Below, in pieces: positions 1-32,000 of a DNA stretch of 32,000 nucleotides. Under the pieces are notes generated by a model. The model searched no databases and was not told where the DNA came from. It worked only from the letters and a program-made list of their open reading frames with translations. Every line of letters begins with the position of its first letter. Position 1 is the first letter of the stretch. The stretch is from Cuniculiplasma divulgatum. Its GTDB lineage: Archaea > Thermoplasmatota > Thermoplasmata > Thermoplasmatales > Thermoplasmataceae. The translations under genes were made by a program, and so were the position numbers. Where the stretch lies: the NCBI RefSeq assembly GCF_900083515.1, contig NZ_LT671858.1, forward strand, positions 1 to 32,000, given 5' to 3'.

Positions 1-46
1 AAAATAAGAAGATTGAATAAAAAATATTATATATCATAAAAATACA

Positions 47-2446
47 TTGGGATATCTATTGCCAGATACATTAATTATTTCAGAGAAAGCAGATGCAGGA
101 AGAAGGATTGCCTATTTTCTATCCGATGGTAAATCAAAACAGAAAAGATCAAAGGGTTTGAGTTACATAGAATATGAGAATGAGGTTGGTGGTTTTTATC
201 TGGTTCCACTGAGTGGGCACATTGTGGAAATTGATTTTCCAAAAACACTCAAGGATTGGAAATTAGAAAATCTGAAAGAACTTATTTCATCAAATGTAAT
301 TCATAATGTTAAAAACAAGACCGCCTATGAGAGCTTAAAAACGCTTTCTGCAGGCATTAAAAGAGTTATAATTGCTACTGATTATGACAGGGAAGGAGAA
401 TTAATAGGTACAGAAGCTCTGGATATTGTTAAAAAGGACAAATCCTTCCATGGAGAAATCAAAAGGGCTAAGTTCAGCGCTCTAACAGGCAAGGAAATAA
501 AGGACGCTTTTGCAAACTTTATAGATGTGGATTACAATCTTTCAGATTCAGCTGCTGCAAGGGAGGAGATTGATCTTTACTGGGGAGCAGCTCTTACAAG
601 GTTTTTCTCGCTTATAACAAACAGGCTAGGTAAGAATTTCCTATCCATAGGAAGAGTGCAAACACCCACTCTTGGGCTAATCGTAAAGAGGGAAAGAGAG
701 ATAGAAAACTTTGTTCCGGAAAAGTTCTGGGAAGTTAAGGTTGACTTTCTCAAGGATGACGTTTTTACCGGTATCTACGAAGAAGGCAGAATAAACGATG
801 AGAAAAGGGCAAGAGAAATCCTTGAAAATATTATAGGAAAGGATGGAATTGTAAACGAGTTTGAAAAGGGAATGGAAAGAATCTACAAGCCTGCTCCCTT
901 CAACACAACAGAGTTCATGAGAGAGGCTTCTAGAATAGGAGTTATGCCTTCGAGAGCTATGAAGATTGCCGAATCACTGTATGTAAAAGGATTTATAAGT
1001 TATCCAAGGACTGATAATACAGTATATCAGAGAAGCATAAACCTCAAGTCAGTGGTAGAAAAACTGAAAAACAGTGAATTGAAGAAGGAAGCAGAAATGG
1101 TTCTTTCTCAGGAAAAAATAATACCTTCCAGGGGTAGAATGGAAGCGACCGATCATCCGCCAATCTATCCAACAGAGGTTCCAAAAAGTGGGAGCCTGAG
1201 AGCAGATGAAGCAAAGGTCTATGAACTCATAGCCAGGAGATTTCTGGCTACACTTTACAGGGAGGGTACCCGAGAGGTAAAGTCAGCAAAGATAGAAATT
1301 GACCATTATAACTTTAAGACAAATGGAACCAGAGTGGTCGATCCAGGATGGCTATCCATATATACATATAGAAAGTTCAAGGACATCTTTCATCCCGATC
1401 TTGAGAAAGGTGAGAAGGTAAAGGCTGAAAACTGGAGAATAGAGGAAGGAGAAACAAAGCCTCCATCAAGATTTGATATGGCCTCGCTCATTAAGGAAAT
1501 GGAAAACCTGAATCTAGGAACGAAGAGTACCAGACACGATATTATTGATAAGCTCCAGAGCAGGGGGTTTATTGAGGGAAATCCAGTCAGACCAACGGCC
1601 CTTGGCTCATCTCTTATAGATGGGGTCACAACAGTGGATTCAAAGATAGCTGAGCCAGACATGACTGCAGAGCTCGAATCGTTCATGAACAACATTGCAG
1701 CTGGGGAGAGAACAAAGGATTCAGTAGTTTCAACATCAAGAAACATGCTTTCCAGTGTTTTAGAAGAGCTTGGAAATAACAAGGATTCCATAGCAAATAT
1801 AATTCGTGGAGCACTTGAAACAGGTACTGTTGTAGGTAAGTGCAACATAGACGGAACCAATATACAGGCAATAAAGATCAGGGACACAATAAGGTTCAGA
1901 TGCGAGAGGGATAACTGCATCGATTACTACCACAAGATAAGGGGGTTAATCAAGCCATCCGAAGAGAACTGTGTGGTTTGTGGAAAACCTGTAGTAACTG
2001 TTATAAGAAGGGGACAATCCCCAGAAAAATTATGCATTGATCCCTTATGTAAATTCAACACAGAGAAGAAGGACATCGGTCTCTGTCCACTTGACGGTGG
2101 ACATATGATTATAAGACAATCAAAATATGGAAAAAGATTTCTTGGCTGTTCTAATTTTCCAAAATGCAGGCAAACATATGCACTTCCACAAAAAGGTGAG
2201 ATTAAGATGACAGGAAAGATTTGTGAATACTGTCATGCTCCAATAATATCCGTTTCCTTCGGGAGTGGATCAAGAGAAATGTGTCCCAACATATCATGCG
2301 AAAGTAATAAAAAGTCAAAATCCGATATGGAGAAAGTGAAGAGTACTGCTGTGAAAAAACCATTAACCAGAAAGAAAACTGTGAAGAAATCAGGTTCATC
2401 TGCATCTAAGGAGAAAAAAGCCAGGAAGAGTGTAAAAAATGCTTAA
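47..2446 (+). CDS. topA: DNA topoisomerase I, type IA (archaeal TopA) with C-terminal zinc-ribbon repeats and Lys-rich tail
   Basis: 799-aa ORF. Toprim motif IIATDYDREGELIG, GRVQTPTL, and catalytic-Tyr motif ISYPRTDN. Three Cys-cluster zinc ribbons (CVVCGK..CIDPLC, CPLDGG..CSNFPKC, CEYCHAP..CPNISC). Non-ATG start: TTG at 47, alternative TTG at 59. Confidence 0.93.
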   Translation: MGYLLPDTLIISEKADAGRRIAYFLSDGKSKQKRSKGLSYIEYENEVGGFYLVPLSGHIVEIDFPKTLKDWKLENLKELISSNVIHNVKNKTAYESLKTLSAGIKRVIIATDYDREGELIGTEALDIVKKDKSFHGEIKRAKFSALTGKEIKDAFANFIDVDYNLSDSAAAREEIDLYWGAALTRFFSLITNRLGKNFLSIGRVQTPTLGLIVKREREIENFVPEKFWEVKVDFLKDDVFTGIYEEGRINDEKRAREILENIIGKDGIVNEFEKGMERIYKPAPFNTTEFMREASRIGVMPSRAMKIAESLYVKGFISYPRTDNTVYQRSINLKSVVEKLKNSELKKEAEMVLSQEKIIPSRGRMEATDHPPIYPTEVPKSGSLRADEAKVYELIARRFLATLYREGTREVKSAKIEIDHYNFKTNGTRVVDPGWLSIYTYRKFKDIFHPDLEKGEKVKAENWRIEEGETKPPSRFDMASLIKEMENLNLGTKSTRHDIIDKLQSRGFIEGNPVRPTALGSSLIDGVTTVDSKIAEPDMTAELESFMNNIAAGERTKDSVVSTSRNMLSSVLEELGNNKDSIANIIRGALETGTVVGKCNIDGTNIQAIKIRDTIRFRCERDNCIDYYHKIRGLIKPSEENCVVCGKPVVTVIRRGQSPEKLCIDPLCKFNTEKKDIGLCPLDGGHMIIRQSKYGKRFLGCSNFPKCRQTYALPQKGEIKMTGKICEYCHAPIISVSFGSGSREMCPNISCESNKKSKSDMEKVKSTAVKKPLTRKKTVKKSGSSASKEKKARKSVKNA

Positions 2447-3323
2447 CAGGAGAATTGCTACTGAAATTGGTACTGCAGTATTATTTCTGGTAGCCTCTCT
2501 TATCGGTCTCGTTATGGCTCTCGAACTGGAGAGCGTTAGTCCAACAAACCCAAGCCAGAATACTTCTGCAGGATTTGGATACGTGATATATTTCATAGTT
2601 GCAGTTATATTAATGTCTGTTGTGATTCTATATATCTCAAAGAAGAAGAGGCTTGGAATACTCAGGATCATTTTTGTATTATCCATGGTTTTTGTAATCT
2701 ATATCGTATCAAGTCTTCTTTATGCACTTCTTCCAATTACATATCCTGAATACTATTTTCTCAGTTTTGGAACACCTGTACTTTTCCTTTATCTACTCCT
2801 TTTCAAACAGAACTGGATCGTAATAAATATTGCAGGGATTCTTACCGCAGCAGGTCTAGCAGCAATTTGGGGTGTAGATCTTGGGCTTTATGCAGCCATT
2901 GTTCTAATGATAGTCTTTGCCATTTATGATTACATAGCTGTTTACAAGACAAAACACATGCTTGATATTGCAAGAGCTACAACATCTTCAAACATGCCAC
3001 TTTTTTTCATAGTGCCGGAGAACATGAACTTTGATATGAAGGATGCAGACATAGACATACCAAGAGAAGAGGGAAGAGAGAGGGGTGCAATAATGATAGG
3101 TTTTGGAGATATAGCAATTCCTAACGTAATGGTAATATCATCCTTCCTCTATTCCGGAGCAACAACTTCAAGTCTTTCATTTTTCATACTTCCCCTCCTT
3201 GGAGGCATAATAGCAATGTTCATTCTCTTCAGTTTCATAAAAAGGCCAGCCCCGGGATTGCCATTCCTGAACACTGGAGTTCTAATAGGTTTTATAATAG
3301 CACTGGTTCTCAGAGGAATCTGA
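2439..3323 (+). CDS. Presenilin / signal-peptide-peptidase-like intramembrane aspartyl protease (A22 family, archaeal PSH type)
   Basis: 294-aa polytopic membrane protein. YD motif (IYDYIAV, nt 2925-2930), GxGD motif (GFGD, nt 3099-3110) and a PAL-like PAPGLPFL near the C-terminus. ATG overlaps the topA 3' end by 8 nt. Confidence 0.8.
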   Translation: MLNRRIATEIGTAVLFLVASLIGLVMALELESVSPTNPSQNTSAGFGYVIYFIVAVILMSVVILYISKKKRLGILRIIFVLSMVFVIYIVSSLLYALLPITYPEYYFLSFGTPVLFLYLLLFKQNWIVINIAGILTAAGLAAIWGVDLGLYAAIVLMIVFAIYDYIAVYKTKHMLDIARATTSSNMPLFFIVPENMNFDMKDADIDIPREEGRERGAIMIGFGDIAIPNVMVISSFLYSGATTSSLSFFILPLLGGIIAMFILFSFIKRPAPGLPFLNTGVLIGFIIALVLRGI

Positions 3324-3382
3324 TATTGCTTAAAAAATAGTTTAATAACTAATCAAATAAAAAAATCATAGAAATGAAAGAC

Positions 3383-6300
3383 TCATTTCTTCTTTTCACT
3401 CAGTTTTATCATCTCCATGATCTTACTAAGAGCAAGATCCATCTGTGGATCTTTTCCACTATGCCAATCTTCAGGTTTTATTTCCACTTCATATGTTGGA
3501 TCCGTTCCGTAATTTTCTACGCCAAACCCAACATCCCTGAACTTCATCCCAAATCTTGGCTGAGTCACCTGAGTACCATCTGCCAGCCTTCTTTCAGGGC
3601 TTATTCCAATTACTCCACCCCACGTTCTGGTACCGATTAGTGGCCCTAGGCTTAACAGCTTGAAAGAATGACTGAAAATATCCCCATCAGATCCTGCATT
3701 CTCGTTTGTAAGAGCTATCATTGGCCCCTCAACAGAATAGGATGGATATGGGGAATCCTGCCCTCTCCTTGGATGAGTAAGTGCTATTCTTTCCCGCATT
3801 AGCTTTTCAAGGACAAGTTGTGAAACATTGCCTCCCCCATTGAACCTGACGTCAACTATAAGACCAAATTTCTTGAATTCCCTTGTATAAAGCCTGTAAA
3901 ATTCTGCAAGTCCATCCAGCATCATGTTTGGGATATGAACATAACCTACCTCCCCTCCAGTTTTTTCATGTACCATCTTCCTGTTTTCCTCAACCCAGCT
4001 CCTGTATCTGAGATATCTATCATCTGGAATTGTCTTAACGTAGTTTGAAAATGCCTTCTTGTCCTGAGTTTTGACATCAATTCTGATTATCTCAGATGGT
4101 AGATTAAGTAATATCTCATCGATTGTTTTTCCATCGGGTCCAGGGGACTCTCCATTAATGGACACAATCTGGTCACCCTCCATGAATCCTCCCAGGAGCA
4201 GTGGACTTTTTTCATTCTCATTTGAAAGATCTCCATGATAAATTTTCTTTATGTAGTATTTCTTTCCTCTTAATTCAAAATCAGCCCCAAGATGTCCTAT
4301 GGGTATGGCATCAGAAGAAAGGAAGTCTCCACCTGTTTCATAGGAATGTGACGTTCTGAACTCTCCCTGCATCTCTCTCATTATTTCAGACAGTTCAAAC
4401 CTTGTGGTGATCTTGCTAACAAGGGGTTCATACTTCTCATATATCTGCCGTGCATTCTTTGTTGCAAACTCCTCCTTCCAGAAAAAGCTTGTTGCCAGCA
4501 GCCATGTCTCATTGAACATCTGCTTCCACTCTTCCAGAGGTTCTATCCTTATTTTCAGATCTTTGAGATGGATTTCCTTTTCCTCGTCAAAACCACTCAC
4601 CATTTCCTTCGCAACCTTTGCCTGTAGCTTGAAAACTTTATTTTTTTCCTTTCTGATTAACACAGATTTTTCATCCACTGAAACTCTGAAATCAAGCACC
4701 TTTTCCGCAACAGTCTTAGGCTTCTTTGTTTCAAAGCTGAAGAAAACAAGTTTACCAGCTCTCTGTCTCCCCGATGCGGCATTCTTTAGCAAGCCTTCGG
4801 CCCTGTATGAAAGGTATAGCAAGCCTCCTTTTATGGCCCTAAGAGAATTGAAGTTACCCGAATCTATGGGTAATGAATCGGAAAATGATCCTGCACTCTC
4901 TCTTTCAGATTTTAGTCTCATGGATTCTGGTATCCTGACTGTTGGTGAAAAGTCACCACCATCGATCTTCATATAATATATTCTAGTCATCAGGGGAAAT
5001 GAGTAGTTGAAAGTTGCCCTGTCCTCTACTGGATCAAAAGTCCTGTCAGAAAGATAATAAAGATAAGACCCAGAAGGATCAAAGGATGGTGAATAGTCAT
5101 TAGCCGTTCTTTCTGTTATTTCTTTCTTCTCCATCCTGTCAAGCACCACTGTTTTTACAATGGAACCGTCCCTCTGCCCAAAACCTCCTGTCATATATGG
5201 GAATGTATATGCAATTTTGCCTGAGTCATTTGACCATGCAACATCCCTTATTTTTCCTGCCTCACTTTCATCAATCAGATCACAAGACATATTCTCTATA
5301 TTCACCATATAAAGCTGAAACAGAATATTTGTAACCGCAATCTTCTTTCCATCAGGAGAAGGAAACGTGTTATCTATCAGTCCAATATTTCTTTTAAGCT
5401 GCGTGTGCTTCGAAATGTCTGAAATTTCAGATATGCATAGAAATTCCCCATCCTTATCCTGCCTTACATAGGAGACTCTTTTTCCATCAAGGAACTTCAT
5501 CAGTCTTACCCTTCCATGTGATTGAATTTGCAACTGTGGACTCATTTCTTCAGATGTTATGATGCCTTTACCCCGGAGGACAAATCCATATGTATCATCC
5601 TTTCCGTTCATTGTATATTCTTCCAGGTAGTTTGCGGTATCCGGGAACTTCGATGATGGAAACGTTATCCCTGAGTCCATTCTTACCTCAATTTTCTTTT
5701 CCTCCTTTTTTTCTGGATTTAATGTAAATAATTCGCCTCCCATGGAATACAACAGAACCTCACCATTCGATGAAAGATGCCTTGGATAATAGGTCTTGAA
5801 ATCAGAATGCTTCGTTAATTTTCCACCCTTTACATCAACGGAATATATCTGTCCATTGCCTTCATGATCGGAAACAAAAAACACTTTTTCACCATGGATA
5901 CATGGAGAGGAAACGTGTCCATCCAGGTCTACTATTTTGTTAAATTTTCCATTGAGCTTTCCTGACCAGATAACGCCTCTGGTTCCACCTTTATAACCCT
6001 TCCAGTGTGGCATATCGTATGTATATCTTCCTATTACCACATCATCTCCGTGGAATAATATGTGAGATCCTGGACCAAGATTCAGAGGGTTCAAATTTAG
6101 TGTTTCTGTATCAAGTTCATAGAAGAATGTAAGAGCTCCAAACGGTGACATTGCATCTGTTGAAATAATTGGTACATCTCCCTTCCAGCCTGCAACATCT
6201 GTAAACATCCTTCTTGGTACACTTTTGCCGTTAAGGAAAGTAACCCTCTTCACCATACCTGTTACCCTGTCATACATATACAGGTCTGCCAGTGATCCAT

Positions 6301-6490
6301 CCTTGCCCCTCATCGATCTGAAAATTATCTTATTTCTGTCTGGAGAAAATCTCGCATTATTTATTATACCTTCATTTGACACTACAACCCTTGAGCTTCC
6401 ATCTTTCAAATCTCCGACCCAGATTTTATCATTGGAAACAAAAAGAAATTCGTTACCCATGATATCTGGCCCATGCTTGTAAAATACCAT
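3383..6490 (-). CDS. tri: Tricorn protease (S41-family giant core protease: beta-propellers + PDZ + C-terminal serine peptidase domain)
   Basis: 1035 aa. The N-terminal stretch (INNARFSPD..KIIFRSMRG..ADLYMY..KRVTFLNGKS..RRMFTDVAGW..ISTDAMSPF, PHWKGYKGGTRG, YYPRHL) closely matches what I recall of Thermoplasma acidophilum tricorn. The length also fits. Confidence 0.93.
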   Translation of the reverse strand: MVFYKHGPDIMGNEFLFVSNDKIWVGDLKDGSSRVVVSNEGIINNARFSPDRNKIIFRSMRGKDGSLADLYMYDRVTGMVKRVTFLNGKSVPRRMFTDVAGWKGDVPIISTDAMSPFGALTFFYELDTETLNLNPLNLGPGSHILFHGDDVVIGRYTYDMPHWKGYKGGTRGVIWSGKLNGKFNKIVDLDGHVSSPCIHGEKVFFVSDHEGNGQIYSVDVKGGKLTKHSDFKTYYPRHLSSNGEVLLYSMGGELFTLNPEKKEEKKIEVRMDSGITFPSSKFPDTANYLEEYTMNGKDDTYGFVLRGKGIITSEEMSPQLQIQSHGRVRLMKFLDGKRVSYVRQDKDGEFLCISEISDISKHTQLKRNIGLIDNTFPSPDGKKIAVTNILFQLYMVNIENMSCDLIDESEAGKIRDVAWSNDSGKIAYTFPYMTGGFGQRDGSIVKTVVLDRMEKKEITERTANDYSPSFDPSGSYLYYLSDRTFDPVEDRATFNYSFPLMTRIYYMKIDGGDFSPTVRIPESMRLKSERESAGSFSDSLPIDSGNFNSLRAIKGGLLYLSYRAEGLLKNAASGRQRAGKLVFFSFETKKPKTVAEKVLDFRVSVDEKSVLIRKEKNKVFKLQAKVAKEMVSGFDEEKEIHLKDLKIRIEPLEEWKQMFNETWLLATSFFWKEEFATKNARQIYEKYEPLVSKITTRFELSEIMREMQGEFRTSHSYETGGDFLSSDAIPIGHLGADFELRGKKYYIKKIYHGDLSNENEKSPLLLGGFMEGDQIVSINGESPGPDGKTIDEILLNLPSEIIRIDVKTQDKKAFSNYVKTIPDDRYLRYRSWVEENRKMVHEKTGGEVGYVHIPNMMLDGLAEFYRLYTREFKKFGLIVDVRFNGGGNVSQLVLEKLMRERIALTHPRRGQDSPYPSYSVEGPMIALTNENAGSDGDIFSHSFKLLSLGPLIGTRTWGGVIGISPERRLADGTQVTQPRFGMKFRDVGFGVENYGTDPTYEVEIKPEDWHSGKDPQMDLALSKIMEMIKLSEKKK

Positions 6491-6502
6491 TGTTCTGTAG
6501 TG

Positions 6503-6517
6503 TAATTATATTATATA
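6503..6517 (-). promoter_or_regulatory. TATA-like box for tricorn (leaderless spacing)
   Basis: Minus-strand tatataat is centred about 23.5 nt upstream of ATG 6490. Confidence 0.45.
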
Positions 6518-6601
6518 GCCATTTTCTATGAAACTCTTAATTTTTATACCTGTTCAAAGTTTAAAATATCTCTCAAAAAATCAAAACAGTTTAAAGAACC
6601 A

Positions 6602-6609
6602 TTTTATAA
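6602..6609 (+). promoter_or_regulatory. TATA-like box for the S53/A5 protease gene
   Basis: ttttataa is centred 23.5 nt upstream of ATG 6629. Confidence 0.45.
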
Positions 6610-6625
6610 GATTAGAATATTTTCA

Positions 6626-9600
6626 TTGATGAAATTGAAAAGCAATAAAAAAATCATATCCATTCTTATGGTTCTTGGTTTCCTCTTTTCAACCATGGCA
6701 GTACTGTCAGGCACGGACCAGGTTTCAGGAATGATTACACATTCATCCGGTTCGCAAAACAAATCAATAGAAAACAACCTCCTCATTTCCTCCAATTTAG
6801 TTCCTTTAAGAAATTATGTAAACACATCAGAAAAATACAGCATAAAAAGCCCAAGAGAAGTTAACACAACAAACAGTAACAAAAGCGAAAGTATTCTCGT
6901 GGGATTCCAGTTCTCAAATCTTTCAGAACTGGTGAGTCTACTTTCGAATATATCTAATAAAAATTCTCCACAATATCACAGGTATATTTCCAGGGCTCAG
7001 TTTGAAAGGAGGTTTGAACCTTCAGATGCAATTTATAATAATTTTATAAAATATCTTCAATCAAATGGTATATATCACATCACAACCTATAAAGGAAGAT
7101 CCATAGTTACATTCACATCCACAACGAAATTAGTTGACAAAATGTTCAGGGTTAAGACAGAAGATTTTGTAAATGGTTCTCAGAATTATTATGCAGCAGT
7201 TGGTGTTCCTAAAGTCCCATCATACTTCAATAACTATGTAACTTCCATAATAGGCCTGTCAAATTATTCGCAGTATGTAATGAGTCTGAATCTTCAGCAT
7301 AAAGTGGCAGTGCAGAAAAATGCATCAGTTAAAAAAACACCGCAGGGAAACATCATTTCACCTGCCTGCTATGATGGTACACAGTATTTTTATGCTCCAG
7401 AATTTCAGTCTGCTTACAATGAAAGAACACTATTCAGAGAATATGGATATCCAACCTCTTCTGTTGAGGCAACCATATTATGGGGTGGTGAATATAATGG
7501 AACAAACACAAGCACTCCTTATGGAACCCTAACACATGACGAAAGAGTAGGTTCATTTGTTCCATCAAACGTATACTGTTACTTCAATGAGACAATGCCA
7601 GCTGGTGAACCACATGCTAAGGTTGTTGGAGTACCTCTTAACGGGGCTGTATCGCCAGGCCCTCTAGCGCAGTATGACAGCACTGGAGCAAATTTTGAAA
7701 ACACTCTGGACATGGAAATGCTTGGAAGCACAGCACCCGGTTCGACCATATATAATGTATATGGAAACAGTTCCTCTTATTACAATATTAATCTGGCTTT
7801 CAATTATATACTGAATCCAGGGAGCAAAAGTTCTAAACTTAACAACGTTTCAGTAATTTCAAATTCGTGGGGAGGATGTAACGTTAACTGCACTAGCTTT
7901 TGTGAAGATGACATGGAGGCTCAGGCAAGGGGAATCACAGTTCTTGCCTCATCAGGCGATGCTGGCGATAATGCCAATAGTACTAAATGGGTAGGGACAA
8001 ATGTGGAATTTCCATCTGTACTTGGATACAATAACTTTGGGGTAGTTGCTGTTGGAGGAACAACTTTCCAGTTGAATGCAACGTCTAACATCGAATCTCA
8101 GAGGAACTGGTACGTCCCAGAAGGGGACAAAAATTTAAGAGGCCCATATGGAACAAGTTCAGGAATTGACACATGTCTCAAGGAACCAACTTGGCAAAAG
8201 GATTCATCAGCGAATCTTGTAATTAAGGGGGAAGGAAGAGGTGTTCCAGACATATCTGCCATAGCCAACGATACACTGGTAACCATCTCAATTTCTGGAT
8301 ATACCTATGATGCAACAAACGCAACATACGGAGGTAGATTCGAATATGCATGGGGAACAAGCATTGCATCACCTGTCACGGCTGGAATACTTTCAGAAAT
8401 TGATTCAGTCTTATATAAAAATAATGATAGTCGTTTAGGTTTTCTGGACTCTTTGCTTTATAAGTTAGGAAATGAACAGTTTGAAAAGGAATCTTCAAAC
8501 AGCACCACAGGATACATTGACACTGGAACATATAATTCTACATTGCCTGCACTTCCATTCTATCCTGTAGAAACTGGAAGGAACCACATATATCACGCAA
8601 GATATGGATACAGCCTTCTTGATGGATGGGGATCAATAAATGCCTATAACCTTACGATATATACTCTGAAAAGGAACTTCAGGAACAATAATTCTGATCT
8701 TTTGGGAATCGATAATAATCTTACCTTAAAGTCTCTGGATGTCAGTTCATATAACTCGACCGGTTCTCTCAATAGATTCTATAATGCCTCAGTTCAACAA
8801 AATTTATTTCTTGCCAATGAAATGGGACAGCCACTTTACTGGATTCAAAATGTAATTTACTTAAACAAGACAGTTTCAGGAGGATATGTGGTCAATTACA
8901 CCGGATGGGTTAACTATCCATTTTATGGAATTTATCAAACATCAACCGTATATCACTACACGTTCCCTTCAGGAAGAATAATCTTACTGCCACATAGTTT
9001 TAATATTTCTACACAGTTAAACGTCAACGGAAACCCCATGGACAGTTATCTCAAATTTTTTGTTAACAGGCATGAAATAAAAATGAATGTTACAGGGGCT
9101 GCGTTTATAATAGGGGCAAGAAACTATTCATATTATTATGAAAACAATCTAATTTATAATGGACCATATCCCAACAACAAATTTCAGGGTGGATTAGATC
9201 CACAATTTGGTCTTGTTGGTGGCCCTTCTGCATATCTTGGAATATTCAGGAATTCAACAACCGCTTATGTGAAAAGTTACATTGAAAATGAAGAAGGGCA
9301 TTGGATAGTTCCTAGAACAAGATCATTCAATGAATCAATTGATCAGACAGGTGAAAATGCAACAAACCTGATCTACTCCCCGAATGGAACAGGATGTTAC
9401 AGTATTGGCATAAAACCAGGAAGTAAGGAGCAGGGACTGGTTTTCTATACTACGACAGGAAGAGAAAAATTCAAGCTAGACTTCCTTGAGACAAATCTTA
9501 CAGACGGAACAGTTTGGAACCTGACATTTGAAGGGAAGAAATATTCATCAAATCTGAACAACATTACTGTATATTCTGTCAATGGAACCTATACATACGA

Positions 9601-10012
9601 AGCTGAAAACACAACACTGTTTTACAACCAAAATTTTCATAAAGTTATTTCAGTAAGTGGCAAAAATATAACAGTACAGATCATTTACATAAGGTATTCA
9701 TACATTCACGGAACTGTATCACCTTCAGATACAACTCTGTCATTTAACGGAAAGAATGTGCAAATATCCGGAAATGGTCAGTTCAATATAACAACCACTT
9801 ACGGAAGTTTTGTTCTAAAGGCATCATCGCCAGGCTTTAAAACAAAATACATGAACTTTACAGTTCAGAAGGGGAAATCACTTAAACTTAATATTTCCCT
9901 TTCAGAAATTAAACAACATGGTCCGAATTATATTTACCTTTACTTAACACTGATCCTGCTTGTCATCATAACAGTAATTGCAGTCGCTATAAATTTAAAA
10001 AGGAGGAGGTAG
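6626..10012 (+). CDS. Secreted, C-terminally membrane-anchored multidomain protease: sedolisin/kumamolisin-type S53 peptidase (with pro-domain) fused to a thermopsin-like (A5) region, GT.W repeat, CarboxypepD_reg-like domain and TM anchor
   Basis: Signal peptide (ISILMVLGFLFSTMAVLS). The probable true start is ATG 6629, because 6626 is TTG. Pro-kumamolisin-like segment SPQYHRYISRAQFERRFEPS. S53 catalytic motifs ENTLDMEM (E358/D362, nt 7697-7711), NSWGG, SSGDAGD, WGTSIASP (Ser579, nt 8360-8362). Thermopsin-like ASVQQNLFL..YWIQNV (nt 8837-8854) and FGLVGGPSA. FLETNLTDGTVWNLTF..NGTYTYEAE repeat. C-terminal TM plus KRRR. About 30 N-x-S/T sequons. Confidence 0.8.
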   Translation: MMKLKSNKKIISILMVLGFLFSTMAVLSGTDQVSGMITHSSGSQNKSIENNLLISSNLVPLRNYVNTSEKYSIKSPREVNTTNSNKSESILVGFQFSNLSELVSLLSNISNKNSPQYHRYISRAQFERRFEPSDAIYNNFIKYLQSNGIYHITTYKGRSIVTFTSTTKLVDKMFRVKTEDFVNGSQNYYAAVGVPKVPSYFNNYVTSIIGLSNYSQYVMSLNLQHKVAVQKNASVKKTPQGNIISPACYDGTQYFYAPEFQSAYNERTLFREYGYPTSSVEATILWGGEYNGTNTSTPYGTLTHDERVGSFVPSNVYCYFNETMPAGEPHAKVVGVPLNGAVSPGPLAQYDSTGANFENTLDMEMLGSTAPGSTIYNVYGNSSSYYNINLAFNYILNPGSKSSKLNNVSVISNSWGGCNVNCTSFCEDDMEAQARGITVLASSGDAGDNANSTKWVGTNVEFPSVLGYNNFGVVAVGGTTFQLNATSNIESQRNWYVPEGDKNLRGPYGTSSGIDTCLKEPTWQKDSSANLVIKGEGRGVPDISAIANDTLVTISISGYTYDATNATYGGRFEYAWGTSIASPVTAGILSEIDSVLYKNNDSRLGFLDSLLYKLGNEQFEKESSNSTTGYIDTGTYNSTLPALPFYPVETGRNHIYHARYGYSLLDGWGSINAYNLTIYTLKRNFRNNNSDLLGIDNNLTLKSLDVSSYNSTGSLNRFYNASVQQNLFLANEMGQPLYWIQNVIYLNKTVSGGYVVNYTGWVNYPFYGIYQTSTVYHYTFPSGRIILLPHSFNISTQLNVNGNPMDSYLKFFVNRHEIKMNVTGAAFIIGARNYSYYYENNLIYNGPYPNNKFQGGLDPQFGLVGGPSAYLGIFRNSTTAYVKSYIENEEGHWIVPRTRSFNESIDQTGENATNLIYSPNGTGCYSIGIKPGSKEQGLVFYTTTGREKFKLDFLETNLTDGTVWNLTFEGKKYSSNLNNITVYSVNGTYTYEAENTTLFYNQNFHKVISVSGKNITVQIIYIRYSYIHGTVSPSDTTLSFNGKNVQISGNGQFNITTTYGSFVLKASSPGFKTKYMNFTVQKGKSLKLNISLSEIKQHGPNYIYLYLTLILLVIITVIAVAINLKRRR

Positions 10013-10014
10013 TA

Positions 10015-11502
10015 TTAGTGAAGAAAAACCCTTCTACCGGTAAAGTAAAGAGAGATTTCGTGTTTCTGACAGGATTCTATTACATCCTGATCCCTGATTG
10101 ATCCTCCCGGTTCAACAATGGCCGAAATACCATTTACTGCAGCCACATCAACATTATCAGAAAATGGCAGATACGCATCTGAGGCCATTATGGACCCCTT
10201 TGCCTTTTCACCTGCCCTGCTGCATGCTATTTTCGTTGCCTCAACGCGGGAGGTCTGACCGGCACCAACACCAACTGTAACACAGTTCTTTGTCAGTACA
10301 ACAGCATTGCTTCTGCAATGGGCTGCTATTTTCCACGCAAACTCTATCTCTCTGGATGAAAATTCTCTTCTGGTCTTAACTACCTCTTTCATCTGATCTA
10401 TGCTTGTATTCATTCTTGTCTGTTCAAGAATTCCATTAAAAAGCGTTTTAAAGTTCCTATCAGGTCCATTGCCAGAATATTTTATCATCCTGATATTTTT
10501 CTTTTTTCCTATAAGTTTCCTAGCATCACTGTCAAAGTCCTTTGCGATTATTATCTCTACGAATAGATCTTTTATTGCCTCTGCCACTCTTTTATCTGCA
10601 TTACCATTAATGCATATAACCGATCCATAGGCAGATTCTCTATCTGCTTCTATAGCTTTCTCCAGAGCATCTCCATGGTCAATCCCAGTTGCCGCACCAC
10701 AGGGAGTATTATGTTTTATAACAACTGCGAATGGATCTGAGAAATCGAGAGCTGTCTCAATAGCTGAAGATGCATCGACGTAATTATTATACGACATCTC
10801 TTTCCCGTGGAAGACCTCCATCTCTCCATACTCTGGAATTTCATAGATAAAACCTTCCTGATCCGGGTTTTCACCATATCTAAGTTTCTTTCCATTTTCG
10901 AGTTCAATTAGTTTTATGCTTCCTGCATCATTGAGGGAATTATATATCATCATGTCATATTTGTAGGTTAGTTTAAAAGCGTCTAGGGCAAGTTTTTTTC
11001 TGGTTTCTTCCCTGATCGTCCCATGGTCAGCAATGTCTTTCTTTACAAGTTCATAATCATTCCTGTTTTTTACTACTGTAACTCTTTTCCAGTTTTTAGC
11101 TGCTGCTCTTAATAAGGAAACCCCTCCAATATCTATGTGCTCAATTTTTTCATCCTCTGTTCCATTTATATATTTACTGAAGTCGTATAGATTGCACATA
11201 ACTATATCGAAGGGAAAATAGCCCTTTTCTTTAACTTGCCTTTTATCTTCATCACTATCACGCATTAATATTCCAGAAAAAATAGCCGGGTGCAGTGTCT
11301 TGACCCTTCCACCAAGTAAATCATCAAAGCCAGTCAATTCAGAAATGGAAAGGCTTCTCACACCGTGTTCTTCAAGGTATTTTCTGGTACCATCTGACGC
11401 ATATATTTTCTCTATCTTTCCATTTATCGCCTTAAGAAACTCATCTGATCCTGATTTATCCGTCAGGGATGCAAGCACATTCATGATCTCTAAGCACTTC
11501 AT
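10015..11502 (-). CDS. purH: Bifunctional AICAR formyltransferase / IMP cyclohydrolase
   Basis: MGS-like N-terminus (LASLTDKSG, GGRVKTLHPAIFSGIL), an AICARFT domain, and C-terminal FTGRRVFLH. The likely real start is the second ATG at 11484 (MNVLASLTDK). A TATA-like tattaaaa (minus strand, 11503-11510) lies 22-23 nt upstream of it. Confidence 0.92.
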   Translation of the reverse strand: MKCLEIMNVLASLTDKSGSDEFLKAINGKIEKIYASDGTRKYLEEHGVRSLSISELTGFDDLLGGRVKTLHPAIFSGILMRDSDEDKRQVKEKGYFPFDIVMCNLYDFSKYINGTEDEKIEHIDIGGVSLLRAAAKNWKRVTVVKNRNDYELVKKDIADHGTIREETRKKLALDAFKLTYKYDMMIYNSLNDAGSIKLIELENGKKLRYGENPDQEGFIYEIPEYGEMEVFHGKEMSYNNYVDASSAIETALDFSDPFAVVIKHNTPCGAATGIDHGDALEKAIEADRESAYGSVICINGNADKRVAEAIKDLFVEIIIAKDFDSDARKLIGKKKNIRMIKYSGNGPDRNFKTLFNGILEQTRMNTSIDQMKEVVKTRREFSSREIEFAWKIAAHCRSNAVVLTKNCVTVGVGAGQTSRVEATKIACSRAGEKAKGSIMASDAYLPFSDNVDVAAVNGISAIVEPGGSIRDQDVIESCQKHEISLYFTGRRVFLH

Positions 11503-11752
11503 TTTTAATATGCTTTAAGAATTTCAACATCAAAATGATGCTGTGTTCATTTTGTGAATTTAAAGTTAGCGCGAATAATATAATGAATAATCGTACGATC
11601 AACAGTCTCTAACTATTGGTGAAACGATGAGAATTGTGTAATATTATAGCAACTATATTACTGGTAGTAATGGTAAATATGTTTCTGTAATTTATTTTTA
11701 AAGTTGACAAAAGATTTTATAAAAAAGAAATCTTAGCGGTTTAGGTAAACAA

Positions 11753-12955
11753 ATGGTTAGAAATATTTCAGTTGAAGCAATCAACCAGGTTCCAACACAC
11801 CTCAGAGGCGTGGAACTAGTAGAAAGAAAAGGCCTTGGTCATCCAGATAGCGTATCAGACGGAATAGCAGAGTCAGTAAGCAGAGAATTGAGTAAATATT
11901 ACATAAAGCACTTTGGAAAAATTCTGCATCACAACACCGATCAGGTGGAACTCGTGGGAGGACAGTCAGCACCTAAATTCGGTGGTGGAGTAGTTCTTGA
12001 TCCTGTATACATTCTGCTGAGCGGAAGAGCAACAACAACAGTTGATGGTGAGAGAATTCCAGTTAAAGCAGTTGCAATTAAGGCTGCAAAGGAATATCTG
12101 CAAAGCAATTTCAAGCATCTGGACATGGATAGTGATATCATGATAGATTCCAGAATAGGGCACGGTTCAGTTGATCTGAGAGATGTTTATGATACAACAA
12201 AACACAGGGCCAACGACACTTCATTTGGTGTAGGTTTTGCACCATTTACAGACACGGAAAAGCTTGTAAAGGGAACAGAGAAATTCATTAACGGAGAAAT
12301 GAAGAAGAAGTTACCAGCTATTGGTTATGATATTAAGGTAATGGGTTATAGACAGGATAAGACAATCAACCTGACAGTAGCGGCTGCATACGTTGACAAG
12401 TATGTCAAGGACAGCAACGAATACTTCGCCATAAAAGAACAGTTCCAGCAGCTAGTTGAGGATAACGCGAGCAAGATATCAAATGAGGATGTCAATATAT
12501 TTATAAACACAGCAGACAAAGATGGAGATAAGATCACAAGCCATTATCTAACAGTAACTGGTCTTTCCCAGGAGAATGGAGATGACGGATCTGTCGGAAG
12601 GGGAAACAGGGTAAACGGAATCATAACTCCTTACAAGCCAATGAGCATGGAAGCAGCAGCAGGAAAGAACCCAGTAACTCACGTAGGAAAATTATACAAC
12701 GTTCTTTCAAACAAGATTGCTGAGCACGTTGTCAAGGAAGAAGGCGGTGACGTGGTAGAAGTACTTGTCAGGATTGTTTCACAGATAGGAAGAAGCATAG
12801 ACAATCCTCACGTAGCAAGTCTCCAGATCATTTATGGGGATAATGTTGATCCTTCAAAGCACAAGAAAAACATAGAAGCTATTACAGATCACGAGCTGGA
12901 ACACATATTTGATCTGACACAGGGATTTGTTGAGGGAAAAATACCAGTATTCTGA
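11753..12955 (+). CDS. mat: Archaeal-type S-adenosylmethionine synthetase (methionine adenosyltransferase)
   Basis: 400 aa. N-terminal VERKGLGHPDSVSDGIAES. The length and overall pattern are typical of the archaeal MAT class. Confidence 0.9.
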   Translation: MVRNISVEAINQVPTHLRGVELVERKGLGHPDSVSDGIAESVSRELSKYYIKHFGKILHHNTDQVELVGGQSAPKFGGGVVLDPVYILLSGRATTTVDGERIPVKAVAIKAAKEYLQSNFKHLDMDSDIMIDSRIGHGSVDLRDVYDTTKHRANDTSFGVGFAPFTDTEKLVKGTEKFINGEMKKKLPAIGYDIKVMGYRQDKTINLTVAAAYVDKYVKDSNEYFAIKEQFQQLVEDNASKISNEDVNIFINTADKDGDKITSHYLTVTGLSQENGDDGSVGRGNRVNGIITPYKPMSMEAAAGKNPVTHVGKLYNVLSNKIAEHVVKEEGGDVVEVLVRIVSQIGRSIDNPHVASLQIIYGDNVDPSKHKKNIEAITDHELEHIFDLTQGFVEGKIPVF

Positions 12956-12976
12956 TCTGGCATTTTCCAAAATAAC

Positions 12977-12986
12977 TTTTTCTTTT
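12977..12986 (+). terminator. Oligo-T tract downstream of the SAM synthetase gene
   Basis: tttttctttt lies 22-31 nt after the stop codon. Archaeal terminators are typically oligo-T. Confidence 0.35.
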
Positions 12987-13282
12987 CATAATTCTATTAA
13001 ACTCATGGTAATTTTCTCAAAGTGAAAAAGTCGTTTTTCGGATAAATATTATCCTGCCTGTAGAAGTAATCAATATATCACCATAATAATTGTTGATCGT
13101 GTATTCGCTGATTCAATAATACCCTGAGAAGTTGTCATTAATAGAACTTATAACGTATGTATAACTTTTTATCTCTTTTAAATTAAATTTTGTAATTTAA
13201 ACCCGTTTTAATTCCTTGAGTTAAATGTTGTGTCTACTCAATCAAAATGGAAAAAATTAAGCCCGATTGAAGATGATCTATC

Positions 13283-14077
13283 ATGAGTAGCGAGACCACG
13301 AAATTCGATGTTATAAACGATGGAACATTTTCTCTTGATCCGGGTGCTGCTTTCGGAGTTACGCCTAAAAATGTATGGTCAAAAGAATTTCAGCCGAATG
13401 AAAATTACAGAATAAGCCTTAACTGCAATATATGTGTAATTTCTATGGACGATAAGCATTACCTGATAGATTCAGGCATTGGAAATAATCCTGGAAAGTA
13501 TCTGGAGAAATGGTTCGAGGCAAAACCCAACAGGAACCTTGAAAATTATATGAAAAAAAATGGAATTGAGAAATTTGAGGCAATTTTTCACACACATCTT
13601 CATTTTGATCATATGGGACACTCCTTTACTGACCTGTCAGAAAGTAAATCGTATGTGCACCATCTGGAGATTGAAAACTTTAGAAAACCTGAAGACTTCG
13701 CAGCAGCCAGTTATACATACAAAAGCAGTGAACCAGACGTTTCAAATCTTATTCCTCTTTTTTCCGATACTAGAACGGGGAATTTTGAATTGATTCATAC
13801 GGGAGGTCATACAACAGGACATATGGCAATAATTTTTCATAATGAAAGTCTTAGATTGATGTTTCTTGGTGATCTTGCACCGACTACCTTCCAGCTAAAA
13901 CCTACGAGATTAACTGCCATAGATTCAGAACCTCTAAAATCAATGAACGCAAAGAAGATCCTTCTAAAAAAGGCGATCAGGGAGGAATTTACCCTTGTAA
14001 TGAGTCACGATCAAAAGAATGAGATAGTAACGGTAAGTGGAGATGCAGACGATCCAAAATACAGGAGTATTTTTTAG
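13283..14077 (+). CDS. MBL-fold metallo-hydrolase
   Basis: 264 aa. HxHxDH motif (HTHLHFDHMGH) and a later GGHTTGH metal-ligand motif. Confidence 0.75.
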   Translation: MSSETTKFDVINDGTFSLDPGAAFGVTPKNVWSKEFQPNENYRISLNCNICVISMDDKHYLIDSGIGNNPGKYLEKWFEAKPNRNLENYMKKNGIEKFEAIFHTHLHFDHMGHSFTDLSESKSYVHHLEIENFRKPEDFAAASYTYKSSEPDVSNLIPLFSDTRTGNFELIHTGGHTTGHMAIIFHNESLRLMFLGDLAPTTFQLKPTRLTAIDSEPLKSMNAKKILLKKAIREEFTLVMSHDQKNEIVTVSGDADDPKYRSIF

Positions 14078-14121
14078 AGCCTTTAATTCAAATAAGTAAA
14101 ACTGGGAATATTTGCAGTCTA

Positions 14122-14361
14122 TTAGCTTTTAACACTATTTATTCTCAGCTCTGTATATTTTCTCAGGGTCATTATACCCCAGGCCAGTTCTATAACACCG
14201 AAGGGCCAGGCACCAGAGAGAAAACCATAGGATGATGAGAAAAAGCAAGTAAGTCCAAAGAGAAGTGTGTAAATTTTCCCATACTGTTCTCGAAAATAGA
14301 AGACCATCATTATTATAAGGACTATAGCCCCATAAATATTGACAGGAGATAGAAAATCCAT
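14122..14361 (-). CDS. Small hydrophobic membrane protein (2-3 TM), unknown function
   Basis: 79-aa ORF with clear hydrophobic segments. A TATA-like ttttaatt lies about 24 nt upstream on the minus strand. Confidence 0.5.
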   Translation of the reverse strand: MDFLSPVNIYGAIVLIIMMVFYFREQYGKIYTLLFGLTCFFSSSYGFLSGAWPFGVIELAWGIMTLRKYTELRINSVKS

Positions 14362-14503
14362 ATCATTGCATAATAACCAAGAATTAAAAGGTTATACATT
14401 TAATTTGAATTATAATATCTCGAAAAAAACATTCTCAGAGGAGGCATTGAGGTAAATTTATCGCAAACAACATTATTATATCTTTAGAAGTGATGGTTTT
14501 ACG

Positions 14504-15034
14504 TTGGTAAGCGCTATAAAAAAAGATGTGAGGATAGGTTATGTCTATCTTCATCAGGATGATCCAGCAAAATCAACCATGAAGAAATTACAGAAATTCA
14601 AAATGGCCGAACAGATAAACAGAGACAGGATGGGTGGATATGTTGTATTGAGGTATGACGCAGATAGGACATTATTGCCAGATGACAGATCGGCCGTAGA
14701 AAGAAAAGGCATTTGCATCATAGAAGGTTCATGGAATCTTGGAGACCTTCTTGGCTCCTACAGAAAAGGAATTGAGAGAAAACTCCCTGTTCTGATGGCA
14801 GGCAATCCTGTTAATTTTGGAAAGTTCAATAAACTATCATCAGTCGAGGCGGTAGTAGGGGCTCTTTTTATAACGGGGCACATAGATCAGGCAAAAGTTA
14901 TGATAGGAAAATTCACATGGGGGCACACATTTATTGAACTGAACATGGAACTGTTTAAGTCCTATTCAGCGTGCCAGACCATGGAGGACCTTGAAAATGT
15001 TTATCTTGAATTTGACATAGATCCTAATATTTGA
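14504..15034 (+). CDS. tsr3: 16S rRNA aminocarboxypropyltransferase Tsr3 (DUF367)
   Basis: 176 aa. VYLHQDDPAKSTMKKL and LMAGNPVNFGKFNKLSSVEAVVGALFITGH match the Tsr3 family pattern. TTG start at 14504 (GTG 14528 is an alternative). TATA-like attattata at 14472-14480. Confidence 0.85.
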   Translation: MVSAIKKDVRIGYVYLHQDDPAKSTMKKLQKFKMAEQINRDRMGGYVVLRYDADRTLLPDDRSAVERKGICIIEGSWNLGDLLGSYRKGIERKLPVLMAGNPVNFGKFNKLSSVEAVVGALFITGHIDQAKVMIGKFTWGHTFIELNMELFKSYSACQTMEDLENVYLEFDIDPNI

Positions 15035-16415
15035 TCCATTTACTATTATCCAGTTTCCAGTTACCGTTTGTATATTCCGATATTATTGAATATATGCCTT
15101 CCCTATACTCCACAGGTATTTGTTCCATTATTTCAGTCTCTCCCGGAAGCAAATGGATTCCCGTAATTTGTGTATTCATGTCGTAGTCTCCGCTTTGAAG
15201 ACCGTCTGTTAAAAATTCCAGTTCATCGGGATCTAGTTTCATTTTTTCCTCCTTTACCATATCAAGGAGATTGGTCTTCAAAGGATAGTGTATTTCCTCA
15301 GGGTCACCGTGAGCGTATTCAATAAATAATCTAACACCCAGACATTTAGTGCATTTTCCACATGGATAAACATCACCATTCTGATACCTGCATGAGTGGC
15401 ATGATCTCTGTAGTAAGTAAAGATCATGATACCTGTTTACCAGTATATCTTCAACCACAGAGCCATATATATCGTAAAGGGCTGACCACAGTGTTATCCC
15501 GAAACCTTTTTCCTGTGTATATTTTGAAAATCTCCTCTGAAAATCAGGACTCTGATCGTACACGCCATAATAATGCTTTATTCCCCTGTATGGAGGCTCT
15601 TCTGCTGGATCGTCCATTTCATTTCCCATTATAATATCCTTTATCCCCTTTAACCTGAGAGAGGGAAATGTTGCGAACAGATAAACTGGAAATAGGAAAA
15701 GCTGTACAGGATAGTCATCAGCCCAGGAAAATGATACAACAGGATCAAGAATCGGCATCCTGTGATTCATGAAATTATAAAATCTATCAATGTTTGACCA
15801 GACCCTCGCACTCTCAGTGACCCTGCTGAGATAATCATGTGAATGCTTGGCTGCTTTCCAGTGACCTCCCGATTCATTGAAGAAATACGGCAGCGCATTT
15901 CCAGTAAGCTCCCTCATAATTCCATATGAGAGAAGGCTTTCCTTCCCTCCAGATAGCATTATTGCAGATCTGCCATTAGGGCTTCCCGAATAATTATCAA
16001 CATATTCAGACCTAAATGTGAGTTTTGTATTTCCATTTGCATTCTCCTGTGTAACTTCTTCATCTGCAGGTAAAAATTCGTTCCTGAAGAAAGGGTATCT
16101 TATCCTGCAGAGACGGTTTATAAAAACTTCAACATTATTGATTTTAACCATTTCCTCTATCATTTTTCTGTCCGACTCAGAAGTTGGGAAATCAAATATA
16201 ATTTCCCCGGTAAATAATGCATAGTTTATGACAGCTGTAGCGCCCATTAGACCTGCGAGATTTTCATTGAGTTCAACTTCATGATCATACTTATATTCAA
16301 GAGTGAATTTTTCTCTGTTATCCAGGGATATATTGATCTTTGCAAAATTTTTAGAAAAAGAATGCACACTTATCTCAAGTGTTTCAAAGCACCTGATCCT
16401 GTCGAGGAAAGGCAA
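15024..16415 (-). CDS. QueC-like PP-loop ATP pyrophosphatase with unrecognised N- and C-terminal extensions (function unknown)
   Basis: 463 aa. PP-loop SGGKES (res 155-160, nt 15936-15953). Cys knuckle SCHSC-x9-CGKCTKC (res 338-358, nt 15342-15404) resembles the QueC zinc site. TTG start 2 nt after the upstream stop. Confidence 0.6.
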   Translation of the reverse strand: MPFLDRIRCFETLEISVHSFSKNFAKINISLDNREKFTLEYKYDHEVELNENLAGLMGATAVINYALFTGEIIFDFPTSESDRKMIEEMVKINNVEVFINRLCRIRYPFFRNEFLPADEEVTQENANGNTKLTFRSEYVDNYSGSPNGRSAIMLSGGKESLLSYGIMRELTGNALPYFFNESGGHWKAAKHSHDYLSRVTESARVWSNIDRFYNFMNHRMPILDPVVSFSWADDYPVQLFLFPVYLFATFPSLRLKGIKDIIMGNEMDDPAEEPPYRGIKHYYGVYDQSPDFQRRFSKYTQEKGFGITLWSALYDIYGSVVEDILVNRYHDLYLLQRSCHSCRYQNGDVYPCGKCTKCLGVRLFIEYAHGDPEEIHYPLKTNLLDMVKEEKMKLDPDELEFLTDGLQSGDYDMNTQITGIHLLPGETEIMEQIPVEYREGIYSIISEYTNGNWKLDNSKWIKY

Positions 16416-16417
16416 GA

Positions 16418-17452
16418 CTAAAACCCGGAAACTATGATTTCTGCCATTCTTTTTGAATCGAACAGAGGATCAAAAGCAGGGAGGCCATACCTGCTTTCCA
16501 GGTCTTTCTTAGCATCACTAATCTCCTTTTCAGTCAGTCCTTCTCTGTTAATTGCTATGCCCATAACCTTTTTGTCTGATAACTCTTCAAGTATCCTGAT
16601 GAATTTTTCAACAGGTGGGATTTTAATTCCTGGAAAGCCATCATAATCAATTCTCGTCGGGGCGTGCTGTAATATTATGCCATCTGGCTTCCCTGCTGCT
16701 ATTATTTCAAAACTTCCTGGGTATGCAGGGTGCAGAACTGAGCCCTGTCCCTCAAGGAACATGAAATCTGGTGATTCCTTCTCCCATGCTTCAACTATGG
16801 CACTTTCTATCCCACCGGCAACGAAATCGTTTATCATTGAATCTATTACCACTGTATAGGGAAATCCCTGCATCCATGCTGTCTGGCCTGTACCTATCAT
16901 GACCGAACTCTTACCTAGCTTTTTCACCTCTTCGTTCAGATAAACTGCAGTAGTTCTCTTTCCTATGGCACTATCAGTACCCAGTACTGCAATCTTTTTA
17001 GATTTTACATCCCAGATCTTGCCTGTAAAAAAGTCTCTTCTCATCATAAACATTTTCCTAACATCAACTATCTCGGAACCAGATTGTTCACTGAGTTTTT
17101 TGAATTCTGGGTCATCTGAAATGAACTGGTGAAGTCCACTAACAACAGTCATCTTCTCCCTTATTGCCCTTGATACAAACGGTCTGAAATATTCAGGGAG
17201 AAAGCCTCCATCCGTTGCAACACCAACTATCAGGGTATCGGCACCCAGATCTATGGCTTCTCCCATTGTTGAAATGATCTTTATATCTGGTCTTGCCTTA
17301 GGTACAATCTCCTGTATGCTGGCTCCTGAATGGGTACTATCTATGACACCCAATATATCATAACGCTTTGAAAATCTGCACAGGCCATTTGCAGTTTTGC
17401 CATATGTAGACCCAAGGAAACCCTCGGCAAGTATAACCGCTTTATCCATCAA
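16418..17452 (-). CDS. DUF1611-family protein (DgcN-like; Rossmann-like N-domain + P-loop-like C-domain)
   Basis: N-terminus AVILAEGFLGSTYGKTANGLCRF and the glycine-rich loop VLGTDSAIGKRTTAVYL..IGTGQTAWMQG match the DUF1611 pattern. The probable start, ATG 17449, shares its A with the upstream TGA (TGATG). Confidence 0.75.
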   Translation of the reverse strand: MMDKAVILAEGFLGSTYGKTANGLCRFSKRYDILGVIDSTHSGASIQEIVPKARPDIKIISTMGEAIDLGADTLIVGVATDGGFLPEYFRPFVSRAIREKMTVVSGLHQFISDDPEFKKLSEQSGSEIVDVRKMFMMRRDFFTGKIWDVKSKKIAVLGTDSAIGKRTTAVYLNEEVKKLGKSSVMIGTGQTAWMQGFPYTVVIDSMINDFVAGGIESAIVEAWEKESPDFMFLEGQGSVLHPAYPGSFEIIAAGKPDGIILQHAPTRIDYDGFPGIKIPPVEKFIRILEELSDKKVMGIAINREGLTEKEISDAKKDLESRYGLPAFDPLFDSKRMAEIIVSGF

Positions 17453-18402
17453 TTTCCCCTTCCAGTCAATACGGCAACTACCTCTCCACTGACATTTCTG
17501 TTATTTAAGTTCTTATGGGCTGCTGCCAGTGCTGATGCAGAGGCTGGAAGAACCTGAATAGATTGTTGATTCTCTATCATCCTTGAAAACTTCACCATTT
17601 CCTGATCGTTAACTCCTATTGCAACGCCTTTACTTTCATAAATTGCGTTAAGTGCTTTTTGGCCATCCATGGCACGGAATGAAACCAGTGGTTCGTTGGT
17701 TTCTGTCTCAATTATTGTTGATGGTTCCAGTTCCTGAATCTTCCTGAATCCGTGTTTCCATGAATACACGATAGGATTACCAAGAGATGTAGAAGAAGCA
17801 ATGAATTTTGGGATATTACTGATCATTCCCCTCAGGTACAGTTTTTTGAAACCGCTGAATATCCCGGCAAGTGTTGTTCCATTACCCACTGGCGCCGCCA
17901 AATAGGCTGGTGAATGTCCTAGCTGCTGTACTATCTCATTTGCAATACTCTCGTAACCAAGTATATCAACTATTGAATTTACCGAGCCAGGACTGCAGTC
18001 ATACCAGTTCTCATCCCTCGATTTGTCCTTGATATATTCAACAAGATCCTCATATTTCATGTTTTTCTGTATGATCTTTGCTCCGTTTCCATAAATTTCA
18101 TCACTTCTTGCGTTAGTGTAGAAGGATGGAATTGCAACAACGGATTTGATTTTATATGCAGAAGCAAAATAAGATACAGATGCCCCGTAATTACCACATG
18201 TTGCAACTGCGATGGTATCATAACCTAATTCTATAGCCCTCCTAACATGAAGGCTTGAGATCCTGTCCTTTTGGGTTCCTGTAATGCTGGCACCTTCAAA
18301 CTTAAAAAAAATCTTATTCATTTTCAGGAACCTCTCTATATTTCTGGCCCTGAAAAGAGGTGTCAATCCAGGAGGCTTTTCTTCCTCTGTAATCTGTTCC
18401 AT
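17449..18402 (-). CDS. Fold-type-II PLP-dependent enzyme (threonine synthase / Trp-synthase-beta superfamily), specificity unknown
   Basis: 317 aa. Schiff-base lysine motif SITGTQKDR (K45), glycine loop PVGNGTTLAG, and the size typical of short PALP enzymes. Confidence 0.75.
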   Translation of the reverse strand: MEQITEEEKPPGLTPLFRARNIERFLKMNKIFFKFEGASITGTQKDRISSLHVRRAIELGYDTIAVATCGNYGASVSYFASAYKIKSVVAIPSFYTNARSDEIYGNGAKIIQKNMKYEDLVEYIKDKSRDENWYDCSPGSVNSIVDILGYESIANEIVQQLGHSPAYLAAPVGNGTTLAGIFSGFKKLYLRGMISNIPKFIASSTSLGNPIVYSWKHGFRKIQELEPSTIIETETNEPLVSFRAMDGQKALNAIYESKGVAIGVNDQEMVKFSRMIENQQSIQVLPASASALAAAHKNLNNRNVSGEVVAVLTGRGN

Positions 18403-18448
18403 TATTTAATACACCGACCACTCGGTCATGTAATGATGAGTACATTCT

Positions 18449-18456
18449 ATTTAAAT
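18449..18456 (-). promoter_or_regulatory. TATA-like box upstream of the PLP/DUF1611/PP-loop operon
   Basis: The palindromic atttaaat is centred 23.5 nt upstream of a mini-ORF ATG at 18429, not of the main ATG at 18402. Confidence 0.3.
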
Positions 18457-18649
18457 ATATCTTATAAAAATTTCAATATATCTATAATCAGCAAATTGGC
18501 TGTTTTCCAAGAGTTTTAAATATCTATTCATATAAATGTATAAATAATTATATTGTATATTTTATTTTTAAAATTCTTAAATATTTTTGTACTATTCAGG
18601 TCTAAAAGATATTTCTAATAAACCAAAAAAATGAGAGGATTGGAGATGT

Positions 18650-19405
18650 TTATATTGTTATGACTTCAAGACCTAATTGATCTGCAACTTCCCTTATCAT
18701 AGTCAAGCCTGCAGACTTTATCCCTTTCTTATCAACCAGGAAACCCTTACATTTATCAGTTTTCTCAACTGCCATCAGGATTTCATCCTTTCCGATCTCA
18801 TCCATTCTGAACTTGGAAATAATATGGCCAACATTGACATTCTCCTTCAGAACATATGAGGAAAATTTTGGAGCGTAATGCCCTCCACCGGCACCAACAT
18901 AGTTCGGATAATTCTTCGGTGTGGCATCTCTCACTCCCAGAAACAGAGTCCTAAGTGCATCGACGTCTTTCCAATTTTCTGGCTCAGTGCCTATCTCTGC
19001 AAATATCAGTCTATTATTGGACTCTGGACCATGATGAGTTGCCTCAAAGGTCACCTGATACTTTTCTCCACTGTAAACATCGCACATTTTTCTAAGTATT
19101 GCAGTCTGTATTTCGGGTGCACATCTTGCAATGTTCCTTTCTCTTCCACCAATATCATTAGTTGAGAAGTTCCCTACAGGATGTACTGTAATGGAGTTCA
19201 CCTTTGCCTTGGAAGAATGTCTGCTAAGAAAAATAATAACCCTGTCTTCATTATCTATAAGCTTTTCTGGAAATTCTAACAGTGGTAGTCTGCCTTCAGT
19301 TAGTATATATTTTCCAAGTCCGGGACCATTAGAAATGAAGTAGTTATAAATACTGAAACTGGCATCATCGCTTTTCGTTGCAATAAACACAGGATCGTAT
19401 TCCAT
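18650..19405 (-). CDS. dtdA: D-aminoacyl-tRNA deacylase, archaeal type (DTD2)
   Basis: 251 aa. FEATHHGP motif characteristic of the archaeal tRNA_deacylase family. SD-like GGTGGAG 7-13 nt upstream. The ATG overlaps the upstream stop by 1 nt (TAATG). Confidence 0.8.
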   Translation of the reverse strand: MEYDPVFIATKSDDASFSIYNYFISNGPGLGKYILTEGRLPLLEFPEKLIDNEDRVIIFLSRHSSKAKVNSITVHPVGNFSTNDIGGRERNIARCAPEIQTAILRKMCDVYSGEKYQVTFEATHHGPESNNRLIFAEIGTEPENWKDVDALRTLFLGVRDATPKNYPNYVGAGGGHYAPKFSSYVLKENVNVGHIISKFRMDEIGKDEILMAVEKTDKCKGFLVDKKGIKSAGLTMIREVADQLGLEVITI

Positions 19406-19836
19406 TATCTCTCCACCAGATCGTGATACAAATTCTCGCTTCTTATTCTGAGTCTTTCAATGTTGCTTGCGTAATTTTCAAGATAATCCTTTCCCTCTTC
19501 ATATTTTCTTATGGTTCCAAGGACAATGTCATGCTCCCTTCCAAGTGTGCTTGAAATGAAGAGCAATACACTCTGAATGCTCTCAGGATCTGGTGCTTCT
19601 ACTTTCCTGTGGTTATATATCCTGATATCTGGTTCCCTTTCGAGTTTCTCAAGAGTTTTCTTCTTTTTAAGTGCCTCATTCATGAGGTTCAAATTGGCTA
19701 TAAAATAATCAACAATCATCGAGATATTATTGTGAAATGTCTCATCCCTAATATCCTTAAGCTGCTCCTGAATTTTTAAGTTACTTTTTGTAATTTCATC
19801 AATTAACTCATCTTCCTTACCCATGCTCACTCCCAT
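19405..19836 (-). CDS. Hypothetical charged, predicted helical/coiled-coil protein
   Basis: 143-aa ORF rich in K/E/L heptad-like segments. Translationally coupled to dtdA. The alternative ATG at 19824 gives MGKEDE. Confidence 0.55.
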   Translation of the reverse strand: MGVSMGKEDELIDEITKSNLKIQEQLKDIRDETFHNNISMIVDYFIANLNLMNEALKKKKTLEKLEREPDIRIYNHRKVEAPDPESIQSVLLFISSTLGREHDIVLGTIRKYEEGKDYLENYASNIERLRIRSENLYHDLVER

Positions 19837-19852
19837 ACCTAATATGGAAAGT

Positions 19853-19863
19853 GTTTTAAAAAC
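19853..19863. promoter_or_regulatory. Near-palindromic shared TATA element between valS and the 143-aa/dtdA operon
   Basis: gttttaaaaac lies in a 45-bp divergent spacer, 24.5 nt from valS ATG 19882 and 21.5 nt from minus-strand ATG 19836. Confidence 0.4.
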
Positions 19864-19881
19864 TTTTGAGATAACAAGCCA

Positions 19882-22227
19882 ATGGACTTTGACATTCCAG
19901 AAATGGAAAAAGAGATACTGAAAAAATGGGAAAAATCCGATCTCTCTAAACTGAACGAGGATGCAATTAAGGATGGAAAAATATACTCAATAGACACACC
20001 TCCACCCACAGTTTCAGGGGAAATCCATATAGGACATGCATATTCATACCCGCATCAGGATATAGCGGCAAGGTTTAGAAGAATGATGGGTTATTATGTT
20101 TTTTACCCGTCTGGTTTTGATAATAATGGGTTGGCAACGGAGAGATTTGTCGAAAAAACTCTGAAGCTCAGCCTCAACAACATCCCTGTAAAGGATGCAA
20201 TAGAGAAGTGCGAAACGGTATCTGGAGAAGCAATAGCGGAAATGAAGAAATCATTCATCAGGCTTGGTCTATCACAGAACTTTGAAAATTCATATATTAC
20301 TTACTCTAAGGGATCCTGGAAGATTTCACAGGGCTTCTTTCTTGATCTGTTCAAAAAAGGAATAGCATACAGGAGTGAGGGAATGACCATAAGCTGCCCA
20401 ACTTGCAGGACTGCAATTTCACAGATTGAAATGGAAGACAGTGAAAGGGAAACAGATTTCGTTTATATAGACTTCAGGTCAGATGATGGCGCAGTTATCC
20501 AGATAGCCACAACAAGACCTGAAATGCTTGCAGCTTGTGTGGCTATTGCACTGAATCCGGAGGACGAGAGGGCAAAAAAATTCTCAGGAAAGAAATTCAG
20601 GGTACCTCTATACAGGCAGGAAGTTGAAATTATAACAGATCCGCGAGTTCTGACGGATAAGGGCACGGGTGCTGAAATGGTATGCACCTTTGGGGATCAG
20701 ACAGATTACGAAATATGGAAAGATCATTCCCTGAAACTTATAAGATTACTTGATGAAAGGGGATTCATAAGAGATGGTGGCCTCCTTGAAGGTCTTAAGG
20801 TAGAAGAGGGAAGAAAAAAGATAAAGAATCTTCTGAAGGAGTCAGGAGATCTTAAGTCCATAGAGAGAATAAAACATTCTGTCAATACCCATGAAAGATG
20901 TGGAACTCCAATTGAGATCGGCGTGAGCAAACAGTGGTATCTCAGGTATCTTGACATGAAGGACGATCTTATACAGCAGGGAAGAAAGATAAAATGGACA
21001 CCCGATTTTATGAGAATACGTTATGAAAACTGGGTAAATGGCCTGAAATGGGACTGGTGCATATCGAGGCAGAGGATAATGGGAATATCAATTCCAGTCT
21101 GGTACTGCAACAGTTGTGGTGAGGTCATTCTTCCAGAAAAAAGTGAGTTGCCAGTAGACCCAAGGTTTGATGAGAAGAAAAAATGTCCTAAATGTTCATC
21201 TAATGATGTGACTCCAGAAACAGATGTTCTGGATACATGGTTTACATCATCAACATCGCCTACAATTTCTCTTAGAGATTCTTCCATAGAAAATAACGGA
21301 ATTCCGATGAGTGCAAGATTTCAGGGGCATGATATCATTACAACATGGGCATTCACCACGATTTACAGATACATGGTTCATTTCCAAAAGATACCATGGG
21401 ATAATATCATAATAAGTGGGAACGTCTTTGATTCCAAGGGTCAAAAAATGAGTAAGAGCAAGGGAAACGTGGTCTATCCAATGGAACTTGTTGACAAGTA
21501 TGGAGCTGATGGGGTTCGGTTATGGGGTTCTTCCTCGTCAACCTGGGACGACATTTCACTAAAGGAACAGGAGCTCACAAGGGGAAGAAGAACCATAATA
21601 AAGATATACAACGCAATAAGTCTTATCAGTGCACTACCAGATAAGAGAAAAATAGAAATAAAGCTGCCATTCAACAGATGGATTGCACAGGAGTTAAATA
21701 GAACCATTAAAAAGGCAGAAGAACTATACTCAACCAATGACTTTGCCAAAGCTAGGACAGAGATTGATAACTTCTTTTGGACAATGTTCTGCGATAATTA
21801 TCTTGAGATAATCAAGTCCTTTGTATCAAGGGGTTCAGAAGAGGAAAAAGATGAAATTGCATATGTTGCAAGAGAAGTTGCACTGGATATTATGAAGCTT
21901 TATGCACCTATTGCCCCATTCATCACAGATAAGGCATATGAAATGCTGGGCATGGAAGGATCAATTCATGAACAGAAGTGGCCTGAAGCACTGGAAGATT
22001 ATGAAAAAGATGCAGAAATATTCAGCAATGTAATATCAGTAATCTCTGGGATTAGAACAGAAAGAAGTAAGCTAAAATCGGGAAAACAGGCATATAAAGG
22101 ATTTATTATTTCCACACCTGTGGATTTGAAAGAATTCGATAAAAGGGTGATCAAGGAGACACTGAGGGAGGAAAATCTTGTATTCAGGAAAGATAGGGCA
22201 ATTAAAATTGAATCAATAGTTGAATAG
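19882..22227 (+). CDS. valS: Valyl-tRNA synthetase
   Basis: 781 aa class-I aaRS. PPPTVSGEIHIGHAYSY (HIGH), KMSKSKGN (KMSKS), TTRPEML, DWCISRQR. The size fits archaeal ValRS rather than IleRS or LeuRS. Confidence 0.87.
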   Translation: MDFDIPEMEKEILKKWEKSDLSKLNEDAIKDGKIYSIDTPPPTVSGEIHIGHAYSYPHQDIAARFRRMMGYYVFYPSGFDNNGLATERFVEKTLKLSLNNIPVKDAIEKCETVSGEAIAEMKKSFIRLGLSQNFENSYITYSKGSWKISQGFFLDLFKKGIAYRSEGMTISCPTCRTAISQIEMEDSERETDFVYIDFRSDDGAVIQIATTRPEMLAACVAIALNPEDERAKKFSGKKFRVPLYRQEVEIITDPRVLTDKGTGAEMVCTFGDQTDYEIWKDHSLKLIRLLDERGFIRDGGLLEGLKVEEGRKKIKNLLKESGDLKSIERIKHSVNTHERCGTPIEIGVSKQWYLRYLDMKDDLIQQGRKIKWTPDFMRIRYENWVNGLKWDWCISRQRIMGISIPVWYCNSCGEVILPEKSELPVDPRFDEKKKCPKCSSNDVTPETDVLDTWFTSSTSPTISLRDSSIENNGIPMSARFQGHDIITTWAFTTIYRYMVHFQKIPWDNIIISGNVFDSKGQKMSKSKGNVVYPMELVDKYGADGVRLWGSSSSTWDDISLKEQELTRGRRTIIKIYNAISLISALPDKRKIEIKLPFNRWIAQELNRTIKKAEELYSTNDFAKARTEIDNFFWTMFCDNYLEIIKSFVSRGSEEEKDEIAYVAREVALDIMKLYAPIAPFITDKAYEMLGMEGSIHEQKWPEALEDYEKDAEIFSNVISVISGIRTERSKLKSGKQAYKGFIISTPVDLKEFDKRVIKETLREENLVFRKDRAIKIESIVE

Positions 22228-22284
22228 GTTCATACATCGGCGTAAATTAAAATACATTGGATAACATGATAGGAAAGGCTTGAA

Positions 22285-22788
22285 ATGTATCTCACACCTG
22301 AAAGAGCAGTAAAAATAGGAATGATACTGGTAGTTGCATCAATTTTAATACTGGGTTATTCTGCCTTTGGATTTTACACGTCATCCTCAGCCACAAAGGA
22401 TACAGTTATTGCTGGTGGTTCCGAAAAATCTATGGATATAAACGTAACGTCAGGATTACTTCTGACATATACGATCACAGCAAATTCTACTGGGAACTTC
22501 AGGGCATGGTTCAGTGAACCATCAGGCAATACTGTTGTGGAATCAAACTTCACAGGATCGGGCATTTCAAAATCCATAGTGGCACCTGTTTCAGGACAGT
22601 GGGTTTTTCACGTGGAAAATCTGGAAAAAAATAGCTCTGCCCTGAAAATACATCTCGGACAGATTTCATATTACCTTGAAGCGGGATTATACTTTGGCAT
22701 TACTGTTCTTATTTTGGGCATAGTTTTCATTCTCTATTTCTTCAATGTACAGAAGAGAGAAACCATAAGAAAGAGTAAGCGGTTTTAA
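22285..22788 (+). CDS. Hypothetical bitopic surface protein (N-terminal TM/signal + C-terminal TM anchor)
   Basis: 167 aa. Hydrophobic segments at both ends, a central beta-rich region with N-x-S/T sequons, and a basic C-terminal tail. Confidence 0.55.
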   Translation: MYLTPERAVKIGMILVVASILILGYSAFGFYTSSSATKDTVIAGGSEKSMDINVTSGLLLTYTITANSTGNFRAWFSEPSGNTVVESNFTGSGISKSIVAPVSGQWVFHVENLEKNSSALKIHLGQISYYLEAGLYFGITVLILGIVFILYFFNVQKRETIRKSKRF

Positions 22789-22795
22789 AAATCTG

Positions 22796-22801
22796 TTTTT
22801 T
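22796..22801 (+). terminator. Oligo-T tract downstream of the 167-aa membrane protein gene
   Basis: A T6 run lies 8 nt after stop 22786-22788. Confidence 0.35.
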
Positions 22802-22838
22802 ATGTAAATATTTAAGTTTTAATATTTCACCAATTCTT

Positions 22839-23828
22839 CTAACCTATATATATGTGGAAATGGGTGTGGAATATAAATCCTATTGTGTAGGTGATTGCCG
22901 CGGCTAGCAGTGACAAAATGGCTGCCCTGCTTGAGGATTTCAATATAGAGATGTTCAGTGCTATTGCTATAATGGAATTGCTTACTGCCTGAACTGCAGC
23001 CACAAGTATAACGGCAATGATCAGTGAAAGTATGCCAAGAGGAAAGAGGAAAGGAATTATTGGAAAAGCAGCTCCTGCTATATAGGAAAGACCGGTTGTT
23101 CCCGCTGAAACCTTTGTACGGTTCTCTTCATTTTCAATTTCAGTCTTCATCTTATGAGTGCTAGTGTTTGTAATGAGACTTTCCCTTTTAATATTCCTTA
23201 TCCTGTACTCAATTTCGGAGGATTTTGAAAGATATGCTCCAAGGGTCATGCTTATGGTTCCACCGACTCCTATAACAAGTCCACTCATCGCAATTATGAA
23301 ATTGTTACTTATAATTGCAGTTAATCCTGCGATTGCCGCCAGAACCTCAACGAGTCCATCACTCATACCATATATGAAAGCCTGTATTCTATCAAGATAG
23401 GCTTCCCTGTTAATCCCCATCTGTTCAAAGACGTTTTCATGACCTATCTCATCATTTATAATAGATTTTAATGCATTTACTTCATCGGTATCCTTCATAT
23501 TCTTTAAAAAATCCCTGTATTTTCTAATACTTTCAACCTCTCCTCTTTCCAGAAGATTGACAGTCAGGTTATTACCCAAGATTCTGGTAAGGAATAGGAG
23601 AAAGAAAATCTTCACACCTCTAGGCTTGATCTCATTTTTTTCAGAGCCTAACTTTATGAGTCTTTTCATCCAGAACTCAGAATGGGACTCCTCCATTTCA
23701 GCGAGATAATCAAGTTTCTCTTTTAAAACTTTATTTCGGGATCTTTTGGCAAGTTTTCTATAGAACTCTCTGTCTGTGATCTCATCTCTATAGAATTCTG
23801 AAACCAGTTTCTCTTCTTCTCCCATCAT
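22839..23828 (-). CDS. VIT1/CCC1-family iron transporter with N-terminal ferritin-like (erythrin) domain
   Basis: 329 aa. Two ExxH di-iron motifs (EMEESH, NDEIGHE) in the N-terminal helical domain. VIT1 signature FIYGMSDGLVEVLAAIAGL followed by TM helices. Confidence 0.8.
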   Translation of the reverse strand: MMGEEEKLVSEFYRDEITDREFYRKLAKRSRNKVLKEKLDYLAEMEESHSEFWMKRLIKLGSEKNEIKPRGVKIFFLLFLTRILGNNLTVNLLERGEVESIRKYRDFLKNMKDTDEVNALKSIINDEIGHENVFEQMGINREAYLDRIQAFIYGMSDGLVEVLAAIAGLTAIISNNFIIAMSGLVIGVGGTISMTLGAYLSKSSEIEYRIRNIKRESLITNTSTHKMKTEIENEENRTKVSAGTTGLSYIAGAAFPIIPFLFPLGILSLIIAVILVAAVQAVSNSIIAIALNISILKSSSRAAILSLLAAAITYTIGFIFHTHFHIYIG

Positions 23829-23989
23829 TCAGGTAGGATTGTACATGAATATTAATAATTTTATATTGCATGAAAATAAAATAAGGATTTCCTTACATTT
23901 TACACAATTGTCACACTATATGTTATATTTAATATTCTGATATAACTCAACAGGGCAAATCCTCCTTAGAATAAGAATAATTTTTATAT

Positions 23990-24018
23990 ATGTTACGAAA
24001 TACGTAACATTATTTCGT
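23990..24018. promoter_or_regulatory. Nested inverted repeats (candidate operator) in the VIT1 / aminotransferase divergent spacer
   Basis: ATGTTACG-aaata-CGTAACAT (23990-24010) overlaps ACGAAATA-cgtaacat-TATTTCGT (23995-24018). Confidence 0.3.
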
Positions 24019-24033
24019 TTTTCATTCAATAAG

Positions 24034-24044
24034 CTATATATTTT
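24034..24044 (+). promoter_or_regulatory. TATA-like box of the aminotransferase gene (short leader with SD AGGTGA at 24063-24068)
   Basis: ctatatatttt lies about 34 nt upstream of the ATG. AGGTGA, 4 nt before the ATG, matches the archaeal anti-SD. Confidence 0.4.
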
Positions 24045-24072
24045 CAATTGACATCTATTTTCAGGTGAAATT

Positions 24073-25431
24073 ATGCAAACAAATGAAAACGATTTCGAGA
24101 TGAAAGTGAATATAAAGGTAGTGCCGCCAGGACCAAAGGGTAAGAAAATAGTTGAAGAAGATACTGAATATCTGGCAACAAGTTCCAAGTCACTTCCTAT
24201 AGTGGCCAAGAGAGGAAGGGGGGTTTATATACAGGACGTAGATGAGAATGTATATATTGACTTCGCAGCAGGTATTGGAGTCAACAACATGGGGCATATT
24301 CATCCCTATATTACCGAAAAAGTTCAGGAACAGCTGTTTAAGCTCTGGCATTTTGCAGGAACTGACTTTTATTATCAGGAACAGGTAGATGCAGCAAAGG
24401 CAATATCCAGCGTGACACCAGGTAAGTTCAAGAAGAAGGTCTTTTTCACAAACAGTGGAACAGAAAGCGTTGAGGCAGCAATCAAATTTGCCAAGGTTGC
24501 AACAAGAAAACAGGAGTTCATCTCATTCATAGGAGCATTTCACGGAAGATCACAGGGTTCACTTTCCATGACCGCTTCAAAGGGAATCCAGAAAAAGTAT
24601 CTTTTCCCATCAATGCCAGGAGTTGAACATGTTCCATTTCCTAACCCATACAGGAACATTTTTGGAATAGACGGATATGAACATCCTCAAGAACTCACCA
24701 ACGCAGCACTGGATTTCATAGAGAAATACACGCTGAAAATGTACATGCCTCCAGAAAACGTTGCTGCATTTGTAGTTGAACCAATACAGGGAGAAGGCGG
24801 CTATATCGTTCCACCAATGGATTTCCACAAGAAACTCAGGAAACTGGCAGATGACAACAACATGCTAGTTGTAATGGATGAAGTTCAGGCAGGCTTTGGT
24901 AGAACAGGAAAATTCTTTGCCTCAGAACATTTTGGTGTTGAACCTCAGATCATTACACTGGCAAAGGCAATTGCAAACGGGCTTCCAATGGGAGCTGTGG
25001 TGGTAGATTCAAAGCTGGACTTCCCAGAACTCGGGCTTCACTCAAACACATATGGTGGAAACCTTCTCGCTTCAGTTGCAAGCAAGGCAACCATAGAGGC
25101 CATGAAGAAGGAAGGTGCAGTGGAAAATGCAGCCAAGAGAGGAAAGCATCTCAGGCAGAGACTGGAAGAACTAAAGGAAAGATATGATGTCATTGGAGAT
25201 GTAAGGGGTATTGGGCTCATGCAGGCAATCGACTTTGTAAAGGACAGAAGAACAAAGGAACCGGCCGTAAAGCTCAGAAACGATGTTGAGTATAAAGGCT
25301 TCCAGAATGGAATAATACTTCTCGGAACAGGAGAAAGTGCAATAAGGCTGATTCCACCTCTGATAATCACTGATGAGCAGATAGATGAGGGAGTTGAATG
25401 CCTTGAGAAGGCAATAAAGCAATCACTTTGA
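24073..25431 (+). CDS. Class-III PLP aminotransferase (4-aminobutyrate / acetylornithine aminotransferase family)
   Basis: 452 aa. FTNSGTESVEAA, DEVQAGFGRTGKFFA, and the PLP-lysine context ITLAKAIANG. SD AGGTGA at 24063-24068. Confidence 0.85.
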   Translation: MQTNENDFEMKVNIKVVPPGPKGKKIVEEDTEYLATSSKSLPIVAKRGRGVYIQDVDENVYIDFAAGIGVNNMGHIHPYITEKVQEQLFKLWHFAGTDFYYQEQVDAAKAISSVTPGKFKKKVFFTNSGTESVEAAIKFAKVATRKQEFISFIGAFHGRSQGSLSMTASKGIQKKYLFPSMPGVEHVPFPNPYRNIFGIDGYEHPQELTNAALDFIEKYTLKMYMPPENVAAFVVEPIQGEGGYIVPPMDFHKKLRKLADDNNMLVVMDEVQAGFGRTGKFFASEHFGVEPQIITLAKAIANGLPMGAVVVDSKLDFPELGLHSNTYGGNLLASVASKATIEAMKKEGAVENAAKRGKHLRQRLEELKERYDVIGDVRGIGLMQAIDFVKDRRTKEPAVKLRNDVEYKGFQNGIILLGTGESAIRLIPPLIITDEQIDEGVECLEKAIKQSL

Positions 25432-25947
25432 ATTGCTTTCCATTAAATATTTTAGCATATTACTCAGTGGGGCACCATCCTCCCACTTCATTACAAAATT
25501 TTCATTTCTGGTTATTTCAATTTGAGGAAGTATATTGTAAAGATTCCTGTATCTGCCCATGGGTTCTCCCGGGACTTTGAACATTCTCCAGGGATCGCCT
25601 TCTGTATTTTTTAGCCTGAAGGCGTAAATTAGAAATATGCCAGAATTAAGGCACTTCTTGGCCAGTCTCTCAGCCTGATCCTGATTTTTTCCAGAGGAGG
25701 AAGAAAAGGCGAGTACTGGATTCTGTGAACTCTTTACCTCAATTACCATAGACATGTCAAATCTAACAGCAATCAGATCAGCACCTTTTGAACCTGCTGC
25801 CCTGGTCACAAAAAAAGGGTATTTAATCAGATGTTCATATGCTTCCTTTGATAGGAAATCAAGTTTTTTAGACAACTTTCCAATAACTTTCTGGCTTCCT
25901 GACAGTATGGATACCAGTTCCCTTTCATAAATACTTCCATTCAACAC
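25423..25947 (-). CDS. hjc: Holliday junction resolvase Hjc-type nuclease (with N-terminal insertion)
   Basis: 174 aa. GSIYERELV .. FFVTRAAGSKGADLIAV .. VIEVKSS reproduces the Hjc E / D / ExK catalytic pattern. GTG start. Confidence 0.7.
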   Translation of the reverse strand: MLNGSIYERELVSILSGSQKVIGKLSKKLDFLSKEAYEHLIKYPFFVTRAAGSKGADLIAVRFDMSMVIEVKSSQNPVLAFSSSSGKNQDQAERLAKKCLNSGIFLIYAFRLKNTEGDPWRMFKVPGEPMGRYRNLYNILPQIEITRNENFVMKWEDGAPLSNMLKYLMESNSK

Positions 25948-26097
25948 GCGTTAATGTCTCATGCATATAGAAATTTTCTCTGCATAACAATGAAAGCGAG
26001 TAATAAAAGAGGTAATCTGACCTAAGAAGGTTTTTTGCACAACCTAAACTGTAATATGTTTTTATTCTCCAATTATTGCATTTTTAAAAGCCGCATA

Positions 26098-26108
26098 GTT
26101 TAAAATAA
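26098..26108 (+). promoter_or_regulatory. TATA-like box for acs
   Basis: tttaaaataaa is centred about 27 nt upstream of ATG 26130. Confidence 0.4.
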
Positions 26109-26129
26109 AGGATTTTTATCTATTGAATT

Positions 26130-28007
26130 ATGGACACACAGAGTGAAACTGTATTTTTTCCAGATCAGATGACAATTGATAACAGCAATATCAACGCCCT
26201 CAAAAACTTCATAGGGCTGAAGACTATTGATGAACTCTACACATTTTCAGACAGCCATATTGAACAGTTTTATGATTCAGTGGTTAGGCACTCAGGTATC
26301 TGGTTTTCGAGACCATATACAAAGGTTAGGGACAGCTCAAAGGGAAAGGAATTTTCAAGATGGTTTATAGATGGTGAAATAAATATAGCTTTTAACTGTG
26401 TTGAAAGATATAAGAAAAGTAAGAAACCCGCAATAAAGTGTGTTTATGAGGATGGTAAATTCAGAAGCATTTCTTATGAGGAACTTGACGTGTTAACAGG
26501 TAAACTATCAGGAGCAATGAAAAATCTTGGTATAAAGAAGGGAGACAGGGTAGGGATATACATGCCAATGGTTCCAGAGGCAATTATTTCCATGTATTCT
26601 ATAATGAGAATGGGTGCAATCGCAGTTCCAATGTTCTCAGGATATGGAAGGGAAGCAGTGGAAACCAGGGTTAGGGATAGTGATATAAAATATATTTTCA
26701 CCATTGAAGGCTACAGGCGGAAGGGTAAGGAAATAAAAATGGCCGCCAATATAAAAGATATAAAAGGAATAAAACTCATAACACTCGACAGGATCAACAA
26801 AGATGAGCTTGATTTCAACGAACTTCTCCAGAACGGAGAATATATGGAAAGTGAAAAAACGGGCTCAGAAGATGGTGCAATCATGCTCTATACATCAGGA
26901 ACAACTGGAAAGCCAAAGGGCACAGTTCACGTCCATGGTGGATCATTCATCAACATTGTTAAGGAGGTTAAATACTACCTTGATTTCAAGGAAGATGATA
27001 CAATCTTCTGGATTACTGATCTGGGGTGGATGATGGGACCATGGGAAATAATGGGAGCCAACGCTCTGGGGGGGACACTATTTCTCTATCCAGGTGCAGT
27101 GGATTACCCAAAAAATGAAAGAGTATGGGATCTTGTGGAAGAGCATGCTATAACCATTCTTGGTATTTCTCCTACCTTTGCGAGAACAATGAAATTCAAT
27201 GGAATAAGTAGGTCATTCAAACATCTTAAAGCCTTTGGCTCTACAGGAGAACCGTGGGATAGGGAATCGTGGGAATATGTATTCAGGGTATGGGGCGAAA
27301 GCAAAGTCCCCATATGTAATGTATCAGGAGGAACAGACATAATAGGGTGTTTCCTTGCATCAACTCCCATAACACCACTCAAGCCAAAATGTCTTTTTAA
27401 AGGACTGGGCATGGCCATAACAGTTTTTGATAGCTCAGGTAAGGAAATCTATGATCAGATAGGCTATCTTGTGTCCAAGGAGCACCTGCCATCAATGACC
27501 CGTGGTGTTTGGAATAATGAGGAAAGATACAGGACCTCGTACTGGTCTCAATTTCCAGGGTTCTGGTCACAGGGTGACTGGGCAATGCAAAGCAAAGATG
27601 GTTATTTCTTCCTTTATGGAAGGGCAGATGATATTATAAAAACCTCTGGAAAGAGGATTGGTCCTGGAGAGATTGAAGACGCTGCAGATAGGGTTTCGGG
27701 CGTAGTTGAATCCGCTGCCATAGGAGTGCCTCATGAAAAGAAAGGCGAAGCAATTGTTATTTTCTACAGGGGAAAAAATGATGAGGCTGTTAGGGAGGGG
27801 ATAAAAAAGGAGGTTGAGAAATCGCAGGGAAAGTCATTCAGTCCAGATAAAATACTAAATATAGATGAGCTTCCAAAGACCAAAAACGGGAAAATAATGA
27901 GGAGAGTAATCAGGGCAGCGTATTTAGGACAGGATCCTGGTGACATAAGTGGCCTTGAAGATCCATCAGTAATAGAAAGAATAGGGAAAATGAGGATAAA
28001 GAATTAG
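26130..28007 (+). CDS. acs: AMP-forming acyl/acetyl-CoA synthetase (ACS family)
   Basis: 625 aa. ACS-type N-terminus (WFIDGEINIAFNCVERY), AMP-binding motif YTSGTTGKPKG, C-terminal PKTKNGKIMRR. Substrate not determinable from the sequence. Confidence 0.82.
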   Translation: MDTQSETVFFPDQMTIDNSNINALKNFIGLKTIDELYTFSDSHIEQFYDSVVRHSGIWFSRPYTKVRDSSKGKEFSRWFIDGEINIAFNCVERYKKSKKPAIKCVYEDGKFRSISYEELDVLTGKLSGAMKNLGIKKGDRVGIYMPMVPEAIISMYSIMRMGAIAVPMFSGYGREAVETRVRDSDIKYIFTIEGYRRKGKEIKMAANIKDIKGIKLITLDRINKDELDFNELLQNGEYMESEKTGSEDGAIMLYTSGTTGKPKGTVHVHGGSFINIVKEVKYYLDFKEDDTIFWITDLGWMMGPWEIMGANALGGTLFLYPGAVDYPKNERVWDLVEEHAITILGISPTFARTMKFNGISRSFKHLKAFGSTGEPWDRESWEYVFRVWGESKVPICNVSGGTDIIGCFLASTPITPLKPKCLFKGLGMAITVFDSSGKEIYDQIGYLVSKEHLPSMTRGVWNNEERYRTSYWSQFPGFWSQGDWAMQSKDGYFFLYGRADDIIKTSGKRIGPGEIEDAADRVSGVVESAAIGVPHEKKGEAIVIFYRGKNDEAVREGIKKEVEKSQGKSFSPDKILNIDELPKTKNGKIMRRVIRAAYLGQDPGDISGLEDPSVIERIGKMRIKN

Positions 28008-29029
28008 TCTTTCTTTTTCCAGTAATATACAGGCAAAAGAGCAAGGGCAGCAATTGCAGTTATTCCACCATAAATATCATTTACATTCAGCCCTGGTGGA
28101 TTAGTTCCATCATAGATTTTTGTAGGTCGATTAGGAATGGATATGGCGCTCCCATGTGGAACATGGTCTCTAATTTCTCCGGTCGTCCTGTCATAACACA
28201 CAATCTGTCCGTTCCCACCATTTCCGCTGCTACTTTCACCATTTAGACTGTAAACACCCTGGCCACCTGATACATTACACTTATTTTCAAGGGATATATT
28301 ATCAAAATAGGAGAGAAATATTACTCCTCCTCCGCCTCCACCTATAAGACCTGTACCACTTCCGGTTCCACTCCCATTTGCACCTGATGCTATTATTCTT
28401 CCCACATATATGCTATGTGCACATATTGCTATTCCATAGGCCCCAGCGGAATATGGCAACCCGTTGAGGCTCTGTGCTCCAGCTCCTGAAAGGAAATTAC
28501 TGAAATTGTTTCTGTACCAGTATGAGAAAAGGTTTTCTGTAGTGCTATTTATCTTTAAATAGGGGGTCGCTCCATTCCCTCCGGGTACAGTATTACTGCT
28601 TGAACCCTTACCGCCAGGGGCCAGGGTTGAGAATCCTGAAGAAATACCTGCATTTTCAGACTGGCTCTGTGCCCCTGCTCCTGAACCTCCGTAGGAAAGT
28701 GGATATGAGTCCATTGGGGTCATTCCGGTAATTATAACGCCATAGTTACAAAAGCTTCCGTTTGCAAAAATGTTCCATCCATCTGAAGTAACAACGACAC
28801 CCGGTTCTATGGTAATGTTCGCCCCTGTTAGATTGGATGTTAGTGTAATATTAGATTTGATTATTTTATTTTCATTTGAAGTGTTTACTGAGCTATGGGC
28901 AAATTTACCTTCATGACTTAGCATATTGAAATTATGGGTATTAACTGAAGAGAAATTATTGCCAGACATAAAAATTAGAAGAATTGCAAGTAACACAGTT
29001 GCAATTAAACCTATATATTTCACTTTCAA
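28004..29029 (-). CDS. Glycine-rich, sequon-rich surface protein with N-terminal signal/TM and C-terminal TM anchor
   Basis: 341 aa. Recurrent Gly clusters (GGSGAGAQS, GGKGSSS, GGNGATP, GANGSGTGSGTGLIGGGGGG, GGQG, GNGGNG) alternate with hydrophobic beta-like stretches. C-terminal ITAIAALALLPVYYWKKKD. TTG 29029 or GTG 29023 start. Confidence 0.6.
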   Translation of the reverse strand: MKVKYIGLIATVLLAILLIFMSGNNFSSVNTHNFNMLSHEGKFAHSSVNTSNENKIIKSNITLTSNLTGANITIEPGVVVTSDGWNIFANGSFCNYGVIITGMTPMDSYPLSYGGSGAGAQSQSENAGISSGFSTLAPGGKGSSSNTVPGGNGATPYLKINSTTENLFSYWYRNNFSNFLSGAGAQSLNGLPYSAGAYGIAICAHSIYVGRIIASGANGSGTGSGTGLIGGGGGGVIFLSYFDNISLENKCNVSGGQGVYSLNGESSSGNGGNGQIVCYDRTTGEIRDHVPHGSAISIPNRPTKIYDGTNPPGLNVNDIYGGITAIAALALLPVYYWKKKD

Positions 29030-29448
29030 CGGATAAGTATTTTAAGAGTGATATTTAAAATTACCCTTACCGATTTGAATAGAAAAATCATCCTATTAAT
29101 TCATTTTCCAGAGGTTCATGGAACAAATGTATCTTGAAAATGCTGAAATTATACTATTTAAAAAAACAGATTATTGACTAAATTATATACGCAATTCGCA
29201 AGTTATAAAATTAAAACTAACATGACTGCTATTCGGTAATTAGATAATATTGGAATTTTAAACACAATTTTTGTTTTATTATAAGTCTATGGAATAATGA
29301 AAATATCCCTGTCAACATATAACATGTATGTCCTTAACATTTAACACAAACAAATTAATAATAAAAAAAGGAGAGAAGCCATTCAAATACTATAATATAA
29401 GTTTTTTCCCGAGCATAGGAAATTTAATTAAGTAGTTGTAATACTCAC

Positions 29449-29829
29449 ATGATTTCAATGGTTGTCCTGAGACGCGAAACCCTGATAAAGGCACTTGAAA
29501 ATGTTTACGGAACAAAGGGATTAACCAGAGGAGACGTCCTGGATCTATGTGATTTCCTGCTCGATTTTTTTGGATATGAGGACTATGTGCTGGACAATGT
29601 TCTATCACCACCAGAAAGGGACGCATTCTATGATCTTGAAGAGAATGGGATACTGAAAACACAGGCAGAGGAAGTAACACTAAGCAAGGGAAAAGTTTGG
29701 AGGGTAAATCAGTGGGTATTCAGAAGAAACAAAATAATTCAGTTCGCAAGCCTATCAGTTCACGAAGATGGACTTGAAAAGAAGTATGAAGATATTTTCA
29801 AGGAACTGGAAAATCAGGAAATACTCTGA
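29449..29829 (+). CDS. Hypothetical small acidic cytoplasmic protein
   Basis: 126-aa ORF. TATA-like aatttaattaa at 29421-31, about 23 nt upstream of the ATG. No motif I can recognise. Confidence 0.5.
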   Translation: MISMVVLRRETLIKALENVYGTKGLTRGDVLDLCDFLLDFFGYEDYVLDNVLSPPERDAFYDLEENGILKTQAEEVTLSKGKVWRVNQWVFRRNKIIQFASLSVHEDGLEKKYEDIFKELENQEIL

Positions 29830-29879
29830 GGAGTTAACCCAAACTTTTAAAAAAAGAAATTATTTTTCCTGTTTTTGAT

Positions 29880-30398
29880 CTACTTTTTTCTCAGGAGTGT
29901 TCTCACTACGGCAAGTGTCGCTACGGCACCTGTTGCAATTATGGCTGCATATTTTGGCGAATCATAAAGGAGATGTTCCAGAGGTTTTTTCCCAGGATCA
30001 TACCTGTCCAGATGAACTTCATATCTATCCCTGTACTCAACGGCGTGGACACACTGGGTTGTGCCTGGAACAGATGCTCTCCAGTCTGCTATCTGACCCT
30101 TAATCTCACCAAGAGATCTCCTGAATAGCCCAGAATCCCTGGGCTTAGGAACATTGCTGATCCCATCATTCTTTGGCACAACCACAACATCTCCCTGTAT
30201 TGCCTCAGTTATCTTTATCTGCCAGAATGATCTTGAATTCTGATCCATATAATTCAGAAATGCCAAATCTTTATAATAACATTGGGTGATTCTATTTACC
30301 GGCATGCGGATAAGGCCAATTAAGGTATTTTGACGGTTAATATGTGAAGATTGTAACATTATTTTAATCATTGATACAACAATTTTAATAACAGCCAA
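29880..30398 (-). CDS. Hypothetical protein with C-terminal TM helix (start uncertain)
   Basis: The ORF maximum uses TTG 30398, only 14 nt from the pyrG ATG and overlapping the pyrG TATA. ATG 30305 (MPVNR, 142 aa) or ATG 30371 are more plausible starts. C-terminal [16 protein letters not shown] plus RKK. Confidence 0.45.
30381..30391 (+). promoter_or_regulatory. TATA-like box for pyrG
   Basis: aattttaataa is centred about 26 nt upstream of ATG 30412. Confidence 0.4.
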
Positions 30399-30411
30399 CT
30401 ATTCATTAAAA

Positions 30412-32000
30412 ATGAAGTATATTGTAATTACAGGAGGTGTCCTTTCCGGTATTGGAAAGGGAACAATTGCCTCAAGTTTATGTCACATACTTACTAATAG
30501 TGGGGTCAAGGTAACAGCATTAAAAATAGACCCATATCTCAATTATGATGCAGGAACAATGAACCCATACCAGCACGGAGAAGTTTTTGTACTGGATGAT
30601 GGAAGTGAGGTCGATCTAGATCTAGGAAATTATGAAAGATACCTGGATAGAAGTCTAACAGGAAATAACAATATCACAACAGGAAAGGTTTACAAGGAAG
30701 TCATAGAAAGGGAAAGAAGGGGAGAATATCTTGGTAGTACCGTACAGATCATACCTCACATAACAAATGAGATAAAGAGAAGGATAAGAAAAGTTTCAAG
30801 TGCCGAAGATCTCGATGTGGTTGTAATCGAAATAGGGGGAACTGTGGGAGACATAGAGTCAATGCCATTTCTGGAGGCAATAAGGCAGCTGAGAAGGGAA
30901 GAAAAAGGACAGGTGTTTCTCGGTCACGTAACACTTGTACCGGAAATAGGAAGGGAAGAGGAACAGAAGACAAAACCAACACAGCATAGTGTTAGGGCAT
31001 TGAAGGAAATTGGACTGCAACCTGATCTCTTACTTTGCAGATCAAAGAACCCACTGTCTAAGGAGGTGAAGAAAAGAATATCACTGTTCACTGATGTGCC
31101 TGAAGAGGCCGTTATAAGTGTTTATGAAGTGGAAAATGCCTATCAGGTTCCTGAAGTAATAGAAAAACAGTCTGTAATCGATATTATTAAATCACAGCTG
31201 GGTTTGCAGACCACAGTGTTCAGGGACAGCTGGGAAACGTACAAGGAAAATCTGCTCTCCCCGGACTCTTTTGTTGATATAGGAATAATAGGAAAGTACA
31301 CAGAGTTGCATGATGCCTATATTAGTCACAGAGAGGCAATGAACCACGCAACTGGGAGTACGGGCATTGGAGTTAATATTATCTGGCTGGATTCAGATAT
31401 GGTAAAGGAAAATCCATCAGTACTGGAAAAATTAGATGGAATACTTGTAACACCCGGATTTGGATACAGAGGGGTAGAGGGTAAAATACTTGCAGCAAAA
31501 TATGCGAGGGAAACCAATACACCATACCTTGGCATATGTCTTGGATTTCAGGTTGCAGTCATAGAATACGCGAGAAACGTTCTAGGGCTTGAAGACGCAA
31601 ACAGCACGGAGTTTTCAACAGATTCAAAAAATCCTGTTATAGATATCCTCCCAGAACAGGTTGGCGTCAAGGATATGGGTGGTACCATGAGGCTTGGAGC
31701 CAAGAAAGTTGTTGTAAGTGAAAATACACTGGCCTTTGATCTTTATAAACAGAATGAAATAATGGAAAGGCACAGGCACAGATTTGAGGTTAATCCAGAA
31801 TATATTAAAAAGCTGGAAGATCATGGTCTTATATTCTCAGGAAAAGATGAGGAGGGAATAAGAATGGAAATACTTGAGATTAAGAACAGAAAGAATTTCA
31901 TTGCATCCCAGTTTCATGCAGAATTCAAGTCTAGACCACTTAAACCATCTCCACTGCACTTACATCTTGTTAAGATGGCATTTGAATTCAGGAAGGAAAA
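30412..32000 (+). CDS. pyrG: CTP synthase (3'-partial, runs off the window)
   Basis: Not in the ORF track because no stop lies inside the window. ATG 30412 gives [50 protein letters not shown], and the GATase motif YLGICLGFQ. Confidence 0.93.

Follow-up and report, generated by a model that had tools for sequence, protein, structure and literature searches.

What do three tightly packed genes of Cuniculiplasma divulgatum, encoding a PLP enzyme, a DUF1611 protein and a third protein, here called protein X, do together? The genes lie in the window, by which we mean the whole 32,000-nucleotide stretch of DNA that was analysed. On re-checking the ORFs and sequence, we found the coordinates, TGATG overlap, 2-nt gap, 247-bp spacer and motifs given in an initial annotation to be correct (Table 1). 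Within TGATG (17451-17447), one A is common to the TGA of the PLP gene (17451-17449) and the ATG of the DUF1611 gene (17449-17447). Two nucleotides beyond the DUF1611 TAG (16420-16418) comes the TTG start of the X gene (16415-16413), which is supported because X homologues begin at the equivalent residue. The three overlapping or abutting genes are one operon.

Table 1. Features of the three-gene operon and its upstream region
Feature	Position	Strand	Details
PLP gene	17449-18402	minus	ORF, 317 aa
DUF1611 gene	16418-17449/17452	minus	ORF, 343/344 aa
Protein X gene	15024-16415	minus	ORF, 463 aa
DUF1611 P-loop GTDSAIGKRTT	16949-16981	minus	residues 157-167
X PP-loop SGGKES	15936..15953	minus	residues 155-160; invariant in 43 homologues, G156 nearly so
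X cysteine cluster C339-x2-C342-x9-C352-x2-C355-x2-C358	15342..15401	minus	conserved among homologues
AT-rich upstream spacer, 247 bp	18403..18649	minus	22% G+C vs 38.6% for the window
TATA-box-like element ATATTTAAATA	18448..18458	minus	~46-56 nt upstream of ATG; upstream-region alignment
Palindrome GACCGA-GTG-GTCGGTG	18412..18427	minus	between TATA-like box and start codon; conserved

The upstream spacer is the sole sizeable non-coding gap adjoining the three genes, and the cassette promoter is presumed to lie within it. When the upstream regions of five related genomes were aligned, ATATTTAAATA was nearly invariant, and a promoter role is inferred for this TATA-like element. The palindrome keeps its arms and varies its loop in loci L006-L008, with partial conservation in L010; an operator and a leader hairpin are both possible readings. 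As RNA it folds only slightly better than shuffled sequences (z = -1.1), which makes a protein-binding site no less likely than an RNA hairpin.

Conservation of the trio as neighbours, on which the initial annotation depended, held in Thermoplasmata and across domains of life. The PLP, DUF1611 and X genes are colinear, in that order, in 75/75 informative Thermoplasmata loci. Gap statistics, drawn from 85 related Thermoplasmata loci, gave at most 10 nt between the PLP and DUF1611 genes in 75/75 and at most 20 nt between the DUF1611 and X genes in 72/83; the arrangement is not due to chance. An X relative is encoded in 289 species-level genomes, and within one archaeal order the cassette is single-copy, near-universal and set in a housekeeping context. 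Transporters (MFS, EamA, YitT-like) flank it in independent lineages.

In a bacterial lineage that seems to be Aminicenantes-like the operon is longer: the PLP and DUF1611 genes are followed by a fusion of X to a creatininase-type amidohydrolase and then by an enolase enzyme resembling dipeptide epimerases. These neighbours each occur in 97-98% of informative loci (DUF1611 upstream in 60/62, PLP in 54/55, MR_MLE downstream in 61/62), and the X-creatininase fusion occurs in 80/80 bacterial loci. We also found a DUF1611-X-creatininase triple fusion (L157) and a natural DUF1611-X fusion (P0135). Together with the neighbour counts, these fusions speak for a physical and functional linkage of DUF1611, X and their partners. 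The creatininase domain most resembles the peptidyl-dipeptidase MftE, and the MR_MLE partner most resembles L-Ala-D/L-Glu epimerase and DgcA. No DgcA is present in the window, as first remarked, but the bacterial cassette does have a DgcA-type partner in its enolase enzyme. Neither an amidohydrolase nor an enolase epimerase was found within 8 kb on either side of the Thermoplasmata loci, which allows that archaea and bacteria run different pathways.

These gene neighbourhoods bear on the alternative, prompted by the neighbours tsr3, dtdA and valS, that the trio modifies RNA bases. Modification of tRNA is common among PP-loop enzymes, most Thermoplasmata loci have the cassette flanked by dtdA and tsr3 (dtdA upstream on the same strand in 56/65), and KsgA and Pus10 are nearby in L082. 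The dtdA synteny may, however, reflect shared ancestry only. The tsr3/dtdA synteny is confined to Thermoplasmata, whereas the bacterial operons lack translation-gene synteny and are flanked by peptide- or amino-acid-type enzymes and transporters, their conserved partners being the dipeptide-epimerase-like enzyme and the amidohydrolase. A domain search detected no RNA-binding domain, and MurL, the nearest homologue proposed for X (discussed below), has a peptide substrate. We found the RNA alternative unsupported and give it hardly any credence.

Both families expected for the first two proteins were found. A Pfam search matched the PLP enzyme to PF00291 (E 1e-49), and its SITGTQKDR motif, rightly read as carrying the PLP lysine, spans residues 39-47 with the lysine at Lys45 (codon 18268-18270). 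The protein scored 427.8 bits against NF004996 (cutoff 266) and 78 bits against TIGR00260 thrC, below the cutoff of 167; its bacterial counterpart belongs to the same clade (443 bits). Judged by these similarities, it is a fold-type-II enzyme of the PRK06381 clade, threonine-synthase-like and not a canonical ThrC. It shares with ThrC its closest solved structures (1uim, E 2e-25), the fold-type-II PLP fold and the lysine motif, but has TCGNY where ThrC has STGNT, and GSVNSIVDILGYES stands in place of the ThrC motif NSVNPxR(L/I)EGQKT. A further departure from ThrC is how strictly its gene is tied to the DUF1611 and X genes in one operon, which suggests a different reaction. No biochemical data exist on the PRK06381 clade, and any role for the enzyme in the module is a guess.

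The DUF1611 protein matched PF07755 (E 1e-61) and PF17396 (E 7e-25), with a Rossmann-like N domain and a P-loop C domain, and its PDB matches were 2g0t (E 5e-54) and 7xrj (E 8e-38). The sole characterised DUF1611 member, going by the name of NF041892, is DgcN, an N-acetyltransferase for D-Glu. The operon protein has the DgcN architecture and is by sequence comparison a DgcN paralogue, at 161.8 bits against a cutoff of 480. This score, together with weak matches to the Mur ligase MurE at the P-loop (E 0.02-0.2), leaves open a DUF1611 reaction that depends on ATP and not on acyl-CoA. The bacterial cassette extends the likeness to the DgcN-DgcA system (NF041892, NF042940), in that its DUF1611 has an enolase-superfamily partner at 151-154 bits against the DgcA model, and the shared logic would be N-acylation first and stereocentre inversion next. 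However, both scores fall far under the equivalog cutoffs (162 vs 480 for DgcN, ~151 vs 400 for DgcA), the bacterial MR_MLE partner is nearer the Thermotoga L-Ala-D/L-Glu epimerase, the window lacks DgcA, and the Dgc pathway has no counterpart to the PLP enzyme, X or creatininase parts. A second comparison is offered by the N-succinyl-amino-acid racemase route (D-to-L), which uses an acyltransferase, an enolase-type racemase and a deacylase. All three roles have their counterpart in the bacterial five-domain cassette: DUF1611 as candidate N-acyltransferase, the enolase-type epimerase, and the creatininase domain as amidohydrolase. The cassette differs in that the acyltransferase and hydrolase families are unrelated, an ATP-dependent enzyme and a PLP enzyme are added, and the archaeal version has neither racemase nor hydrolase.

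A theme of amino acids and stereochemistry recurs around the cassette, in the DgcN relation, the MR_MLE partner, the MftE-like creatininase domain, dtdA upstream and the transporters.

Protein X had no Pfam, NCBIfam or PADLOC match; the PF06508-like core expected of it was thus not recovered by sequence, and it stands outside any characterised family apart from a distant relation to MurL. A 2026 survey of PF06508 does not cover the X family (PMC13329287). The AlphaFold (AF2) model (pLDDT 93) gave QatC, Cap9 and QueC as best Foldseek matches, each at probability 1.0, and its N-terminal (~1-140), core (~149-360) and C-terminal (360-463) domains follow a QatC-like layout. In the 43 homologues, S155, G157, K158, E159 and S160 of the PP-loop are invariant and G156 nearly so; the loop reads SGGKDS in bacterial relatives and aligns with that of TtuA/MnmA. 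Of the cysteines, C339, C352, C355 and C358 are invariant and C342 nearly so. Their position matches QueC C(x)8CxxCxxC and the QatC Zn site C334/C354/C357/C360 (PMC13329287, PMC13279940), and Zn binding is presumed. On sequence and model, X is assigned as an unclassified PP-loop ATP-pyrophosphatase, and the invariant PP-loop and the best structural matches support an adenylating role, as QatC, Cap9 and QueC adenylate a carboxylate that an amine then attacks to form an amide (PMC13279940). The initial description of X as a QueC-like PP-loop protein therefore stands at the level of fold, with PP-loop and C-terminal multi-Cys knuckle in common, and not for the catalytic motifs: an alignment of homologues lacks the QueC substrate motifs YxQxHxxE, VPxRN and YPDC (PMC13329287), the cysteine spacing is x9 not x8 with an extra CxxC, and 7-deazaguanine or defence genes are absent around X.

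The resemblance to QatC and Cap9 allows that X modifies a protein terminus, possibly that of its DUF1611 partner or the PLP enzyme, as part of a conjugation system with a regulatory or defence-like role. Over its full length X is best matched in structure by QatC, with which it shares the division into an N extension, a QueC core and a C extension (PMC13279940), and the fusions couple X physically to partner proteins. Yet PADLOC was negative, no QatA, QatB, QatD or CBASS genes were found, the housekeeping distribution is unlike that of patchy defence islands, and the partners are amino-acid-chemistry enzymes, which leaves this reading very improbable. Lower-ranked structural matches (NcsA, TtuA, LarE, YcfA) raise instead a PP-loop thiolase of the TtuA/NcsA/YcfA type, with Fe-S held by the cysteine cluster and the PLP enzyme mobilising or accepting sulfur to give a thiocarboxylate, thioamide or thiolated metabolite. 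YcfA forms thioamides together with a PLP enzyme, fold-type-II relatives of our PLP enzyme include cysteine and cysteate synthases, the GNExDD motif of X aligns with TtuA GHNLDD, and five cysteines are conserved. We nevertheless consider sulfur insertion improbable: the cysteine spacing fits the QueC/QatC Zn site and not the three-Cys Fe-S site of TtuA/LarE (PMC13329287, PMC13279940), Zn-type enzymes are the top structural matches, no linked sulfur-carrier (ThiS/TtuB-like) or desulfurase gene is present, and DUF1611, creatininase and MR_MLE would have no obvious role.

The only family that the X part matched repeatedly was MurL (10/29 X-family members; P0134 against NF041275, E 4.9e-6). Window X itself did not match the MurL model, and the family's similarity reaches at most 38 bits against a 700-bit cutoff. 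A bridging family, Y, from DPANN/CPR, matches MurL at values as low as 7e-10 over as many as 334 residues and X at probability 100 (hhalign, E 5e-42), shares the top structural matches of X, and adjoins Ddl-like ligases (ATP-grasp). By this remote similarity X is a distant MurL homologue, MurL and not QueC being its nearest characterised homologue. MurL, of ~450 aa, requires ATP and Mg, forms AMP and epimerises the C-terminal L-Glu of its substrate, an N-acylated amino acid on whose free alpha-carboxylate it acts (PMC5808125, PMC8788868). Its gene adjoins that of the amide-bond enzyme MurD2, as X adjoins DUF1611. An amide-bond former beside a MurL-like enzyme recurs as MurD2 with MurL (PMC8788868), Ddl-like ligases with family Y, and DUF1611 with X. 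The comparison has limits: the partners of X are DUF1611 and a PLP enzyme, not a Mur ligase, and its epimerase activity is merely inferred. X also has no peptidoglycan context, because Thermoplasmatales, to our knowledge, have no cell wall.

Starting from the observed operon structure and conservation, natural fusions, and fold and homology assignments, we tentatively favour, well short of confidence, a module of several enzymes whose small substrate, of amino-acid type, undergoes N-acylation, adenylation by X and MurL-style stereoinversion. Every chemical step, the substrate and the direction of the pathway are inferred, function being untested, and no member of the X family has biochemical data. 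The PRK06381-type enzyme would supply or consume an amino acid, and the DgcN-like protein would form an amide on its alpha-amino group. With ATP, X would then adenylate the resulting N-acyl amino acid at its free alpha-carboxylate, and the activated acyl-adenylate or oxazolone would, by analogy with MurL, be epimerised and released. The net result would be an ATP-driven one-way stereoinversion, with amidation as an alternative outcome. In bacteria, two further enzymes would complete the module: the X-fused amidohydrolase, which may act by deacylation or ring opening, and an epimerase of dipeptides or N-acyl amino acids.

With an enolase-type epimerase already present in the bacterial cassette, a second one in the form of X looks redundant there, which favours a role for X in forming amides, as a ligase or amidotransferase of the QueC/Cap9/asparagine-synthetase type. 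The adenylated carboxylate of an N-acyl amino acid or dipeptide would here join ammonia, possibly from the PLP enzyme as an ammonia-lyase, or another amine, yielding an amino-acid amide, dipeptide or nitrile, e.g. a compatible-solute-like or signalling molecule. The dehydratase/ammonia-lyase-like ATCGNYG loop of the PLP enzyme and its lack of the ThrC motif, the amide chemistry implied by the fused amidohydrolase, and the saline or sediment metagenome origin of many bacterial loci would fit. NAGGN synthesis, which pairs an N-acetyltransferase/ligase with a PP-loop amidotransferase, offers a precedent. The best structural matches also make amides through adenylated carboxylates (PMC13279940, PMC13329287). 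Against this, X lacks the QueC substrate motifs (PMC13329287), no glutaminase partner is present, and by sequence the epimerase MurL is the one characterised enzyme to which X can be linked; we regard amide formation as rather unlikely, if worth keeping in view. Literature searches found no described pathway matching the trio, and the operon, whose product was not identified, points to a pathway for amino acids or peptides that has yet to be described.

The open reading frames of the cassette, the TGATG in which the PLP-gene TGA and the DUF1611 ATG have one base in common, the 2-nt gap between the DUF1611 TAG and the TTG that starts the third gene, and the length of the upstream spacer were all confirmed on the window sequence as the initial annotation had described them, and every motif it had quoted was found in its place. 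For the third gene, whose product we call X and whose relatives we call family X, the TTG start is in line with the N-termini of 42 homologues. Of the Pfam families that had been expected, those of the first protein (PF00291) and of the second (PF17396/PF07755) were recovered, but PF06508 was absent for X. Two elements of the upstream spacer are conserved: a ATATTTAAATA box, and a palindrome, GACCGA-nnn-GGTCGGTG, which lies 20 nt downstream of the box and directly before the start codon and whose arms are kept while its loop varies across four related genomes. As RNA, the palindrome did not fold significantly better than shuffled sequences; an unknown regulator might use it as its operator. 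No riboswitch from which a metabolite could be named came up when the window and eight bacterial loci were scanned with Rfam. At the other end of the cassette, the 3′ ends of the X gene and the convergent tsr3 overlap, and elsewhere the window encodes a tricorn protease, a protein with a sedolisin activation domain and a rubrerythrin-VIT1 fusion, which are typical of peptide-scavenging, iron-exposed Thermoplasmatales.

Coordinates of features in the window and in the individual DNA loci (L) examined
Feature	Sequence	Position	Strand	Details
PLP enzyme gene	window	17449-18402	minus	317 aa; Pfam PF00291
DUF1611 gene	window	16418-17449	minus	343 aa counted from ATG; PF17396 + PF07755
X gene	window	15024-16415	minus	463 aa; no Pfam match
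TGATG stop/start overlap	window	17451-17447	minus	one shared base
Upstream spacer	window			247 bp; 22% G+C vs 38.6% for window
Conserved box and palindrome in upstream spacer	window	18412-18458 region	minus	ATATTTAAATA
tsr3	window	14504-15034	plus	convergent on X gene
Overlap of X gene and tsr3	window	15024-15034		11 nt
Tricorn protease	window	3383-6490
Pro-kumamolisin (sedolisin) activation-domain protein	window	6626-10012		1128 aa
Rubrerythrin-VIT1 fusion	window	22839-23828
Insertion between DUF1611 and X	L025	3819-7985		4.2 kb; five same-strand ORFs
Gap between DUF1611 and X	L027	7362-8000		~640 bp
DUF1611-X-creatininase triple fusion	L157	6897-10385		one 1162-aa ORF
ATP-grasp-like protein	L134	2387-3298		also in L129 and L158; 303-329 aa
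Family Y with Ddl-like ATP-grasp ligase(s)	L171	5722-8217
Family Y with Ddl-like ATP-grasp ligase(s)	L174	5001-8456

A genome scan for relatives of X, with one genome per species and alignment A1, found them encoded in 289 species-level genomes, and the best 80 of these loci are nearly all from Thermoplasmata. We compared 85 loci, with Thermoplasma volcanium, Picrophilus and Ferroplasma/Acidiplasma among the sources. In 83 of them the gene immediately before X is DUF1611, the remaining two being cut by contig ends, and in 75 the PLP gene precedes DUF1611. The gap between PLP and DUF1611 genes is at most 10 nt in 75/75 loci, and that between DUF1611 and X at most 20 nt in 72/83. The trio picked out from the window alone is thus a conserved neighbourhood, and it recurs in bacteria. 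In four loci DUF1611-X stands with no PLP gene next to it (two of them labelled Aciduliprofundum or Methanobacteriota). The sole disruptions of the tight coupling are an insertion in one Thermoplasmata MAG, whose five ORFs have no Pfam match, and a widened gap in another MAG. On the same strand, dtdA precedes the cassette in 56/65 loci, and tsr3 is convergent on it in 66/75; this synteny is limited to one class and so may simply be inherited. From such neighbours the initial annotation had drawn its alternative, that the three genes form an RNA-modification set, which we regard as very improbable given that no RNA-binding domain was found and that the bacterial operons are without translation-related partners.

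X itself is named ‘metal-binding protein’ or ‘hypothetical’ by NCBI. In Pfam, NCBIfam, PADLOC and PDB sequences we found only a generic PP-loop, and at Pfam E ≤ 1 the sole match was DUF6395 (0.36), with none to PF06508. An AlphaFold2 model built with 43 homologues (pLDDT 93, pTM 0.91) consists of an N-terminal domain (~1-140), a PP-loop core (~149-360) with a multi-Cys knuckle at its end, and a C-terminal domain (360-463). Its best PDB matches were QatC (E 1e-6), Cap9 and QueC, with probability 1.0 each, and lower-ranked matches were NcsA, TtuA, YcfA and LarE. QatC has a QueC core with N- and C-terminal extensions (PMC13279940), a layout that X resembles, and it was the top match over 492 columns, although with a TM-score of only 0.39-0.41. 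Within the PP-loop SGGKES, S155, G157, K158, E159 and S160 are invariant and G156 nearly so; relative to the SGGxDS of QueC, Glu replaces Asp, whereas bacterial relatives have SGGKDS. The motifs conserved in X are SGGK(E/D)SLL, NESGxHW, WxNxDR, GNExDD, YDQS, QRSCHSC and PCGxCxKC. The cysteines of X, C-x9-C-x2-C-x2-C with an extra CxxC before them, are positioned as in the C-terminal Zn motif of QueC, C(x)8CxxCxxC (PMC13329287), but are spaced differently.

The description of X as a QueC-like PP-loop protein held for the fold, which is the QueC-type Rossmann-like fold (Foldseek 2pg3, 3bl5 and 9nto_B, probability 1.0, target TM-score 0.64-0.71), and for the PP-loop, but neither a PF06508 match nor the QueC substrate motifs were found. 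YxQxHxxE, VPxRN and YPDC are essential in Escherichia coli QueC (PMC13329287); X lacks all three, the family consensus being FFNESGGHW, GNEFDDP and YDQS, and a survey of PF06508 omits family X (PMC13329287). We therefore rejected X as a stand-in for canonical QueC, as the substrate motifs are absent and its operon partners are amino-acid-type enzymes. A defence-system reading was likewise rejected. QatA, QatB, QatD and a CD-NTase with Cap10 partners were not found, PADLOC matched none of the three proteins, the actual neighbours are a PLP enzyme, DUF1611, dtdA and tsr3, and the distribution is near-universal and housekeeping-like. That distribution and the lack of defence partners also make it quite improbable that X conjugates a protein terminus, as QatC and Cap9 do. 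Sulfur insertion, to which the TtuA/YcfA-like features of X point, seems unlikely, since the cysteine spacing resembles the Zn type and sulfur-carrier genes are absent. X represents a large family for which the searched copies of Pfam and NCBIfam have no model.

The only characterised family matched by the sequence of the X part is MurL (NF041275). This model matched the X-creatininase fusion P0134 (E 4.9e-6) and 10 of 29 diverse family X members (best E 2e-7); it did not match the X protein of the window. Further support came from family Y, ~450-aa proteins of DPANN archaea and CPR bacteria, which match MurL with E-values as low as 7e-10 and at most 38 bits, in alignments of up to 334 residues, and which align with the X profile by hhalign with 100% probability (E 5e-42). 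Families Y and X have in common S-x-G-K-D/E-S-L-L, GNE, DQS, RYP..Q.SC and C..C.KC, and an AlphaFold model of a family Y protein (P0251, alignment A7, model mb1ab0e142571; pLDDT 91.6) has QatC, QueC and Cap9 as top matches, as for X. All MurL scores are far below the 700-bit cutoff, so that X is related to MurL only distantly and is not its orthologue. Judged from sequence, the relation appears statistically clear but remote, and it was inferred indirectly, by way of the NCBIfam model and of family Y. MurL, an epimerase acting on a C-terminal residue, requires ATP and Mg, produces AMP and has been described as without known domains (PMC5808125, PMC8788868). That family Y models as a QueC/QatC-like PP-loop fold suggests that MurL probably belongs to the PP-loop ATP-pyrophosphatase superfamily, giving MurL a fold assignment and relatives.

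The MurL gene lies beside that of MurD2, a ligase that makes an amide bond to L-Glu (PMC8788868). In the window, by contrast, the upstream gene encodes DUF1611 rather than a Mur ligase, and cell-wall genes are absent; yet, as in MurL/MurD2, X is paired with a predicted amide-forming enzyme, DUF1611, to which it is sometimes fused. In two of the three contexts that were informative, family Y genes have one or two Ddl-like ATP-grasp ligases as neighbours, which suggests, by analogy, ligase-plus-epimerase pairs like MurD2/MurL in reduced DPANN/CPR genomes. MurL, family Y and X would then have one order in common, an enzyme forming an amide on an amino-acid nitrogen followed by a MurL-like enzyme, which suggests a general pairing of amide-bond-forming and MurL-like enzymes.

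The DUF1611 protein has the architecture of DgcN, DUF1611_N followed by the DUF1611 P-loop (PF17396, E 7e-25; PF07755, E 1e-61), and matches PDB 7xrj (E 8e-38). To our knowledge DgcN, which going by its NCBIfam name N-acetylates D-glutamate, is the only characterised DUF1611 member. Against DgcN NF041892 the window protein scored 161.8 bits and a bacterial orthologue 152.4 bits, with a cutoff of 480. The PLP enzyme belongs to the PRK06381 clade (NF004996; 427.8 bits, cutoff 266), as does that of the bacterial cassette (443.4 bits); we know of no experiment behind the ‘threonine synthase’ name of this model. Its score against thrC TIGR00260 was 78.1 bits (cutoff 167), the ThrC segment NSVNPxR(L/I)EGQKT is replaced by GSVNSIVDILGYES, and STGNT is replaced by TCGNY. 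By these sequence criteria the PLP enzyme is not a canonical threonine synthase, with the qualification that the argument from ThrC residues rests on the motif alone.

An exhaustive profile search returned 422 representative proteins at E ≤ 0.001, including three kinds of fusion: DUF1611-X (P0135), X-creatininase, with an amidohydrolase domain (P0134, P0139, P0157 and P0161), and X-methyltransferase (P0137). The gene order on fusion contigs is PALP, DUF1611, X(-)creatininase and MR_MLE, the last an enolase-superfamily epimerase-like partner. A metagenome scan gave at least 520 stretches with a relative of the X-creatininase query. Among the best 80 of these, from which bacterial neighbours were counted, creatininase is fused to X or directly follows it in 80/80 informative loci, with DUF1611 (60/62 informative bacterial loci) and PLP (54/55) upstream and MR_MLE downstream (61/62); one locus encodes a DUF1611-X-creatininase triple fusion. 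We judged the lineage to be bacterial from its sigma-54 activator, GroEL and DksA-like neighbours, and it appears Aminicenantes-like, a label taken from one named match only (Candidatus Aminicenantes).

In the window, and in the 85 Thermoplasmata loci up to 8 kb to each side of the cassette, we saw no creatininase or MR_MLE gene. The bacterial version having both in addition, the archaeal trio represents the minimal form of a module of up to five domains, of which DUF1611-X is the most constant core. The observation in the initial annotation that no DgcA accompanies the DUF1611 gene thus stands for these archaea but does not extend to the bacterial loci. There, the enolase-type partner expected from DgcN-DgcA is present but is closer to a dipeptide epimerase, scoring best with Thermotoga L-Ala-D/L-Glu epimerase (230 bits) and then with DgcA (151 bits), both below cutoff. 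For the creatininase domain the nearest model was that of the peptidyl-dipeptidase MftE, on which it reached 161 bits (cutoff 172).

In three bacterial loci an inserted protein weakly resembles ATP-grasp enzymes (PF14397, E 2e-4); it usually lies between X-creatininase and the MR_MLE gene. In another locus (L110) a related ORF follows X and no MR_MLE was matched. The PP-loop is degenerate in X or X-creatininase proteins P0157, P0161 and P0162 (L089 245-2725), reading VDGTRES, VSGSAES and VESGTND; the fold motifs are otherwise kept, so these paralogues may be inactive or repurposed. The automatic JGI label on some X-creatininase fusions (P0394, P0406, P0414 and others), ‘creatinine amidohydrolase .../7-cyano-7-deazaguanine synthase’, is probably a misannotation, since the QueC substrate motifs are missing.

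Every tested equivalog criterion for MurL, DgcN, DgcA, QueC and ThrC failed, and neither the cassette nor family X was described in the literature searched, in keeping with the earlier proposal of an undescribed pathway. In logic the cassette resembles MurD2/MurL and DgcN/DgcA, and by analogy we class it as that of a putative PP-loop adenylating enzyme on amino-acid or peptide carboxylates, its activity being inferred. In the likeliest of the models weighed, DUF1611 would N-acylate an amino acid, by default through acyl-CoA-dependent transfer; ATP-dependent ligation is not excluded because of weak matches to the Mur ligase MurE at its P-loop. X would then adenylate the free α-carboxylate of the N-acyl amino acid, and the activated species would epimerise, as proposed for MurL, before release, a one-way ATP-driven stereoinversion. 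In bacteria, the creatininase-type hydrolase may cleave off the acyl group or open a ring in an intermediate, and the enolase-type enzyme may bring a related stereocentre, in an N-acyl compound or a dipeptide, to equilibrium. The PLP enzyme would be the source of the substrate or the consumer of the product. We hold this model tentatively, as its chemistry is inferred entirely from homology and gene context. The transporters that flank the cassette in independent lineages, MFS in T. volcanium and bacteria, EamA in one locus (L082) and YitT-like in bacteria, fit a small-molecule substrate. Alternatively, X may form an amide, dipeptide or nitrile, a reading that gains from the proteins closest to X in structure and from the fact that, in bacteria, a second epimerase would seem redundant; it is possible, but we would not expect it. 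There is also some chance that another mechanism applies, or that the genes are merely syntenic.

The operon, conserved across the sampled Thermoplasmata and an apparently Aminicenantes-like bacterial lineage, is now placed, by inference, in amino-acid or peptide stereochemistry, and the natural fusions and five-domain bacterial version make in-vitro reconstitution directly possible. A D-aminoacyl-tRNA deacylase gene usually lies next to the Thermoplasmata cassette. A hitherto unknown ATP-driven route from L- to D- or N-acyl-D-amino acids, in which DUF1611 would N-acylate the substrate, a MurL-like X would adenylate its carboxyl and epimerise it, and a dedicated PLP enzyme would feed or drain the route, remains a rather doubtful possibility. 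Thermoplasmata are not known to have a cell wall. If such a route exists, a D-amino acid or derivative would have an unrecognised physiological role in these archaea, and MurL-like enzymes would make up a wide superfamily of epimerases that act on C-terminal residues alongside an amide-forming partner.

Follow-up and report, generated by a model that had tools for sequence, protein, structure and literature searches.

In the window, the 32,000-nucleotide stretch of Cuniculiplasma divulgatum DNA analysed here, three closely spaced genes form a unit. The third of them, which follows genes for a ThrC-like PLP enzyme and a DUF1611 protein, encodes a 463-amino-acid protein that, judged by its predicted structure, is a member of the PP-loop superfamily with a QueC-fold core. 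It is about an even call that this protein acts as a zinc-stabilised PP-loop ATP pyrophosphatase in an amino-acid-derived small-molecule pathway, together with the PLP enzyme and the DUF1611 protein.

The gene and its family

The reading frame begins with TTG and ends with a stop codon at 15024-15026 of the minus strand. The start agrees with the N termini of homologues, of which 741 were retrieved at E ≤ 1e-3, and the best 120 of these are near full-length, covering 89-100% of the query; the gene is judged real from these homologues and their coverage. The family occurs in 289 species-representative genomes, and relatives are encoded by at least 381 among the first 600 metagenome pattern matches listed. 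Its hosts are wall-less archaea (Thermoplasmata), other archaea, and some bacteria, including sediment bacteria. Public records label its members "metal-binding protein" or "hypothetical," and the family has no name.

The full-length protein shows no significant Pfam family, the sole match being to DUF6395 (E = 0.36) on the Cys cluster, and it gave no match to NCBIfam at E ≤ 1, to PADLOC at E ≤ 10, or to PF06508 (QueC) at E ≤ 1. Among PDB sequences, the protein by itself and the profiles A1, A3, A4, and A5 retrieved only PP-loop-level or chance matches. In agreement with the first-pass annotation, which had proposed a new architecture, no characterised family in Pfam, NCBIfam, PADLOC, or the PDB matches the protein over its full length.

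Predicted fold and core domain

The protein and its parts are located as follows.
15024..16415, minus strand: QueC-fold PP-loop ATP pyrophosphatase-like protein, 463 amino acids (open reading frame, 741 homologues, AF2 model, Foldseek)
15981..16415, minus strand: family-specific N-terminal domain, residues 1-145 (domain model, conservation)
15321..15980, minus strand: predicted QueC-fold Rossmann-like catalytic core, residues 146-365 (Foldseek, hhalign)
15936..15953, minus strand: PP-loop SGGKES, residues 155-160, ATP pyrophosphate-binding motif (translation, conservation)
15549..15560, minus strand: YDQS motif, residues 286-289 (translation, conservation, hhalign columns)
15342..15401, minus strand: Cys knuckle, residues 339-358, with predicted Zn ligands C339, C352, C355, and C358 (translation, conservation)
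15027..15320, minus strand: family-specific C-terminal domain, residues 366-463 (secondary structure, conserved columns)

The AF2 model (pLDDT 92.6, pTM 0.91) presents a Rossmann-like α/β/α core, the fold of the superfamily. When compared with the PDB by Foldseek, its top matches were QatC (2.9e-6), Cap9 (2e-4), and QueC (1.4e-3), with a probability of 1.00 to QueC structures 3BL5 and 2PG3, and below the QueC family came TtuA, NcsA, LarE, MnmA, GMP synthetase, and asparagine synthetase. Structural matches in BFVD were mostly QueC. The full-length Foldseek alignment with QatC had a TM score of 0.38 to 0.40. Alignment by hhalign of a profile of 80 family sequences with one of 13 QueC sequences joined the two cores over a stretch of 190 columns that runs from the PP-loop through the Cys knuckle (E = 1e-4, probability 58%). 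The search that enriched the QueC profile gave almost only enterobacterial sequences, and the resulting alignment is modest but usable; with a two-sequence QueC profile, the PP-loop alone aligned. The model, Foldseek, and hhalign thus back the initial reading of a QueC-like PP-loop core with a QueC-type Cys4 knuckle. The segment WADDYPVQLFLFPVYLFATFP (residues 231-251), described at first as unusually aromatic, turns out not to be special, as the profile alignment places it on the "FVPGRN + core helix" element of QueC, and in the model it is simply one of the buried helices that make up the Rossmann core (helix 242-252).

Conserved motifs of the core

Retranslation puts the SGGKES motif exactly at residues 155-160, as first reported, and in the model it comes directly after strand 149-153. 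Its distance from the N terminus, which had been considered distinctive, is common in the superfamily. Of 160 homologous open reading frames, 156 carry the pattern S-G-G-K-[DE]-S, and the PP-loop is invariant in alignments A1 and A4. The spacing C-x12/13-C-x2-C-x2-C is found in all 160. This conservation of the PP-loop and the cysteines speaks against a degenerate domain, the contrary outcome envisaged for the first reading.

The Cys cluster SCHSCRYQNGDVYPCGKCTKC spans residues 338-358, and in the hhalign alignment C339, C352, C355, and C358 fall on the Zn cysteines of QueC. The proposal of a QueC-like zinc site holds for this position and for the QueC-type Cys4 set but not for the spacing, which had been read as C-x9 through C342, whereas the conserved spacing is C-x12/13 from C339. 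C342 is lineage specific, being replaced by Ser in homologue P0088 and missing from the non-Thermoplasmata branch. An Fe-S sulfurtransferase of the LarE/TtuA type was considered and rejected: the cysteines form a QueC-type knuckle that ends the core, and there is no active-site triad.

The motif [YF][DE]QS is kept across the family and in distant relatives, and by hhalign D287 aligns with the substrate-recognising aspartate of Bacillus subtilis QueC (D131) and of Cap9 (D117). In these two proteins, 7-carboxy-7-deazaguanine is recognised by the pairs Y129/D131 and Y115/D117, respectively (PMC13279940). D287 may be functionally equivalent to this substrate-reading aspartate. The substrate-stacking tyrosine of QueC is absent at the aligned position, which is occupied by I279 or V285, depending on the alignment; an aromatic residue, Y/F286, adjoins D287 in the family. 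The other invariant motifs are NESGxHW and GNExD.

Flanking domains

The isolated N-terminal domain was modelled with a pLDDT of 92.5 and consists of three strands, a helix, a strand, a long helix, and a strand, with N64, F68, N93, E96, N100, and R106 as conserved residues. Foldseek with this model retrieved only RNase-H domains (E ~2e-3, TM ~0.4, rmsd ~10 Å) and did not retrieve QatC. The resemblance to RNase H is weak and is taken as one of shared topology rather than homology. None of the acidic residues of the domain is invariant and E96 is the only conserved one (≥90%), so that an RNase-H-type acidic catalytic set is lacking. The C-terminal domain is modelled as helices followed by a terminal β-hairpin, and its conserved residues are D395, E398, H421, E426, and W460.

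Residues 1-146 and 362-463, each queried alone, matched nothing in Pfam or among PDB sequences, and with N-domain Foldseek matches that are weak only, both extensions are still free of assignable motifs, as originally stated. Neither the full-length protein nor its extensions showed a THUMP, PUA, OB, or other RNA-binding domain when scanned with Pfam. This result, and the metabolic nature of the gene partners that are linked across lineages, leave the suggestion that the extensions serve RNA recognition unsupported.

Operon and gene neighbourhood

Upstream of the gene, the unit comprises the following features.
16418..17452, minus strand: DUF1611 partner with a Rossmann-like N domain and a P-loop C domain (Pfam PF17396 and PF07755)
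17449..18402, minus strand: opening gene of the operon, coding for a short PLP enzyme of fold type II that resembles ThrC (Pfam PALP; NCBIfam PRK06381, 428 bits)
18403..18649, minus strand: AT-rich intergenic region 5' of the three-gene unit (sequence read directly)

The PLP and DUF1611 genes overlap by 4 nt, and a gap of 2 nt separates the DUF1611 stop from the start of the third gene. The AT-rich region is a probable promoter region; no RNA element turned up when the window was compared with Rfam. For the PLP enzyme, the name "threonine synthase" is probably wrong. The DUF1611 protein scores 162 bits with the NCBIfam DgcN model, under its cut-off of 480, which suggests a distant relative of DgcN (D-glutamate N-acetyltransferase). 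DgcN is the one characterised DUF1611 protein; it transfers an acetyl group to the nitrogen of D-glutamate, and the resulting N-acetyl-D-glutamate is racemised by DgcA (PMC12363236, PMC11747546). The NCBIfam scan also gave a faint resemblance of DUF1611 to the P-loop of Mur ligases. The N terminus of the DUF1611 protein leads straight into a predicted strand and has no free tail. A search of the literature on DUF1611 and COG3367 found nothing relevant.

The arrangement is conserved. Among 81 genome loci, in which only selected window genes were looked for, DUF1611 lies directly upstream of the family member in 79 and a PALP gene is present in 71; the corresponding counts for 80 bacterial-type metagenome loci are 63 and 47. 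The same order of PALP, DUF1611, and the PP-loop gene is seen in Thermoplasma volcanium, in a Bathyarchaeota-labelled MAG, and in six further divergent lineages, and the PLP enzyme of the bacterial operon falls in the same NCBIfam family as that of the window (438 bits). A single sequence (P0135), from one contig of 6.3 kb, fuses DUF1611 with the PP-loop protein; this may be an artefact, and a check of the 80 metagenome loci gave no second case.

In hosts other than Thermoplasmata, the operon is extended by either a GNAT gene or an MR_MLE gene together with a fused creatininase/MftE-like hydrolase. The MR_MLE protein, encoded downstream in 55 of the 80 metagenome loci, is closest to L-Ala-D/L-Glu epimerase and DgcA and scores 173 to 178 with the DgcA (N-acetyl-D-Glu racemase) model, against a cut-off of 400. 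Of 79 loci, 66 have the creatininase-family domain as a fusion and 7 as a separate open reading frame; the domain is closest to the peptidyl-dipeptidase MftE (161 bits versus a cut-off of 172). A RimI-like GNAT is encoded directly downstream in four lineages, on the same strand in three, where it overlaps the stop of the PP-loop gene by 7 to 17 nt or starts at it, and convergently in the fourth (locus L086). A Ddl-like ATP-grasp protein is present in 5 loci. Within 6 kb in the window and in Thermoplasmata-type loci, there is no MR_MLE, creatininase-domain, or GNAT gene; the amino-acid-derivative theme in these loci comes from the PLP enzyme and DUF1611 only. DtdA adjoins the operon in 62 of the 81 genome loci, across an intergenic gap of its own, and the linkage of Tsr3, DtdA, and ValRS is confined to Thermoplasmatales and lost elsewhere.

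Proposed function and alternatives

The conserved linkage to genes of amino acid metabolism argues for a small-molecule pathway not described so far, and not for RNA modification. Both QueC and Cap9 activate a carboxylate by adenylation and then transfer it to an amine or NH3 (PMC13279940), and by analogy with QueC, the chemistry expected is an AMP-forming activation of a carboxylate. In the first step, ATP would bind at the PP-loop and the carboxylate of an amino-acid-derived small molecule would be adenylated with release of PPi. Candidate substrates are dipeptide-like compounds and N-acyl amino acids that the PLP enzyme and DUF1611 would produce or process. In the second step, ammonia or an amine would attack the acyl-adenylate to give a carboxamide or an amide, which is what Cap9 does and what QueC does in its first half-reaction; alternatively, the adenylate would labilise the α-proton and the residue would be stereo-inverted, as proposed for MurL. 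Amide formation is a real possibility for this step, although short of probable, MurL-type epimerisation is doubtful, and the remainder falls to other chemistry. By analogy with QatC, the extensions may hold a partner protein or close the active site.

MurL, a protein of about 447 amino acids, catalyses the epimerisation of a C-terminal Glu in a reaction that needs ATP and Mg and yields AMP; it had no recognised domains, and its gene lies beside that of a ligase (PMC5808125). A MurL-type one-way ATP-driven epimerase, in which DUF1611 would attach or acylate an amino acid and the PP-loop protein would adenylate the α-carboxylate and invert the residue, so that a D-amino-acid derivative would be formed or eliminated, is an unlikely reading of the operon that nevertheless draws on several lines of evidence. 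The bacterial family member P0134 matches the NCBIfam MurL model (NF041275) in the region bounded by YDQS and the Cys knuckle (E = 4.9e-6), but with 25 bits against a cut-off of 700 and as a single distant member, while the window protein has no match to this model and none of 30 representatives, all hypothetical or unnamed, carries the name MurL. The size of MurL, its need for ATP and Mg, its AMP product, its lack of recognised domains, and its ligase neighbour are in keeping with this reading, as is the faint Mur-ligase P-loop resemblance of DUF1611. A D-amino-acid flavour is also given by the DgcN-like partner, the MR_MLE protein similar to DgcA and L-Ala-D/L-Glu epimerase, the Ddl-like protein in 5 loci, and DtdA in 62 of 81. 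However, DtdA is linked within Thermoplasmatales alone and behind its own gap, and the bacterial operons already hold an MR_MLE epimerase, next to which a second epimerase would look redundant. Equally speculative is the broader idea that the family and MurL are two branches of a hidden QueC-fold, AMP-forming clade that activates the α-carboxylate of amino acids or peptides, and that PALP, DUF1611, and the PP-loop protein form an undescribed ATP-driven pathway making or stereo-inverting a modified, possibly D-, amino acid or dipeptide metabolite.

That the protein conjugates a carboxylate, either 7-carboxy-7-deazaguanine or another acid, to the N terminus of a partner in the manner of Cap9 and QatC, with DUF1611 as the partner and defence as a possible role, is very unlikely. 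QatC is the best structural match and has the same layout, the pairing with one partner is tight and includes one apparent fusion, and the deazaguanine-edge aspartate of Cap9 and QueC is kept as D287. Nevertheless, no PADLOC model matches any of the three operon proteins, genes for QatA, QatB, QatD, and a CD-NTase are absent, the N-domain model does not bring up QatC, and the DUF1611 N terminus lacks the free tail. The neighbours are housekeeping or metabolic genes, and the synteny is fixed across 289 species-representative genomes, unlike a defence island; with no defence neighbours and a fixed core-genome synteny, the defence-island reading was rejected.

Many PP-loop enzymes, including TilS, ThiI, MnmA, and TtuA, modify tRNA, and some such enzymes appear low in the Foldseek list. 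A tRNA or rRNA modification enzyme with extensions as RNA-recognition modules would also suit the Thermoplasmatales neighbours Tsr3, DtdA, and ValRS and the weak RNase-H-like topology of the N-domain. It is similarly improbable, as the PLP enzyme and DUF1611 are the genes linked across lineages, no RNA-binding domain of the THUMP, PUA, OB, or other type was found, and the N-domain matches, at a TM of ~0.4 and an rmsd of ~10 Å, come with no RNase-H-type acidic set. The tRNA-modification reading drawn from Tsr3, DtdA, and ValRS was set aside since their linkage occurs only within Thermoplasmatales.

Archaea need preQ0 for archaeosine, and canonical QueC occurs in archaea (PMC13329287). A divergent preQ0 synthase, to which this need, the QueC fold, the PP-loop, and the Zn-type knuckle would lend themselves, is the most improbable of these readings, given that canonical archaeal QueC exists and that the protein has no PF06508 match, about 240 extra residues, no tyrosine at the aligned substrate position, and linkage to PLP, DUF1611, MR_MLE, and creatininase-like genes instead of queD, queE, or folE, none of which turns up in the annotated loci or among the neighbour clusters that recur in the 80 metagenome loci.

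The amino-acid-derived small-molecule pathway proposed above would extend the QueC scaffold beyond nucleobase synthesis and protein deazaguanylation. The family is large, intact, and unnamed, and one solved member would annotate three gene families together. The operon may reveal ATP-dependent modification of amino acids or peptides in organisms where little secondary metabolism is known, and if the link to MurL were true, the "domain-less" MurL would gain a fold and a mechanism, explaining an epimerase that is an antibiotic target.

Comparison with known systems

The operon shares with DgcN-DgcA and NSAR-type logic, that is, to acylate, racemise, and deacylate, the presence of a DUF1611 protein, to which bacterial loci add a DgcA-like MR_MLE protein and an amidohydrolase domain. 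It differs in that the scores of DUF1611 (162 versus 480) and MR_MLE (173 to 178 versus 400) are far under the cut-offs, and the DgcN-DgcA pathway has no PP-loop or PLP enzyme (PMC11747546).

By the description of MurL, the two proteins are of similar size and each has an adjacent partner gene, which is amide-forming in MurL. In contrast to MurL, there is no adjacent gene for MurD2 or another Mur ligase, and among the hosts are wall-less archaea, in which peptidoglycan is not made.

The likeness to QueC comprises the Rossmann-like PP-loop core with an SGGxDS-type loop ending the first strand, the four-Cys knuckle that closes the core, and the aspartate at the substrate-edge position. Unlike in QueC, the spacing in the knuckle is x12/13 instead of x8, the archaeal branch has E for D in the PP-loop, an insertion of about 20 residues precedes YDQS, about 145 N-terminal and about 100 C-terminal residues are added, and the gene belongs to a PLP-DUF1611 operon instead of a queD/queE context.

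The best structural matches are QatC and Cap9 (PDB 9Y02 and 9NTO), which belong to the QatABCD and type IV CBASS defence systems. QatC has an N-extension of about 145 amino acids, formed by a four-stranded parallel sheet and three helices, a core at residues 145-377 with a PP-loop at S156-S161, an in-core loop insertion, and Cys4, and a C-extension serving to bind its dedicated partner protein (PMC13279940). The overall plan is thus alike, whereas the N-domain of the window protein has a run of three strands ahead of its first helix, its partners are metabolic rather than QatA, QatB, or QatD, PADLOC gives no match, and its synteny is that of the core genome and not of a defence island. The new architecture claimed at first therefore narrows to a new family with new extension folds, because QatC provides a published precedent for placing a QueC core and its Zn knuckle between an N-extension and a C-extension (PMC13279940).

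Gene, family and conserved motifs

The 463-aa protein (the target) is a member of a widespread but uncharacterised family of PP-loop enzymes that have a QueC fold and flanking domains of their own. Its TTG start codon lies 2 nt past the stop of the upstream gene, and its N terminus is in register with those of its homologues in the alignment. The 3' end of the gene overlaps the convergent Tsr3 gene (14504-15034, plus strand) by 11 nt (15024-15034). Retranslation from the coordinates placed the PP-loop, the Cys cluster and the aromatic stretch exactly where the first-pass annotation had them, in the same ORF.

Features of the target
15024-16415, minus strand: target ORF, 463 aa, TTG start (ORF listing)
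Residues 155-160: SGGKES PP-loop
Residues 180-186: NESGxHW family motif
Residues 231-251: aromatic stretch
Residues 264-269: GNExDD family motif
Residues 286-289: [YF]DQS family motif
Residues 338-358: Cys cluster

A word-indexed search retrieved 741 homologues (E ≤ 1e-3), the best 120 of which are 435 to 494 aa long, share 40 to 96% identity over 89 to 100% of the query, come from Thermoplasma, Picrophilus, Cuniculiplasma and many Thermoplasmata MAGs, and are named "metal-binding protein" or "hypothetical protein." Relatives are encoded in 289 stretches of a species-representative genome collection; the best 80 of these are nearly all from Thermoplasmata, Aciduliprofundum among them, except for one MAG labelled Bathyarchaeota and one labelled Methanobacteriota. 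An exhaustive profile search gave 438 cluster representatives (E ≤ 0.001), including bacterial-type proteins of about 790 aa and shorter relatives that have only residues 144-390 in common with the target and that, where a source is named, come from Woesearchaeota or Nanoarchaeota (DPANN). These core-only proteins of about 450 aa (P0208, P0238, P0266 and similar) carry an S[FG]GK[DE]S loop and an N-terminal region different from that of the target; one, P0221, is solitary, with neither PALP (the Pfam name for the PLP enzyme of the operon) nor DUF1611 as a neighbor.

Among 46 aligned sequences (39 to 86% identity), S155, G157, K158, E159 and S160 are invariant, as are C339, C352, C355 and C358, whereas C342 is kept in only at least 90%. 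The PP-loop and the cysteines are also retained in 18 far more distant members, and the 160 target ORFs of the fetched loci present S-G-G-K-[DE]-S in 156 cases and C-x12/13-C-x2-C-x2-C in all. The ATP-binding PP-loop is intact and conserved, within a QueC-fold core bearing a Cys4 knuckle. The conserved spacing and the variable C342 point to C339, C352, C355 and C358 as the likely metal ligands, in place of the C342-based set first proposed. Four paralogues (P0156, P0161, P0162 and P0200; L085 245-2725) have degenerate PP-loops (VDGTRES, VSGSAES, VESGTND), and their ATP site is possibly catalytically dead; P0156 and P0161, the two that were scanned, still carry a creatininase-like domain fusion.

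Predicted structure

Sequence searches of the target gave a single insignificant Pfam match on the Cys cluster (DUF6395, E 0.36), no NCBIfam match at E ≤ 1, and only chance or PP-loop-level matches in the PDB, with either the protein or family profiles as query; the C-terminal 100 residues matched nothing in Pfam or the PDB. The AlphaFold2 model (46-sequence alignment; pLDDT 92.6, pTM 0.91) retrieved from the PDB with Foldseek, in order, QatC (9Y02_B, E 2.9e-6), Cap9 (9NTO_B, E 2e-4) and QueC (3BL5 and 2PG3, E ~1.5e-3), followed by the other PP-loop enzymes TtuA, MJ0690, NcsA, LarE and MnmA. In BFVD, 10 of the 14 matches at E ≤ 1e-3 are named QueC. When a profile of the family core (80 sequences) was compared with one built from 13 QueC sequences, the two aligned across 190 columns (E 1e-4, probability 58%). 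In this alignment the PP-loop, D287 and each of the four cysteines meet their QueC equivalents, and the aromatic segment matches the FVPGRN-plus-core-helix element of QueC. This ranking and alignment identify the core (approximately residues 146-365) as a predicted QueC-fold domain, visible by structure and hardly by sequence.

The N-domain (residues 1-145), modelled alone (pLDDT 92.5), matched only retroviral RNase H domains, weakly (E ~2e-3, TM ~0.4, rmsd ~10 Å), and did not retrieve QatC. None of its acidic residues is invariant and E96 alone is conserved (at least 90%), so it lacks an RNase-H-type acidic catalytic set.

A conserved three-gene operon

Genes upstream of the target
16418-17452, minus strand: DUF1611 gene, directly before the target, 2-nt gap
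17449-18402, minus strand: short ThrC-like PLP enzyme gene (NCBIfam PRK06381, 428 bits)

The PLP enzyme and DUF1611 genes overlap by 4 nt, and a 247-nt AT-rich gap precedes the three-gene unit (the triad). DUF1611 lies immediately upstream of the target in 79 of 81 genome loci, the other two having nearly no sequence available there, and 71 of the 81 have the PLP gene. The triad also occurs in T. volcanium, in the Bathyarchaeota-labelled MAG and in every divergent lineage with sufficient flanking DNA. Linkage of the target to both partners is obligatory, and this conserved operon is named by no database. Tsr3, DtdA and ValRS are frequent neighbors within Thermoplasmatales only.

Outside Thermoplasmata a fourth function joins the operon, either a RimI-like GNAT (directly downstream in L079, L174, L086 and the P0142 contig, close by in L172) or an MR_MLE enzyme nearest to L-Ala-D/L-Glu epimerase and DgcA, the N-acetyl-D-glutamate racemase (L082, L089/L090, L171). 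The 80 bacterial-type metagenome loci contain DUF1611 (63), PALP (47), a downstream MR_MLE (55) and a creatininase-family domain, fused to the target in 66 and a separate downstream ORF in 7, that most resembles the peptidyl-dipeptidase MftE, scoring 161 bits where the cut-off is 172. In Thermoplasmata-type loci, as in the window, all three additions are missing from the surrounding 6 kb. The accessory genes are those of amino-acid or peptide chemistry. A DUF1611::target fusion was found in one sequence only (P0135). Five metagenome loci (L093 6168-8534 and four others) have a 788-aa D-Ala-D-Ala-ligase-like double ATP-grasp protein near the bacterial version, and five have a NIF3-like gene downstream of MR_MLE.

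The PLP genes of the window and of a bacterial operon (L082 3470-4663) both exceed the cut-off of the NCBIfam equivalog PRK06381, "threonine synthase," with 428 and 438 bits respectively. This model appears to capture the enzyme specific to the operon, so the name is probably an over-annotation.

Other features of the window

3383-6490, minus strand, and 6626-10012, plus strand: tricorn protease gene adjoining that of a protein of 1128 aa that carries a pro-kumamolisin activation domain (sedolisin-type protease)
22839-23828, minus strand: rubrerythrin-VIT1 fusion (ferritin-like and iron-transporter domains)
19405-19836 (minus), 22285-22788 (plus), 28004-29029 (minus), 29880-30398 (minus): four ORFs of 143 to 341 aa without a Pfam match

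The protease pair is consistent with a peptide-degrading acidophile. The closest relatives retain the 143-aa ORF upstream of DtdA (nine loci, 34 to 90% identity). Rfam gave no family at gathering score across positions 1-32000.

Proposed function and comparison with known systems

QueC first adenylates a carboxylate, then hands it over to ammonia (PMC13329287, PMC13279940); for Cap9 the acceptor is an amine on a protein (PMC13279940). The D-glutamate N-acetyltransferase DgcN is the sole characterised DUF1611 protein; the N-acetyl-D-glutamate that it makes is racemised by DgcA (PMC12363236, PMC11747546). The target would adenylate the carboxylate of a small molecule that derives from an amino acid and is provided by its two partners, and our tentative preference is that the adenylate becomes an amide.

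A rather unlikely alternative is stereo-inversion as in MurL, which epimerises a C-terminal glutamate with ATP, releases AMP and has no recognised domain (PMC5808125). The idea arises from one weak match of the MurL HMM (model positions 252-340) to the bacterial member P0134 (residues 313-398; E 4.9e-6, 25 bits); being described without known domains, MurL may itself be a hidden QueC-fold PP-loop enzyme. Confirmation of this connection, or of a new amino-acid or peptide pathway, would give the family greater significance.

Compared with amide formation, a protein-conjugating or defence role like those of Cap9 and QatC is improbable, given no PADLOC match, core-genome synteny and metabolic partners. 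RNA modification, in line with the RNA recognition first suggested for the extensions, is equally improbable, as no RNA-binding domain was found and the translation-related neighbors are lineage restricted. That the target is a divergent true QueC is less probable still: PF06508 gave no match, queD, queE and folE are absent from the annotated loci and from the recurrent neighbor clusters of the 80 metagenome loci, and the QueC substrate Tyr aligns with I279 or V285, depending on the alignment, with an aromatic residue (Y/F286) beside D287. An Fe-S sulfurtransferase was rejected because the cysteines form a knuckle rather than an active-site triad. The first-pass observation stands, and its interpretation in part.

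In QatC, the QueC core spans 145-377, contains a loop insertion and is preceded by an N-terminal extension; the PP-loop serines are S156 and S161, the Zn cysteines are C334, C354, C357 and C360, and a helical extension at the C terminus is where its partner QatB binds (PMC13279940). The target shares this outline of extension, QueC core and extension, so the layout of the "new architecture" proposed for it already has a published counterpart (PMC13279940), whereas its sequence and N-domain fold have none. By analogy with QatC, the extensions of the target probably bind a partner or cap the active site.
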